IMG/VR virus record: IMGVR_UViG_3300045988_031645
Location: 1-40,649 of that record
DNA from: a virus
Length of the DNA: 40,649 nt
Strand: one strand, 5' to 3'
Part shown: piece after piece, positions 1 through 40,649 of the stretch
Numbering within the stretch: the first letter of the stretch is position 1
Layout: each line of letters opens with the position of its first letter
Notes under the pieces: model-generated
The model's input: the letters and a program-made list of their open reading frames with translations, nothing else
Database searches by the model: none
What the model was told of the DNA's origin: nothing
Program-made: the position numbers and the translations under genes

Positions 1-119
1 ATCTGCGCCGAGTGCAGCGACCTCTTCCTCTCTCGATGGTGCGTCCGGTGCCTTGCTGGCGATGAACTCGCTGTGCACCTTCTTGTCTGCGTTTGCTGTC
101 CCTAAAACGTCCTCAGTAA
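1..119. repeat. End-overlap repeat, copy 1 (identical to 40531..40649)
   Basis: By direct reading, the first 119 nt and the last 119 nt of the window are the same string. The repeat lies inside a CDS, so it most simply marks a circular or circularly permuted genome with 40,530 unique bp. Confidence 0.95.
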
Positions 120-147
120 ATGTTAATCTTACGTGTACCTTTTCCAT
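1..147 (-). CDS. 5' part (codons 1-49) of a 203-aa hypothetical protein that spans the circular junction; the rest is 40066..40530
   Basis: ATG at 147..145 with AAAGGAG 9 nt upstream. It reads MEKVHVRLTFTEDVLGTANADKKVHSEF..., in frame with the 40066..40608 ORF through the duplicated 119 nt. Confidence 0.8.
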   Translation of the reverse strand, partial: MEKVHVRLTFTEDVLGTANADKKVHSEFIASKAPDAPSREEEVAALGAD

Positions 148-778
148 GTGTTCAAACTCCTTTTCTTTGTAAAAACTCTGCTGATCATTGCGTATCGACG
201 CAATGCCATTGCAGTACACATCGATGCGGCTCCTTGCCGTTGCGGCGCGTAGCTTCTCAGTGCTATGCCCTTGCCATCAATGCAACTCCGATCATTTCGT
301 TGCCTTTGCTCTTCTGTACATTTCAGCTCAATGCCATCGCTATGCTATTCAGGGCTCCGCCAATCCATAGCCGATCAACTGAGCATCACACTTCTCTGCT
401 GTGCCATTGCGGATCAAATCTACACTCCTCTAACCTACGCCTTCGCCAAGCAAATCATTGCTTTTCCTTTGCCTTGCGTCACTTAGCTGTGCTTTGCCTT
501 TGCAGTTCGCTTCCTGGCATTGCGCCTCTTTGCCATCGCACTACATATCGATGCTGTTCGCTGCCACTGCTTTGCTGCTCTACCAAAATCACCACATTGC
601 CATCGCCAAGCGATTCTTAACTTCGCTTCACCTCAGCTATGCTTTCTATCTCCTCGCCATGCCTCTGCCTCGCAATTCCATCTTTACTTCGCAATACCGT
701 TGCGAGTCTACGCGTTCTGCACTCTGCCATTGCCTTTCTTTGCTCCGCCGACCCCTGCGCTGCCATTGCCATGCAACG
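148..778. repeat. 630-bp non-coding block of about 10 degenerate 60-70 bp units, each opening with TGCCAT[T/C]GC (GC[A/G]ATGGCA on the transcribed strand)
   Basis: Motif copies start at 204, 272, 332, 402, 470 (TGCCTTGCG), 531, 598, 660 (TGCCTCTGCC), 725 and 761. No minus-strand ORF of 60 aa or more lies here, although every neighbouring gene is minus-strand. The plus strand is visibly pyrimidine-rich and gives implausible Cys/His/Leu-rich ORFs in all three frames. Confidence 0.7.
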
Positions 779-1027
779 CTAAACCCTAGCGGCGCACACT
801 TCGGTGTAGCGCATCGTTCTGGTCCTCGAAATATGGCCCTTACTTACCGGTTCTACCACGACCAGGTGTGGCAGCTTCCGCACGACGGTGCAGACGATGT
901 TGATCTCGTCCGCATCAGGATTCGAGTACCGGACTCTCTCACCGATCTGGACGCGGTCTCTCCATCGTTCGATCGTCGTCATCGGCCAGCTGATGTATTT
1001 ATTCGATAATGCCACTAGTCCCTCCAT
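779..1027 (-). CDS. Hypothetical small protein (82 aa from MEGLVALSNKY...)
   Basis: The C-terminal half of track ORF 779..1225 reads protein-like. The upstream half overlaps the better ORF 1015..1266 in another frame. The start is chosen at an internal ATG and is uncertain. Confidence 0.5.
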   Translation of the reverse strand: MEGLVALSNKYISWPMTTIERWRDRVQIGERVRYSNPDADEINIVCTVVRKLPHLVVVEPVSKGHISRTRTMRYTEVCAARV

Positions 1028-1266
1028 TCCCTCGTGTAGTACTGATAGATCGGGCAGCTCTCGAACCTGTCCTCGCAGAAGATCTCGAGATAGTCTCGAA
1101 GTTCTTCGCGGTTCCGTAACCGGATGATGTGTGTCGCATCGAAACCGAGGTTCTCTTCCTTCGCGCACTCCACGCCCTGGAACTGCCCCTTGTTCGTTCG
1201 TACCACATTCCGGTACAGCGGACATTTGATTGTCGTTGATTCAAACTTGAAACCCACCTGGTCCAC
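1015..1266 (-). CDS. Hypothetical Cys-containing small protein (83 aa)
   Basis: Track ORF with globular-looking sequence (MDQVGFKFESTTIKCPLYRN...CEDRFESCPIYQYY). AAAGGAGA lies just upstream. The true start may be the GTG at 1257. Confidence 0.6.
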   Translation of the reverse strand: MDQVGFKFESTTIKCPLYRNVVRTNKGQFQGVECAKEENLGFDATHIIRLRNREELRDYLEIFCEDRFESCPIYQYYTREWRD

Positions 1267-1477
1267 TCTCCTTTACAAGATAGTATCGTCTGTATCTACA
1301 TGGATCTCCGCGCCGATTCCGACCGGTCTCCCATGTAGAACCAATGTTGTAGCCCTTCTGGCGGAGATCATGAACTCTGGAAGCCAGTCGAGCGATACCG
1401 AGATTCTCGACGGCCTCTGTGTTCGTGATCGTCCCACCATCAGACAGAGCATTCAGTATCAACTCGCACTGTGTCAT
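1241..1477 (-). CDS. Winged-helix/HTH DNA-binding protein (78 aa)
   Basis: Internal ATG at 1477 preceded by AGGAGG. The pattern MTQCELILNAL..G.ITNTEAVENLGIARLASRVHDLRQKGYNI is typical of small phage HTH proteins. Confidence 0.7.
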   Translation of the reverse strand: MTQCELILNALSDGGTITNTEAVENLGIARLASRVHDLRQKGYNIGSTWETGRNRRGDPCRYRRYYLVKESGPGGFQV

Positions 1478-2171
1478 GTCTCCTCCTTGCTGACGCGATC
1501 GCGTCGTAATCAATATCCTGCTTCGGGATATCTAAGAACTTGTTGTTCGGTGCCCTGCTGGTGGGCTTGTCCCGATCCCTGGCATGCCAGCAACGTGCTG
1601 CCGATCGCCAGTCTGCCATATCATCACCACCGACCTTCCAGCCCTTCGACTCGTAGAAATTCCAGAATGCGTCTGCATTGAAGCCGCTCATCCCCTCATC
1701 CCTCGCGAACGATCTCACATCCTCGATGGAGGGCGGCTGCTGCGAAGCAGCTTTCTTTACACACTCTTTAGAGTGTGTTTCTTTAGAGTTATATTTATAT
1801 ATATATTTAGCATCGTTTGCATTGCACTGCATTGCATCTGCATCCACCTGCATGCTGTTGCATCCGTTTGCATCAGTTTGCATTGCATCTGCATCCACCT
1901 GTACTTCTTCGGATGCTTTAGCTTTGCTCTTACTCCATCTCTTCTGTGCTGCATCAGACTTCTTTGCAGACTTCTCGCTGTATTTGGCTGCATCCTCGTC
2001 CATCTTCGCTGAGATCATCATGTAGATGGCATTGACGGTAGGATCAGAGATTTCATGCTCCAGCCCGAGCTGACGCGCACACAGCGCCTGGATCAGCTCT
2101 CCGGCCTGTTCGGTCGGTAGATTGGTGATGAGCGTTGACCAACTCTCATATATGATGAATGGTGTGGCCAT
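1440..2171 (-). CDS. Replication-organiser-like phage protein (243 aa) with conserved phage C-terminal domain
   Basis: The C-terminus FNADAFWNFYESKGWKVGG..MADWRSAARCWHARD resembles the conserved phage C-terminus seen in replisome-organiser proteins. An iteron-like cluster is embedded in the gene. RBS AAAGGAG before the ATG. Confidence 0.6.
   Translation of the reverse strand: MATPFIIYESWSTLITNLPTEQAGELIQALCARQLGLEHEISDPTVNAIYMMISAKMDEDAAKYSEKSAKKSDAAQKRWSKSKAKASEEVQVDADAMQTDANGCNSMQVDADAMQCNANDAKYIYKYNSKETHSKECVKKAASQQPPSIEDVRSFARDEGMSGFNADAFWNFYESKGWKVGGDDMADWRSAARCWHARDRDKPTSRAPNNKFLDIPKQDIDYDAIASARRRHDTVRVDTECSV
1759..1901. promoter_or_regulatory. Candidate replication origin inside the CDS: 8-bp hairpin, AT-rich tract, 10 TGCAT repeats including a 23-bp perfect direct repeat
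   Basis: ACACACTC-ttta-GAGTGTGT at 1759..1778. The tract tatatttatatatatatttag lies at about 1789..1810. TGCAT occurs 10 times between 1817 and 1893. TGCATTGCATCTGCATCCACCTG occurs at 1828..1850 and again at 1879..1901. Confidence 0.5.
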
Positions 2172-2300
2172 GTCGCTCCTTTCTCTCCCTGGGATTCAGT
2201 CCAGGGAGACTACAGTTGATAGTTACTCGTATGACTAATCAGATGAACCCTTGCTGAACTGCAAGCAATTCAATCTATATTTGATTAAGGGCCTATTCCC

Positions 2301-2603
2301 TTAACCGTCCAAATAGTTCTTTCCGAAGATCTGCATCCACAGACGGTGGGCGTCGGGATTATACTTATCTTCGAATTTACGCTGCGCTGTCGCTTCAAGC
2401 TGCTGGTCGCGCTCTCGCCATGCAGCATCATCATGTATGTGCCGGTGGCAGTCATGACAGAGCCACACGGTGAGGCCGTAGGCATCCGCCCATTTTCGGT
2501 TTGCGGTACCGTGTATGCAGTGATGCCATTCCAGATTGATGGAACTGCCGCAGATCGCACAGCGGTGATCCTCCGGGTTAATGATGATTGACTTGTACTT
2601 CAT
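2301..2603 (-). CDS. HNH endonuclease (100 aa)
   Basis: CAICGSSINLEWHHCIHG...LCHDCHRHIH shows paired Cys plus His-rich HNH-type motifs. Confidence 0.8.
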   Translation of the reverse strand: MKYKSIIINPEDHRCAICGSSINLEWHHCIHGTANRKWADAYGLTVWLCHDCHRHIHDDAAWRERDQQLEATAQRKFEDKYNPDAHRLWMQIFGKNYLDG

Positions 2604-3096
2604 AGCCTTTCAGCCTTTCTAACTCGTTCGGTGTCATGGTCTCGATCTCCGCGCCTGAGCCCTTGATCTCCTGGATCAGGCCATCTATCAGCCTGGCCAT
2701 CTCATACGTGTTGTATTCGTGTGAGCCTTTCAGAAGAACGAATGTCCGGTATGTCGTATCCCCTTTTTCGAACGTCTGTGACAAAGGGCGAACATGGAAT
2801 GTCTCCATGTCTTCCCATTTATCGTTATCAGGTAGCGTCACATAGACGATTTTTCCGTCGATTTCGAAATCCTGTCCGTAGTTTCGAAGCATCTGATTAT
2901 GCAGTCGCACACGTGAAACTTTCTCATACGTGGCAAACTCGCCTAGTAGCTTCCAGTAGTATGCATTCGCATCTAGGCTTCGTTTCTCGTAATGCTGTTT
3001 GAAACTACAGTCGTAGATTCGCTCAGGTTGCAGCCCCTGCAAGACCTTGATGACTTTAATCATCAAGTCTCCAGGCGTTCCATTTACTCTTGTCAT
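2578..3096 (-). CDS. ninB: NinB/Orf-like recombination mediator (172 aa)
   Basis: RSLDANAYYWKLLGEF parallels the RSLDQNRKLWACLGDV segment of lambda NinB as I recall it. ATGA start/stop coupling with the upstream ERF gene. Confidence 0.55.
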   Translation of the reverse strand: MTRVNGTPGDLMIKVIKVLQGLQPERIYDCSFKQHYEKRSLDANAYYWKLLGEFATYEKVSRVRLHNQMLRNYGQDFEIDGKIVYVTLPDNDKWEDMETFHVRPLSQTFEKGDTTYRTFVLLKGSHEYNTYEMARLIDGLIQEIKGSGAEIETMTPNELERLKGYEVQVNHH

Positions 3097-3686
3097 GCGG
3101 TTTCCCTCACCACATCCGGCTGGTTAATAAGGTAATTCTTCATGCCTTCGTAGCTCGTCACCTTTTCGGGATTGACAACTTTGCCCTTTCGATGTGCCAG
3201 CTCTTCAAGTTCCTTCTTCTGTTCCTCCGTGAGTGCTACAGGCTTGGCACTCTGGCCCCCTGTCTCCCCGTTCTGACTGGTCTCCTGATCCGGCATGCCG
3301 TTCGTCGTGTCTGAGTCCTTCGTATCGTCGATTGCGAACAGGCCGTTCAGCGCGTACTTACGAGCGTATGAACTTGACGTGCCGGTGATCTGGCTGCCAT
3401 CCATGCCCTTCTTCGTGTCCTCCTCACGAGCATATGCCGTGTTCGTGATCTGAGCATCCGTCTCACAGTCAATGAAACGTGCGGTCGCCTTCACGTAGAA
3501 CCGGCTTCCGATCAGTTCCAGCTCGTCACCGATGATGATCACTGCCTTGACCTCTGCGAGCAGAGGCTTCACCGCTTCCAGGATGTCCTCGCAGTTCCTA
3601 TACCTATACTTCCCGAACGAGTTGTACTGTCCTTTCGGCACTTTCAATGTGCTCTGGATCTTCGCGAGCTTCTCATAGATCGTCAT
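3093..3686 (-). CDS. erf: ERF-family single-strand annealing protein (197 aa)
   Basis: FGKYRYRNCEDILEAVKPLL ... GSQITGTSSSYARKYALNGLFAIDD is the ERF signature. The start is moved to ATG 3686 (GGAGGT upstream, ATGA overlap with the HD gene). Confidence 0.8.
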   Translation of the reverse strand: MTIYEKLAKIQSTLKVPKGQYNSFGKYRYRNCEDILEAVKPLLAEVKAVIIIGDELELIGSRFYVKATARFIDCETDAQITNTAYAREEDTKKGMDGSQITGTSSSYARKYALNGLFAIDDTKDSDTTNGMPDQETSQNGETGGQSAKPVALTEEQKKELEELAHRKGKVVNPEKVTSYEGMKNYLINQPDVVRETA

Positions 3687-4306
3687 TGGCGCACCTCCGT
3701 TACGTGTGATGCCCACATGTCTGCGAAATGGAGAAGAAGGTAGAGCGGCGTTTCCTTTCCTGGTATCTGGTACTTGAATGAACCATACAGGCCGTTGTGA
3801 TAGAGGATTGCCTGCTCCTGCTCCGCTGTGAGTGTGATGTATCTCTCCGCGATCATCAGAGACCGGACCTCGTGATCCATGTATGGCAGTTCTTCAGTTG
3901 TGGTATACGGCTTCGCAGTGCTGATCGCTCCGCTCTTCAGAAAATTCGGTACGTAGTTCGGCTTGCCATGGTCGCCCATCTTGCCGAGATCATGCAGCAG
4001 CGGACAAAGAATGATGTCCTTATAGGTCGCTCTGCCTTCCAGCGTTAAGTCCAGCTTCTCCATCGTCACGAGAACGTTCAGCGAGTGCCGCGCCAGCCCG
4101 CCATGTACTGCCAGGTGGTTTGCACCGCTGCACGGAGCCTCGAAGAAGCCCCCGTCCTCCATGTGATAAATGAGCTGATCCATGCCGTCCTTCTCGTTAG
4201 GCTCCACCGCCATACGGAGAAGCTCTACGGTCGTATCGTGCACCTTATCCGGTGACATCATCAGTGGATCAGGAACAGTTACTATCTTCTTTGTATGTAC
4301 TTCCAT
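3683..4306 (-). CDS. HD-domain phosphohydrolase (207 aa)
   Basis: VHGGLARHSLNV and LLHDLGK motifs. Confidence 0.8.
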   Translation of the reverse strand: MEVHTKKIVTVPDPLMMSPDKVHDTTVELLRMAVEPNEKDGMDQLIYHMEDGGFFEAPCSGANHLAVHGGLARHSLNVLVTMEKLDLTLEGRATYKDIILCPLLHDLGKMGDHGKPNYVPNFLKSGAISTAKPYTTTEELPYMDHEVRSLMIAERYITLTAEQEQAILYHNGLYGSFKYQIPGKETPLYLLLHFADMWASHVTEVRQ

Positions 4307-4569
4307 TACGCCCTCCTCGTCTCTACGACCGTCGCTCTCATGCCGTCGATCGCGTCATAATCATCGATGCCTTCTGCGTGAATCATGGTGCCTGAAAGGA
4401 TATCCGCTGCGTTTGAAATCGCTTCGTGCTCGTCCGACGCCTTCACGGTGATCCATACCTTGACTGGAATCTCTACCGTTATGTCATACAGCGTGTCGCC
4501 GTTTCCGGTGTTCCTGCCGTAGTCCTTCGCCTTCCCATACAGTTCCAGCTCATCTTCTGAATAATTCAT
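4306..4569 (-). CDS. Hypothetical protein (87 aa)
   Basis: Track ORF in operon orientation. GGAGG precedes the ATG. Confidence 0.6.
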   Translation of the reverse strand: MNYSEDELELYGKAKDYGRNTGNGDTLYDITVEIPVKVWITVKASDEHEAISNAADILSGTMIHAEGIDDYDAIDGMRATVVETRRA

Positions 4570-4647
4570 GTGATAATTCCTCCACTTTGTGGTATAGTGG
4601 AGTTGTCCGTGTGGACAAACTCCGTGGCGTGAACAGGTTCCAGCTGT

Positions 4648-4929
4648 TCATGCCTTTTTTGTTTCCTCCAGCTTCTCTCCCGTCACCATCTCATACACGA
4701 GCTTCTGGTTGCTGGTCTTGTACTTCTCTCCTGTGACATGTCCGATCAGAGCGCATACACGACCATATACATCAGCTCTTTCTGCTCCTTCCAAAATGTT
4801 CATCATTGGTATCGTCGACTCATTGTCGTATTCATTTCCGGTGACTGTCAGATATGTGACGGCTGCATTTACGCGGCCAACCATCTCTGAGGTGTTCATA
4901 TTGCTGACTCTGATGTAAATGTTATCCAT
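4648..4929 (-). CDS. Hypothetical protein (93 aa)
   Basis: Track ORF packed into the operon. Followed by stacked hairpins at 4570..4647. Confidence 0.6.
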   Translation of the reverse strand: MDNIYIRVSNMNTSEMVGRVNAAVTYLTVTGNEYDNESTIPMMNILEGAERADVYGRVCALIGHVTGEKYKTSNQKLVYEMVTGEKLEETKKA

Positions 4930-5152
4930 GTGTTACCTCTTCCTTTCTCTTAATATCCGCCAGGAGCAGATCCCTCAGGTCGAACACTTCTCCGTGCACC
5001 TGCTTAGCCACTCGCATAGCCCTATCTAAATCGTAATAGGTTCCGTAGTACCAGTATTCCGTATCAACCAGCCGAGCCACGATAAATCGCTCAAACTGCG
5101 GTGTCGGCGTCGGAATATTGTTGATTACCTCGCCTCTGAAATACCCCGTCAT
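4922..5152 (-). CDS. Hypothetical protein (76 aa from MTGYFRGEV...)
   Basis: Internal ATG at 5152 preceded by GGAGGG at a 7-nt spacing. Confidence 0.6.
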   Translation of the reverse strand: MTGYFRGEVINNIPTPTPQFERFIVARLVDTEYWYYGTYYDLDRAMRVAKQVHGEVFDLRDLLLADIKRKEEVTHG

Positions 5153-5390
5153 TCGATGCCCTCCAGAATGCGTCACGCAAAATCTTGATTGCTTTTCTCA
5201 CCTCTGCGCATGCCTTCATATAACATTCCGCTTCATCTAACGCCTTTATCTTGGCATCCACGTCGCCGGCCTCCACAGCGTTTCTATAGTCCTGCATGGC
5301 CTCATCACGTCCAAGCCTATAGATTTTATTGTATTGCACGGTGAGCTGTGCAATGATGTTTAATACATGGTCCTTTGTTCCCTCTTTCAT
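5091..5390 (-). CDS. Hypothetical helical protein (99 aa)
   Basis: Track ORF. The last roughly 20 codons overlap the next gene by 62 nt and look low quality, so the 3' end is uncertain. Confidence 0.5.
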   Translation of the reverse strand: MKEGTKDHVLNIIAQLTVQYNKIYRLGRDEAMQDYRNAVEAGDVDAKIKALDEAECYMKACAEVRKAIKILRDAFWRASNDGVFQRRGNQQYSDADTAV

Positions 5391-5399
5391 GGTTTCAAC

Positions 5400-5687
5400 T
5401 CACTCACTCATCCATCCGAGCAACCAGCACCCGCCGACGCCAATCAGCATGCCGATCAGAGTGACAAACACCCAGCCGTTAAGCATTTCGGTCGGAACTG
5501 CATCCGCGGAGATCACCGCCAGCACGAACGTTACAAGGCCAATGCCGGCCATCGTCATGCCGATGAAATCGCCAACACCCTTCACAGCCCGCTCAGCTCT
5601 CCGCTGCAGCTTGTCGAGCGCCCGATCGAGACGGTGAAGGCGCTGCACATCACGCTTACTCAACTGCACATCAACTCCGATCCTCAT
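5400..5687 (-). CDS. Small membrane protein, two predicted TM helices (95 aa)
   Basis: Hydrophobic stretches GMTMAGIGLVTFVLAVISA and WVFVTLIGMLIGVGGCWLLGW. Confidence 0.6.
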   Translation of the reverse strand: MRIGVDVQLSKRDVQRLHRLDRALDKLQRRAERAVKGVGDFIGMTMAGIGLVTFVLAVISADAVPTEMLNGWVFVTLIGMLIGVGGCWLLGWMSE

Positions 5688-5967
5688 CGTCTGCCCCTCC
5701 GTTCTCCATTACGATCTCGATTGCCTTATGGATCTCATCATTCGCTTTGCCAAGCGCTTTGACCGCCTCAACTAATGTGTTTGCTAAGTCCGTTTCCCAG
5801 CCTTCCCAGTCATGTGCTGCATCCCCACCTCTGCCAACTGCAGAGAAGATTGCGCCGATGCCATTAACGATTCCGACCGTCGTTACAAACTTTGCAGCCT
5901 TTTTAGTCAGCTCATTTGCGTCAATCAGCAGCCTGCAATGTGCATCCATCATGCTCTTTTCTTTCAT
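5671..5967 (-). CDS. Hypothetical protein (98 aa from MKEKSMMDAH...)
   Basis: The downstream part of track ORF 5671..6087 reads protein-like. The start is set at an internal ATG after AAAGGAAG and is uncertain. Confidence 0.45.
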   Translation of the reverse strand: MKEKSMMDAHCRLLIDANELTKKAAKFVTTVGIVNGIGAIFSAVGRGGDAAHDWEGWETDLANTLVEAVKALGKANDEIHKAIEIVMENGGADDEDRS

Positions 5968-6112
5968 TTTCTTCCTTTCTCTTTGCCAGGACGATATTCC
6001 TCCATACCGTGTAGAACGGATGGCCTTCTGGAATAACGAAGCCTTCAATGCTGTCGAGCCGTGTACCGTCGTCGAGGACGTGTACAATCTTCGGTTTTAC
6101 ATCATGTTTCAT
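5921..6112 (-). CDS. Hypothetical small protein (63 aa)
   Basis: ATGA-coupled to the Cro-like gene, with GGAAG upstream. The N-terminal part MKHDVKPKIVHVLDDGTRLDSIEGFVIPEGHPFYTV reads protein-like. Confidence 0.5.
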   Translation of the reverse strand: MKHDVKPKIVHVLDDGTRLDSIEGFVIPEGHPFYTVWRNIVLAKRKEENERKEHDGCTLQAAD

Positions 6113-6351
6113 TTCGCACTTCCTGAGTTTATCTTGGTTTGACTTTTTGCGTAAAAATAATCACCGACTTCTGAAAGATCGATGTCAAGGGCCTCGGCCC
6201 AGTCAAAGACATTCTTCTGCGTAAACCCACGCTTTCCCGTCATCTTAAGAGACATCGCGGTTTCAGAAATGCCAATACGCTCTGAGAAGTTTTTCATGTT
6301 GCCGTACTTCTCTATGATGCGACCTCGTAACTTAGGATATTTAATGTCCAT
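6109..6351 (-). CDS. Cro-like HTH regulator (80 aa)
   Basis: YPKLRGRIIEKYGNMKNFSERIGISETAMSLKMTGKRGFT is an HTH. The gene is divergent from the repressor gene and is first in the long minus-strand operon. Confidence 0.75.
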   Translation of the reverse strand: MDIKYPKLRGRIIEKYGNMKNFSERIGISETAMSLKMTGKRGFTQKNVFDWAEALDIDLSEVGDYFYAKSQTKINSGSAK

Positions 6352-6374
6352 GTTTTCCTCCTCTCACGTTGATT

Positions 6375-6403
6375 AGTATATCTCCGTTTAACTTTCGCGT
6401 CAA
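6375..6403 (-). promoter_or_regulatory. Early (lytic) promoter: -35 TTGACG, 17-nt spacer, -10 TATACT
   Basis: The reverse complement of 6398..6403 is TTGACG and of 6375..6380 is TATACT, upstream of the Cro-like ATG at 6351. Confidence 0.6.
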
Positions 6404-6417
6404 CGAAAAAGTTAAAC
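6386..6417. promoter_or_regulatory. Candidate operator: perfect 10-bp inverted repeat GTTTAACTTT-N12-AAAGTTAAAC
   Basis: Read directly. It overlaps the -35 and spacer of the lytic promoter. A TAAAGCTTTA palindrome follows at about 6423..6432. Confidence 0.55.
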
Positions 6418-6433
6418 TTTAATAAAGCTTTAA

Positions 6434-6461
6434 TTAATCTCTTTTAAACTCATGATATAAT
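6434..6461 (+). promoter_or_regulatory. Repressor promoter with extended -10 (TGaTATAAT)
   Basis: TATAAT at 6456..6461 with TG at 6453..6454, and a weak -35 TTAATC at 6434..6439. It lies upstream of AAGGAGG and ATG 6492. Confidence 0.55.
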
Positions 6462-6491
6462 GTAGGTGAAAAGATAACATAAGGAGGGATT

Positions 6492-6926
6492 ATGGATAAA
6501 AAGACTTTTTCCCAATATGAAAGCCAATCAGTAAACAGGATAAGAGAACTGATTGCGACTCGATGTAATGGGAGCCAACAGGAGTTTGCAGACAGAACCC
6601 ACATAAGCAAGGCGTCTATTTCGCAATACGTAAATGGGAGGAACACACCTTCCAATCTGACAGCTCAGAAGATCGCAGACGCCTTTATGGTAGACCCAGC
6701 GTGGGTGCAAGGTTTTGATGTTCCTATGAAAGAACAGACCCACTACACCAACCCTGAGACAGCTGCTACAGCGCAGGAACTTTTAGACCGGCCAGAAATG
6801 CGAATTCTATTTGACGCAGCGCAAGACGCAAAGCCAGAAGACTTGCGAAAAGCAGCCGAGTATCTTGAGTTTCTAAAATGGGGCGAAAAACAAATTGAGT
6901 ACGAAGCGCATAGGGGAGCAGAATGA
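6492..6926 (+). CDS. XRE-family cI-like repressor (144 aa), no peptidase domain seen
   Basis: HTH QQEFADRTHISKASISQYVNGRNTPS. Divergent from the Cro-like gene. I saw no S24-type Ser/Lys motif. Confidence 0.8.
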   Translation: MDKKTFSQYESQSVNRIRELIATRCNGSQQEFADRTHISKASISQYVNGRNTPSNLTAQKIADAFMVDPAWVQGFDVPMKEQTHYTNPETAATAQELLDRPEMRILFDAAQDAKPEDLRKAAEYLEFLKWGEKQIEYEAHRGAE

Positions 6927-7360
6927 AACGATTATTAATATTGTGTGCTGCTATTTCTATCGCCACTTCTACCCCATCATATGCAGCCTACGAAGATCGT
7001 AAAGTAAATGATTACGTAGCGGAGAACGAGGCTATAGCTTATGACGACGGATACGATGACGGGTATGAGGATGGATACGAGGATGGCCATATTGAAGGGA
7101 TGAGTGAAGGCCGCAAAGCTGGATATGACGAGGGTTATGATGATGGACATTATGAAGGGATGAATGAAGGCCACGAAACCGGGTACGAAGAAGGCGAAAG
7201 CGAAGGATACGAAAGTGGATACCAAGAAGGCTATGAAGAAGGCGAATCGCATATGCGTTTCATACAAAAGCAGAACGATAACGCAACCAATAGACTTATA
7301 CTGTTCGGCGCTGTGGTTATCTTCATTATATATCTCTTTGAAAAGAAAAAGTCTGAATAA
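6923..7360 (+). CDS. Secreted/anchored acidic protein with 17 consecutive GxxxG (GY[DE][DE]) repeats (145 aa)
   Basis: N-terminal signal-like MKRLLILCAAISIATSTPSYA. The segment from DGYDDGYEDGYEDGHIEG to EGYEEGE has Gly at every 4th residue. C-terminal TM LILFGAVVIFIIYLF followed by KKK. Confidence 0.7.
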   Translation: MKRLLILCAAISIATSTPSYAAYEDRKVNDYVAENEAIAYDDGYDDGYEDGYEDGHIEGMSEGRKAGYDEGYDDGHYEGMNEGHETGYEEGESEGYESGYQEGYEEGESHMRFIQKQNDNATNRLILFGAVVIFIIYLFEKKKSE

Positions 7361-7369
7361 GGAGGAATT

Positions 7370-8845
7370 ATGGAACAACGCAGAGTAGCTTGCTACATCC
7401 GTGTGAGTACTCAGGAGCAGGCCGCACACGGATTTTCCGTAGGCGAGCAGGAAACGCGGCTGCGGAAGTACTGTGAGGCGCACGAGTGGACGATCGCCGG
7501 TGTGTATGAAGATCCTGGCTTCTCCGGTGCCTATCTGGATCGCCCAGGCATCCAGAAGCTGATCCGAGATGTCGATCTCGGCATCTTCGATACCGTGCTG
7601 GTGTGGAAGCTGGACCGCTTGTCCAGGTCGCAGAAGAACACCATGTATATGATCGAGGACGTGTTCCTGAAACACGACATCAACTTTATATCGATGAACG
7701 AGAACTTCGACACCAGCACGCCGTTTGGCCGTGCGATGGTCGGTATACTCTCCGTCTTCGCTCAGCTGGATCGAGATCAGATCACGCAGCGTATGACCAT
7801 GGGCCGGATTGGGCGCGCGAAGGCCGGTTACTACTCCGGTGGATCACAGCCGCCGATTGGCTATACCTACACCCGTGCGGATGGCAGCGAGAAGAAAACG
7901 CTGGAGGTGGATGAGTACGAAGCCATGCAGGTTCGCATGGTATTCGATCTCTTTCTGAACGGGCTCGACGGAAAGGACATGACCTTCACAGAGATTGCGA
8001 AGTACATGGCTGCACACTATACAAACCGGTACGGAGGATGGAAGCAGCGCTCTACGATCTCACGCATGCTGACAAACCCTGTTTATATCGGGAAGGTCAA
8101 GTTCTCAGGTGATTTCTATGACGGTATGCACGAACCGATCATTTCCGAAGATACATTTGATAAAGCCAAGGTGAAATACCAGCGCTACATTCAGAACTTC
8201 TCGCAGTCGATCCAGAACTTTAACGGCAGCTATCTTCTGACCGGACTCATACACTGCGGTGTATGCGGAGGCCGGTACTTCGTCACATCGGTGAAAAACA
8301 CCCACGCGACAGCGGCGATCAAGCCGTACTACCATTCATACACATGCTACGGTCGGAAGCCGGTAAAGAAGGGCATGGCGAAGAACGGCAAGTGTAGCAA
8401 TACGATCTACAAAATGGAAGTGCTGGACGATTATGTGCTGAAGGAAATCCAGAAGCTGAAGGAAACCTCGGAACTTATCGGAGATCTCCGTACCGGTCCG
8501 AAGGACGACAAGACAGCCGCCATCGATTCCAGGATCAGAGAACTTGATAAGCAGATGGGGAAGCTCGTCGATCTGTACCAGCTCGGCACCATCGCATTCG
8601 ACGAGATCAGAAGACGTACCGATGCTATACGAGCAGAGCGCGACAAGCTGAAAGGCGAACTTGAACATGAAAAAAGACCGGACGGTGTGATCTCGGAAAC
8701 TGAGTTCCGAGACCGCCTGGATGCATTCGACGCCGACATCTTCTCCGATCTCGACATCGGGCACAAGCAAGCTATCGTCCGATCTTTAATCAATAAAATT
8801 GTTATCTACCCGGATTCAATCGAAATCCGCTGGGCTTTCCACTAA
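7370..8845 (+). CDS. int: Large serine recombinase (integrase, 491 aa)
   Basis: N-terminal resolvase motif VACYIRVSTQEQ, a recombinase domain, the Cys cluster CGVCGGRYF...CYGRK...C, and a C-terminal coiled coil. Confidence 0.9.
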   Translation: MEQRRVACYIRVSTQEQAAHGFSVGEQETRLRKYCEAHEWTIAGVYEDPGFSGAYLDRPGIQKLIRDVDLGIFDTVLVWKLDRLSRSQKNTMYMIEDVFLKHDINFISMNENFDTSTPFGRAMVGILSVFAQLDRDQITQRMTMGRIGRAKAGYYSGGSQPPIGYTYTRADGSEKKTLEVDEYEAMQVRMVFDLFLNGLDGKDMTFTEIAKYMAAHYTNRYGGWKQRSTISRMLTNPVYIGKVKFSGDFYDGMHEPIISEDTFDKAKVKYQRYIQNFSQSIQNFNGSYLLTGLIHCGVCGGRYFVTSVKNTHATAAIKPYYHSYTCYGRKPVKKGMAKNGKCSNTIYKMEVLDDYVLKEIQKLKETSELIGDLRTGPKDDKTAAIDSRIRELDKQMGKLVDLYQLGTIAFDEIRRRTDAIRAERDKLKGELEHEKRPDGVISETEFRDRLDAFDADIFSDLDIGHKQAIVRSLINKIVIYPDSIEIRWAFH

Positions 8846-8877
8846 ATTAGTACATTCCGCCGCCCTGTGGCTGAGTT

Positions 8878-8921
8878 GGTAAACCTTGAGCCGGCTCCTT
8901 GATGTCCGCTCAAGGTTTACC
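8878..8921. promoter_or_regulatory. Perfect 14-bp inverted repeat with a 16-nt centre between convergent int and RT genes; candidate attP core and/or bidirectional terminator
   Basis: GGTAAACCTTGAGC (8878..8891), cggctccttgatgtcc, GCTCAAGGTTTACC (8908..8921). There is no U-tract on either side. Confidence 0.45.
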
Positions 8922-8971
8922 ATTCCGTAACTACATTTCAACGTATATGGTAGTGTGGCTTCCACTCCGAG

Positions 8972-10312
8972 TCAAGTACTATCTTTGCACTCTGTATACC
9001 GTTCTTTATACTCTGCAACCTTCTTCGCGTATCGTATCATTCTGTAACGTTTATTCTGGCGTCTCTTCCATTTTGTCGGAGGCGTGTATCCGCCTTGTTC
9101 GAAGAACAAAGCGTCGAAGTACATTATCATGTTGACAGTTAGATGGAAGCCTTTGCCTTTATTTTGACTGCATAACCACGAGTTAAATTCAATGTGTATC
9201 TCAGCATATGGCTTTTGGCCGTGAATCATCATTTCTTTCAGTTTGCGCAGTTTTCCGTGTTCTTTAGTTATCGACTTGCGGTTTTGCTTTCGGACCACTC
9301 TGCCAGTTCTGCAAACTGAAAACCTAACTTTTAGGAACTCGAATTGCTCACCAAACTTTATGATACGGCACTTTTTAGGATTCATCGTTATGCCGAGTGA
9401 CGCCGCTCTTTTGACAAATTCATTTTTGATGTGTTCAAGGCGATCTATGTTTTCACATATAATATACCCATCGTCATTATACCGTCCGAATCCGTGAATG
9501 CCAAGTTCGTCTTTTATCCAATGGTCAATAGCCTTGCTAGGATATGCTATTGCTGTTATCTGAGACACCTGGGAGCCAAGGCCAAGTCCTAACTGTTCAT
9601 CAGTTTCTAAGCTAAATGCGTCGATGCACTGGTTATACACGTCACATATAGTTTTTTCCTTGACGGCGTTAAAAACAAGATCTTTTACACTTTTATGCGG
9701 TATATTGTCAAAATAACTATGGAAGTCAAAAACGAAGATACCTCCAGACAACCCGAAGTGTTGGTAATGCCAACGGAGATCGCATGTTAGCCTATTAAGA
9801 GAAAAGTCGGTTCCTTTCCCTGGAAGACACGCTCCATTATTAAAGACCAAGGATGGCTTAATAATAGGTATTAGGCACTCGTTACAAAGTGCCGCCTGCA
9901 CGCACTTTTCTGAAATATGTACGCTTTTTATATGCCTGTGTTTTCCTCTTTCCACGATATCAAATTCGTGAAAGCCTTTTGGATGCCATTCCCGGTTTAG
10001 CAGATCACTCGACTCTTTTTCTGCATTCACAAACAGGTTGGCGCCAAATGACTGTGTGCTTGATTTCCATCTTGATTGCTTACTTGTCTTTTTGTATCCA
10101 GCCACGATGGAAGCTGTGCTGAAAACTATCTCCGGGTTCGCGTATTGGCTTCTAAGCAATTCTTTCCTTTTTTCTCTTTTTTTCAGCCTTCTAAAATATC
10201 TATCTATGTGTCGTTTATCTTTCATATACATGCAGTACGAGCTTATTGTAGGCATAGGTTCTACTCGCTTGCCTTTAGTCATGAAGTGCGAATTACTATG
10301 ACTTCGCGCCAT
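8972..10312 (-). CDS. DGR reverse transcriptase (up to 446 aa; start uncertain)
   Basis: RT motifs NGACLPGKGTD, FDNIPH, LGLGSQVSQ (the DGR-type GxxxSQ) and RYNDDGYII (YxDD). It lies directly downstream of the TR. Confidence 0.85.
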   Translation of the reverse strand: MARSHSNSHFMTKGKRVEPMPTISSYCMYMKDKRHIDRYFRRLKKREKRKELLRSQYANPEIVFSTASIVAGYKKTSKQSRWKSSTQSFGANLFVNAEKESSDLLNREWHPKGFHEFDIVERGKHRHIKSVHISEKCVQAALCNECLIPIIKPSLVFNNGACLPGKGTDFSLNRLTCDLRWHYQHFGLSGGIFVFDFHSYFDNIPHKSVKDLVFNAVKEKTICDVYNQCIDAFSLETDEQLGLGLGSQVSQITAIAYPSKAIDHWIKDELGIHGFGRYNDDGYIICENIDRLEHIKNEFVKRAASLGITMNPKKCRIIKFGEQFEFLKVRFSVCRTGRVVRKQNRKSITKEHGKLRKLKEMMIHGQKPYAEIHIEFNSWLCSQNKGKGFHLTVNMIMYFDALFFEQGGYTPPTKWKRRQNKRYRMIRYAKKVAEYKERYTECKDST

Positions 10313-10431
10313 GCATTAAGCGTTCGGCTATCGGCATCTGCTATGTGCATTTCCCCTTGCGGGTCGGACATTCACTCCTTCATGCAAAGCTTGATTTCGA
10401 AACTACTTTGGCTTAGTTTTGCTTGCCGAAT

Positions 10432-10553
10432 CCGAGGACGACGCCGTTACCACTGTTGGACGCGTTGTTGTTGTTCTCCGAGCCATTCGAGTTCACGTAC
10501 CTGAAGTTCGTGGAATTGTTGACGGAGCGCTCCCACCAGTTGCCCGACGAGCC
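10432..10553 (-). repeat. DGR template repeat (TR), 122 bp
   Basis: Aligns base for base with 11092..11213 at an offset of 660. There are 12 differences, and 11 of them fall at TR adenines on the sense strand. The TR codes an Asn (AAC)-rich string. Confidence 0.9.
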
Positions 10554-10566
10554 TATAGCAAATGCC

Positions 10567-11019
10567 CTATTTACTATTATACCTCTTTGCGTCCTTTTCG
10601 ATAACCCCACTTATTAAAGCCAGTTCCTGCCTCATTTCTTCAGCAAGGGCATTCAATTCGCTTTCTGTTATTCCGACCATATTCCCATTGCTTCCTTTAT
10701 GTCTCACAATATCCGGTTTCAATAAGAAGAAATTCATTTTTGATATCAACGCCTGTAATGACGCTCTTGCTTTTTGAAAATACAGTCTCCGCAGCTTGAC
10801 GTCGTCAATGTTTGGATTATTCAGGTTTGGTATTACGCTGTTTCCTTCTTTCACGAAATCGGCCACATCGCTTGCGAGATTTACGATTGGAACTAAAACG
10901 AGATATGTATATCGATTTGGCATCCGCAAACAGATATCCAGTACATTACTATAAATCCTTAACGCCTTATCAACCACCTCGAACCCGGACGTGCTTCGTT
11001 TACTTTTTGGAACTGACAT
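10567..11019 (-). CDS. avd: Avd-like accessory variability determinant (150 aa, helical)
   Basis: It sits between the target gene and the TR, as in the BPP-1 paradigm. The sequence is helical and basic (ALRIYSNVLDICLRMP.RY..L...IVNLASDVADFVKEGN). Confidence 0.6.
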   Translation of the reverse strand: MSVPKSKRSTSGFEVVDKALRIYSNVLDICLRMPNRYTYLVLVPIVNLASDVADFVKEGNSVIPNLNNPNIDDVKLRRLYFQKARASLQALISKMNFFLLKPDIVRHKGSNGNMVGITESELNALAEEMRQELALISGVIEKDAKRYNSK

Positions 11020-11035
11020 TCATTCCTCCTATTTG

Positions 11036-11058
11036 TCTGGCCGCAAAGCGCGGCCAGA
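11036..11058 (-). promoter_or_regulatory. GC-rich 9-bp hairpin downstream of the VR (candidate DGR target-recognition hairpin/cruciform)
   Basis: TCTGGCCGC-aaagc-GCGGCCAGA, 21 nt past the target-gene stop codon. No U-tract. Confidence 0.6.
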
Positions 11059-11078
11059 TCCCTATTGATAACTGATTA

Positions 11079-12854
11079 TTATAAGCAGAAGCCGAGGACG
11101 ACGCCGCCACCACTGTAGGACGCGCTGTCGCTGTACTCCGAGCCATTCGAGTACACGTACCTGAAGTTCGTGGAATGGTCGACGGAGCGCTCCCCCCAGA
11201 TGCCCGACGAGCCGCTTACGAGAAACGTTTTCACTCTGCTTGACATAGTGTATACGGGGCATAATGTTTCGCACCCAGAAGTTCCGAATATCTCCATATG
11301 TGACGGAACCCACAAAAGATCATTTGTCGGATCGTCCGTATAATACCTTGAGTTCTGTTTGTCATATGCATAAGAATATTTCGTCGCAGGCTTTACACCG
11401 TCCCGAAGTTCTGCCGGCAAAACAGACGCAAGATCTTTATTCATCCAGGAACGAAGCTCTGACTTTCTCCACCCTCCGTCGGTATCGTTAGTGGCACACA
11501 TTCTCTTATTTACGATAATGTTTTTAGATACCCATGTAGAGGTAGTCCCAGCTTCGCCTTCATATACTTTTTCCATAAACACAGGAGCGCATCCAGAGCC
11601 TTCTACAAACTCAAGGAGTTTGAATGAACCGACAGGATATTTTGCCCCACCATTCTTTACTATTTCTGCCCAACTATCCTTAATCTCGCCTTCTGAATTA
11701 AACTTTGTCTGCCACACGGGTTTACATACTAAATTCTGATGTACATTCACCGGCGATGGGCTCCACCCGCACTGCCAGTAGTACGGTTTCGTCAGAGGAG
11801 TACCTGTGTATACAGCGGAGGCTCCGTCTCGAACCATCTGTGACTCTAGCGACGCTCCGTCATCATCTGTGAAAGTTACGGTATGTAGTGCTAGCGCTCC
11901 ACCGTCTACATTCACAGTGACTACGTCGTATCCATCTGCCCCATCTTCAAACGCATAGTATGTTCCGTTTGCTGTAAATATCTTAGATTTTAGTGTAGCG
12001 TCTCCACCGCCATCTCCTCCTCCGGATGAACCGCCTCCACTTACATTTACACGCACCCTGTTATAGTACTTTCCGGCTCCAGGGTCATACGTGCCGTTTT
12101 CCGTAACATATAGTGGGCTTGCATCCACTGTCTGGTTCTCCCTGTCTTGCTCGGCCTTGACTCTAGCTTCCTCTGCCGCCACCCTGGACTTTTCAGCGTC
12201 CACACGTGCCGACTCTGCCTTTTTACGTTCATTTTCTGCTGATACGCGCACCATTTCTGCTTCTGCTCTTGCGGCTTCCGCTTTTTTTCTTGCAGCCTCA
12301 GCCTCGTTTCTTGCCGCTTCTGCGTGATCTCTTGAATCTTTAACGCTTTCTCTCGCCTGCTCGGCTGCCACGCGTGCATTTTCGGCTTCCACTCGGGCTT
12401 GCTCGGCTGCCACTCGTGCTTTCTCTGCTTCTGCTCTTTCGTTTTCAGAGGTCTTGATATTTTCAACTTCGGTAATCTGATTGATGTAACTCGCAGGTGT
12501 ATCAATAGAATCCTCGACGTAGAACGCACTTTTATATGACGTCCACTTCACTTCTCCGTCCATGTTGAGCGCACGTAGCTGTATCTGCACGCTTCCTGGA
12601 ACTTGTAGCATGGAATTAAACACTGTCAGCGTCAGATCTATCCATTTATCGCTTACATCTTTGACAAGCGATACGGAATCAGCCTTGCCGTTCGCATACT
12701 CCATATCAAGGTTGAACGTCAACTGTGAGAGATCTATTCCACCAGGAATTCGTTTTACGCGAAAGTGCCTCACTTCAGAATTTGCATCGTAGTTTGTCCC
12801 GATGTTAAACTCTTCTCTTGGAATTATTAGGTCTCGCCTTATCACCTCTATCAT
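11079..12854 (-). CDS. Tail fibre / receptor-binding protein, DGR target (591 aa)
   Basis: The N-terminal domain is paralogous to the upstream fibre gene. 14 tandem ARVxAEx heptads follow. The C-terminal domain ends in the VR and is inferred to have a C-type-lectin-like fold. Confidence 0.8.
   Translation of the reverse strand: MIEVIRRDLIIPREEFNIGTNYDANSEVRHFRVKRIPGGIDLSQLTFNLDMEYANGKADSVSLVKDVSDKWIDLTLTVFNSMLQVPGSVQIQLRALNMDGEVKWTSYKSAFYVEDSIDTPASYINQITEVENIKTSENERAEAEKARVAAEQARVEAENARVAAEQARESVKDSRDHAEAARNEAEAARKKAEAARAEAEMVRVSAENERKKAESARVDAEKSRVAAEEARVKAEQDRENQTVDASPLYVTENGTYDPGAGKYYNRVRVNVSGGGSSGGGDGGGDATLKSKIFTANGTYYAFEDGADGYDVVTVNVDGGALALHTVTFTDDDGASLESQMVRDGASAVYTGTPLTKPYYWQCGWSPSPVNVHQNLVCKPVWQTKFNSEGEIKDSWAEIVKNGGAKYPVGSFKLLEFVEGSGCAPVFMEKVYEGEAGTTSTWVSKNIIVNKRMCATNDTDGGWRKSELRSWMNKDLASVLPAELRDGVKPATKYSYAYDKQNSRYYTDDPTNDLLWVPSHMEIFGTSGCETLCPVYTMSSRVKTFLVSGSSGIWGERSVDHSTNFRYVYSNGSEYSDSASYSGGGVVLGFCL
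11092..11213 (-). repeat. DGR variable repeat (VR) at the 3' end of the fibre gene
   Basis: See the TR entry. The VR encodes ...GIWGERSVDHSTNFRYVYSNGSEYSDSASYSGGGVVLGF, against ...GNWWERSVNNSTNFRYVNSNGSENNNNASNSGNGVVLGF in the TR. Confidence 0.9.
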
Positions 12855-12855
12855 G

Positions 12856-13551
12856 TTAACCTCTTTCCTTTTCCGCTTCTACTCTTGCGGCTTCTGCTGC
12901 CACACGTTTATTTTCAGCATCCACCCGCGCCTGCTCAGCTGCCGCGCGATCCTTTTCTGCACTATCGCGTGCTTTCTCTGCATCCACTCTCGCCTGTTCT
13001 GCCTGAACGGACGAAGCCTCGGTGGAAACGCGTTCGGACTCAGCAGCTGAACGTAAGGCTTCCGCTTCTACCCTTGCCCGTTCCGCGGCGGCACGTGCCT
13101 GTTCCGCCTCCATGCGCGACTTCTCGGCGTCCGCGCGCGCTTTCTCCTTTTCGCGCCTCTCTGCCTCTTCCACTTGCGCAAGTTCGAGCCCTTTCAGCTT
13201 GTCTCTGAAATCTGCCGGTTTCTTTGTTTCGCCCTCTACAAACAGAATGCCTTTGTATGATTGCCATACACATACACCATCGATATGTGCCGTCATAAAT
13301 ACAAGTACGGAACCTGGTGTCTTTATCATTTCGTTGCTTTCGTAAACAAAGAACATGTCATTTGCTTGATCATTTCTTTTTATTTCCACGTTCACAACAT
13401 CGCCGCTAGCAGTTTCTAAATGCAGCATAAATACGGCATGGTGCAACACATCTTCGTCTATGCCAGAAATCGTAAACTCTAGCTTGTGTCCGTCCGATAT
13501 GATATAGTCGTCCGCTGGTACGCGCATAAATCGTCGTAAAACATTGATCAT
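12856..13551 (-). CDS. Fibre-like protein: N-terminal domain plus coiled coil only (231 aa)
   Basis: The N-terminus is similar in layout to that of 11079..12854. About 13 xxRxxAE heptads run to the stop codon. RBS AGGAGA. Confidence 0.7.
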   Translation of the reverse strand: MINVLRRFMRVPADDYIISDGHKLEFTISGIDEDVLHHAVFMLHLETASGDVVNVEIKRNDQANDMFFVYESNEMIKTPGSVLVFMTAHIDGVCVWQSYKGILFVEGETKKPADFRDKLKGLELAQVEEAERREKEKARADAEKSRMEAEQARAAAERARVEAEALRSAAESERVSTEASSVQAEQARVDAEKARDSAEKDRAAAEQARVDAENKRVAAEAARVEAEKERG

Positions 13552-13572
13552 GTTTTTCTCCTATTATAAAAA

Positions 13573-13590
13573 GGCTCCGTTCCCGGAGCC
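13573..13590 (-). terminator. Rho-independent terminator after the endolysin gene
   Basis: GGCUCCG-GGAA-CGGAGCC on the minus strand, followed by UUUUUAUAAU. Confidence 0.7.
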
Positions 13591-13608
13591 TTAAAATAAC
13601 TCTTTATG

Positions 13609-14403
13609 TCAGGTGAAATACCATATCGCCTGTGCGCCGGACTCATCAGTGCGATATAGCTGCCCTACGTTTGAACCGTTTGGCTGAAAATAATACCATT
13701 TTTTATCGACCTCAGCCCAGTCTGTAGCCATTTTCCCGTCGTCATAAAAGTAATATCTATGCTTAAACGTAGAATATTCTTCCTTTATATCCATCCAGCC
13801 GTGTGCATTTACTCCATCAGCAATCCGGTAATACCAGTTTCCACCGGAGCAAACCCACTTCGGGTACTGCAATGCGTTTTGGTCTCCGTAGTCTGGCCGA
13901 CCGTACCCTGCGATTCGTTCATACGATAAAGGATAGCTCTTGCAGAATACGCCACCACCATTCGGCACGACCCCATCAGCGCCGCTCGTATTCCCCTCAC
14001 AAGTATATACGCGGTCTCCGTCAACGCCCACGACAATGCCTGTATGGTAGATGCGTTCACTGTTTTTGAAATAGATGACGTCTCCGACCTTCGGGTTTCT
14101 ATTTTCCCACCGGCCGGATTTCTTAAAAAGTGATGCGCTTGTTGGCGTGTAGTAACTATTAGCGCCTCCGCATAGAAGCTCATTGGCGGTTTTTAACCCA
14201 TATGCATCAATAAATACCCAGGATACGAAGGCGTCGCACCACGGCTGTCCTTGCATCGCTGGGCATAGATCACGCCAGTATTTAGTGTAATTCGCCGCAC
14301 CAGCATTATCCGTCTTACTATTAAGCGATGCATTTGACGCTTTCTCGAGATACTTTTCCTCCGCTTTTGCAATGTTTACAAGTCTCAAAATGTTATAGCC
14401 CAT
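13609..14403 (-). CDS. Endolysin: CHAP-type amidase/peptidase plus cell-wall-binding repeats (264 aa)
   Basis: QPWCDAFVSW (catalytic Cys), IYHTGIVV and CEGN motifs. The C-terminus carries GW....WYY..DG-type repeats. Confidence 0.8.
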   Translation of the reverse strand: MGYNILRLVNIAKAEEKYLEKASNASLNSKTDNAGAANYTKYWRDLCPAMQGQPWCDAFVSWVFIDAYGLKTANELLCGGANSYYTPTSASLFKKSGRWENRNPKVGDVIYFKNSERIYHTGIVVGVDGDRVYTCEGNTSGADGVVPNGGGVFCKSYPLSYERIAGYGRPDYGDQNALQYPKWVCSGGNWYYRIADGVNAHGWMDIKEEYSTFKHRYYFYDDGKMATDWAEVDKKWYYFQPNGSNVGQLYRTDESGAQAIWYFT

Positions 14404-14412
14404 GGAGTCTCC

Positions 14413-14835
14413 TTACGGATTTTTTGGATTTGGCTGATTCTTTAATGCTTCAATCGCCTGCCTCATGACTTCCGGATACTCAACACCCATCAGTCCGATG
14501 TTCTCGAGAACTGACAGGATCTCATTTGCCGAGAAACCGATCACGAGCGCGTTTCGGATGTACTGGCTACCGATCGTGAGGTCCATATAATGTGCAATCA
14601 GGACCGTGAGAATAATCATTCCCTTACGAATCAGCCCCTTAAAGCCTGCTCGTGACTCAAGACTTCCGTCTTTACTCTTAGCTGATCTGTGCCAGACTGC
14701 GGCCACAAGCACGCCGCTGATATAGTCCACGCACATGGAAATGACCAAAAGCTGCATGTAATAATCCCATCCACCAAACGCGGAGACGATGACTCCGCCA
14801 ATGGCTCCGATAATTGTCATATACTTCGTGTTCAT
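14413..14835 (-). CDS. Holin (toxin-secretion/phage-lysis holin type, 140 aa)
   Basis: Several TM segments and the FSANEILSVLEN motif. It lies immediately upstream of the lysin. Confidence 0.8.
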   Translation of the reverse strand: MNTKYMTIIGAIGGVIVSAFGGWDYYMQLLVISMCVDYISGVLVAAVWHRSAKSKDGSLESRAGFKGLIRKGMIILTVLIAHYMDLTIGSQYIRNALVIGFSANEILSVLENIGLMGVEYPEVMRQAIEALKNQPNPKNP

Positions 14836-14852
14836 AGGCGCTACCTTCAGAT

Positions 14853-15161
14853 TTAAAACTCTGTCACCTGAGTTTTCTGCATTCTTGCATCAAGCTCACG
14901 TGCGTGAGAGTCCTGTGCGATCGACTGATCGATGATCTCCGCGACGATTCTCGGAATCCGAAGCGGCACACCGCGCGGCACAGAATACTTCACACCGTTC
15001 ACGGTTACGTTCAGAGGAAACTTATACTTCTCGCCATCCTTAAAGAGCGGCGCATGATCGACATAACCATCATCCTTTACGGCTGGCGCATTCCCCTCTG
15101 CGGTCACCTCTGTTACTGCCTCGCCCATGATGGGCTCGGATGCATTCTTCTTCACTGCCAT
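14853..15161 (-). CDS. Hypothetical structural-module protein (102 aa from MAVKKN...)
   Basis: ATG 15161 preceded by AAAGGAG. It follows the capsid gene. Confidence 0.6.
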   Translation of the reverse strand: MAVKKNASEPIMGEAVTEVTAEGNAPAVKDDGYVDHAPLFKDGEKYKFPLNVTVNGVKYSVPRGVPLRIPRIVAEIIDQSIAQDSHARELDARMQKTQVTEF

Positions 15162-15215
15162 ATCTATCTCCTTTAATATCGCATGGGGCTTCATCGGCCC
15201 CATGCATGCTTAGAC

Positions 15216-16220
15216 TCAGGATGCCTTGTAAGAGCAAGCGGTCTCGATACGAACCATGTAGTCCTCGACCAGACGCTCTGCCGTCTTGGTCGCCTTCCAA
15301 CCGATGGTCGATCTCTGATCGAGCGGATCAGCCGTACCAGCAGAACCCTTCTGCTTCACGATGAGCTGAAGGCCTCCACCCTCGATGTTGGTCGTACCAT
15401 ACGCATTCGCTGCGATGATCAGGGTGGAATATACATCAAACTTGCTGGTGGAACCGCCGCCGACCTTCTCGAAGATCTTCGCCTCGGTGGTCTCTACGAA
15501 ACGCACACCGGCGATCTTACCGATCTCGTTGTTGTACATCTTGTCCGGGGAGGTGTACTTCTGCCACTCAACCCAGTTCGGGTCGGACATCAGGTCGTAA
15601 GCAACATCCGGGTGGATGATGCCCACATAGCTGCCATCGATGGTACGTGCATTCTGGCGCTTCAGCGTTCTCACGGCTGCACGAATTGCCTTGACGGTCA
15701 GTGTATCGGTCTCGAGGAGTGCCGCTCTGCCGGTTCTCTCTGCCTCGTGGTACTGAACATTGGTACCGCCGTTCAGAATCTCACGGGTGACCGTATCCAG
15801 GCTTCGACCAGCCTGAGAACCGATCAGCTGCGTCGCCTCGGTCTTTACGTTGTCGATCGCGGTCAGATCGAGCAGGTCGGTGATGATAACATAACCACCG
15901 TACTGCTTTACCTTCGCAGTGAGTGCAGAGGTATCAAGCGCCTGGCCATCCGGTGTTACACCCTCGACGAGTGCGTCCTGGATCTTCGCCAGCGGCATGA
16001 ACTGTCTGAACTCGATCTCCTTACCGTTGCCGGAAGGAATGTTTCTCTTCTGACCGAACTGATCATGCACAAGCTCTGCTTCTGCAAGGTCAATGAGGTA
16101 ATCAGAGTAATAGGTCTTGATCTCCGGTGCCAGGCTGTTGCCGGACGACGCGGAGGTCGTTGCGTTGATAACGTTATCAAACGCATGAAGGTTTAACTTA
16201 TAAATCTTTGCTGTATGCAT
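15216..16220 (-). CDS. Major capsid protein, HK97-fold, N4 gp56-like (334 aa)
   Basis: It follows the scaffold gene. The sequence YYSDYLIDLAEAELVHDQFGQKRNIPSGNGKEIEFRQF matches my recollection of the N4-gp56-type capsid family. The N-terminal KLNLHAF propeptide motif is present. Confidence 0.75.
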   Translation of the reverse strand: MHTAKIYKLNLHAFDNVINATTSASSGNSLAPEIKTYYSDYLIDLAEAELVHDQFGQKRNIPSGNGKEIEFRQFMPLAKIQDALVEGVTPDGQALDTSALTAKVKQYGGYVIITDLLDLTAIDNVKTEATQLIGSQAGRSLDTVTREILNGGTNVQYHEAERTGRAALLETDTLTVKAIRAAVRTLKRQNARTIDGSYVGIIHPDVAYDLMSDPNWVEWQKYTSPDKMYNNEIGKIAGVRFVETTEAKIFEKVGGGSTSKFDVYSTLIIAANAYGTTNIEGGGLQLIVKQKGSAGTADPLDQRSTIGWKATKTAERLVEDYMVRIETACSYKAS

Positions 16221-16231
16221 AATACTCCTTT

Positions 16232-17101
16232 TCAGAAGCGAACATCTCCAAACATAGAGCGCTTGGCGATCTCCGCTCTTTCCTGTTTCGAAAGTTTATG
16301 CACATCCTTTGACACCTTCGCGGCAGCCTGTGAACCGATCGCATTCTCTCTCGGTCTCGACCTTCTCGCTGCCATGTCCTGCACGGTCGCGCTTCGTACG
16401 GCATTGGCCGTCGTCTGCATCGCGCCGGACACGATCTCGTCTCCATGCACCGCATAGAACGCTCTCTCCATGGAAAGCCCGCTCCGAAGTGCACTCTCGA
16501 AATCTGGATTACGCAGTTCTGTATCGAGATCGAAAGACGGGAACAGCGCCTTTAAGTTTGCGCTCTGCTTATCCCACTCTGCCATCTGCCGATCAATCTG
16601 CTCGCGCCGCTCTGCCTGTTTCTGGGCCTCGCGGAACTCGCGGTTTTCTCTCTCCAGGTTGTCCCAGTTACGCTGCTCGTCGATGGTGCGCCCGTTCGCT
16701 TCTGCGCGCTCTGCGTACAGGAAATCATCATCCTTCAGTGCCTGCGTGATGGACTTGATGTCGCTGGCATCCTCGATGCCATACTTGGTGGCAAGCATCT
16801 GCATCACCTGGTCACCGGCCTTTACCCGGCCTTCCATGGACTTATAGTCCTTGAACCGCTTGTTGAACACTTCCTGGAACTTCGTATCAAACCACTTCTT
16901 GGCTTCATCCTGGTGCCCGGAAATGAATGTCTCAAACTCTGTGCCTGTTGCTGCCGTGGCGTCCGGCTGATTCCCGTCTGCTATGAGACTCGCCCCATTG
17001 CCAGCGGCGGCCTGGCCTGCATCGCCCGATGCTCCTGCTGCCCCGGAGGCGGCACCGCCGTCTCCTTCGAATGCATGGAGGTTTAACATAAATTTCGTCA
17101 T
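16232..17101 (-). CDS. Scaffolding protein (289 aa)
   Basis: Ala/Gly-rich N-terminus, a long charged helical body, and a position directly before the capsid gene. The N-terminus is MTKFMLNLHAFE. Confidence 0.7.
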   Translation of the reverse strand: MTKFMLNLHAFEGDGGAASGAAGASGDAGQAAAGNGASLIADGNQPDATAATGTEFETFISGHQDEAKKWFDTKFQEVFNKRFKDYKSMEGRVKAGDQVMQMLATKYGIEDASDIKSITQALKDDDFLYAERAEANGRTIDEQRNWDNLERENREFREAQKQAERREQIDRQMAEWDKQSANLKALFPSFDLDTELRNPDFESALRSGLSMERAFYAVHGDEIVSGAMQTTANAVRSATVQDMAARRSRPRENAIGSQAAAKVSKDVHKLSKQERAEIAKRSMFGDVRF

Positions 17102-17218
17102 AAAATAAGCTCCTTTAGCTTGCGCGGTCTATCCCGTGAGTCTTTCATCAGGCCCCTACGCCTGTTCTTATTACAATGTAAATGCTTTGCAAGCGAAAAC
17201 AAACCGACCTATGAAAAA

Positions 17219-17242
17219 GGAGCCCCCGTTGCCTGGAACTCC
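17219..17242 (-). terminator. Rho-independent terminator after the giant gene, followed by ATAGGTCGGT (17212..17203)
   Basis: Minus-strand RNA GGAGUUCC-aggcaacg-GGGGCUCC then UUUUUC. Two G-U pairs mean the helix closes only on the minus-strand transcript. Confidence 0.75.
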
Positions 17243-17262
17243 TCATTTCATCACTATTCGAT

Positions 17263-20200
17263 TCAATACTTCGAAAAGGTGGTCGTCTTGTAGCCTGCGA
17301 TCTCCCACAGCTTCTTCTGCGCATCCGCAGAAAGCCCGCTGCCTCTCAGTACCTTCTTCACGGCCTTCCGCCGGTCGTCACCATCCTTGCCGACCTTCGC
17401 AACGTCCATCTCCTCTTTCAATGAGAAGTAGTCCGCTGCATCATAACCGGCATCCGTCCAGTCCTTCAGCTTCGACGGTTTGCCCGACTCGATGCCCTTC
17501 TTCGAAAGGATCTCGTCCATGGCCTGTTCTCTTGCGAGCTGCTTCAGGTCGCCTGCAATCTTACTCTGCTTGTCCTCGCTGTCGCTTTCTTTAATGCAGT
17601 CGTCCGCCAGATCGTAGTAGTAACTCTCATATGCGTCCTGGTACTGCATGTACTCCTTGCCGCTTAGGTCGTAGGTCTTACCATCCGACTTGATGGAAGT
17701 ATCCATCACGCCAGGTAGAATCTCTGCGTTACCGTTGCTTTCCACGATGTCGTAGATCGCCTTCCGGTCTGCATCTTCTACTCCGTGATCAGACTCCTTC
17801 CGGTATGCCTTCAGTTTGTCGAGTGCAGCGCGACGAATCTCTCGTTCATCCTCCTGGCCCTTCGCAAGGCCGATTGTCTTCTGGTAGTACGACTTCATAT
17901 TACTGTCGAGCGTGCTTTCCAGTGCCTGCTCATTCGTGCCATAGGAGCTGTACATGATATCGGACTCCGATGCCTTATCGTAGATCCAGTTGCTAATGTC
18001 ATTCGAATATACATTATCACGAAGATACGTATTCTTTACACCCATCGTCCAGTCGCGCTTTCCCTTCACTCCCTTTCCGTCGTTGATTGGGAAAAGTGCG
18101 GAAGGATATGACCACATCCAGCCGAGAATGTTCTTGCCAAAATGGTCGGCCTTCTGTGGACTAATGCCGAGATACTTTCCGAGCAGGTACGCCATTTCGC
18201 TTGACTTCTCCGTGTACTGCAGTGCCGGCACCTTACCTTCATTCTGCTTACTTACGATCGGACGGTTGAGGTAATCCTTATTCGCTCTAAGCTGCGACAT
18301 TTCGCCAACAGCACCGAGTGAGCCAAGAAATCCGGTCGTAAAATCATCGTTTGCCGACTGTACTCCATTCGCCACTACATTGACCGGATATTCTGCCAAA
18401 TCAGACACAATACTCGGAAGTGTGCTGTCGGTAAGGTAGCTGTAATATTCGTTGAAAGCGTGGTCGTTATCGCCCACCGTTCTCTCAAGAAGTCTCTCAA
18501 AGAACGACTCAAGCACAGCTACGTTCTGTCCCTTCGGGATGGTGAAATACTTTCCATCGCCTAACGAGATACAGAAGTAGGAGTTTTTCGTGTAGTTCGA
18601 AAGCATATCGAAATCATCCTTGCTTTCCTTATTCCTACGCGACCATGCGACGACGAGTGCAGCCATGATCAGAGACAGCGCTGCGGAGAATGCAATTCTG
18701 CCTGCAATCGCCCGTCCTCTCTCCTTTCCGTTCACCTCAAACCATTTTCCGGTACCGTCTCCGCCGTCTCCACCGTCTCCGGCACCGCCGACGAATTTCA
18801 TCTCCCGAAGATCCTCGGCAGTGAAGTATCGGATCATCTTGTCCGTTGCCTGCACGCCTGCATTGAAGAACGGGATAAACTGGTTGAGCGTTTTTGAATT
18901 GATGCCATTTCTACGGAAGTTTACCGTGATGTCCATCGCAGCATAAAATGCCTTCTGCGGATTCATGCCTGCTTCACGGCACATCTTATAGGTTGCGAAT
19001 CTCGGCCCCATCTCGATCATATCCGAAACAAACATCGCCCATTTGAGCGGATTCATTTCCGGGTGCTCTCTCGTAGAGCTGAGTAACTTTCGCATGTCCT
19101 TTACATAGTCCTTGCTGCCGGACCATACCGGTGCACCCTCACCGCCCATCGCAAGATACTCGGAGAAGAGCGGATCAACACTCTTGCCCCGTGCGTTGTT
19201 GATGTAGTTGAGGTAGGTATCTGCGACACCCTGCAGCATCTTTCCAGGATTCTTCGTCGCCATCGAGTACGTAAGCAGCGTCTGTAGATCTCTCGGCGCA
19301 TTGGAGAAGATCGACCAGATCACATTGTTTCCGGTGATATTTGACGTGATGAATCTTGAAACCGCTCCGAAAGCCGTGATCACCTTGCTGGCGTTCCGGT
19401 AGTCCATGGAAGTGATGGAGCTAAGAAGCAGCGGATCATTGATCTTCCAGAACTCCGGCTTACCGGCTACAAGAATCTTGATCTCACCTCTGTTCGGTTT
19501 CGCCTTTCCAAGCTGGAACTGCGTCATCGTATCATCGATGGAACCAATGACTTCCTGTAAAGCATCCTGCATTTCCGGTGCGATTTCGATACCGGCAATG
19601 TCATGCGTTTCGTTATAGAGACGGTCCTTGATTCCGCGAAGATCGACTTCGACCGGAACCTTCGGATCAGGCATCTTTTCCATGAACAAGGCATCCGCTT
19701 TACTTCTTACGGCTTCTCTTCTGAGCTGAAGCATGACTGCGTTTCTCGCGGCTGCATTCTGGAGCTTCGTGATGTTGTCGATGATGTTATCAACCGGATG
19801 GATCAGATCACGTCCGCTGCCCTTTGCCTTGAACAGCGAATTGCCGCGCTCCTTGAAGCCTGCACGGAAGAACGGTACATAACACGGGTTCTCCTTCTGC
19901 ATCGCCTTATATGCGTCCGCAGAAATCAGCCCCTCGCCAACCGCGTAAGTCCACATGAAGTCGCTTTCAAACTTGTATAGTCTGTCAGCAGCTTCGATGA
20001 ACTCCGGGTGCTCTGCTTCGATCTCCGAGATCCGGTTCTCCATCCACTGCGCGTTGTTCTTGCGGTCATCCGCAAATACACGCTTGCCCTGGGCGATCCA
20101 CTCAATACCATGCTTCACCGCGAGGTACTCACCGAATGCGATATAAACTTCCTTGTCGTTCACATCGATACCGGCGAGCGCATCTTTAAGACCTGGGCCA

Positions 20201-23200
20201 ATATAATTACCGTCCAGATCATAGATGCCCTCTATGATGGTCTGTGCCACTCGTGCATCCGTATAGGCTGCATTCGTCGCATAGGTATATGTATTGGTGC
20301 CGTTTCTGACATCGAACTCGCGGAAGCCATGAACGGAATCTACATTTTCCTGGTACCAGCCATGATACCAGTCGTGAAATTTCTCCATGTTCGTCCGGTA
20401 GTCCGGTCGGCTATCCTCTTTCAGTCTGATCGAGCTCTTCGCGTCGCCAGCGTCCATCGAATAGTATGCGTTCACCTGATCCGCGAAGCCGTTAAACTTC
20501 GCAAGCTCCCCAGGGCTCATCTGCTTGAGGATGTAGTCGGTGAGCTTCGGGAAATCGATACGCGCTGCATCGCGGTTCTGTAAGTAGTATCTTACAAACT
20601 CTGCAAGTCCCTCCTTTAACTTGACCGATGCACTCTTTCCGCTATAGAGATCAGCATTGTCCGGGTTCATGAAAAATGCGGTCTCGATATCCTTGCGCAC
20701 TTCCTTCGGAAGTCGTGCGCTGCCAGTAATGTTGTAGGTCTTGTCGAGCCAGTGACCGAACTCGTGTGAGAATGTCGGAAGGTCGTTCGTGATCTTCGTC
20801 CGAATTCCGCGGTTCCGCTCATTGAACTCGCCCATGTTTCCTTCACCCTTCACATACCGGGTGCCGGATGTTACATTGAATCCCCAGTCATGCGCCGCCT
20901 GACCAATGATATCTGACAGACGCTTCGATGAAGTCTCCGCACTGCCCTCGTTCTTCTTAGCCGTCCAGCGCTCCTCTGGCTTCTCGCCGTCCTCGTTCGG
21001 TGTTGGATTCTTCTTAGAGTTCAGCACTCCGCCGGACTTATCGCCCGTGTCGTCATGCTTCGACATACTATGAAGCACACCATCATCGTCCTCTGTTCCT
21101 GCTGACCTTACATCCATAACAGGATTTGAGCGGATGATTGATCCTAGTGTGTATTCACCTTTAGATCCTGTCGGAATGAAGTATCTCTTTTCGTAGCCGA
21201 TGGTTTCCGAGATGATTCCTTCAACTCTGTTCAATGCCCAGAGATTGCTACCAGTGACTTCGATTCTCCACTCGCCAGACACTTTCCGTCTTCTGATCTT
21301 CCACCTGTTGTCTCTGAGTACAAGTTCCTGATTCTTGTCAAGCACCTCTGACATCAGAGACTTCAATGTGTACTGCTTTTTTGTACGCGCAGTGCCGAGA
21401 TTACGAAGAACAGAGTCGATCTGATCCGGGCTGATAACTCGACCGAGATACTGCTTGCCATCCGTGGTGACGATACGCATGACTCGTGTGTTGTTTTCCG
21501 GTAATTTGCTCCAGATCGGAAGAAGCGTACCAGTAAGCATATGCAGAGTATTTTCCACATATTCCGGCGCTTTCTGCGTTTCCGCCTCCCACGCCTTCTT
21601 CCACTCCTTCTTTGGCAGCTTTTCGGCCTGCTCATTGAACGTTTTTTCTACAAAGTAGCTGCTCTTTCCCCTCACAGGACCATCAAGCCTGTACTTCTGA
21701 ACGACTTCTCCAGTGCGCTTGTCGGTGGTCGTGCTGCCTTTATACACGGCTCTCACGGAACCATCCTTCAGCCGGTACATACCCATGAAGTTCAGATGCG
21801 CATCTTCAACACTTTCATACGGAATAAGCGTAGGTCTGTTATAGACCTTCAGCTGTACGTATTTTGTTTCGGCATGCGTATTCTCATCCTGGTAAACAGG
21901 CTTTTCGTCTGCGACTTCGATCTTATCCGCCTTGTAGGACTCCATGCCACGGTCAAGTGTTCCGTCCTTCATCGCGTTTTCGGTCATTTCTTCGAGAATA
22001 GAATAGAAGTTTTCGAACACTTCGTTCTGGTCCTCTACTCGCAGTGCAAGGATTCGGTTCAGGAACTTCGGCACGTTTCGTAAATCGGTAGATGATTTAT
22101 TAATCAGACCATTCTTATCATAAATCTTGATTCCAAGTTCTCTGATTACTTCATCCGGTGCACTCTCATAGTATTTTGCAAGTGCGTCCTCAGAAATCGG
22201 ATTTTCAAGATTATCCCTTTCACTGAACACGCCGCTTCCTGCGTCTCTCTGGCCCTTCGTGAGTGCACCCATCTGATTAAGGCGCTTCGCAATCGTCGAA
22301 GTGAAACGCTTCTGGCCCATTACATTGGTTGTTACCAGCTTATAAATGGGTGCGCTTGCTTCGTTCGTTCTGTGCGTACGTCCCAATCCCTGAATCGCTG
22401 CATCTGCCTTCCATCCTGCCTGGAGAATGTAGTGAACTCGCTGCTGCTGATTCTTTGCACGCAGGTCTGCATGGTAGCTCTTTCCGGTACCGCCCGCCTC
22501 TGAGAAAATAAGGATTCGTTTTTTGCCGGCCTGGAATGCAGCAGTATCAGCTTCGCCCTTTTCCTTACTCCATTTCTCGACGACTCGTTTCATAGAGCCA
22601 TCTGGCTGCCGATGATAAACGACTCGTCTCGTTCTTCCGGTAACCTCAGCCACGTTATCCACGCCGAATGTATCCAGCAGCATTTCAAGCGGGCCGTCTG
22701 GCACCTGCATCTGCCCGACTTCTTCGATCAGTTTATCTCTTAATGCGATCGCCTTCTTATCAAGTACCGGTTCACCATTGCTATTGGTGACAGGTTTAGA
22801 ATGAGTATTTCCATTCTCGTCCTGGTACTCTTCGTAAGACTGCACAGGGAATGACTTCTGAAGGAAATCGATCAATGTCTCCGACGGTGTGAGGTCAAGG
22901 CCGTCGAGATCACCACCATTTTTGGCGTTATCAGCGATCTTCCGCTTTGCTTCTGCTTCATTGGTATTTGTCAGCTGAATTACAACGCTTTTACCATTGT
23001 CAAGCTGAGTCTGAATATCCGAAAGTACGCTTGGCATGGCCATTGATGTAAGAATCTGATTATAGAATCTCTGTAACGAACCCCAGAACGCGCTTGCCGC
23101 AGCTCCCCTTGCATTACCGTTATTGGAAGCTCCGGTCAATTCGAGTGCCTTATCGATATTTCGAAGCACAACTCGCCATGCATCACTCATCTTGTCATAG

Positions 23201-26200
23201 ATTTCATGCTGAATCGGAGTTAATTCGTGCTCGATCGTGTCATACTGTACACCGTCATAGCTGATGCTTCGTGCCATGTAGTCGCCCAATGACTTCATAT
23301 CTCGTGCAACAAGCTCCATGGCAGCTAAGCCGCCAGCAGACACCTTCGTATAAAAATCGTTGAAATTTGCGAATGAAGTACCAGGCCCCCAAAGTCCGAG
23401 TCTTTCGAGGTATGCGAAGTTCTCAATAGAAGATGCGCCTGTCGCCGTTGCATAGACGATTCTTGCCTTCGGGAAAGCCTCCTGAAGTTTAAGACCCCAT
23501 ATAGCCTTCTGCGTCGGCTCACTGCTTCCACGAGCTTTTTTGATACGCACAGCATTTTTCATGTTGTGTGCCTCATCAAGAACGATTACGCCATCGAAAT
23601 CTTCACCAAGCCAATTTGTAAGACGATCAATGCCATCCTGCTTTCTTGAACCTAACGTATCATAGGTAGCGAAGCAAATACCCTCGCTGGCATTAATGTC
23701 CTTATTCTTAAATTTCTTGAATGAGAATACATCCTTTTTGTCCTGCTCGAGGTCTGCCCAGTCTCTTTGAGCGTCTTCGATCAGGCTTTCTTTTTCACTT
23801 ACCCACACAGCTTTTTTGCGTCCCTGGTTAAAATTATCAAGGATGATCGAGGCGAGCTGAAGTCCCTTTCCTACACCGGTCCCATCACCGATGAAGTATC
23901 CCTTACGTTCTCCGCTCGGTAAAAACTGCTGGTGCGCCTGTCCTGCATATACAATATTCTCAAGCTGTGCGCTTGAAGGCATGCCTCTATCAATAAGCTC
24001 CTGCGGAAGATGCGGCACATACGTTGCGTCTGGCGGTTCTACTGCACCCATGGCTGCGCTCTCTACGAGCTTGCCCGGATGCGCTTTCGCGCCATTAATC
24101 CGCACCTTCTCAGGCACATATGGTGTGAATGTGCTGTTAATATCGACATTGGCTACACGTTCTGCCTTTTCACTGGATGCCGGCTTCTCCAGCTTTACTG
24201 ACTGATCAGCCCTTCCAGAATCGGATTCATTGCCTTTGCTGCTGCTTTCAGATACTCGTCGCTCGGTACTTCTTCCGGTCCCCACTCTACCGTCTTCAGA
24301 TTTTCCAGGCTTTCTGGAATCTCTTTCACTACCGTTTCGGCGTCCTCGTCGTCCACCAGATTCTCCCAGCCCTTCTTCACTGCTTTCAGAAATTCCTCGT
24401 CTGTCGGTGGCATCATCTCCGCTGCCATCATGAGTGCCTGATCCGGATCGTTCAGTTCGTTCAGGAACCACTCCTGATCGTCCCGTCCCAGATTCTGAAA
24501 CAGATTTATCAGATTCCATGTCTGATCTACTAATCGGGTTTCTCTCATTTCTTACTCCTTCCAGGTCGGTCAGCAGCTCGGAAAGCTCCTTATATTCTCC
24601 GGTTAAGGTCTTTCCTTCCTGTGGGCCTACCTTATCAATGACTACCAGCTGGTCGTCGAAAGTAGTTCCATACTTCTGATAGTTCGAACCGTCAATTCGC
24701 ACGTTCGACCGGATGGTGTATTCCCTGCGGAGGTCGTTCCACCATGCTGAGAACGCCGGTGCATCATCTGCCATGCCGCGACCGAGAATAGCGACCAGTC
24801 TGCCGCCTTCCTGTAGACGGTCGAGTGCTTGCTCGATGTGTCGCTTTGCATTGGCCGTCTTGTTGGTCTTCATTCTGCCTGCCGTAGATGAAAAAGGCGG
24901 ATTCATGATAACCACGGTCGGCTGAATATCGTCAGGAAGAACATTATTGATCTGCTCTGCATTCTCGTTGAATGTGCCGTCGAGTCCGAGCTCATTGAGG
25001 AAAGCAAGTCTGCGCTTTGAAAGCTCATTTCCATAAACCTTCGCGCCCCACGCCTTACCCCAAAGTGCAAGACCGCCAATACCGGCGGACGGCTCAAGCA
25101 CAACATCAGCGCTCGTGATATTCGCTAAGCGCGCTGCAGTGTAAGCAATCGTCGGTGGCGTAGAGAACTGCTGGTATGATTCCATCTCCTCGGTTCTCTT
25201 CGTCTGCGTAGGGATATTGCGCATGATGCTCTGGAGCTCTGACAGAGTGTTGAGCGCGTCTTCAAGTGATCTGTTTCCTGCCTTTACGAAATCGGCATTC
25301 ATCAGATACTTGTTGATGCCCAGCTCCATACCGTCATAAGCATCCTTTACGGAATATGTGCCTTCTGCCATCGTTCCGCCATAAGCATTATTCGCAACAT
25401 CGAAAAGCCAGTTTGCCGTAAACGACTGGCCGGACGCAACCTTCTCTGCAACTCTGTCCGCGATGGATGACTGCGGATTGCTGTTTGCGACCGGCTTTTT
25501 CTCCGGCGCTGCAGGACTGGTTTTTGCCGCTGGCGCTGGCTTTGATGCTTCCTTCGGTGCTTCCTTCGGCTCTTCCTTCTTTTCCTCATTCTTCTGCATG
25601 CGGATGTTGTACTGATTATATCCCAGTTTCCACATAGCGTCAGCAGCATCCGGTCCGACCGGCATCTTGTAGAACTCAGCGAAGTTGCTGTCGTTCGATA
25701 ATCTCGAATACGGCTCGCCATTTAAGCCCGCCTGGTAAACCTGTGACATGAAATTGTCCCACTTATAGACGGTCGATGTATCGACAGACGGCCACTGCTC
25801 AGAGCCAAGCGAGAAGAAATCGATGTATGTTCGTCTCTCTGCTTCCTTCGTCCCGAAACGCTTGTACGCTCTGTCCGTTAACGCATCGGCCACATCCGGC
25901 TGAAGAATTCCACCAGAAACAAAGCTGTCCGCTTCGGCAGCCGCTTTCTCGTTCCTCGTGAGGCCATTATTTTCCGCAAATTTAGTAAGATCATCGATAA
26001 CCGCGTCACGTGACTCATACGGTTTTGTGACATAGCGAAGAGCCCGACCATCGACGATCACGCCGCCGAACTTGTCGTTTTTCGTGTCACGAAGGCGGCC
26101 AACATAGCCATCCTCGTCTGCGGTTATTTCGTACTCGATCTGATCAGCCGTAAACTTTCCGTTGCTCTTGAGCTTATCATGAAGCTGATTCGTCGTGAGC

Positions 26201-28656
26201 TTCCTGTCGGAATTTCCGACAGGTTCGTTTGTTTCTGGCTCCGGTTCCTGCTGCGACTCGCTGATCTCCTGTGCCGGCGCACTCTCATCAGAACCTACGT
26301 GCTTTCCTTCGAAAATATCTACGATCTTCTGTAAATCTTCCGGCGACGCATGATTAATCGCATCCTGGTTGATGATACCGCCCTGATTAAACGCCCGGTC
26401 GATAATATCGCCCTGAGACTTCGGCTCGTCTTCGCTCTTTGGTTCCTCAATCAGATTCTGACTCTCCTCAGCCGTCGGCTCCTGGATCAAGTCCTGGCTG
26501 TTCTCTGTCTCCTGTGCGACCGGCGCTGCATCCTCCGTATTGATCGCTTCTACGGCTGCCTGTGTCGCTTCCTTCGCTGCATCCGGTGTAGAATCCGCCG
26601 TGTTCTGCTCTGAGCGCTCCTTCAGCGCATCTACTGCCTCATTCACGGCATCATGCGTAACGTCCGCCACATTCTTTGTGTCGTCTGCCGTTTTCGTCCG
26701 CTTCTTTCTCGTCTTCTTCAACTTATCGACAGCCGCATTGGTGGCGGCCTTCGTGTCAGATCCGCTGCCATCTGTCGTTACCGTAATATTGTTATCTGTC
26801 GAGATGTCGTCAGACACATCGGCGTCACTAAAAACCGGTGCTTCCGACGCCGGTGCCTGTGTGTCCATATTCTGTGCAGGAGCTTCACTGAATTCAGTGT
26901 AGTCGCGCATATCATTAAACAGCGTATTATCGTTTACGAACTGACCACTCTCGAACTGGCTCTGATACTCACGCTCCGCGTTTCTTCTCTGCTGCCAGTC
27001 GTCTGTCCGGTGCTCGATCTCATTTCCTGCGAGGTGCAGCACATCACCACCCACGTTCATGAGCATCGAATTCGCCGCGCCAAGCGCTGCTGAATACCAG
27101 AACTCAGGGTCACTTAAAGAAAGGCCCTTGACCGGATCAATGTTTCCATTCTCATCCTTACCATCACCAAGGATCACATTCTTTGCTATTCCCTGCGTCC
27201 AGTACTGTAAGCCCTCCTGTGCAGCTTCACCGAGTGCATTCGCCCCGTGCCTGCCGAAACGGTACAGAAGTCCTCTGCCGATGTCAGACTTCACCGCCTT
27301 GTTGATTCCGTCTGCCGCTGCCTTTGCGATATTCGTATTGCCGAGTGCTTTCGCGATTCTTCCGCCTCCGAATGCCTCGATACCACCAAGCAGCTTCTCG
27401 GTGTAGTATTCAGACGCCGCTTCCTCACCAGCATATAAAGCGGACCGAAGATTGCTATGCCCATCATTGATCGCTTCCTGGTATGAATGGCCGCCCTGCG
27501 AAGCACCAAACAGCATACTAGACAGTGTCTGAATACCTTTACTGCCTACACCTGCGGCACCACCTACAGCGCTTCCGAGTGCGGCCGCTCCAACCATGTT
27601 ACCGGTTGAGGATGCAATATCTTGCAGTACGCCTTCGACATTTCCGGCTTTCTCCCGTCGAATCTCTGTCTCGTAGTCATTCACAGACTTTGCGCGCTTC
27701 TTATTGTCGAGCGTCGCCCACTGCGCAATCTTCTGAAGGCCCTCGCCACTGTTCGTAACGCCTCCGACGAACTGATTAGCCACTCTACCGGCTGCCACAG
27801 CATTCGCACGGTTTCCCTCTACGTTCTGCTTCGCCACGCGGCGGTTGATGTCGTCCATGAGCTTAGACCGGTACTCTTCCGCTGCGTCTCTGCCCTGCGA
27901 GTCATACAGATGGTTGTACATGGTCTTCTGACCCGGCGTCATTTCAGAGTACTGCCGGATCTTCTCCGGGATAGCAGCTCTATTCTTTCCGTACTTCTCC
28001 GCTTCCACGTCTGCCATCTTCAGAGGATTCCCACCAGCGTTTCTGAGCGCGTTGATCGGTGCTTTTACCGCATCGACGATTGCCTTGTTGATGCCCTTAT
28101 TCGCAAAATCCGTCATGGCCACATGATGCTTCGTCGCCTGTGCAGTTTGGTTGTCGCTGTTCTTCGCGACATAATCTACGAGCGACTTTGAGACCGTCGT
28201 CTGCGTGTTTCCGGTTCTCGTCGCTGTGCTGGGCGTGGCATTACTCGGTGTAGCATTGCTCGGCGTCGAGCGGTTCTTGAGCTCGTTCAGCGCATCGTTT
28301 CGGATGTCATCACTCGTCACTGTCTGCTTCTTCGGCGTCGGACGAGTATATCCATAGCGCTTGCCCACATCATCCACCAGGTTCCGTGAAACAGTGCTCG
28401 CAGATCCTGTGTTGTAGGTCTTCTGCCGCTGCTGCATGCTGGTCTTCCGCTGTGAGCGCTCATGCGAAGACTGAATGCTGCGCTGCGTCGCAGAGTTCAG
28501 AGAATAATTGCCGTCCGTATCCTTCTCGTAGTAGTTCTCACGATAAAGCTGCTGCGTCGGCTTGTTGGCGATCTTATTGCTTTCGTCTCGGTGCTCAGAC
28601 TGACGAAGCAGTTCGTACTTCGTCTCTCTGTTTGTGATTTTTGATCTCTTTGCCAT
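17263..28656 (-). CDS. Giant polyvalent protein (3,797 aa): Gly-rich N-terminal region, N6-adenine-type methyltransferase, Strawberry-notch/SNF2-like helicase, HExxH metallopeptidase motif, C-terminal region with one TM segment
   Basis: One uninterrupted frame. The start is moved to ATG 28656 (AAGGAG upstream). Motif coordinates are listed in the module features and in the findings. Confidence 0.9.
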   Translation of the reverse strand: MAKRSKITNRETKYELLRQSEHRDESNKIANKPTQQLYRENYYEKDTDGNYSLNSATQRSIQSSHERSQRKTSMQQRQKTYNTGSASTVSRNLVDDVGKRYGYTRPTPKKQTVTSDDIRNDALNELKNRSTPSNATPSNATPSTATRTGNTQTTVSKSLVDYVAKNSDNQTAQATKHHVAMTDFANKGINKAIVDAVKAPINALRNAGGNPLKMADVEAEKYGKNRAAIPEKIRQYSEMTPGQKTMYNHLYDSQGRDAAEEYRSKLMDDINRRVAKQNVEGNRANAVAAGRVANQFVGGVTNSGEGLQKIAQWATLDNKKRAKSVNDYETEIRREKAGNVEGVLQDIASSTGNMVGAAALGSAVGGAAGVGSKGIQTLSSMLFGASQGGHSYQEAINDGHSNLRSALYAGEEAASEYYTEKLLGGIEAFGGGRIAKALGNTNIAKAAADGINKAVKSDIGRGLLYRFGRHGANALGEAAQEGLQYWTQGIAKNVILGDGKDENGNIDPVKGLSLSDPEFWYSAALGAANSMLMNVGGDVLHLAGNEIEHRTDDWQQRRNAEREYQSQFESGQFVNDNTLFNDMRDYTEFSEAPAQNMDTQAPASEAPVFSDADVSDDISTDNNITVTTDGSGSDTKAATNAAVDKLKKTRKKRTKTADDTKNVADVTHDAVNEAVDALKERSEQNTADSTPDAAKEATQAAVEAINTEDAAPVAQETENSQDLIQEPTAEESQNLIEEPKSEDEPKSQGDIIDRAFNQGGIINQDAINHASPEDLQKIVDIFEGKHVGSDESAPAQEISESQQEPEPETNEPVGNSDRKLTTNQLHDKLKSNGKFTADQIEYEITADEDGYVGRLRDTKNDKFGGVIVDGRALRYVTKPYESRDAVIDDLTKFAENNGLTRNEKAAAEADSFVSGGILQPDVADALTDRAYKRFGTKEAERRTYIDFFSLGSEQWPSVDTSTVYKWDNFMSQVYQAGLNGEPYSRLSNDSNFAEFYKMPVGPDAADAMWKLGYNQYNIRMQKNEEKKEEPKEAPKEASKPAPAAKTSPAAPEKKPVANSNPQSSIADRVAEKVASGQSFTANWLFDVANNAYGGTMAEGTYSVKDAYDGMELGINKYLMNADFVKAGNRSLEDALNTLSELQSIMRNIPTQTKRTEEMESYQQFSTPPTIAYTAARLANITSADVVLEPSAGIGGLALWGKAWGAKVYGNELSKRRLAFLNELGLDGTFNENAEQINNVLPDDIQPTVVIMNPPFSSTAGRMKTNKTANAKRHIEQALDRLQEGGRLVAILGRGMADDAPAFSAWWNDLRREYTIRSNVRIDGSNYQKYGTTFDDQLVVIDKVGPQEGKTLTGEYKELSELLTDLEGVRNERNPISRSDMESDKSVSESGTGRSGVVPERTERSGSGTHDGSGDDATDRRGISESSEEGLGESGGRRGRRNGSERDSRKPGKSEDGRVGTGRSTERRVSESSSKGNESDSGRADQSVKLEKPASSEKAERVANVDINSTFTPYVPEKVRINGAKAHPGKLVESAAMGAVEPPDATYVPHLPQELIDRGMPSSAQLENIVYAGQAHQQFLPSGERKGYFIGDGTGVGKGLQLASIILDNFNQGRKKAVWVSEKESLIEDAQRDWADLEQDKKDVFSFKKFKNKDINASEGICFATYDTLGSRKQDGIDRLTNWLGEDFDGVIVLDEAHNMKNAVRIKKARGSSEPTQKAIWGLKLQEAFPKARIVYATATGASSIENFAYLERLGLWGPGTSFANFNDFYTKVSAGGLAAMELVARDMKSLGDYMARSISYDGVQYDTIEHELTPIQHEIYDKMSDAWRVVLRNIDKALELTGASNNGNARGAAASAFWGSLQRFYNQILTSMAMPSVLSDIQTQLDNGKSVVIQLTNTNEAEAKRKIADNAKNGGDLDGLDLTPSETLIDFLQKSFPVQSYEEYQDENGNTHSKPVTNSNGEPVLDKKAIALRDKLIEEVGQMQVPDGPLEMLLDTFGVDNVAEVTGRTRRVVYHRQPDGSMKRVVEKWSKEKGEADTAAFQAGKKRILIFSEAGGTGKSYHADLRAKNQQQRVHYILQAGWKADAAIQGLGRTHRTNEASAPIYKLVTTNVMGQKRFTSTIAKRLNQMGALTKGQRDAGSGVFSERDNLENPISEDALAKYYESAPDEVIRELGIKIYDKNGLINKSSTDLRNVPKFLNRILALRVEDQNEVFENFYSILEEMTENAMKDGTLDRGMESYKADKIEVADEKPVYQDENTHAETKYVQLKVYNRPTLIPYESVEDAHLNFMGMYRLKDGSVRAVYKGSTTTDKRTGEVVQKYRLDGPVRGKSSYFVEKTFNEQAEKLPKKEWKKAWEAETQKAPEYVENTLHMLTGTLLPIWSKLPENNTRVMRIVTTDGKQYLGRVISPDQIDSVLRNLGTARTKKQYTLKSLMSEVLDKNQELVLRDNRWKIRRRKVSGEWRIEVTGSNLWALNRVEGIISETIGYEKRYFIPTGSKGEYTLGSIIRSNPVMDVRSAGTEDDDGVLHSMSKHDDTGDKSGGVLNSKKNPTPNEDGEKPEERWTAKKNEGSAETSSKRLSDIIGQAAHDWGFNVTSGTRYVKGEGNMGEFNERNRGIRTKITNDLPTFSHEFGHWLDKTYNITGSARLPKEVRKDIETAFFMNPDNADLYSGKSASVKLKEGLAEFVRYYLQNRDAARIDFPKLTDYILKQMSPGELAKFNGFADQVNAYYSMDAGDAKSSIRLKEDSRPDYRTNMEKFHDWYHGWYQENVDSVHGFREFDVRNGTNTYTYATNAAYTDARVAQTIIEGIYDLDGNYIGPGLKDALAGIDVNDKEVYIAFGEYLAVKHGIEWIAQGKRVFADDRKNNAQWMENRISEIEAEHPEFIEAADRLYKFESDFMWTYAVGEGLISADAYKAMQKENPCYVPFFRAGFKERGNSLFKAKGSGRDLIHPVDNIIDNITKLQNAAARNAVMLQLRREAVRSKADALFMEKMPDPKVPVEVDLRGIKDRLYNETHDIAGIEIAPEMQDALQEVIGSIDDTMTQFQLGKAKPNRGEIKILVAGKPEFWKINDPLLLSSITSMDYRNASKVITAFGAVSRFITSNITGNNVIWSIFSNAPRDLQTLLTYSMATKNPGKMLQGVADTYLNYINNARGKSVDPLFSEYLAMGGEGAPVWSGSKDYVKDMRKLLSSTREHPEMNPLKWAMFVSDMIEMGPRFATYKMCREAGMNPQKAFYAAMDITVNFRRNGINSKTLNQFIPFFNAGVQATDKMIRYFTAEDLREMKFVGGAGDGGDGGDGTGKWFEVNGKERGRAIAGRIAFSAALSLIMAALVVAWSRRNKESKDDFDMLSNYTKNSYFCISLGDGKYFTIPKGQNVAVLESFFERLLERTVGDNDHAFNEYYSYLTDSTLPSIVSDLAEYPVNVVANGVQSANDDFTTGFLGSLGAVGEMSQLRANKDYLNRPIVSKQNEGKVPALQYTEKSSEMAYLLGKYLGISPQKADHFGKNILGWMWSYPSALFPINDGKGVKGKRDWTMGVKNTYLRDNVYSNDISNWIYDKASESDIMYSSYGTNEQALESTLDSNMKSYYQKTIGLAKGQEDEREIRRAALDKLKAYRKESDHGVEDADRKAIYDIVESNGNAEILPGVMDTSIKSDGKTYDLSGKEYMQYQDAYESYYYDLADDCIKESDSEDKQSKIAGDLKQLAREQAMDEILSKKGIESGKPSKLKDWTDAGYDAADYFSLKEEMDVAKVGKDGDDRRKAVKKVLRGSGLSADAQKKLWEIAGYKTTTFSKY
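20752..20766 (-). other. HEFGH (HExxH) zinc-metallopeptidase motif in the giant protein
   Basis: Context TFSHEFGHWLDKTYN. This is a motif only; the surrounding fold is not identified. Confidence 0.5.
21940..24060 (-). other. Strawberry-notch-like superfamily-2 helicase module of the giant protein
   Basis: GDGTGVGKG (23863..23889), VLDEAHNMKN (DEAH at 23566..23577), FSEAGGTGKSYHAD, GLGRTHRTNE and FLNRILALRVEDQNEVF. Confidence 0.75.
24195..24548 (-). CDS. Overprinted 117-aa acidic protein in the +1 frame of the giant gene
   Basis: AAGGAG lies 6 nt before ATG 24548, and the frame is closed by TAA two codons upstream and by TAA at 24195. The sequence is protein-like with native-looking codon usage (12 of 14 Leu are CTG). 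The giant frame is low-complexity over the same bases. Confidence 0.55.
   Translation of the reverse strand: MRETRLVDQTWNLINLFQNLGRDDQEWFLNELNDPDQALMMAAEMMPPTDEEFLKAVKKGWENLVDDEDAETVVKEIPESLENLKTVEWGPEEVPSDEYLKAAAKAMNPILEGLISQ
24620..25185 (-). other. Methyltransferase module of the giant protein
   Basis: SAM motif VLEPSAGIGGL (about 25066..25100) and catalytic VVIMNPPFSS (NPPF at 24891..24902). Confidence 0.8.
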
Positions 28657-28737
28657 CACGTTCTCCTTAAAATAAAGTGAAGTTGCTACCGTCAATTATG
28701 AGTGAAGGCGTCGAAAAACGTCACCGACCTATAAAAA

Positions 28738-28765
28738 GGGACCGCAGTGTTACCACCACGGCCCC
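28738..28765 (-). terminator. Rho-independent terminator before the giant gene, followed by ATAGGTCGGT (28732..28723)
   Basis: Minus-strand RNA GGGGCCG-N14-CGGUCCC then UUUUUAUAGGUCGGU. One G-U pair makes the helix specific to the minus-strand transcript. Confidence 0.7.
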
Positions 28766-28781
28766 AAAAAGGAGGAAACGA

Positions 28782-30272
28782 TTACATATCGCCAATAATC
28801 TTAAATTCTTTCGACATCTTCTTAGCCCATGCGCCGGCCGCTTCCTTCGCTCTGTTCCGCGCGTAGAATGCAGCCTTCGCGTCGATCATGCCCTCTGCCT
28901 TCGCGTCCTCATACGCCTGATCGTAGGCATCGTTCTTCACGGTCTCATACCGGCTCTCATACTCTGACTGAGCCATGAGATTCCGCTTATCGCTGCCGCC
29001 AGCGGACGGATACTGCTTCCTAAATGCGGAATCATCCGTATAGATATCCTTCGATACGGTCTTGCCAGATCTGCCCGACGATTTACGACCTCTGCCGGAA
29101 CCGGACGACTTCGCCGCCTTTGCCGTCTGTGCTGCTGCCGCGATCTGCGACAGAGTGGCCGCTGCATCGCCGGAGAGACCGTACTTCTTATTGTACTGGT
29201 TGATGCGGTCTGTGAGGTAGGAAGGAACCGGAAGGCCGGCCTTCGCAAGCTCCGTCGCCTGGGATATCGCGTTCTGATACTGGTTGTCGTCTCTGTTCAG
29301 CTCGTCCTGCTCTGCGCCGTACCCGAAGCTCCGGTCATTGTCATAGCCACTTCGATCCTGCTGGAAGGAGTTCCAATACTGGTTCGCATTGTAGTTCCGG
29401 TCTGTCTGCCAGTCTGAAACGTCGTCCCGATACTGGCCATAACCAAAATTACGGTCATTCTCAAACGCGCTCCTATCGTTCTGGTAGTTCTGCTGATATT
29501 GGTTCGCGTAGTAGTTACGATCTGTCTGCCAGTCGCCAACGTCATCTCGGTATCTGTTGTACTCGATATTATCCTGATTCTGATAGGCATTCAGCTTTCT
29601 ATAGTCATTCGCCTGATTGTCGGCGTACATCTGATACGCGAGGTTCAGAAGGTTCAGATTGTTATCATTCATCTCCTGCATCATGTTGTCATACGCCTGC
29701 TGTCCGGCTGCCTGCCCATAGGTTGATCCATAGCCGCCCGTCTGAGCGTTCGCCGATGCCATCGCATCGTTCATTGCTCTCTGGGCCTGAGCCTTATACC
29801 GCTCCGAATACTGGTTGTAGAGCTCGTTATAGTTGGCATCATTCTTCACATCAAACGCCTTTTGTCCCTTGATAACATCCAGGAGGCCGTTGATGGTTTG
29901 CTCGTAAGCAGAGGCATACGGAGAAGGCTTCGCTTTTTCCGTGCTTTGGAGTTGGCTTAAATAACCGTTCGTGAGCTTGCTCGTTTTAAACGTCGGTGCT
30001 TCATAGGAATCCGGTTTCGCATTGTCTGAAGCGAGCATCGAATTTTTGTAATGGTTCGTAAGCTCTGTAGGGTGAAAGCTCTGCTGCCATGACTTGGTTG
30101 CTGTTGATGCAGGTGCTACCGCTTGCTGCTGGCTCGATACAGTGAGTGGCGACCCTTGCTGTAGGACAAGCGTTTGGTTAGGCGCCTGGCTCAATGGGCT
30201 TGTCGTCGTGTAGCTCTCTTTCTTTTTCTTGTACGTCTCCGGTTTTATTCCCGTTCCGATCACTCTCGACAT
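28782..30272 (-). CDS. Gln/Asn/Tyr/Asp-rich structural (possibly internal/ejection) protein with a tandem 40-aa repeat (496 aa)
   Basis: The start is moved to ATG 30272 (GGAGGT upstream). YRDDV.DWQTDRNY.ANQY...DR..F.NDR.FGYG occurs twice in tandem (29313..29552). Confidence 0.7.
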   Translation of the reverse strand: MSRVIGTGIKPETYKKKKESYTTTSPLSQAPNQTLVLQQGSPLTVSSQQQAVAPASTATKSWQQSFHPTELTNHYKNSMLASDNAKPDSYEAPTFKTSKLTNGYLSQLQSTEKAKPSPYASAYEQTINGLLDVIKGQKAFDVKNDANYNELYNQYSERYKAQAQRAMNDAMASANAQTGGYGSTYGQAAGQQAYDNMMQEMNDNNLNLLNLAYQMYADNQANDYRKLNAYQNQDNIEYNRYRDDVGDWQTDRNYYANQYQQNYQNDRSAFENDRNFGYGQYRDDVSDWQTDRNYNANQYWNSFQQDRSGYDNDRSFGYGAEQDELNRDDNQYQNAISQATELAKAGLPVPSYLTDRINQYNKKYGLSGDAAATLSQIAAAAQTAKAAKSSGSGRGRKSSGRSGKTVSKDIYTDDSAFRKQYPSAGGSDKRNLMAQSEYESRYETVKNDAYDQAYEDAKAEGMIDAKAAFYARNRAKEAAGAWAKKMSKEFKIIGDM

Positions 30273-30414
30273 TTTGCGATACCTCCGTTGTGTTTCCGCT
30301 ATCAAGTATCTGCCTCAGCATCACTATGCGTTTGCAGTTTTCTACGCCGTGAACCTCGAGTTCTTCGAGGAGTACACGTGCAGTTCGTATATGGTTTTCG
30401 GTATATGTAATCAT
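30178..30414 (-). CDS. Hypothetical small protein (78 aa); 3' end overlaps the next gene by 95 nt
   Basis: ATGA-coupled to the upstream gene. The N-terminal MITYTENHIRTARVLLEELEVHGVENCKRIVMLRQIL reads helical, but the tail is low quality. Confidence 0.45.
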   Translation of the reverse strand: MITYTENHIRTARVLLEELEVHGVENCKRIVMLRQILDSGNTTEVSQNVESDRNGNKTGDVQEKERELHDDKPIEPGA

Positions 30415-31268
30415 TGACCTACCACGCTTTTTATATAGTTGCTAAGCTCCATTCCGTTATAGTAAAGAGCTCCGTGAATAACGACTTGCTTTTTGCCATT
30501 CACCATAAATGTAGAAGTGTCACTGTTCCCCGTCCATCCAGCCCAAAGGAGAAGTTTTCCTGTTCCTGATACATCTCCTGTAGACATTCCGGTAACTTCG
30601 TCGCTCGACTGAAATATATTACGTCCGTATGAATCATCAATGATAAAATCGCCCAGTCCTACATAGCCTTTTCGAGCAATCAGAGGTATATTGTCTCCAC
30701 CATAAATTTCAGAGCCATCAATACGACCACCCGTGATGGTTACGCCGTAAATGCTGCCGCTCTTGATATCCGCTGATTTGAGGCTTGCAGTTTCAATGTC
30801 AATAGAGTACAGCTTCGTGGACTTGATAGTACCACCCTCGATAGACGGGGAAACGATCTTAGCAGCGTTCACGGTCCCGCTAAAAGTGCCGTTTCCCTGA
30901 GAATCGATCTTTAGGTTTTTCGCATCTACTTCAAATTTTCCTGTTGTGAGTTTTATGCAATCTCCGGTTAGCTCCATGCTAGAGGAGCCGTCCGGCGTTT
31001 CCGCATTCAGAGAAAGCAGATCCGATAGTAGCGTAATGGATGTGTTGTAATGCTTCTCGCTGTTTTCCACTCGAAGTTCGATCTGGTCCGCTTTTACCTC
31101 AACAGATGCTAGGTGCTCGCCTCGCTGCGCGTAAATCAGTCGCGCGGACTCCGAATAGTTCTCTTCCGGCGTGAGGTTATTAAACATGTAGGTCAGATTT
31201 TCATTCAGTTCATAAAGATACGACTCGATCTTGCTACTATCGACGGTATCCTGTGTGAATATAGCCAT
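30411..31268 (-). CDS. Tail spike/fibre-like structural protein (285 aa)
   Basis: ATG 31268 is preferred over the GTG at 31277. Repetitive beta-rich segments are present (GGTIKSTKLYSIDIETASLKSADIKSGSIYGVTITGGRIDGSEIYGG). Confidence 0.6.
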   Translation of the reverse strand: MAIFTQDTVDSSKIESYLYELNENLTYMFNNLTPEENYSESARLIYAQRGEHLASVEVKADQIELRVENSEKHYNTSITLLSDLLSLNAETPDGSSSMELTGDCIKLTTGKFEVDAKNLKIDSQGNGTFSGTVNAAKIVSPSIEGGTIKSTKLYSIDIETASLKSADIKSGSIYGVTITGGRIDGSEIYGGDNIPLIARKGYVGLGDFIIDDSYGRNIFQSSDEVTGMSTGDVSGTGKLLLWAGWTGNSDTSTFMVNGKKQVVIHGALYYNGMELSNYIKSVVGQ

Positions 31269-32799
31269 TGATCTCACTTCCCAGCTCTATAGTGTTTGCC
31301 ATCGCGACGATCCTGCACGGGCCGGTGCCCTCGATGCGGATGCGATACTTACTGCATCGTCTCGGGATGATCGGGATCGTATAGGTCTTATCCATCGCGC
31401 TGCGGATAAATCCCTTCTGCTCCCACATAGGTCCGTCGTCGAACTTCGCAAAGAACTTCACCTCGCTGCCTACCGGCATCACGAAACTGATAAGCACTTT
31501 CGAAACATACTTCTGTTCCATCGCAGATCCGCGCAGATCCCCCGACTCAAGGAACCATCTGATCGGTTCCGTGTCGTTTCCGTAAATATCGCGAAGATTA
31601 TTCTCGGAATCGACATAATGCAGCATGCCTTCCGAATACTGAACGAACTTGAAGACTGCATCGTCCTCGACATCCCATACACTGGTAAGCGGATCATACA
31701 CGAGCAGCGTCTGTGCGCCGCCCAGCTTGCACGACAGATAGAGCTTGCCGTCGTACTGTGCTGCCGCCGCGTCCGTGATTTCCTGCGTGATGTTCGCCGA
31801 GATCTTCTCAGGCACGCCACCCAGGTATCTGTACACGCCATCCATGGAAACATAATACAGAGTTTCGTTGATTGTTACGAGCGACCTATCACAGCCTGCG
31901 CGCACACCAGGCAGCGTCTTTTCAAGTAGGGAGAAGTTTGACGGCTTGTCGCCTCTCAGCACGTGGAAGGTTGATTCCTTAAAAAACACGAGATACGTGC
32001 CGTACTTGCTGATACCGGTGAAGTCTCCGTCTGATCCTACCGTCGCCGCCCATGCGTTGTTCGCTTCCTTCTCGTAGTTGTACCAGTTCTTCGGGTCTCC
32101 AACCTTGCAGCAGTAGACCTCGTGATTCTTGCTGGAGCATCCCCATAAGCGGTTGTCTCGCTCTGTGATGAAGTCCATGTCCGGTACTTTCCGCTCGAAT
32201 GTAGCCGTGCTGGTGAACTGATCGGTCAGAGAACCGGTCACGATGATGTAATCGGTGCCGCCGTCGGTAATCACCTTCGTGCCGTTGTATTCTGAATTGG
32301 ACGCGCCGGATATGGTCACGCTGTCGCCGGTCTTAAAGGTGTTCCCGATGCCCGCAAGCGTGATCTTCGTGAATACGGAACCTTTCGACAGCGGTGCGAA
32401 CACGGCGCTGCCGCTTACTTTCGCTGTCATGTGATCCACGGCACCCGTGAAGGTATTGAAGATGATGTGGTCTGGGAATACGCAGATATACGCACCGATG
32501 CCGACGAGCTTCTTGTCTCCATCGGCTACGGTGAATACTTCCTTGTCCTTGTAATAGGCTTTCGTCCCGTCGATGTAGAACAGACCATTCTTATAGAAGA
32601 TGCCTTTCGGATTCTCGAAGGTCTTCTCTACGGTGCCTCGTGCCGGCCTGGTGCTGATCGCAGGGTAATGTCGATCGCACATATTCTTCATCGCGGCCCA
32701 CTCTCCCCGACTCGTGATCATGTTCTGATTCACGCCCAGGAAGCGGTCCGTGATGGAACTCGCCCGATTATCTGATGATGTGATCTGTGGTAGTCGCAT
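31237..32799 (-). CDS. Structural (tail/adaptor-region) protein, 520 aa
   Basis: AAGGAGG precedes ATG 32799. Large beta-rich protein in the portal-proximal structural block. Family not recognised. Confidence 0.6.
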   Translation of the reverse strand: MRLPQITSSDNRASSITDRFLGVNQNMITSRGEWAAMKNMCDRHYPAISTRPARGTVEKTFENPKGIFYKNGLFYIDGTKAYYKDKEVFTVADGDKKLVGIGAYICVFPDHIIFNTFTGAVDHMTAKVSGSAVFAPLSKGSVFTKITLAGIGNTFKTGDSVTISGASNSEYNGTKVITDGGTDYIIVTGSLTDQFTSTATFERKVPDMDFITERDNRLWGCSSKNHEVYCCKVGDPKNWYNYEKEANNAWAATVGSDGDFTGISKYGTYLVFFKESTFHVLRGDKPSNFSLLEKTLPGVRAGCDRSLVTINETLYYVSMDGVYRYLGGVPEKISANITQEITDAAAAQYDGKLYLSCKLGGAQTLLVYDPLTSVWDVEDDAVFKFVQYSEGMLHYVDSENNLRDIYGNDTEPIRWFLESGDLRGSAMEQKYVSKVLISFVMPVGSEVKFFAKFDDGPMWEQKGFIRSAMDKTYTIPIIPRRCSKYRIRIEGTGPCRIVAMANTIELGSEINGYIHTGYRR

Positions 32800-33235
32800 G
32801 TGGCCTCCTTAATGGCATGTGCGTCCGTCTGTACCAGCTCGCGTACTGGCTCCACTCGTTCTCAAATGCCGCTGCTTCCATGTTGTAGCGATTGACCTCG
32901 CCGTTGTAGAAGTCGATCTTCGCAAACACATAGGTCGTATAGCAGGCGTTGAACTGATCCGGTATCAGCAGCTCACGTTCTGCATCCTCGTCATAGACAT
33001 AGGACTTGAATGCTGGCGGCTCAGCCGGTGGCTGCTCGTCCGGCTTGTAGTTATCCACGCCAGGCAGTACCGTGACCGGCTCTTTCGGGATCGGTGGCTT
33101 CGGCGGCTCGGCTCGAGAAATCACCTGATCCATCGCCATGAACTCGACCTCGTTCACCCATTGCGTGATCATGTCTTTCGTATACTCGCTCGGTCTGAAG
33201 CTCGTAACATGCGCGACTAATTCAGATAGTGTCAT
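32768..33235 (-). CDS. Putative head-tail adaptor/connector protein (155 aa)
   Basis: Called from its position after the portal and Prp genes, its size, and GAGGTG before the ATG. The assignment is positional only. Confidence 0.45.
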   Translation of the reverse strand: MTLSELVAHVTSFRPSEYTKDMITQWVNEVEFMAMDQVISRAEPPKPPIPKEPVTVLPGVDNYKPDEQPPAEPPAFKSYVYDEDAERELLIPDQFNACYTTYVFAKIDFYNGEVNRYNMEAAAFENEWSQYASWYRRTHMPLRRPHATTTDHIIR

Positions 33236-33542
33236 ATCCCACCTCTACATTCTCCGGATAGTTCCCCTCCAGGCTCTCTGCCCCAATCTGAAACATCCGT
33301 ACTGCCGTGTCGATCTCCGGCGTCGGGCCATCCGGTCGCTCGATCATGATCAGGAAGTTGCCTGGATCGTCCTGATACATCGGGAGCGCCTCTGGATGCT
33401 CGTGCAGCATATAATTAAGCAGCGTATAGGCCAGCATGGATACCGACGCGCACACGATGTCGTGTCCAGGGTCGTAGTCTGCATGGCCGATCAACGTGAT
33501 CATGGTATTACGATGTTGGTTCAGTATTCGAATGTGCGTCAT
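33222..33542 (-). CDS. prp: Prp-like cysteine protease (ribosomal-processing protease family, 106 aa)
   Basis: ITLIGHADYDPGHDIVCASVSML carries the GHA...DIVCA His/Cys dyad layout of Prp, and the size is typical. Confidence 0.7.
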   Translation of the reverse strand: MTHIRILNQHRNTMITLIGHADYDPGHDIVCASVSMLAYTLLNYMLHEHPEALPMYQDDPGNFLIMIERPDGPTPEIDTAVRMFQIGAESLEGNYPENVEVGYDTI

Positions 33543-35334
33543 GTACGTTTACCCTCGTTTCCTGTTCTGCCGGTGCAAGCCCCATGCCCTGCATGGCCTG
33601 AAGCACACGTGTGTCTCCACCCTGCGCCAGCGCCTGTGCGGACAGCTGCGCTACCTGTTGCAGCTGCTGGATCTGCTGCGCCATCATTGCGTTCTGCTGG
33701 ATGCCCTGCCGTACCTTCTCTTTACCCTCGAAGTCCATCATGTCGATGCACTGAAGCGCTTGTTCTGCCATCTGAGGATTGAAGAAGCCCAGGTTATAGA
33801 ACTGAAGTGCCAGCTCGTTCTGAGATACCGTAGTGAATGGGTTCTGCTTCTGTGCACGTGGATCTACATCGAAGATCGGCTCTTCAGTCTTGAAGTCCTG
33901 TCCTGCGATGGACTGCGTGCCACCCAGCAGGGCTGCATTGTTCATCGAAACATAGTCCGGCTCTCCACCATCACCTGTGATTCGGAATGTCCGCTCCGTG
34001 TCATAAAACTGCCTGATCAGCTCGATAGCCATCTTGCAGATAGCCGTATAGGTCCGGTAACTGCCCTTGATGATGTCTCTCGATGTCTTGTTGCCGGCCT
34101 CCTGAAGCGCTGTGATGGCTGATGCAGCCGTTACGCCGCTTGTACTACCGCCCTGGTTGAAGTCTCTGTTGGAACTCGTCTCCTTCAGTTCGTTCACCTT
34201 GTCCTGAAGCACATAGAGATAGGTGGAGGAAAGCTGTGGAGTCTCGAACGAGCGCAGGTTATCATCATTCGGTGAACCAGCCACATGGACGATACGTTTA
34301 TGAATATCTCTGAACTCCTCCTCATTGATGCCGCAGTTGTCCTTTGCGAAGTACCGGCGCGTTGCACCCTCCTCCGCATTGAGGATAATGGCAGCGCCCA
34401 GTCTGTCGATGTACTCCTGCGCGTCCTTTTCTACATCGATGATACCGAAACCGGCTGGCGTCCCCTTCTCCGGGTAGAGCACATCCATCACAAACGGGTA
34501 CTGGCCGTGATCGTAGATGCCGTTCTCGTATGCAGGATCGTTTTCGGATGCAAACAGGACGGTATCGCCACAATATTTCACTAAATGGACCTGTGTCCCG
34601 TTCTCGACCTTCACCTTGTAGTACCAGTCTACGACGATGGATTTATCCGTCGTGTCTACCTCGTCATCATAGTGGTACCTCTTCCGGTCAATGGTTGTGC
34701 CGGACAGCTTGCCGACGAGCTCCGGGTACTGGTGCTCGAGCGAGTCGTTGTCCTGTAGAGACAGAACGAATATGTTCTTCGACTCCTGGATGTCCTGAAT
34801 ACCTGGCTCCCAGTAGAAGGACAGCATGTCGACCGGCCGTATATCAATGTCGCCGGTGCCGTGCCGCATGTCCTGGTTCCACAACACAGCATACACGGAT
34901 GTGCCGTGCTTCAGCTTGTCCCACCAGTTGTCCGAGTAGGTCTTTTCGAAGTTACAGTTATCGAAGATCACTGGCAGCACGCTCGACAGCATGTGAGCAG
35001 TGCCCTCATCGTTACGCTCTCTCGGAAGCACGATCGGCGTCGGGAAGTTGTCCATCGCGTCTGCATGCTTGTTGATGATCGAGTTGAAAAGCCAGGCAGA
35101 TGTGCTCTGCTCCTGCCGTTCCATCTTGTCACGGTGGAAGTTCTTCCAGTGCTGGAGCTTCCACCAGTCCTCATTATCGACGATGCGCTTGTCCAGCTCC
35201 TGTTTACCGGAGATGTACTTCTCCAGTGTCTGCTGCGCGGTCTGTACAGCCAGCGTGTCGATCGGGCCGGAGTTTTTATCCGGCTCCGGTGCCTGCTGCT
35301 GTGGCTGCACCTCAACATTATCAATCGTTACCAT
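33508..35334 (-). CDS. Portal protein (608 aa)
   Basis: It directly follows terL (a TAATG junction). Size and AAGGAG RBS fit, and the C-terminus is Gln-rich. Confidence 0.75.
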   Translation of the reverse strand: MVTIDNVEVQPQQQAPEPDKNSGPIDTLAVQTAQQTLEKYISGKQELDKRIVDNEDWWKLQHWKNFHRDKMERQEQSTSAWLFNSIINKHADAMDNFPTPIVLPRERNDEGTAHMLSSVLPVIFDNCNFEKTYSDNWWDKLKHGTSVYAVLWNQDMRHGTGDIDIRPVDMLSFYWEPGIQDIQESKNIFVLSLQDNDSLEHQYPELVGKLSGTTIDRKRYHYDDEVDTTDKSIVVDWYYKVKVENGTQVHLVKYCGDTVLFASENDPAYENGIYDHGQYPFVMDVLYPEKGTPAGFGIIDVEKDAQEYIDRLGAAIILNAEEGATRRYFAKDNCGINEEEFRDIHKRIVHVAGSPNDDNLRSFETPQLSSTYLYVLQDKVNELKETSSNRDFNQGGSTSGVTAASAITALQEAGNKTSRDIIKGSYRTYTAICKMAIELIRQFYDTERTFRITGDGGEPDYVSMNNAALLGGTQSIAGQDFKTEEPIFDVDPRAQKQNPFTTVSQNELALQFYNLGFFNPQMAEQALQCIDMMDFEGKEKVRQGIQQNAMMAQQIQQLQQVAQLSAQALAQGGDTRVLQAMQGMGLAPAEQETRVNVHDAHSNTEPTS

Positions 35335-36728
35335 TAATTCTCTCTCCTTGCTGGCATGATCTCGAGCGGGTCTTCCGGTGGTAGCGGGTCTCGCTCGGTG
35401 AAATGTTTCATGTTCCTACGTGGGTTCAGCGGTCGTTCCTGGAATACATACCGCGTCTCGTCGTAGATGTGATCCTCCATGTCCGTGTCGATGTCCTCGA
35501 CGTGCTTATCATCGTAGATCAGTAATGGAATGGTGCGGATGAACTGCTTGCAGGACTTGAAGCAGTAAAACATCGGTATCCCGGCCTGGTCGAATGACAG
35601 CCGGTAATGGAACTGCATCAGCCCTGCTAAGCGGGCGTGATCGCCTTTCGAGTTGAATACTCCACACCGTTCAAACATGTCCTCGATGGACTCTCCGGTG
35701 TCTGAGCCCCAGATGGCCGGATCTGCGATGCCGTATACCCTCCGCCCCTGTATATTCGGATCAGTGCGTTCGATTTCTTTAATTCGTTCCGCAATCTCCG
35801 GTACTGCGAGCTGCCGGCCGGTGTTCGGCTCTGATGTGCAGCCATAGTCCTCTCTGATCCGATACAGGATGCCGTCGTGGTCAACAGCAAACCAGCCGAC
35901 GCTGTATGGCTTGCTGTATCCGTGGTCGTAGCCTCGGTAGATCTTCCAGCTCCGTGGAATCTCGAAATCATCGATAACGTGAGTCCATCTCCGGTCCTGG
36001 TAATGACCTGGATCATCCGTCCACTCGTTGAATACCTGCCCGATGAAGCTGTCCCAGTCACCCTCAAGCCATGCCTTCCGCTTCGCCTCCGGCAGTGCCT
36101 CCAACGCTCGCACGTACTCAGGATCGCTCTCCATCAGCACGGAGTTGTCGTACACGAGGGACTGGATGAAACTGTAGTCCTCCGGGTATTCGAACTCGTT
36201 GTACTGTTTTGATATAAACAAACGTTTGATGTATCCGTGTCCCTTGCCTCCCGGGTTGCAGGTGTAGTAGGTCCGTCGCGGGAAATCTGATGTACCTCGT
36301 ACACAGGCGTTCAGGTCTTTGATCTGCTGCTCTGTCAGCTGTGTCGCCTCATCGATGTAGAGAATATCTACCTCAGTACCCTGATACCGGTCTGTATCGG
36401 AGTCTGTAGAGCAGTAACCGAACTGAATCGTGCTGCCATTCGGGAATACCATGAGCTTTTCCTGGTTGCTATATTTGATCGGGCACCCTGGCCTGCCTAC
36501 ACCAAGCAGCGCCTTCAGAGGTCGAATGTGGTTTGCCTGTAGCTCAGGATATGTACGTCGGATGACCATCTGTTTGATGCCTGGATAGCTCAGGGCCATC
36601 AGGACGAGCTTCGCGCGGACCGCCCATGACTTGCCGCCACCTCGGGCACCGCCGAAGGCCACATGCCGGTGATGATCTCGTAAAAACCTGTCCTGTTTTG
36701 CATTCGGTTTGCCGATGTCTACTGTCAT
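35334..36728 (-). CDS. terL: Terminase large subunit (464 aa)
   Basis: Walker A FGGARGGGKSW, Walker B ILYIDEA, and C-terminal nuclease-type acidic motifs. Confidence 0.9.
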   Translation of the reverse strand: MTVDIGKPNAKQDRFLRDHHRHVAFGGARGGGKSWAVRAKLVLMALSYPGIKQMVIRRTYPELQANHIRPLKALLGVGRPGCPIKYSNQEKLMVFPNGSTIQFGYCSTDSDTDRYQGTEVDILYIDEATQLTEQQIKDLNACVRGTSDFPRRTYYTCNPGGKGHGYIKRLFISKQYNEFEYPEDYSFIQSLVYDNSVLMESDPEYVRALEALPEAKRKAWLEGDWDSFIGQVFNEWTDDPGHYQDRRWTHVIDDFEIPRSWKIYRGYDHGYSKPYSVGWFAVDHDGILYRIREDYGCTSEPNTGRQLAVPEIAERIKEIERTDPNIQGRRVYGIADPAIWGSDTGESIEDMFERCGVFNSKGDHARLAGLMQFHYRLSFDQAGIPMFYCFKSCKQFIRTIPLLIYDDKHVEDIDTDMEDHIYDETRYVFQERPLNPRRNMKHFTERDPLPPEDPLEIMPARREN

Positions 36729-37045
36729 CCCGTGTAATCATCCCCCCCGTTGATCGTAATCTGAATCGAGTTGTCTGTCGTCTGTTCCTGATCGGGATGC
36801 TGGCCGAGCATTCGCATGAGAAACTCGAGTGAGTTCAAGCTGCCCTTTGCAGCCAGTTTCTTCTGTGCCTTTAGCATAGTCTCGATCTCTGCCTCTGTGA
36901 GGTCATCTTCCAGCGCCTGTTTGAACGTTTTTACTGCCCTCCGAGACTTCCCCGATGCAATGCCGCCCTTTCTCTGAATCTCTCTCTGTTCCTCCGCTGT
37001 TCGTTTATTGAATGGTATTAAATTAGAATCTGTTTTGCGGGCCAT
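36725..37045 (-). CDS. terS: Putative terminase small subunit (106 aa)
   Basis: ATGA-coupled to terL. Basic N-terminus with KGGIASGKSRR. Confidence 0.6.
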   Translation of the reverse strand: MARKTDSNLIPFNKRTAEEQREIQRKGGIASGKSRRAVKTFKQALEDDLTEAEIETMLKAQKKLAAKGSLNSLEFLMRMLGQHPDQEQTTDNSIQITINGGDDYTG

Positions 37046-37166
37046 AATTACCGCCCTTTCGTGTGTTTAATAGTGTCACCTATGCCGTGGTCTCTCCCAT
37101 GAGTCATAATGATATTTTGGGGCATGTGTTCGTAAAAACAAACCGACCTATTATGAACACGAAAAA

Positions 37167-37188
37167 GGCTCCCCGTTTCCAGGAAGCC
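37167..37188 (-). terminator. Rho-independent terminator at the early/late boundary, followed by ATAGGTCGGT (37151..37142)
   Basis: Minus-strand RNA GGCUUCC-uggaaacg-GGGGAGCC then UUUUUCG. It is nearly identical in architecture to the 17219..17242 element. Confidence 0.75.
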
Positions 37189-37229
37189 AATAAAAGAATA
37201 TCCGTTTTGTTTTATTGTTTATCCACCTA

Positions 37230-37652
37230 TCATTCATTCACTGTCCTGCTACCTACGACCACTTCCCACGATGTGCTCCGACCATCCCGGTAGATCCTCC
37301 GCCCACAAACCGGGCAGTTCACGGTTCCGTTCTGATAGTCCGTGAGCTTATCCTGGTCGAGGTATACGTGCAGTCTGCAGGACGGACACGTGAAGCCGTA
37401 CATCGTGAGCCACCCGGTCTCCGCCGACGACGTGAAGCTGCCGTACACAGATTTCATCTCAAGCAGGTTATCTACCTCGATTGATTTTTGTTTTATCTTT
37501 TCCATGCACTTCTGGTAGCGCTTGCCCTGCCCGTACCATTCCTCGATGCCTTCCATCTTTTCCGTGATCGCAGCGCGGTCCGTCTTCAATTTCGAGATTT
37601 CTCTATCAATCATCGTTGTGATCCGTCGCTTCACCTTGTCGATCGTGCTCAT
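37230..37652 (-). CDS. Coiled-coil plus zinc-ribbon protein (140 aa); candidate late regulator
   Basis: CPSC...CPVC pairs in the C-terminal half. It is the last gene before the late-operon entry. AAGGAGG RBS. Confidence 0.6.
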   Translation of the reverse strand: MSTIDKVKRRITTMIDREISKLKTDRAAITEKMEGIEEWYGQGKRYQKCMEKIKQKSIEVDNLLEMKSVYGSFTSSAETGWLTMYGFTCPSCRLHVYLDQDKLTDYQNGTVNCPVCGRRIYRDGRSTSWEVVVGSRTVNE

Positions 37653-37666
37653 TATCCACCGCCTCC

Positions 37667-37996
37667 TTAAACAAAATATTTCATCACATACTCAATCGTC
37701 ATTGCCTGTGGAGACTCAATCCAACGAACTAATTCATGCCCATAGTACACATCAGCTACGATAACGAAGAAGGCAACACAAGAGAGAAGCGCTGACACCT
37801 CGGGACAATCATCAAATTTTTTTACGCAGACGATGATGCCTACCAGTAGTATCAAAAATGCAATCGACATAGCGGCACACATAAATGTGTGATGTGCAAT
37901 ACTCATTTTCGAGAGTTCTGGTACGATCTGCTCAGCTGGGACGCCGAGTTTTCTAGCTATCTCCTCGATAACTCCCATTGCAATATCTATATTCAT
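37667..37996 (-). CDS. Small membrane protein, two TM helices (109 aa)
   Basis: Hydrophobic stretches AAMSIAFLILLVGIIVCV and ALLSCVAFFVIVADVYY. GGAGG RBS. Confidence 0.65.
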   Translation of the reverse strand: MNIDIAMGVIEEIARKLGVPAEQIVPELSKMSIAHHTFMCAAMSIAFLILLVGIIVCVKKFDDCPEVSALLSCVAFFVIVADVYYGHELVRWIESPQAMTIEYVMKYFV

Positions 37997-38045
37997 TCCT
38001 ACCTCCTATCAATTTCGTGACCTCGCGGAAATGATCCTCCTTTAG

Positions 38046-38351
38046 TCACTCGTTTATAATTATGATTCCATACTCGTTGCAAGCCATGTGCTCTAACCGA
38101 CAGCCTCGGTTTTCCTTCCATCCATGGACGAAGAATGCTGCATCGGCTCCTGATAAGAGTTCAAGCGATTTACCAAGATACCATAAAGGAGTCGCGTCAT
38201 CCGGCGCGTCTTCAATGATCGAATCTATTACATTGAGCTCCGCTCCAAAACAACCGCAGAACGTTTCGCATTCTTTTATTGCTTTTTCACGCTCCGCCTG
38301 GATCTCCTCATCCGTTTTATTTCTCATTGGCTGCGATATAAAAATTTTCAT
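38046..38351 (-). CDS. Nucleoside 2-deoxyribosyltransferase-like (DUF4406-like) protein (101 aa)
   Basis: MKIFISQPMRNKTDEEI...ADAAFFVHGWKENRGCRLEH matches the layout I recall for that family. Confidence 0.5.
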   Translation of the reverse strand: MKIFISQPMRNKTDEEIQAEREKAIKECETFCGCFGAELNVIDSIIEDAPDDATPLWYLGKSLELLSGADAAFFVHGWKENRGCRLEHMACNEYGIIIINE

Positions 38352-38423
38352 TCATCTACCTCCTATTTTGGTAATGTCAACAAATTGGTTTTGACTTCTC
38401 GAATTTTTCATTCTTCCGCCCTC

Positions 38424-38648
38424 TCAATCTTCTGAATGCAGATCTATGTCCTCAATCATCGCACGAGTCTCGAGAATATATAGATACTGTCCCATGATAC
38501 TCGCCTGTTTTCTCAGAAGGTCAATCGGGCAAGTCGGCGTAAAATCAAGCTTTCCAGCATCATGCTTCACAAGCATATTGTGCAGCTTCGTGTACTTCTC
38601 CTTAAGCTCCTTGTATTCCTTTACCATTCTCAGTTTATAATCTTCCAT
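38424..38648 (-). CDS. Hypothetical helical protein (74 aa)
   Basis: Track ORF with AAGGAG upstream. Confidence 0.6.
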   Translation of the reverse strand: MEDYKLRMVKEYKELKEKYTKLHNMLVKHDAGKLDFTPTCPIDLLRKQASIMGQYLYILETRAMIEDIDLHSED

Positions 38649-38661
38649 TATGTTCTCCTTT

Positions 38662-39078
38662 TCATTCTACCTTCTCAATCTTCGGGATCGGCTCAGATCC
38701 ACACTGCATCGGTTCGCGGCTTCGAACATCCGATTCAAAACGTTCCTCCGTATCTAACCATTCCTGATGTCTAAGCGCGAGGTATATCGTTTCGAGTTCG
38801 AGCACTGAATCAGATTTCCTAGTGTCGGAGTTCTGCCAGCATCCCATCATCACGCCATGAATAACCGGTCTGATTGCCTCGCGCGTATGATAGTAGTTCA
38901 CAAATACCCGCTTGCCCTCATCGGTGCTTGTATTAAACTTGATATTATCCCCCATTGTTACAAGCCACTCGGTCAGATCGTCCGTCTGCCCCATGCCTGT
39001 GCGCATCATGAGGTTGACCGCACGAAGAACAGCGTTGAGCTGCACATCAGTTAATTCAATTCTGTACTTCATTTCCAC
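38662..39078 (-). CDS. Hypothetical protein (138 aa)
   Basis: Track ORF packed into the operon. Confidence 0.6.
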   Translation of the reverse strand: MEMKYRIELTDVQLNAVLRAVNLMMRTGMGQTDDLTEWLVTMGDNIKFNTSTDEGKRVFVNYYHTREAIRPVIHGVMMGCWQNSDTRKSDSVLELETIYLALRHQEWLDTEERFESDVRSREPMQCGSEPIPKIEKVE

Positions 39079-39260
39079 TCCTCAAAATATTTGTCAAAAT
39101 CTTCTTGACTGATTTCAATAGCGATGTTTTTTCGCTTTACTGTACAAAGCGCGCCTTCCCACCTGTTAAATTCCCATTTCTGCTGTGGCCATAATGTCAC
39201 CCAGCATTTATTTGTGCTGCCATAGCAAAAAAGTATTAATTCCTTCGGCTTTACAAACAT
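39069..39260 (-). CDS. Hypothetical protein (63 aa)
   Basis: Track ORF that overlaps the next gene by 10 nt. Confidence 0.5.
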   Translation of the reverse strand: MFVKPKELILFCYGSTNKCWVTLWPQQKWEFNRWEGALCTVKRKNIAIEISQEDFDKYFEEWK

Positions 39261-39281
39261 GCCATCACCTCGCTAAATGCT

Positions 39282-39992
39282 TTATCCTTTGCTTTCATTC
39301 GGCAAAATGTATTTTTTAATAAATCTCCTCGCATACTGTGGGTGCATCATGCTCCGTTCTACTTGCCTGGATGTTGTTTCTGTCGCTTTGGTATTATTGA
39401 TCGTCCGTGTTTTTACCAGTTCAAGCGGTTCCATTACGAGGTTATACGACGGTTTGAAGCCGATAAAGAAATATTGTGTCGGCTTCTTGTAGTAGTCGCC
39501 ATCGTTCGTCCGGTCTTTATCTATAACCGTGGGCTTGATGCACCAGTATGCCGTCAGATAGTGCGGCTGCGCGACTGGGTTTTCTATCACCATTCTCAGT
39601 CCTTTTCGTTCTGCGACAACAGTCAACTCGCACAGTTTCTCGTATAGTTCATGTAGCTCTCCGTGGAGCTTCATGCTGTACTGCAGTTTTTTTAGGTCGT
39701 TCCAGTTCTTTTGTTGTGGTGTCTCTCCACGAAACGAAAGTGGAATCATCGCTTCAAATCGTGTGCAAGGGAAAAATGCCATGATGATATCCGACCCCCC
39801 CATGTTGTCGAAAATCGACTCCCAGCCTTCATAGGCTTTCTGAATCTCCGCGAAAAGGTCAACTACGAAATCTGTCTGTCCGAAGTCATTACGGATATCG
39901 TAGTCGTAGGCATCAATTCCGAGTTTTTTAAATTCATTTTTGAATGTACCGCTTTGCTCGAATAAACAATATGCTTTCATGCTGCCACTCAT
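39282..39992 (-). CDS. Divergent C5-cytosine-methyltransferase-like protein (236 aa)
   Basis: Motif-I-like CLFEQSGTF, motif-IV-like FFPCTRFE (Pro-Cys) and motif-VI-like VIENP occur in the canonical order. Confidence 0.55.
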   Translation of the reverse strand: MSGSMKAYCLFEQSGTFKNEFKKLGIDAYDYDIRNDFGQTDFVVDLFAEIQKAYEGWESIFDNMGGSDIIMAFFPCTRFEAMIPLSFRGETPQQKNWNDLKKLQYSMKLHGELHELYEKLCELTVVAERKGLRMVIENPVAQPHYLTAYWCIKPTVIDKDRTNDGDYYKKPTQYFFIGFKPSYNLVMEPLELVKTRTINNTKATETTSRQVERSMMHPQYARRFIKKYILPNESKG

Positions 39993-40073
39993 TCATCTAA
40001 ACAGTATCACCACGATCAGAACGATCATGACGAGTATCGGTATCAACAGTATCAGATTGACCAAATCAGTCAT
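39993..40073 (-). CDS. 26-codon hydrophobic micro-ORF (MTDLVNLILLIPILVMIVLIVVILFR)
   Basis: Not in the track because it is under 60 aa. The ATG overlaps the upstream stop (AATGACTGA). Its TGA abuts the ATG of the next gene (TGAATG). It fills an otherwise empty 73-nt gap exactly. Confidence 0.5.
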   Translation of the reverse strand: MTDLVNLILLIPILVMIVLIVVILFR

Positions 40074-40649
40074 TGATCTCCTCCCATGTAAATCTTCCCT
40101 TGCCTGAGTTACGCCACTGGCCCAGTCCCTTGTACCGGCCATAGTTCAGCCATTCGCGGACAGCCGCTGCATGCTTGTCCTCAAGGCATTCGACCGTGAA
40201 CTCGATCCAGCTTCCGGTTGGCACCGCTTCCGAATTCGCAAGCGCAACGCGCTCGCCCATCGCTGTAGCAGCACGCAGAGGTCTCTGACAGTTCCCCATA
40301 GGGCCGGACATGTGGATCTGGATCATGCGCGGAAAGACGAAGATGCAGCCATCGATGATCTTCTTGAATGCCTTGATGCTGCACGACTCCTTCGAGTAGT
40401 CCTGCCCCTTGCAGCGAGATAATGCGCTGCATGTGTCCTTGAAAAAGCCCTTGATCTGGTAGTCCCAGAACATCGGCGTCTCTCCATCCTCCATGCGCGG
40501 AAATACGGTCATCTCCTTGTGCTCCACCTCATCTGCGCCGAGTGCAGCGACCTCTTCCTCTCTCGATGGTGCGTCCGGTGCCTTGCTGGCGATGAACTCG
40601 CTGTGCACCTTCTTGTCTGCGTTTGCTGTCCCTAAAACGTCCTCAGTAA
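40066..40649 (-). CDS. 3' part of the junction-spanning 203-aa hypothetical protein (open to the window edge)
   Basis: The frame stays open upstream of the track GTG at 40608 to the window end and continues at 147..120 after the duplicated 119 nt. The protein ends ...YKGLGQWRNSGKGRFTWEEIND. Confidence 0.8.
   Translation of the reverse strand, partial: TEDVLGTANADKKVHSEFIASKAPDAPSREEEVAALGADEVEHKEMTVFPRMEDGETPMFWDYQIKGFFKDTCSALSRCKGQDYSKESCSIKAFKKIIDGCIFVFPRMIQIHMSGPMGNCQRPLRAATAMGERVALANSEAVPTGSWIEFTVECLEDKHAAAVREWLNYGRYKGLGQWRNSGKGRFTWEEIND
40531..40649. repeat. End-overlap repeat, copy 2 (identical to 1..119)
   Basis: By direct reading; see copy 1. Confidence 0.95.

What the first reader, a model, noticed from the sequence alone, without database searches (positions are those of the whole stretch)
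148..778. A 630-bp non-coding block of about ten phased TGCCAT[T/C]GC units in the middle of the early operon
This is by far the largest gap in a genome that is otherwise packed with ATGA-type overlaps. The 9-mer TGCCATTGC or TGCCATCGC, or a one-step variant, begins at 204, 272, 332, 402, 470, 531, 598, 660, 725 and 761. The spacings are 68, 60, 70, 68, 61, 67, 62, 65 and 36 nt, so this is a degenerate tandem array of about 65 bp. Two units share a longer 26-nt core, TGCCAT[T/C]GCA[G/C]TACA[C/T]ATCGATGC, at 204 and 531. The first copy is part of a palindrome, GCAATGcCATTGC. The plus strand is pyrimidine-rich, so the minus-strand transcript would be purine-rich with repeated GC[A/G]AUGGCA. A 9-mer with one degenerate position is not expected even once by chance in 630 bp. 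Candidate roles, all inference: iterons or an origin for a phage initiator, phased binding sites for a partition- or packaging-type protein, or a structured or sponge-like non-coding RNA made from the early transcript.
Basis: partly seen in the sequence, partly recalled or inferred. Interest (0 to 1): 0.65.

Follow-up and report, generated by a model that had tools for sequence, protein, structure and literature searches.

The report
Phage VIPR guide-RNA array, not iterons
The 630-bp gap is a long array of five-base repeats sitting next to a small Cas7-like protein gene, which matches the VIPR RNA-guided systems of phages described in 2026 preprints, so it is a real element of a very recently described kind rather than a replication origin.

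Summary
The non-coding block at 148-778 is real, and the 9-mer TGCCATYGC is strongly enriched there (7 exact copies; about 1 expected in the whole window). The "~65-bp tandem repeat" is a mis-parse. On the minus (transcribed) strand the block holds about 124 pentanucleotide repeats, G-H-D-N-N, with a G in phase in 99% of units. Every 5th to 7th unit is a hexamer, G-C-A-A-n-G, followed by GCA. This gives about 20 modules of 26-36 nt.

The gene just downstream (203 aa, wrapping the contig's terminal repeat) folds as a Cas7/Csm3-like RAMP. In 84 of 86 related phage loci the only strong period-5.15 G block lies directly next to this gene. It is always on the sense strand and can be upstream or downstream. 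Array sequence turns over fast, while the phased G is conserved.

This matches VIPR systems (Vipr RAMP plus pentanucleotide-repeat vrRNAs; bioRxiv 2026). Profile comparison with the validated phiSUSP1 Vipr gives a full-length alignment (E about 1e-5). Natural targets, RNA processing and an accessory gene were not established. Verdict: a new member of a known, very recent kind. The iteron, partition and sponge readings are not supported.

The parts
148..779 (-). Array of about 124 pentanucleotide repeats (vrRNA-like). The unit is G-H(C>A>T)-D(A>G,T)-N-N. The array is arranged in about 20 modules of 26-36 nt.
   Evidence: A dynamic-programming chain of G's (steps of 5 or 6 nt favoured) puts G in phase in 99% of units, with 76% 5-nt and 19% 6-nt steps. 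Its score is 109.6, against 57.9 +/- 4.6 for shuffles (maximum 69) and at most 68.8 for other 631-nt blocks of the genome. The spectral peak is at period 5.1-5.2 with power 20. There is no Rfam, tRNA or TRF hit.
207..769 (-). Hexamer delimiters with consensus G-C-A-A-n-G, followed by GCA. They start on the minus strand at 769, 733, 703, 668, 637, 606, 570, 539, 503, 472, 446, 410, 371, 340, 309, 274, 243 and 212.
   Evidence: Spacing in the window is mostly 31 or 36 nt. Across 85 loci there are 1468 hexamers with C 77%, A 63%, A 79%, n, G 75%, then G 92%; their spacings are 31 (293), 26 (258) and 36 (186).
148..227 (-). 3'-proximal end of the array plus the ribosome-binding site (AAGGAG, 8 nt before the ATG) of the RAMP gene. 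This is the best-conserved part of the block.
   Evidence: It is 94% identical to L001 and 79% to L002, and it is the only part that aligns with L003. No terminator or promoter consensus lies between the array and the gene on the minus strand.
1..147 (-). 5' end (codons 1-49) of the 203-aa Vipr-like RAMP gene. The ATG is at 147-145.
   Evidence: Window 1-119 is identical to 40531-40649, a terminal direct repeat, so the genome is a 40,530-bp circle or concatemer. The ORF continues across the junction.
40066..40649 (-). Remainder of the 203-aa Vipr-like RAMP gene (stop at 40066-40068). Its last 119 bases duplicate window 1-119.
   Evidence: AlphaFold2 gives pLDDT 90.6 and pTM 0.84. The top Foldseek hits are type VII Cas7 (8z4j and related entries) and type III Csm3 (9ash, 6xn3), E 4e-8 to 2e-6, TM about 0.55. 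A profile search of PDB sequences hits type VII Cas7 at E 2e-5. hhalign against phiSUSP1 Vipr gives E 7.6e-6.
779..1027 (-). Upstream 82-aa ORF whose stop codon abuts the array. It marks the end of the early replication/recombination gene block.
   Evidence: ORF map. It has no Pfam or PHROG hit and a homologue only in L001, so it is not a conserved partner.

Best explanation
The block is the guide-RNA array of a VIPR-type system (Viral Interference Programmable Repeat).

Inferred steps. The minus strand is transcribed with the early operon and with the gene that follows it. That gene encodes a 203-aa single-domain RAMP related to Cas7, here called Vipr-like. One protomer binds each pentanucleotide repeat. 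By analogy with phiSUSP1 Vipr, the conserved G and the base after it are held by the G-rich loop and thumb. The next two variable bases are presented for non-contiguous pairing with double-stranded DNA, two paired bases then one skipped. The RNA-protein filament then represses genes of competing phages or prophages in the same Oscillospiraceae/Clostridia host. The GCAAnG|GCA hexamers shift the pentamer register by one base every 5-7 repeats. They most likely mark the boundaries of individual guides (a 'staggered' array), which would make about 20 short guides.

Shown here: the repeat anatomy, its strict linkage to the RAMP gene, the RAMP fold, distant homology to a validated Vipr, and conservation of the phased G against fast turnover of the other positions.

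Not shown here: transcription, processing, protomer-per-repeat binding, DNA targeting and the biological role.
For: 1. Anatomy. The array has 124 units with G in phase in 99%, far beyond shuffles.

2. Linkage. In 84 of 86 IMG/VR loci that encode a homologue, the only period-5.15 G block of at least 200 nt abuts that gene. It is always on the sense strand, upstream in 34 loci and downstream in 50. The two remaining loci have weaker adjacent signals.

3. Protein. The model is confident and its best structural matches are Cas7/Csm3. The BFVD homologue A0A8S5R426 is already named 'Cas system-associated RAMP superfamily protein'. The G-loop GLGQWRNSGKGRF is conserved.

4. Match to the literature. 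The VIPR preprints describe a phage-encoded RAMP of about 20 kDa flanked by intergenic pentanucleotide-repeat vrRNAs. They list alternative consensus forms NNNGG, YNNNG and NNNNG, and they describe staggered arrays (10.64898/2026.04.26.720920).

5. Homology. hhalign of the family profile against phiSUSP1 Vipr is full-length and colinear: 172 columns, probability 84%, E 7.6e-6. Profile against profile gives E 5.9e-5.

6. Residue logic. W178 and R179 of phiSUSP1 Vipr read G2 and Y3 (10.64898/2026.04.26.720927). They align with the near-invariant W188 and R189 here. H17 and D177, which read G1, align with T17 and Q187. This fits repeats that keep one G followed by a mostly pyrimidine base.

7. 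Evolution. In 578 homologous array blocks the mismatch rate is 2.4% at the G and 8.6-13.2% at the other four positions. The arrays of phages with 99%-identical RAMPs are mosaics with module-sized replacements.

8. RNA properties. The RNA is unstructured (z = 0.09), as expected for a protein-coated guide scaffold.
Against: No natural target was found. Two 22-base gapped patterns gave 0 hits in IMG/VR. Local tests of several pairing and skip rules on 1.4 Mb of related phage DNA showed no excess over reversed or shuffled guides.

The architecture differs from the experimentally studied type II VIPR. There are no discrete ~100-nt units of 9-16 repeats and no conserved structured 3' tail or pseudoknot. 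The repeats carry a single G rather than GGY, and the tract runs continuously for 630 nt.

No conserved accessory (vap) gene was found. Sequence homology to phiSUSP1 Vipr is only moderate (probability 65-84%). Expression, processing and binding are untested. The VIPR work itself is at preprint stage.
Confidence: 0.8

Rival explanations
1. The RAMP protein coats the long periodic RNA, but the complex is not a DNA-targeting guide. It could be a decoy or sponge for host Cas7-based CRISPR effectors or other RNA-binding defence proteins. It could be an autoregulatory leader or trailer that controls translation or stability of the RAMP mRNA. It could also be a structural ribonucleoprotein.
For: The array is continuous over about 124 repeats, lies in the same transcript as the gene, and shows no detectable tails. 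No targets were found. Positions 1 and 2 of the unit are compositionally biased (C/A and A) rather than free.
Against: The non-G positions turn over quickly and modules are replaced between near-identical phages. A decoy or autoregulatory site would not need this, whereas guides engaged in an arms race would. A homologous protein with the same kind of repeats has been shown experimentally to guide DNA binding.
Confidence: 0.1
2. These are DNA-level repeats: iterons of a replication origin, or a centromere- or packaging-type array bound by a phage DNA-binding protein.
For: The block lies between the replication/recombination genes and the late genes. The mean period of 5.16 bp is close to half a DNA helical turn. 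A weaker ATGCA-rich period-5 stretch lies inside the DnaD-like DUF6291 gene.
Against: The non-integer period is fully explained by 5-mers punctuated by sequence-specific hexamers. The element follows the RAMP gene, not the replication genes, to either side and always on the sense strand. Its sequence is not conserved between close relatives. No initiator, ParB-type or TerS-type gene is a conserved neighbour.
Confidence: 0.03
3. The block is a decaying microsatellite or a pseudogene remnant with no function.
For: Low-complexity composition and stop codons in all sense frames.
Against: The phased G mismatches about five times less often than its neighbours. The same architecture recurs in every relative examined, down to 44% protein identity. 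The family is very large: 1701 clusters at 50% identity.
Confidence: 0.02

Closest known systems
VIPR systems, type II (Escherichia phage phiSUSP1, Pseudomonas fulva prophage); bioRxiv 10.64898/2026.04.26.720920 and 10.64898/2026.04.26.720927
   Same: Both are phage-encoded and have a single small RAMP of about 200 aa with a G-loop ending ...G-x-G-x-W-R-...-G-R-F. Both carry tandem pentanucleotide repeats with a conserved G-containing motif and variable positions in the flanking intergenic DNA, on the gene's strand, either upstream or downstream. Neither has cas genes or a CRISPR array. W and R of the G-loop are conserved.
   Different: phiSUSP1 has discrete vrRNAs of about 13 strict 5-nt YNNGG repeats plus a tail of about 35 nt with a pseudoknot, each with its own upstream sequence. 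Here the tract is continuous, about 124 repeats with one conserved G, punctuated by hexamers every 5-7 repeats, with no tail. The G1-reading residues H17 and D177 are replaced by T and Q. No vap gene is recognisable. The host is a Clostridia gut bacterium. Protein similarity is detectable only by profile methods.
VIPR 'staggered vrRNA arrays' and alternative repeat consensus forms (YNNNG, NNNNG), mentioned in the same preprint (fig. S18 legend and methods)
   Same: The legend says consecutive vrRNAs come from positions overlapping by 1 nt, so that the end of one marks the start of the next. That fits the one-base register shift at each GCAAnG|G delimiter. The single-G consensus fits YNNNG/NNNNG.
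   Different: The figure and data tables could not be read here, so identity with one of the seven published types is an inference, not a test.
Class 1 CRISPR backbone: Cas7/Csm3 filaments on crRNA (types III and VII)
   Same: Closest solved folds. One RAMP protomer binds per fixed number of guide nucleotides, and a thumb interrupts the guide periodically.
   Different: There the period is 6 nt and sequence-independent, the spacer is contiguous, repeats of 25-40 nt flank unique spacers, and Cas5, Cas6, Cas10 or Cas11 partners and adaptation genes are present. None of these is found here.
TRAP bound to (G/U)AG repeats in Bacillus trp leader RNA (from general knowledge, not tested here)
   Same: A homo-oligomer reads a triplet repeated every 5-6 nt along single-stranded RNA. 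This was the first analogy that the periodicity suggested.
   Different: The fold is unrelated. The ring binds 11 repeats and has a regulatory role in cis, with no variable guide positions.
Iterons of phage and plasmid origins (lambda ori in gene O, RepA-type iterons)
   Same: Multiple phased short repeats in a non-coding stretch near replication genes.
   Different: Iterons are 17-22 bp, few in number, conserved together with their initiator, and act as double-stranded DNA. Here the repeats are 5 nt, number about 124, are strand-specific, and are linked to a RAMP gene.

Membership tests
VIPR (Vipr protein + vrRNA) | A small (~20 kDa) single-RRM RAMP protein with G-rich loop and thumb, encoded outside any CRISPR-Cas locus, mostly in phages | tested here: met
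   The protein is 203 aa. AF2 pLDDT is 90.6. Top Foldseek hits are Cas7/Csm3. The G-loop is conserved. The beta-hairpin at residues 128-152 is read as the thumb from the model only, not from a superposition. The window is a complete temperate phage genome (terminase, portal, serine recombinase). No CRISPR-like array was found by TRF, and none of the proteins scanned against Pfam is a Cas protein.
VIPR (Vipr protein + vrRNA) | Sequence homology of the protein to an experimentally validated Vipr | tested here: inconclusive
   hhalign of the family profile against phiSUSP1 Vipr (ALH47069) gives probability 84%, E 7.6e-6, 172 colinear columns. Profile against profile gives probability 65%, E 5.9e-5. 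tblastn does not connect the two. This is supportive but below the level usually taken as proof.
VIPR (Vipr protein + vrRNA) | Tandem pentanucleotide repeats with a conserved G-containing motif alternating with variable bases, in intergenic DNA flanking the vipr gene on its strand | tested here: met
   The window has 124 units of G-H-D-N-N. The same is seen in 84 of 86 relatives, plus 2 weak cases. The G mismatches about five times less often than the other positions. The consensus is the single-G variant rather than GGY.
VIPR (Vipr protein + vrRNA) | vrRNA unit of 9-16 repeats capped by an invariant structured 3' tail (type II architecture) | tested here: not met
   No break in periodicity longer than a few bases was found, and no recurrent non-periodic segment. 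The fold z-score is 0.09 for the array and -1.39 for its 3' end. There is no ribozyme or other Rfam hit. The preprint reports other architectures (staggered, ribozyme-interspersed, single), so this excludes the type II layout, not the family.
VIPR (Vipr protein + vrRNA) | An adjacent accessory gene (vap) with a predicted DNA-binding or nuclease function | tested here: inconclusive
   No neighbour is shared by most loci. A Cro-like HTH lies upstream in 38 of 85, and an HTH_39 winged-helix homologue of window 1241-1477 lies nearby in 10 of the 84 related loci searched. The preprint notes that some Viprs are stand-alone genes.
VIPR (Vipr protein + vrRNA) | Variable dinucleotides match DNA of competing mobile elements under the 'two paired, one skipped' rule | tested here: inconclusive
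   Two 22-base gapped patterns gave 0 hits in IMG/VR. There was no enrichment over reversed or shuffled controls in 1.4 Mb of related loci for nine rule and skip combinations. The databases and pattern tools available were too limited for a fair test.
VIPR (Vipr protein + vrRNA) | vrRNAs are expressed, processed and co-purify with Vipr as a helical filament with one protomer per repeat | not testable with these tools
   This needs RNA sequencing, pull-down and cryo-EM.
CRISPR-Cas class 1 | CRISPR array of 25-40-nt direct repeats with unique spacers, plus Cas5/Cas6/large-subunit and adaptation genes | tested here: not met
   No such repeats were found. Only one RAMP gene is present.
Origin iterons / partition centromere | Repeats conserved with, and adjacent to, a cognate initiator or ParB-type gene, and acting independently of strand | tested here: not met
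   Linkage is to the RAMP gene, on one strand only, and on either side of it. The sequence is not conserved among close relatives.

The most novel reading that the evidence does not exclude
This very large clade of Clostridia gut phages (more than 1700 protein clusters at 50% identity) could be a VIPR architecture that has not been characterised, and perhaps not described. Its features would be: repeats with a single conserved G, read by a Vipr that has lost the G1 pocket (T17/Q187 in place of H17/D177); and a continuous tract of about 120 repeats in which one extra base (GCAAnG|G, recreating a canonical GG-pyrimidine motif) is inserted every 5-7 repeats. That interval equals the six-protomer helical turn reported for the Vipr-vrRNA filament. 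The array would therefore encode either about 20 'one-turn' mini-guides that specify only 10-14 target bases each, or one very long filament that needs a register slip at each turn.
Probability: 0.3. Interest if true: 0.65.

Novelty: new member of a known kind. Interest (0 to 1): 0.5.

Why it matters
VIPR is a newly reported mode of RNA-guided DNA recognition, proposed to pre-date CRISPR. Only type II systems from Proteobacteria phages have been studied experimentally. This locus shows that a temperate Oscillospiraceae-type gut phage carries a compact version: one 203-aa gene plus a 630-nt array placed at the end of its early operon. The family is abundant in human-gut viromes. The clade offers a natural comparison for how the repeat code and the protein pockets co-vary (one G versus GG). 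It also bears on how guides are delimited without a tail, and on how short a guide can be. If the targets can be decoded, the arrays would record which phages compete in the gut. For annotation, it shows that long 'non-coding gaps' with a 5-nt G periodicity next to a small unannotated gene should be called as VIPR loci rather than origins.

Tried and rejected
- **Coding region or recoded gene.** Rejected. Stops occur in all three sense frames, and the plus-strand ORFs are compositional artefacts.
- **tRNA, tmRNA or a known RNA family.** None was found at the gathering threshold or at E <= 1.
- **A ~65-bp tandem repeat.** TRF does not find one. Lags 62 and 67 are simply multiples of 5.16.
- **DNA half-helical-turn phasing (5.16 x 2 = 10.3 bp).** I considered this seriously because the extra base recurs quasi-regularly. 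I dropped it when the 6-nt units proved to have their own consensus, GCAAnG, and the element proved strand-locked to the RAMP gene.
- **Type III toxin-antitoxin RNA repeats, or a TRAP-like attenuator.** Dropped once the neighbouring protein folded as Cas7-like.
- **Close relatives in GenBank phages by DNA similarity.** No match. By protein search, only four human-faecal metagenomic phages matched.
- **Profile-based scan of GTDB genomes.** It failed for lack of a conserved word. The single-protein scan gave three MAGs: Oscillospiraceae, Clostridia and Chitinivibrionales.
- **Search for a conserved accessory gene.** None was convincing.
- **Target prediction.** The sliding 12-unit test covered ten offset-and-anchor settings, each at three skip lengths; the module-level test covered nine rule-and-skip combinations; two IMG/VR pattern scans were also run. 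Hits were only low-complexity or at chance level.
- **Promoter and terminator scans around the arrays.** Uninformative. The exception is an AT-rich hairpin plus T-run, seen by eye after the L006 array, followed by a strong promoter.

Full report
**What is in the sequence.** The window is a complete phage genome of 40,530 bp plus a 119-bp terminal duplication, with almost all genes on the minus strand. Positions 148-778 lie between the stop codon of an 82-aa ORF and the ATG (147) of a 203-aa ORF that wraps the contig ends. All three minus-strand frames carry stops. The long plus-strand ORFs reflect a pyrimidine-rich strand. The other three sites are looser variants. No tRNA, Rfam family or ~65-bp tandem repeat is detected.

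**The real repeat.** When the block was aligned with three relatives, the invariant columns were G's spaced 5 nt apart.
- On the minus strand, G autocorrelation peaks at lags 5, 10, 21 and 26. The spectrum peaks at period 5.1-5.2 with power 20. Self-identity is highest at lags 5, 31, 36, 26, 67 and 62.
- A dynamic-programming chain of G's gives 122-124 units with G in phase in 99% of them. Steps are 5 nt in 76% and 6 nt in 19%. The score is 109.6, against 57.9 +/- 4.6 for shuffles and at most 68.8 elsewhere in the genome.
- The unit is G, then C/A/T (almost never G), then A/G/T (almost never C), then two nearly free positions.
- The 6-nt units are not random slips. Across 85 loci, 1468 hexamers share the consensus G-C-A-A-n-G and are followed by G-(C/A)-A. 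They recur every 26, 31 or 36 nt.
- In the window they start at 769, 733, 703, 668, 637, 606, 570, 539, 503, 472, 446, 410, 371, 340, 309, 274, 243 and 212. It captured about half of the delimiters, which is why the period looked like 65 bp.

**Linkage to a gene.** Homologues of the 203-aa protein were fetched from IMG/VR. In 84 of 86 loci the only period-5.15 G block of at least 200 nt abuts that gene, and it is always on the gene's sense strand. It is upstream in 34 loci and downstream in 50. The remaining two loci have weaker adjacent signals. Array length ranges from about 250 to 850 nt. One distant relative (L006) uses GTA rather than GCA, and its array ends at a hairpin plus T-run just before the next promoter. 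In the window no promoter or terminator consensus separates the array from its flanking genes. Position on either side, one strand only, and tight abutment to the gene all point to an RNA made on the same transcript as the gene.

**The protein.**
- The family is very large: more than 8000 clusters at 90% identity and 1701 at 50%. It has no Pfam domain and no informative name from any source.
- Conserved motifs include LGT, DYQIKGFFK, QRPLRAxTAQGERVALAxSE and a C-terminal G-rich loop, GLGQWRNSGKGRF.
- AlphaFold2 gives a confident model (pLDDT 90.6).
- The best Foldseek matches are type VII Cas7 and type III Csm3 (E 4e-8 to 2e-6, TM about 0.55).
- The family profile hits type VII Cas7 and Csm4 in PDB sequences.
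- A 57%-identical viral protein in BFVD is already labelled a RAMP superfamily protein.
- Hosts of close relatives are Oscillospiraceae/Clostridia MAGs, and GenBank matches are human-faecal phages.

**What is known.** A text search for Cas7 plus pentanucleotide found a 2026 bioRxiv preprint that describes VIPR systems (10.64898/2026.04.26.720920).
- VIPR consists of a phage-encoded ancestral RAMP of about 20 kDa (Vipr) and vrRNAs built from 9-16 YNNGG repeats plus a structured tail.
- The NN bases pair with double-stranded DNA, skipping every third target base. The complexes repress competing phages.
- The methods list alternative repeat forms (NNNGG, YNNNG, NNNNG). [quoted passage not shown]
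- The companion cryo-EM preprint (10.64898/2026.04.26.720927) shows one protomer per repeat in a right-handed helix with six protomers per turn (five when DNA is bound). G1 is read by H17 and D177, G2 by R138 and W178, and Y3 by a pocket that includes R179.

**Direct comparison.** I located the phiSUSP1 locus in KT454805: Vipr is ALH47069 and vap1 is ALH47068. Its vrRNAs have a strict 5.0-nt period over about 13 repeats, followed by a tail. hhalign of the window family against phiSUSP1 Vipr is colinear over the full length (probability 84%, E 7.6e-6; profile against profile, probability 65%, E 5.9e-5). In those alignments W178 and R179 correspond to the near-invariant W188 and R189 here, whereas H17 and D177 correspond to T17 and Q187. 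This fits repeats that keep only G2 and a mostly pyrimidine Y3. It is an inference from alignment, not a structural result.

**Evolutionary behaviour.** In 578 homologous array blocks the phased G mismatches at 2.4%. Positions 1-4 mismatch at 8.6, 8.8, 11.6 and 13.2%. In the hexamers, G0, A3 and G5 are the conserved positions. Between the window and a phage whose RAMP is 99% identical, the array is a mosaic of blocks at 82-94% identity and replaced segments of 26-94 nt. With a relative at 86% protein identity, only the last ~50 nt align. The RNA is predicted to be no more structured than shuffles (z = 0.09). This is the pattern expected of a conserved scaffold that carries fast-changing specificity positions.

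**Interpretation of the hexamers (inference).** Each GCAAnG|G junction recreates a canonical GG-pyrimidine motif and shifts the pentamer register by one base. The modules contain 5-7 repeats, close to the six-protomer turn of the Vipr filament. The junctions may be guide boundaries or processing sites, as in the preprint's 'staggered' arrays, or they may be a per-turn adjustment in a long filament. I could not see the preprint's figures, so I cannot say whether this exact layout is already described.

**What was not established.**
- No natural targets were found. Two 22-base gapped patterns gave no IMG/VR hit. Tests of several pairing and skip rules on 1.4 Mb of related phage DNA showed no excess over controls. 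If guides are single modules, they specify only 10-14 bases. That cannot be searched meaningfully with the exact-pattern tool.
- No conserved accessory gene emerged.
- Transcription, processing and binding are untested.

**Rivals.** An iteron, partition or packaging role is contradicted by three things: the strand-locked linkage to the RAMP gene on either side, the lack of sequence conservation, and the sequence-specific origin of the non-integer period. A decoy or autoregulatory ribonucleoprotein cannot be excluded, but it does not explain the turnover of the non-G positions. A functionless microsatellite is excluded by the conservation pattern.

**Verdict.** The element is best filed as a VIPR-type guide array with its Vipr gene, a new member of a kind described only in 2026 preprints. 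It has clade-specific features worth experimental follow-up: a single-G repeat, hexamer punctuation, no tail and a very long array.

Noticed in passing
window 8972-10420 (-): A 446-aa reverse transcriptase ORF (RVT_1; weak similarity to group II intron and defence-associated RTs). The Rfam RT-2 RNA motif (RF03077, 76.8 bits) overlaps its 5' end at 10208-10420. It lies next to the serine-recombinase/repressor module, so it may be a phage-borne RT-plus-ncRNA defence or accessory cassette.
   Followed up: partly
window 17263-28695 (-): A single 3810-aa ORF takes up 28% of the genome. It carries Strawberry-notch-type helicase domains (AAA_34, Helicase_C_4, ResIII) and an LPD38 'large polyvalent protein' domain.
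   Followed up: partly
window 1-119 and 40531-40649: An exact 119-bp terminal direct repeat. The window is a complete circularly assembled genome of 40,530 bp, and the RAMP gene spans the junction.
   Followed up: yes
window 1790-1900 (-), inside the 243-aa DUF6291/DnaD-like gene: A run of ATGCA/GCAnn units with period 5-10 nt (11 ATGCA in about 75 nt) encodes a low-complexity linker (MQVDADAMQ...). It resembles the array units and is the only other period-5 signal in the genome. Copy number varies in relatives (4 in L001, 8 in L003). Its meaning is unknown.
   Followed up: partly
window 1241-1477 (-): The 78-aa HTH_39 winged-helix protein has homologues within about 1-2 kb of the RAMP gene/array in 10 of the 84 related loci searched. 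It is a weak candidate for a VIPR accessory (vap-like) DNA-binding protein.
   Followed up: partly
L010 2886-3134 and 37 other loci: A Cro/XRE-type 82-aa HTH gene lies about 330 nt upstream of the array or RAMP gene in 38 of 85 loci. This suggests the module usually sits right after the early promoter and cro gene.
   Followed up: no
L021 3476-3725: Inside an otherwise G-phased array, one ~250-nt stretch shows the period-5 signal on C (the opposite strand). It may be an inverted array segment.
   Followed up: no
L006 5634-6330 and 6320-6401: A distant relative (49% protein identity, 102-kb contig) uses GTA rather than GCA as the repeat core. Its array, downstream of the gene, ends at an AT-rich hairpin plus T-run, immediately followed by a near-consensus promoter (11/12, with TG).
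   Followed up: partly
window 6492-8845 (+): Lysogeny module on the opposite strand: an HTH_3 repressor-like protein (144 aa) and a 491-aa large serine recombinase. The phage is therefore temperate.
   Followed up: partly

Follow-up and report, generated by a model that had tools for sequence, protein, structure and literature searches.

A giant phage polyvalent protein with conserved end modules around a plasmid-type methyltransferase–Strawberry-notch cassette

Our analysis of a viral genome from IMG/VR (record IMGVR_UViG_3300045988_031645; the window, meaning the whole stretch of DNA analysed, comprises 40,649 nucleotides) describes a protein of 3,797 residues in which two constant end modules flank a swappable middle payload. 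By the definition of Iyer et al. 2017, it belongs to the phage-type polyvalent proteins and is thus a new example of a protein kind that is already known. At least two unrelated domains are combined in one polypeptide, namely a methyltransferase, a Strawberry-notch (Sbno) ATPase, a zincin-like peptidase and LPD38, the last of which is listed as a phage-only polyvalent-protein domain (Iyer et al. 2017, PMC5512222). The first-pass annotation had already called the protein polyvalent, and the LPD38 match (4e-19), which exceeds the Pfam cut-off, upholds this assignment. We consider it probable that the protein is packed in the capsid, is released together with the DNA and is built from a delivery chassis, linkers and an exchangeable payload.

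The gene and the phage that carries it

The listing of open reading frames gives a TTG-initiated minus-strand frame of 3,810 codons (17263..28695), which confirms the continuous 3,797-codon frame at 17263..28656 noted previously. The complete coding sequence (17263..28656; 3,797 aa plus stop) starts with an ATG at 28656, and a Shine-Dalgarno sequence read from the DNA, AAGGAG (28663..28668), ends 6 nt 5′ of this codon; these and all features of the gene described below lie on the minus strand. An exact terminal overlap of 119 bp in the window indicates a closed genome of 40,530 bp. The giant gene occupies 28.1% of it, matching the earlier figure of 28%, and all motifs quoted in the first-pass annotation were recovered where it had placed them, to within 1-3 nt. 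A consensus scan placed a terminator-like hairpin with a 12-bp stem followed by a T-run (28738..28765) in the interval that separates the giant gene from the 507-aa gene upstream, as well as a weak promoter-like site downstream of this hairpin (28695-28724). The hairpin is a strong one, and the giant gene may form a separate transcription unit.

An open frame of this length could be an assembly or sequencing artefact, for instance a chimera or a missed frameshift, with the true genes being smaller, and the first-pass annotation had allowed for a frameshift that splits the frame. We give this explanation practically no weight, and it is effectively refuted already. An intact, full-length orthologue of 3,821 aa (P0092) aligns end to end with the giant protein at 90% identity, and a 99%-identical fragment (P0056) comes from a different, third sample. 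One relative (P0001) has an apparent length of only 1,682 aa; it looks short because its contig begins within the gene. Compared with the relative in contig L001, dN/dS for the last 1,680 codons was 0.094, and it did not exceed 0.13 in any sub-domain for which it could be estimated; the 40-codon linker at aa 2521-2560 gave no value, as dS was saturated there. The testable segments of the gene are under purifying selection, which argues against an artefact, as does the even composition along the gene.

The gene is embedded in a cluster of virion genes. On the minus strand, the terminase and portal genes come first and are followed by four virion-type genes, the giant gene, a putative scaffold gene and the capsid gene, so that the giant gene has the same orientation as the terminase, portal and N4-type capsid genes that flank it. 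The capsid gene matches TIGR04387 at 1e-87, in line with the N4-gp56-type capsid proposed before. The further proposal that the gene occupies the same slot as in N4 was not supported, since the gp50 gene of N4 lies downstream of the capsid gene and closes the late operon. The homologues in Page, Bcep22, 933W and contig L004 end the structural module and precede lysis or accessory genes. A serine integrase gene marks the phage as temperate, and a second, separate small DNA methyltransferase gene is found at 39282-39992, which makes it less evident why the giant protein would need a methyltransferase of its own. Judged by the capsid protein, Bacillus phage Page and other members of the genus Pagevirus are the closest cultured phages. 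The Page record annotates the portal as podovirus-type, and the portal (608 aa) is the largest other ORF of our phage. Its host is a Gram-positive bacterium of the human gut.

Conserved ends and linkers

BLAST resolves three independent blocks in the giant protein. The protein begins with a polar, Ser/Thr/Lys-rich leader (aa 1-238, 27943..28656), which is matched by very close relatives only (P0092, P0094). This leader is followed by a conserved N-terminal domain (aa 239-540, 27037..27942), which has no Pfam coverage, is predicted to be all-helical and lies about 250 residues from the N-terminus in hundreds of giant proteins. We found it close to the N-terminus in 238 representative clusters, in proteins whose median length is 2,146 aa and which are mostly giants of the polyvalent type. 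Many complete members of the family defined by the C-terminal module described below contain it as well. The first weak match to the domain (P0031) lies in a type VII-secretion-like neighbourhood. The AlphaFold2 model of the N-terminal domain is poor (pLDDT 57.5, pTM 0.38). The Gly/Ala-rich hydrophobic N-terminal region of the first-pass annotation corresponds to a glycine-zipper-like segment within this domain of about 300 residues (aa 352-374, 27535..27603), which adjoins a conserved GNM-x-P motif region.

Downstream of this domain, the acidic and Lys/Pro-rich linkers reported previously are visible in the composition per 100 aa, as is a Ser/Arg/Gly/Glu-rich linker. The acidic, low-complexity linker (aa 541-760, 26377..27036) contains 19-25 Asp plus Glu per 100 aa. 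It is followed by a region without a match in a Pfam search (aa 761-1138, 25243..26376), which has the Lys/Pro-rich linker (~aa 1020-1075) at its end. Residues ~767-1028 of this region are shared with two proteins of about 4,000 aa (P0110 and P0118), which also bear the C-terminal module.

The C-terminal ~1,170 residues (aa 2555-3720) are the most conserved part of the protein. The roughly 1,150 residues that the first-pass annotation could not place represent the conserved core of the family, including LPD38. The module starts with a zincin-like metallopeptidase domain (aa 2565-2745, 20422..20964) that contains the previously noted HEFGH motif (aa 2631-2635, 20752-20766). In an alignment of 29 sequences, the H, E and H of the motif and one downstream Glu are invariant, and HExxH is present in all 24 LPD38-bearing homologues of the first homologue set. 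Candidates for the third zinc ligand are the invariant Glu2682 and the nearly invariant Glu2686 in the next conserved helix. The modelled order of a helix, three strands, the HExxH helix and the Glu helix is accompanied by top PDB profile matches to anthrax lethal factor, PPEP-1/Zmp1, MtfA and ATLF-like proteins with E-values of 0.013-3, so that the similarity to lethal-factor-like zincins is marginal, at 0.013 in the best case.

A conserved helical core (aa 2746-3289, 18790..20421) was delimited from homologue alignments and the model. The Gly/Asp-rich stretch that follows it, GGAGDGGDGGDGTG (aa 3290-3303, 18748..18789), is not conserved but represents a lineage-specific insertion, with 69% gaps among homologues, and is disordered in the model (pLDDT <50). 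The sole strongly hydrophobic helix (aa 3317-3338, 18643..18708; Kyte-Doolittle 2.2) is conserved in position, while the corresponding helices of homologues have values between 0.55 and 2.0 and are only weakly hydrophobic in many cases. As this single helix is placed inside a confidently modelled, compact helical unit, we dropped the earlier label of a membrane-spanning C-terminal region; the helix may simply be buried within the fold. LPD38 itself (PF18857; aa 3347-3529, 18070..18618) scores 69.8-74.7 bits against a cut-off of 27 (4e-19). It is followed by a helical, acidic C-terminal tail (aa 3530-3797, 17266..18069), which can be aligned to ~aa 3720 in close relatives.

AlphaFold predicts the C-terminal module (1,186 residues) as one compact unit with a pLDDT of 84.7 and a pTM of 0.81. 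Foldseek on the C-terminal third, as suggested by the first-pass annotation, gave a divided answer: nothing significant was found in the PDB (best E 0.2), whereas 83 predicted viral structures in BFVD matched, each of which is a C-terminal piece of a giant phage protein. With rank 7 set aside, the 38 best of these matches have E-values of 1e-33 to 1e-16 and TM-scores of 0.45-0.62, and the lower-ranked ones have TM-scores of 0.14-0.43. Weak local fold matches of the module to PrpR of M. tuberculosis were set aside. Searches with the whole protein returned no match in the PDB by sequence and none in NCBIfam.

The region between the two ends varies among relatives. The 69 homologues of the C-terminal module bear varied N-terminal Pfam domains, including Sbno, SNF2, ADPrib_exo_Tox, ART-PolyVal, PBECR3, Zeta_toxin, LPD3 and LPD23.

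A cassette shared with conjugative plasmids

The middle of the giant protein is occupied by a cassette of ~1,370 residues, to which proteins of conjugative plasmids show 43-50% identity. It opens with a Rossmann-fold amino-methyltransferase (aa 1139-1344, 24625..25242), which has a TP motif, motif I EPSAGIGG and motif IV NPPF; the homologous plasmid proteins start at this point. The motif order STPP, EPSAGIGG (aa 1188-1195) and NPPF (24892-24903) is intact and, together with a 6e-12 match to a PHROG family of DNA methyltransferases, supports the amino-methyltransferase assigned from the sequence before, although the Pfam methyltransferase models remain under their cut-offs (N6_Mtase 15.5 bits versus 20.4; MTS 20.1 versus 23). 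EcoKI M matches the region with an E-value of only 0.42, and the best PDB sequence match is a tRNA guanine methyltransferase, so that adenine in DNA, rather than in RNA, is a presumed substrate.

The Ser/Arg/Gly/Glu-rich linker (aa 1345-1510, 24127..24624), delimited by composition, separates the methyltransferase from the Sbno part. Here, the N-terminal P-loop domain (AAA_34; aa 1525-1822, 23191..24084; 8e-113) and the C-terminal helicase domain (Helicase_C_4; aa 1989-2239, 21940..22692; 1e-80) both match over the full profile. The catalytic motifs are intact, with the Walker A motif GDGTGVGKG at 23863-23889, a DEAH box at 23566-23577, the helicase motif FSEAGGTGKSYHAD at aa 2051-2064, GRTHRTNE (motif VI, the arginine-finger motif) at aa 2092-2099 and FLNRILAL at aa 2198-2205. 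The first-pass suggestion of a Strawberry-notch-like helicase is thereby substantiated. The cassette closes with a C-terminal extension (aa 2240-2525, 21082..21939) that is conserved with the plasmid Sbno proteins, the alignment reaching aa 2525, and that may correspond to the winged-helix extension specific to Sbno ATPases.

One of the conjugative-plasmid proteins, of 2,547 aa, is 43% identical over aa 1158-2525, and its gene follows those for traI, the coupling protein, traF and topoisomerase III. Proteins of this type, such as WP_014133156 of a Methylotuvimicrobium alcaliphilum plasmid, share the methyltransferase, both Sbno domains and the C-terminal extension at 43-50% identity over ~1,370 residues, and a Methylomonas example of a methyltransferase/Sbno plasmid protein has been described (Iyer et al. 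2017, PMC5512222). The plasmid protein is likewise giant and multidomain, has an HExxH motif of its own and is encoded in a DNA-transfer operon. The plasmid proteins begin at the methyltransferase and have neither the N-terminal domain nor the LPD38 module. Their delivery would be by type IV secretion, whereas the giant protein would be delivered from the capsid. Among 50,697 deposited phage records, the methyltransferase-Sbno cassette was absent, and megablast against phages gave no match.

Relatives in virions and the possible route into the cell

Several homologues of the C-terminal module have been linked to virions or infection. In hmmsearch, the module profile matches the giant ORF of phi24B (2.6e-49), Bcep22 gp75 (7e-60), Page gp20 (3e-114) and 933W p72 (4e-49), and PTXU04_00025, an LPD38 protein, matches the module by tblastn and by fold. 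The phi24B protein is abundant in virions according to mass spectrometry, is absent from the cryo-EM map and has been put forward as an ejection protein (bioRxiv 10.64898/2026.04.10.717836). JC1 gp69, which is 79% identical to Bcep22 gp75, was detected in CsCl-purified virions (PMC9144972), and the LPD38 protein of PTXU04 is critical for efficient infection (bioRxiv 10.1101/2023.09.18.558157). Identity between our module and these virion-associated homologues is just ~20-25%. Judged from these sequence relationships, the giant protein is most likely packed in the capsid and released into the host with the DNA.

The LPD38 giants (phi24B gp47/933W p72, PTXU04_00025, Bcep22 gp75/JC1 gp69 and Page gp20) are the closest parallels: they share a homologous C-terminal module of ~800-1,100 residues and are also encoded among the virion genes of phages with podovirus-type relatives. 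Bcep22 gp75 and all close relatives carry a metallopeptidase upstream of the core, as here. They differ in that none of the LPD38 giants studied has the methyltransferase-Sbno cassette and that those of Page, Bcep22, 933W and phi24B lack the N-terminal domain. Moreover, our gene lies between the portal and scaffold genes rather than at the end of the structural module. The share of the genome is 28% here compared with 22% in JC1 as stated in PMC9144972, and, by gene and record length, roughly 22% in Bcep22, 14% in 933W and 13% in Page.

Two other giant proteins resemble ours in organization. P1 DarB, a capsid-packaged antirestriction protein of 2,255 aa whose gene adjoins the portal gene, also combines an adenine-type methyltransferase and an SF2 ATPase in one polypeptide. 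The domain order here is DarB-like, with the ATPase (aa 1525-2239) C-terminal to the methyltransferase (aa 1139-1344), though our ATPase is of the Sbno type, unlike that of DarB. Orthology with DarB was rejected, as the best BLASTP E-value was 0.21 and phmmer gave no match. Pfam LPD36 had no match upstream of the methyltransferase, and the PHROG matches of the tested ORFs, which are profile annotations only, include none that indicate a P1 packaging helper (DarA, Hdf, DdrA). The virion RNA polymerase gp50 of N4 (3,500 aa) is also a giant, packaged in a capsid of the same TIGR04387 family as here, and a metallopeptidase domain has been reported in its C-terminal region (Iyer et al. 2017, PMC5512222). 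The module profile did not match N4 gp50 and the gene position differs, so that homology and a shared slot were rejected; Pfam, PHROG and NCBIfam gave no match to an RNA polymerase domain in the giant protein.

We propose that the N-terminal helical domain (aa 239-540) and the C-terminal module (aa 2555-3720) form the chassis. Because the homologues of the module are virion proteins and one of them is needed for efficient infection, a role of the chassis in encapsidation and/or ejection is probable. It might, for example, be part of a conduit that crosses the envelope, which for the C-terminal module is speculation since the module resembles no solved structure. Flexible low-complexity linkers would form a second layer between the chassis and the payload, the latter comprising the 1,370-residue cassette of an N6-type methyltransferase, a SWI2/SNF2-like Sbno ATPase and its C-terminal extension. 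While travelling along the DNA as it enters, the cassette could protect it by methylation or in another way, which would blunt restriction in cis. As significant similarity to P1 DarB is lacking, this antirestriction role is suggested by analogy with DarB. The metallopeptidase may cleave the polyprotein and thereby free the payload.

Two other explanations would place the activity of the protein elsewhere. It could act in the cytoplasm without being packaged, late in infection or in the prophage, by methylating progeny DNA, as an assembly factor or as a methylase-helicase defence or exclusion system. Restriction and defence systems also contain pairs of a methylase and an SF2 ATPase (Iyer et al. 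2017, PMC5512222), the phage is temperate, and the gene could be an independent unit owing to the terminator-like and promoter-like sites just upstream of it. We regard a purely cytoplasmic protein as unlikely, given that module homologues are physically present in virions, that the gene lies within the morphogenesis cluster in the same orientation and that its counterparts in relatives are always preceded by tail or virion genes. Alternatively, the Sbno ATPase, tethered by the chassis, could mainly drive genome entry as a pulling or ratcheting motor, with methylation being secondary. Transcription by virion or early RNA polymerases pulls in the genomes of N4 and T7. The Walker A, DEAH and motif VI sequences are intact, the ATPase is covalently joined to a module whose homologue is a proposed ejection protein, and Sbno is counted among the dsDNA translocases of the SWI2/SNF2 type (Iyer et al. 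2017, PMC5512222). In homologues, the same chassis is combined with motorless payloads such as ADP-ribosyltransferases, nucleases and Zeta toxin, so that a motor is not generally required for entry, and the same cassette is found in plasmid proteins that use type IV secretion; we thus consider a primary motor function quite unlikely. The preferred reading remains a packaged protein that delivers a protective payload. A more far-reaching version, which we regard as rather unlikely, is that the N-terminal domain and the C-terminal module constitute a general “ejectosome” delivery chassis of a large clade of short-tailed phages, into which any payload can be inserted. The plasmid-type methyltransferase-translocase would here be tethered at the entry channel, where it would methylate and perhaps reel in the genome. 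If this were true, DNA entry, protein delivery and antirestriction would be physically coupled in one polypeptide.

Overall, giant polyvalent proteins are widespread and almost nothing about them has been tested. Recent work has found one LPD38 protein to be needed for infection, and another to be abundant in virions while being invisible to cryo-EM. The protein described here displays the architecture of constant ends and a swappable middle very clearly, provides a confident structure prediction for an entire end module of 1,186 residues without a solved counterpart and documents that a 1,370-residue antirestriction-type cassette has been exchanged directly between a phage and conjugative plasmids. 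As a compact model, it could help to explain how very large cargo proteins are loaded and delivered by phages, and its architecture could guide the engineering of payload swaps.

Integrity and divergence of the giant gene

The giant gene lies in a single open frame on the minus strand, which extends from a TTG at 28695 to 17263; its ATG at 28656, with an AAGGAG ending 6 nt 5′ of it, yields a product of 3,797 residues. All motifs quoted by the first-pass annotation were located, each to within 1–3 nt of the position it reported, and the linkers that it called acidic and Lys/Pro-rich are so in our composition table, which adds a Ser/Arg/Gly/Glu-rich linker. An exhaustive HMMER search revealed a 3,821-aa relative (P0092) that aligns across the whole giant protein with 90% identity, and a protein from a third sample (P0056) is 99% identical; another relative, P0001, looks shorter solely because its contig (L001) begins inside the gene. 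In comparison with the L001 DNA, dN/dS is 0.094 across 1,680 codons and 0.025–0.13 per sub-domain where estimable, the 40-codon linker at aa 2521–2560 giving no value because dS is saturated. The intact relatives and the low dN/dS leave a negligible probability that so long a frame is an artefact, and we therefore rejected this explanation.

Since 119 bp are repeated exactly at the window ends (1–119 and 40531–40649), the window represents an entire genome, circular or circularly permuted, of 40,530 bp; the giant gene makes up 28.1% of this genome. Comparison with P0092 and L001 located two divergent regions, at 26857–27756 (aa 301–600) and 17266–18618 (aa 3347–3797). The N-terminal domain (N-domain, aa 239–540) is 52–72% identical to that of P0092, with indels, and the enzymatic core 98–100%; dS relative to L001 is 1.2–1.8 in LPD38 and the C-terminal tail and 0.15–0.43 in the rest. 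This mosaic divergence suggests that the end modules have been replaced by recombination.

Conserved modules at the two ends

BLAST against homologues splits the protein into independent blocks: aa 1–1075, matched at this stage by very close relatives alone; aa ~1076–2525, the methyltransferase and Strawberry-notch (Sbno) cassette; and aa 2555–3720, found with 38–49% identity in proteins of 1,500–2,650 aa. The C-terminus, earlier regarded as unplaceable, is hence a conserved core, with LPD38 at aa 3347–3529 (Pfam, 4e-19). A profile search with this module retrieved 69 proteins, all except five with a C-terminal LPD38 and with varying N-terminal Pfam domains (Sbno, SNF2, ADPrib_exo_Tox, ART-PolyVal, PBECR3, Zeta_toxin, LPD3, LPD23). 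An AlphaFold2 model of aa 2555–3740 based on 48 sequences is a compact, largely helical single unit (mean pLDDT 84.7, pTM 0.81), in which disorder is limited to a few loops and a Gly/Asp-rich stretch, an insertion absent from most homologues. A fold search of the PDB found no solved structure resembling the model (best E 0.2), whereas 83 predicted viral structures match it. Every one of these is the C-terminal portion of a giant phage protein, annotated further towards its N-terminus as, for example, RelA/SpoT, lysozyme-like or methylase. The hydrophobic segment at aa 3317–3338 is a conserved helix of this fold; because its Kyte-Doolittle value varies from 0.55 to 2.0 across homologues, the membrane-spanning region proposed previously is not established.

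The module opens with a zincin-like domain. Its HExxH motif occurs in all 24 LPD38-bearing homologues of the first search, and H2631, E2632, H2635 and E2682 do not vary across a 29-sequence alignment, in which E2686 and R2689 are almost as constant. The top match of the domain profile is anthrax lethal factor (E 0.013), spanning the HExxH helix as well as the Glu helix, followed among zincin-type matches by PPEP-1/Zmp1, MtfA and an ATLF-like protein; these matches agree with an HHpred result for the same peptidase class (Iyer et al.). The conserved motif and the lethal-factor-like matches thus favour the HExxH peptidase of the first-pass annotation, although the scores are marginal, if mutually consistent.

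A word-indexed search with the N-domain gave only two weak matches, and an exhaustive search identified 238 representative clusters matching aa ~230–540. The proteins concerned have a median length of 2,146 aa, and in them the match is nearly always placed about 250 residues in from the N-terminus. YNYLY...AEEY, GNM-x-P, a Gly/Ala-rich stretch and LLGG are among the conserved motifs of the domain. No Pfam model was detected for it, and its AF2 model is all-helical with low confidence, from which we draw no conclusion on the fold. The C-terminal module is also present in 9 of the 150 N-domain representatives listed, and within the module family many of the complete proteins carry the N-domain. 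Seventeen N-domain giants without the module have in common a separate HExxH domain and a long C-terminal core of another type, and bear ART-PolyVal, PBECR3/5, LPD23 or LPD3. By this distribution, the N-domain is, besides the C-terminal module, another constant end-piece of polyvalent proteins. It is absent from phages Page, Bcep22, 933W, phi24B and N4. A 1,332-aa protein with the N-domain (P0031; positions 10001–13999 of contig L005) neighbours a 1,516-aa FtsK/SpoIIIE ATPase, a WXG100 protein and DUF4176 proteins; since such a neighbourhood resembles a type VII secretion locus, the N-domain may also serve outside phages.

The enzymatic cassette

The Strawberry-notch-like helicase claimed earlier was confirmed by the two Strawberry-notch domains, AAA_34 (aa 1525–1822, 8e-113) and Helicase_C_4 (aa 1989–2239, 1e-80; both Pfam), with Walker A, DEAH and GRTHRTNE all intact. 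In the methyltransferase (aa ~1139–1344), a TP motif is followed by motif I and then by NPPF, as expected of the EcoKI/TaqI-like group (Iyer et al.), and a PHROG DNA-methyltransferase family is matched (6e-12). Fold and amino-methyltransferase chemistry, as previously proposed, are supported by these features, although Pfam methyltransferase models stay below cut-off; for this reason, and because the best PDB sequence match is a tRNA guanine methyltransferase, we only infer that DNA is the substrate. A free-standing small DNA methyltransferase gene (39282–39992, minus strand; phrog_757, 8e-21) is a second such enzyme in this phage.

When 50,697 phage records were searched in translation with aa 1100–2300, five matched, through the methyltransferase part only, and none matched the Sbno ATPase. 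Among plasmids 637 records were matched, 411 over at least 80% of the query. The best is a conjugative plasmid (MOBP, MPF_T) of Methylotuvimicrobium alcaliphilum, in which traJ, traI, coupling protein, traF and topoisomerase III genes are directly followed by that of a 2,547-aa Sbno protein, 43% identical to aa 1158–2525. The plasmid protein starts at the methyltransferase, has its own HELGH further on and lacks both N-domain and C-terminal module, whereas the giant protein has both. Polyvalent proteins with an Sbno-type ATPase have been reported “in a few instances”, with a Methylomonas example (Iyer et al.). The cassette is hence a mobile unit common to plasmid-type and phage-type polyvalent proteins. 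As several metagenomic relatives combine Sbno with the LPD38 module, this fusion is older than the present phage.

Genomic setting and proposed role

On the minus strand, the large terminase (35334–36728) and portal (33508–35334) genes are followed by genes for 155, 520 (matching an “internal virion protein” PHROG), 288 and 507 aa, the giant gene, a 289-aa gene where Page-type genomes keep a pre-capsid gene, the capsid gene, an endolysin gene and tail-fibre-like genes. The capsid is of the N4-gp56 family, as noted earlier (TIGR04387, 1e-87). On the related contig L004 the giant homologue is preceded by these same four genes, and the block stops just short of the holin and endolysin genes. Together with the giant gene, the four (28782–33235; L004 531–4766) make up a block that closes the structural module ahead of the lysis genes in L004 and that sits between portal and scaffold genes in the window. 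The giant gene is the last structural gene in Page, Bcep22, 933W and phi24B, and N4 gp50, which lies downstream of the capsid gene, closes the late operon; the position seen here is therefore a local rearrangement and not the shared N4 slot first suggested. A pattern scan picked out, immediately 5′ of the giant gene (28695–28765, minus strand), a strong terminator-like hairpin whose 12-bp stem includes 8 GC pairs and precedes a T-run, and after it a weak promoter-like site; the giant gene may form a separate transcription unit.

A large serine recombinase with Resolvase, Recombinase and Zn_ribbon_recom domains is encoded on the opposite strand (7370–8845, plus), and the phage is therefore temperate. 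Its relatives derive from faecal samples of humans and from genomes of Clostridia, and their endolysin carries CHAP and choline-binding domains, which points to a Gram-positive gut host. A diversity-generating retroelement (8972–12854) comprises a reverse transcriptase (8972–10312, minus strand), a template repeat (10425–10553), a 150-aa accessory-like ORF (10567–11019) and a variable repeat (11085–11213) at the 3′ end of a 591-aa DUF6273 tail-fibre-like gene (11079–12854); template adenines account for 12 of the 13 mismatches between the repeats. The 591-aa and a 231-aa gene, whose products match one “virion structural protein” PHROG, have in common imperfect repeats at multiples of 21 nt (12150–13146), which may encode heptad-type (coiled-coil) segments.

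The module profile matches Page gp20 (3e-114), Bcep22 gp75 (7e-60), 933W p72 (4e-49) and the giant ORF of phi24B (2.6e-49), which is 97% identical to p72. CsCl-purified virions of phage JC1 contained its homologue of Bcep22 gp75 (PMC9144972). Proteomics showed the phi24B protein to be abundant in virions, yet it is invisible in the cryo-EM reconstruction, and it was proposed to be an encapsidated ejection protein (bioRxiv 10.64898/2026.04.10.717836). Moreover, efficient infection by PTXU04 depends critically on an LPD38 protein (bioRxiv 10.1101/2023.09.18.558157) that matches the giant protein by tblastn and fold. Because these homologues, distant at about 20–25% identity, are virion-borne or infection-critical, packaging and an entry-related role are the best inference for the giant protein.

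The best-supported reading, which we consider somewhat probable, is that a constant chassis delivers a variable payload. Encapsidation and an entry function would come from the two conserved end modules, and the linkers would allow threading of the chain. The metallopeptidase may free parts of the protein, as proposed by Iyer et al.; the phi24B authors' alternative is an attack on peptidoglycan (bioRxiv 10.64898/2026.04.10.717836). The cassette would act in cis on incoming DNA, as P1 DarB does. The giant protein has no significant sequence similarity to DarB; membership of that family was therefore rejected, and at most it may work like DarB. It is unlikely that the protein stays out of the virion and functions in the cytoplasm or from the prophage, and slightly less likely still that the Sbno ATPase is a DNA-entry motor.

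The polyvalent class and giant LPD38 virion proteins have already been described. What sets this protein apart is an Sbno payload absent from all deposited phage records searched, a 1,186-residue module that is modelled with confidence and unmatched among solved structures, a very clear bookend arrangement that includes an N-terminal domain without a detected Pfam model, and a share of the genome larger than in any other example compared.

What the first reader, a model, noticed from the sequence alone, without database searches (positions are those of the whole stretch)
24195..24548. Gene within a gene: a 117-codon acidic ORF with its own Shine-Dalgarno is overprinted on the methyltransferase-helicase linker of the giant gene
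The ORF is on the same strand in the +1 register: ATG 24548 to TAA 24195. Four observations support it.
(1) The context is ctGGAAGGAGtaagaaATG. AAGGAG lies 6 nt upstream, and the frame is closed by TAA just two codons before the ATG, so the ORF is used from its first possible start.
(2) The product reads like a folded helical protein with 27 Asp/Glu against 10 Lys/Arg by my count: MRETRLVDQTWNLINLFQNLGRDDQEWFLNELNDPDQALMMAAEMMPPTDEEFLKAVKKGWENLVDDEDAETVVKEIPESLENLKTVEWGPEEVPSDEYLKAAAKAMNPILEGLISQ. Over exactly the same bases the giant frame collapses into S/G/R/E low complexity (...SDKSVSESGTGRSGVVPERTERSGSGTHDGSGDDATDRRGISESSEEGLGESGGRRGRRNGSERDSRKPGKSEDGRVGTGRSTERRVSESSSKGNESDSGRADQS...).
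(3) Codon choice follows the embedded frame. Twelve of its 14 Leu are CTG, and it uses CAG, CCG and GAC as elsewhere in the phage. The giant frame here is pushed into TCT, TCA, GGA, CGA, AGA and AGT codons that look uncommon in the rest of the gene.
(4) All 16 T-ending codons of the embedded frame are followed by a C-starting codon. This is what keeps TAA, TAG and TGA out of the giant frame, so both frames appear to be maintained.
Other same-strand alternate-frame ORFs in the gene (21363..21635 and 25347..25721) show none of these properties.
Inferred options: a small gene captured and overprinted when separate methyltransferase and helicase genes fused; an independently translated acidic DNA-mimic or anti-restriction factor or chaperone; or a frameshift-accessed exit that yields an N-terminal-region/methyltransferase isoform lacking the helicase, truncated near this point.
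Basis: partly seen in the sequence, partly recalled or inferred. Interest (0 to 1): 0.85.

Follow-up and report, generated by a model that had tools for sequence, protein, structure and literature searches.

The report
Hidden gene inside giant gene's linker
A real, unannotated 117-codon gene for a small acidic helical protein is nested out of frame inside the spacer between the methyltransferase and helicase parts of a giant phage protein, and the same hidden gene sits at the same spot in related phages and conjugative plasmids.

Summary
The ORF at 24195..24548 (- strand, +1 register of the 3810-codon polyvalent gene) has AAGGAG 6 nt upstream and a stop two codons before its ATG. It encodes 27 D/E against 10 K/R.

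From the window alone, openness is unremarkable (P about 0.2-0.28 given the hydrophilic linker). Codon usage is not: the embedded frame scores like a true frame and the giant frame like an off-frame.

Comparative evidence:
- All 59 related loci with the MTase-end motif, in phages, plasmids and bacterial genomes, keep a Shine-Dalgarno core, an ATG at the same nucleotide and a 109-142-codon +1 ORF.
- Substitutions follow the +1 frame. In the window's clade the dN/dS-like ratio (omega) is about 0.3 for the embedded frame and about 1.2 for the giant frame. Giant-frame synonymous variability falls from 49% to 17%.
- The giant frame is nevertheless kept open (P<0.001 by chance).
- A free-standing homologue (51% identity) lies next to a type I hsdR gene.
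- AlphaFold2 gives a confident six-helix bundle (pLDDT 94) with no match in PDB or BFVD. Pfam, PHROGs and NCBIfam have no model.

Function is inferred only. The most likely role is a cis-encoded partner (regulator, chaperone or DNA mimic) of the methyltransferase-helicase module.

The parts
24198..24548 (-). Coding sequence of the embedded +1-frame gene: 117 aa, 13.5 kDa, pI 4.08, predicted six-helix bundle.
   Evidence: Searches give the translation and composition. One search gives omega about 0.31 in this frame. One search gives AF2 pLDDT 94.1 and pTM 0.87. Searches give homologues, including a free-standing one.
24195..24197 (-). TAA stop of the embedded gene, formed by giant codons GTA AAG.
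   Evidence: The stop position is kept in the window clade.
24555..24562 (-). Shine-Dalgarno GGAAGGAG. It is built from the giant-frame codons for L-E-G-V of the motif LEGVRNER and ends 6 nt upstream of the ATG.
   Evidence: An SD core lies 4-13 nt upstream of the conserved ATG in 59 of 59 loci. It persists when the giant-frame amino acids differ (LKGV, LQEV, VEAI, LESI).
24546..24548 (-). Start codon ATG, made from the last two bases of giant codon AAT (Asn) and the first base of GAG (Glu).
   Evidence: The N/D/H codon ends in T in 59 of 59 loci, including genomes with 61-65% G+C.
24552..24554 (-). TAA stop in the +1 frame, two codons before the ATG. The ATG is therefore the first possible start.
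24195..24549 (-). Giant-frame reading of the same bases: a hydrophilic G/R/S/D/E spacer between the adenine methyltransferase and the Strawberry-notch helicase. It is kept free of stops but is otherwise unconstrained.
   Evidence: One search shows the family-wide low-complexity linker. One search gives omega about 1.18. One search gives P(open | embedded protein) < 0.001. One search gives CAI-like 0.673, below every other window of the gene.
17263..28695 (-). Host gene: a 3810-codon phage polyvalent protein. It carries an NPPF adenine MTase, AAA_34 and Helicase_C_4 (Strawberry-notch SF2 ATPase), and LPD38.
   Evidence: Background comes from PMC5512222.

Best explanation
Window 24195..24548 (- strand) is a genuine protein-coding gene nested in the +1 frame of the interdomain linker of the phage's giant polyvalent protein.

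Shown:
- Ribosome-binding signals are conserved at nucleotide level. These are a GGAGG-type SD and an ATG, built from the codons of the methyltransferase-end motif L-E-G-[VI]-R-N-[DE]-R.
- The +1 frame carries the amino-acid-level purifying selection and the genome-typical codon usage.
- The giant frame over the same bases is only kept open, and it evolves as an unconstrained hydrophilic spacer.
- The product is a 13.5-kDa, pI-4.1, all-helical protein family. It also exists as a stand-alone gene.

Inferred:
- The protein is translated independently from the giant mRNA by internal initiation.
- It works in trans as a partner of the EcoKI-like methyltransferase / SF2-translocase module. The likeliest role is an acidic regulator or chaperone, possibly a nucleic-acid mimic. 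Such a partner would keep the methyltransferase-helicase inactive or transfer-competent in the producing cell before it is packaged or transferred.
- The linker is probably the evolutionarily younger reading frame, created when the methyltransferase and helicase reading frames were joined across a pre-existing small gene.
For: Conservation of the ORF:
- All 10 IMG/VR relatives (47-92% identity of the giant protein) keep a 115-137-codon +1 ORF from the same ATG; one (L015) runs off the contig end.
- In genome and metagenome scans, 59 of 59 loci with the motif have the ATG, an SD core and a 109-142-codon ORF.
- Short-linker subfamilies (Rhodobacterales, Pyrinomonadaceae) lack the motif and lack a consistently placed +1 ORF. 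They serve as a negative control.
- P(+1 open) given the giant amino-acid sequence is 0.009-0.28 per lineage, so about 1e-7 jointly.

Selection:
- In the Methylococcales-type set, variable sites by +1 codon position 1/2/3 are 63/47/99. Amino-acid identity is 0.54-0.89 in +1 against 0.28-0.73 in frame 0.
- In the window clade, 63 variant alleles were classified. 32 are synonymous in the embedded frame and nonsynonymous in the giant frame, against 13.2 expected (p = 2e-7). Omega-like values are 0.31 (embedded) and 1.18 (giant).
- Giant position-3 variability is 17% in the embedded region against 49% in the flanks.
- In all-against-all phmmer, the +1 products give 252 significant pairs and one cluster of 30. 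The frame-0 linkers give 121 pairs and a largest cluster of 9.
- P(giant frame open | embedded protein) is < 0.001 in 9 of 10 lineages tested (0.035 in L038), so the giant frame is also maintained.

The protein:
- P0162 is a free-standing homologue with 51% identity and BLASTP E = 5e-40. It has its own SD, and both alternative frames are full of stops.
- AF2 gives pLDDT 94.1 and pTM 0.87.
- All 48 unique products are acidic (median pI 4.36) with 33% hydrophobic residues, against 13% for the linker reading.

Link to the module:
- The ORF tracks the MTase-Sno linker in phage virion-type polyvalent proteins, in a tra-region polyvalent protein of a Methylomonas plasmid, and in other bacterial genomic loci.
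- The free-standing copy lies directly after hsdR, another SF2 motor that works with an EcoKI-type methyltransferase (PMC5512222).
Against: - There is no expression evidence: no peptides, ribosome profiling or transcript data.
- The function is inferred only from linkage, charge and one genomic neighbourhood.
- Neither Foldseek (PDB, BFVD) nor Pfam, PHROGs, NCBIfam or PADLOC gives any functional lead.
- The window clade's product is not detectably homologous by profile comparison to the largest +1 family (hhalign probability 2.8%). Homology across all clades therefore rests on position, shared start signals and a short C-terminal helix motif.
- In the window clade, embedded-frame position 2 varies slightly more than position 1 (20 against 13 sites), so the constraint is moderate.
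- One relative, L005, has the ATG mutated and a stop at codon 6. Its giant frame is broken as well and its coverage is 2.2x.
- Only one free-standing homologue was found.
Confidence: 0.88

Rival explanations
1. The embedded protein is an independent DNA-mimic anti-restriction factor of the Ocr/ArdA type. It would bind host type I restriction-modification complexes and would not act on the phage's own methyltransferase-helicase.
For: - Its size (117 aa), charge (pI 4.08, net -17) and all-helical prediction resemble T7 Ocr. The Ocr properties come from my own knowledge.
- The host protein belongs to the DarB-like anti-restriction dyad (PMC5512222).
- All 48 unique products are acidic.
Against: - Foldseek against the PDB, which should include solved anti-restriction/DNA-mimic structures such as Ocr and ArdA (my assumption; the library's contents were not checked), gave no match better than E = 1.6 and TM 0.34.
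- The PADLOC and Pfam scans found nothing.
- A free-standing anti-restriction gene would not be expected directly downstream of a cellular hsdR inside a defence island.
- Strict retention in every long-linker MTase-Sno gene suggests coupling to that module rather than a stand-alone weapon.
Confidence: 0.2
2. The +1 ORF is reached by programmed frameshifting from the giant frame. This would yield a truncated N-terminal/methyltransferase isoform with an acidic tail and no helicase, rather than a separate protein.
For: - SD-like sequences can stimulate frameshifting (prfB, dnaX; from my own knowledge).
- A rare AGA or CGA Arg codon precedes the junction in many loci.
Against: - A frameshift needs no ATG, yet the ATG is kept in 59 of 59 loci, through a synonymous T in the N/D/H codon, at the SD spacing typical of initiation.
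- In the window a +1 TAA lies two codons before the ATG, which leaves almost no room to shift.
- The conserved bases contain no slippery heptamer.
- The free-standing homologue starts at the same Met: MNETKMVD against MRETRLVD.
Confidence: 0.04
3. The ORF is a non-functional by-product. A hydrophilic low-complexity linker has few T's at codon position 2, so its +1 frame is open by chance and only looks protein-like.
For: - For the window alone, P(open) is 0.20-0.28.
- The register-matched antisense frame is also open.
Against: - Joint openness across independent lineages has a probability of about 1e-7.
- The ATG and SD are conserved in 59 of 59 loci.
- Omega is 0.31 in +1 against 1.18 in the giant frame.
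- The +1 products are more conserved than the linker reading.
- Codon usage is that of a true frame.
- A free-standing homologue exists.
- AF2 gives pLDDT 94.
Confidence: 0.03

Closest known systems
Rz1 embedded in Rz (phage lambda spanin genes)
   Same: A same-strand gene lies wholly inside another gene in the +1 frame, with its own ribosome-binding site. Both products are thought to serve one process. It is a phage example. (From my own knowledge.)
   Different: Rz1 is a short lipoprotein that overlaps a functional part of Rz. Here the overlapped stretch of the host protein is a spacer with no amino-acid constraint, and the arrangement extends to plasmids and bacterial genomic loci across phyla.
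comS inside srfAB (Bacillus subtilis)
   Same: A small out-of-frame ORF with its own start is hidden in a giant multidomain gene and is missed by routine annotation. (From my own knowledge.)
   Different: ComS is 46 aa and restricted to one lineage. The present ORF is 109-142 codons and is conserved in 26 sequence clusters from Firmicutes-type phages to Proteobacteria and Planctomycetes.
Overprinted genes of small viruses (e.g. phiX174 B in A, E in D)
   Same: Two frames are maintained on the same bases. One reading is ordered and the other is disordered and compositionally odd. Synonymous variation is suppressed in the host frame.
   Different: In classical overprinting the disordered frame is usually the new accessory protein. 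Here the disordered reading is the linker of the large protein, and the ordered, codon-adapted reading is the small embedded gene. This suggests the linker frame is the newcomer (inference).
DarB-type methylase-helicase dyad of polyvalent proteins (Iyer et al. 2017, PMC5512222)
   Same: The host gene has an EcoKI/TaqI-like NPPF adenine methyltransferase fused to a SWI2/SNF2-clade (Strawberry-notch) ATPase in a giant phage protein with LPD38.
   Different: The main text of that paper contains no hit for 'overlapping' or 'linker', and its one hit for 'reading frame' concerns separate small ORFs near a locus. The embedded gene is unannotated in the RefSeq plasmid record examined.
Ocr / ArdA DNA mimics, and small acidic cis-encoded chaperones such as VirE1 or type III secretion chaperones
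   Same: They are small, strongly acidic and helical. They are encoded next to, or here inside, the gene of a DNA-handling protein that is delivered to another cell. The properties of the comparators come from my own knowledge.
   Different: No sequence or fold similarity to any of them was found. The resemblance is in physical character only.

Membership tests
Functional same-strand overlapping (gene-within-gene) protein-coding gene | The ORF is intact at the homologous position in diverged relatives. | tested here: met
   59 of 59 motif-bearing loci have ORFs of 109-142 codons, in 26 clusters at 50% identity or more. Joint chance openness is about 1e-7.
Functional same-strand overlapping (gene-within-gene) protein-coding gene | Translation start signals are conserved beyond what the host-frame amino acids require. 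| tested here: met
   The ATG is kept through a synonymous T in the N/D/H codon in 59 of 59 loci, including 61-65% G+C genomes. The SD core is kept although the host residues vary (LEGV, LKGV, LQEV, VEAI, LESI).
Functional same-strand overlapping (gene-within-gene) protein-coding gene | There is purifying selection in the alternative frame and suppressed synonymous change in the host frame. | tested here: met
   Omega-like values are 0.31 (embedded) and 1.18 (giant). Giant-frame synonymous-site variability is 17% against 49% in the flanks, p = 1e-10. The position pattern is 63/47/99 in a second clade.
Functional same-strand overlapping (gene-within-gene) protein-coding gene | The host frame is maintained open across the overlap. 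| tested here: met
   P(giant frame open | embedded protein, genome codon usage) is < 0.001 in 9 of 10 lineages tested.
Functional same-strand overlapping (gene-within-gene) protein-coding gene | The product is detected (peptides or a ribosome initiation peak). | not testable with these tools
   No expression data were available.
Ocr/ArdA-type DNA-mimic anti-restriction proteins | A highly acidic small protein. | tested here: met
   pI 4.08, with 27 D/E against 10 K/R. The family median pI is 4.36.
Ocr/ArdA-type DNA-mimic anti-restriction proteins | Sequence or fold similarity to a known mimic. | tested here: not met
   The best Foldseek PDB match has E = 1.6 and the best BFVD match E = 0.66. 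The Pfam, PHROGs, NCBIfam, PADLOC and PDB sequence searches found nothing meaningful.
Ocr/ArdA-type DNA-mimic anti-restriction proteins | Binds and inhibits type I restriction-modification enzymes. | not testable with these tools
   This needs biochemistry or an in vivo restriction assay.
Programmed ribosomal frameshift product | A conserved slippery site at the frame junction, with no need for a start codon. | tested here: not met
   The conserved bases are GGAGG-N(7-9)-ATG with no slippery heptamer. The window has a +1 stop two codons before the ATG. The free-standing homologue starts at the same Met.
Phage-type polyvalent protein with methylase-helicase dyad (host gene) | An NPPF adenine MTase fused N-terminal to a SWI2/SNF2-clade ATPase in a giant multidomain protein with LPD domains. 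| tested here: met
   Pfam finds AAA_34 (8e-113), Helicase_C_4 (1e-80) and LPD38 (4e-19). The NPPFS motif is present. The definition comes from PMC5512222.

The most novel reading that the evidence does not exclude
The methyltransferase-to-Strawberry-notch-helicase 'linker' of polyvalent proteins in phages, conjugative plasmids and bacterial genomic loci is the shadow of an ancient, universally retained, unannotated gene. That gene encodes a small acidic protein with an unmatched predicted fold. The protein is an obligatory third subunit (regulator, chaperone or nucleic-acid mimic) of methyltransferase / SF2-translocase machines. It has relatives working with type I restriction enzymes. The fusion protein arose by reading through this gene in another frame.
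Probability: 0.4. Interest if true: 0.9.

Novelty: new variant of a known kind. Interest (0 to 1): 0.85.

Why it matters
Long same-strand overlapping genes that are conserved across bacterial phyla and across phages and plasmids are very rare. Annotation pipelines exclude them by design. In the databases searched here, this ORF is called only on contig fragments where the giant gene is cut.

The case shows that an apparently disordered low-complexity linker can be the by-product of a hidden folded protein encoded in another frame. It adds an uncharacterised component to the DarB-like anti-restriction methylase-helicase module that mobile elements inject into new hosts. It also gives a concrete, testable candidate for how that module is controlled or chaperoned.

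More generally, it offers a clean natural example for studying how two frames share sequence: one frame carries all the amino-acid constraint and the other only a no-stop constraint.

Tried and rejected
- blastn and tblastn of the region and of the embedded protein against GenBank phages found nothing. tblastn of the free-standing homologue against plasmids also found nothing.
- I considered that the window's linker is a doubly frameshifted version of an ancestral in-frame domain. I rejected this because distant homologues all read a G/R/S/D/E linker in the giant frame and the +1 ORF is bounded by stops.
- I considered chance openness due to the hydrophilic linker. It is adequate for the window alone but is rejected by the comparative data.
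- Profile-profile comparison did not unite the window clade with the main +1 family.
- A profile search of 5.8 billion proteins with all 48 products returned only 27 embedded copies on short contigs and no annotated relatives.
- The first AF2 run, with 4 near-identical sequences, was mediocre (pLDDT 69.5). Adding three diverged homologues raised it to 94.1.
- Foldseek against PDB (two runs) and BFVD gave nothing.
- P0016/L134 was examined as a possible unfused arrangement. The contig ends too early and looks chimeric, so it is uninformative.
- L005 looked like a counter-example, with a mutated ATG and an early stop. Its giant frame is also broken by a 76-nt net deletion and its coverage is 2.2x, so it does not discriminate.
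Full report
**1. The observation.**
The giant ORF is window 17263..28695 on the - strand, 3810 codons. Pfam identifies it as a phage-type polyvalent protein. The matches are AAA_34 (aa 1538-1835) and Helicase_C_4 (aa 2002-2252), which together form the Strawberry-notch SF2 ATPase, and LPD38. An NPPFS adenine-methyltransferase motif lies upstream.

- It runs from ATG 24548 to TAA 24195 and is 117 codons long.
- Its offset is +1 relative to the giant frame.
- The context is GGAAGGAG-taagaa-ATG, with a TAA two codons upstream.
- It has 27 D/E against 10 K/R, giving pI 4.08.
- 12 of 14 Leu are CTG.
- All 16 T-ending codons are followed by C.

**2. What the single sequence can and cannot show.**
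A +1-frame stop requires T at the second position of a giant-frame codon. A hydrophilic linker is therefore automatically poor in +1 stops. Given the giant amino-acid sequence, the +1 frame stays open in 28% of synonymous resamplings and 20% of synonymous permutations. Openness in the window alone is not evidence.

The + strand ORF 24177..24533 is the register-matched antisense of the embedded frame. It is open because that frame avoids TTA, CTA and TCA.

Codon usage is informative:

| Reading | CAI-like score |
|---|---|
| Embedded frame | 0.808 |
| Giant frame, same bases | 0.673 |
| Other in-frame 117-codon windows of the giant gene | 0.792 +/- 0.032 (minimum 0.720) |
| Off-frame windows | 0.625 +/- 0.033 |

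Within the linker, the +1 frame looks like the coding frame and the giant frame looks like an off-frame.

**3. The giant-frame linker is family-wide.**
Homologues at 42-49% identity all have a 100-150-residue G/R/S/D/E/P-rich stretch. It lies between the methyltransferase end motif (LEG[IV]RN[DE]R) and the helicase start (HPGxLVxSAAM). The window's low-complexity reading is therefore the homologous reading, not a local collapse or a double frameshift.

**4. The +1 ORF is conserved far beyond the window.**
- Database proteins matching the embedded product were first found only on short metagenome contigs that are 88-96% identical to the window. Gene callers picked the +1 ORF there because the giant gene was cut.
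- All ten IMG/VR relatives, with 47-92% identity of the giant protein, have a 115-137-codon +1 ORF that starts at the same ATG; one (L015) runs off the contig end.
- Scans of bacterial genomes and metagenomes added about 100 loci.
- Every one of the 59 loci with the motif L[EKQ]x[IV][RK][NDH][DEAG] has the ATG. The N/D/H codon always ends in T, even at 61-65% G+C.
- All 59 also have an SD core 4-13 nt upstream and a +1 ORF of 109-142 codons. They fall into 26 clusters at 50% identity or more.
- The SD survives changes of the host amino acids (LEGV, LKGV, LQEV, VEAI, LESI). This points to conservation at nucleotide level.
- Per-lineage chance openness is 0.009-0.28, which gives about 1e-7 jointly.
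- Subfamilies with short linkers (Rhodobacterales, spacing about 213 aa; Pyrinomonadaceae, about 160 aa) lack the motif. Their +1 runs are no better than their +2 runs. This is a natural negative control.

**5. Selection acts on the +1 frame.**
In a Methylococcales-type set of eight loci, variable sites by +1 codon position 1/2/3 are 63/47/99. Pairwise amino-acid identity is 0.54-0.89 in +1 against 0.28-0.73 in the giant frame.

In the window's own clade (WIN, L001-L006, L096-L099), variable sites by giant codon position are as follows:

| Region | Position 1 | Position 2 | Position 3 |
|---|---|---|---|
| Methyltransferase flank | 18 | 8 | 120 |
| Embedded region | 30 | 13 | 20 |
| Downstream flank | 8 | 9 | 84 |

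- Giant-frame synonymous-position variability falls from 49% in the flanks to 17% in the embedded region (Fisher p = 1e-10).
- The 63 variant alleles of the embedded region were classified, with L005 excluded. 32 are synonymous in the embedded frame but nonsynonymous in the giant frame, against 13.2 expected (p = 2e-7).
- The omega-like ratio is 0.31 for the embedded frame and 1.18 for the giant frame. The flanks give 0.06-0.08.
- In all-against-all phmmer, the +1 products give 252 significant pairs and one cluster of 30. The linker readings give 121 pairs and a largest cluster of 9.

**6. The giant frame is still maintained.**
Given the embedded protein and genome codon usage, the giant frame is open in fewer than 1 in 1000 resamplings in nine of ten lineages tested. 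Both frames are kept. One is kept for its amino-acid sequence. The other is kept only for the absence of stops.

**7. The product is a real protein family.**
- An exhaustive HMM search of 1.84 billion representative proteins found three diverged homologues.
- Two of them (P0163, P0164) and a further IMG/VR relative (L131) are embedded in the same way.
- P0162 has 51% identity to the window product, with BLASTP E = 5e-40. It is a free-standing gene with its own SD. Both alternative frames are full of stops, and its G+C equals that of its neighbours.
- P0162 is closer to the window clade (50-53%) than the embedded P0163 and P0164 are (37-40%). This suggests an escape from the embedded state.
- With the seven-sequence alignment, AlphaFold2 predicts a six-helix bundle at pLDDT 94.1 and pTM 0.87.
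- All 48 unique products are acidic (median pI 4.36). They have 33% hydrophobic residues, against 13% for the linker reading.

**8. What it is not, or cannot be shown to be.**
- Foldseek against PDB and BFVD gave nothing better than E = 0.66 and TM 0.37.
- Pfam, PHROGs, NCBIfam, PADLOC and PDB sequence searches gave no meaningful hit.
- The window clade is not joined to the largest +1 family by hhalign (probability 2.8%). Only a C-terminal 'AAA..IL..L' helix is shared in the overall alignment.
- The polyvalent-protein paper by Iyer et al. 2017 describes the methylase-helicase dyad. A term search of its main text found no mention of an overlapping ORF.
- Literature searches found no report of such a gene.
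- In a RefSeq Methylomonas plasmid the ORF lies unannotated inside a 9.7-kb 'strawberry notch-like' CDS in the tra region.

**9. Mechanism.**
*Shown.* There is a conserved internal SD and ATG. Amino-acid constraint falls on the +1 frame. Only a no-stop constraint falls on the host frame. The product is a foldable acidic helical protein that can also exist as an independent gene.

*Inferred.* Internal initiation on the giant mRNA yields a separate 13.5-kDa protein.

The ORF has been retained wherever the long-linker methyltransferase-Sno module occurs. This holds in phage virion-type polyvalent proteins, in a plasmid tra-region polyvalent protein and in other bacterial genomic loci. In addition, the single free-standing copy lies immediately after a type I hsdR, which is an SF2 motor that works with an EcoKI-type methyltransferase. 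For these reasons I consider a trans-acting partner of the methyltransferase / SF2-translocase module the most likely role. It could be a regulator, a chaperone or a nucleic-acid mimic that masks the module in the producing cell.

An independent Ocr-like anti-restriction function is the main rival. A frameshift-accessed isoform is unlikely, because an ATG is universally conserved and the free-standing homologue starts at the same Met. A chance by-product is excluded by the comparative data.

By the usual criteria the embedded gene looks like the older frame. The ordered, codon-adapted frame is taken as ancestral, and the disordered, compositionally odd frame as derived. The linker would then be the newcomer, created when the methyltransferase and helicase frames were joined across the small gene. 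This is an inference, not a demonstration.

**10. Verdict.**
I rate it a new variant of a known kind. Nested +1 genes such as Rz1 in Rz and comS in srfAB are known. What is new here is a hidden, widely conserved protein family that occupies the interdomain linker of giant anti-restriction proteins. Its function remains to be tested.

Noticed in passing
window 25347..25721 (- strand): A second same-strand alternative-frame ORF (124 aa, Arg-rich) overlaps another K/E/P/A-rich linker of the giant protein. Its translation is 96% and 91% identical in L008 and L007 but only 54% identical in L006. Yet L006 is the closer relative over the methyltransferase and linker region (92% against 72%). The giant gene therefore appears to be mosaic or recombinant. 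The ORF itself looks like a by-product.
   Followed up: partly
window 24177..24533 (+ strand): A 118-codon antisense ORF lies in exact codon register with the embedded gene. It is open because the embedded frame avoids TTA, CTA and TCA, and its single TTA gives the only antisense stop. This is a typical shadow of a real coding frame.
   Followed up: yes
window 28654..28695 (- strand): The mechanical ORF list starts the giant gene at TTG 28695. An ATG 13 codons downstream (MAKRSK...) is the more plausible start.
   Followed up: no
L127:53-5368: This is a defence-island context in a 39% G+C contig. The order is HEPN AbiU2, type I HsdR, the free-standing homologue of the embedded protein (4090-4446), then PDC-S14 (GIY-YIG + DUF4357). 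It is the only free-standing copy found.
   Followed up: partly
L132:7929-17639 (Methylomonas sp. LL1 plasmid NZ_CP064652.1): A 9.7-kb 'strawberry notch-like' polyvalent CDS lies in the conjugative transfer region, after traJ, traI, the coupling protein, traF, topoisomerase III and traD. It contains an unannotated embedded ORF at locus 9001-9342.
   Followed up: partly
L005:2075-2135: This low-coverage (2.2x) relative has a 76-nt net deletion that breaks the giant frame just upstream of the embedded start. It also has ATG changed to AGG and a stop at embedded codon 6. It is either a defective variant or an assembly error.
   Followed up: partly
window 15183..16220: Two long ORFs on opposite strands cover almost the same bases: 15183..16196 on + (337 aa) and 15216..16220 on - (334 aa). 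One is presumably a shadow of the other.
   Followed up: no
L134:3992-5344: On this contig, bacterial shikimate-pathway genes are followed by a stand-alone methyltransferase. Its giant frame stops inside the linker while the +1 ORF stays open to the contig end. It may be chimeric or may be an unfused arrangement. The contig is too short to tell.
   Followed up: partly
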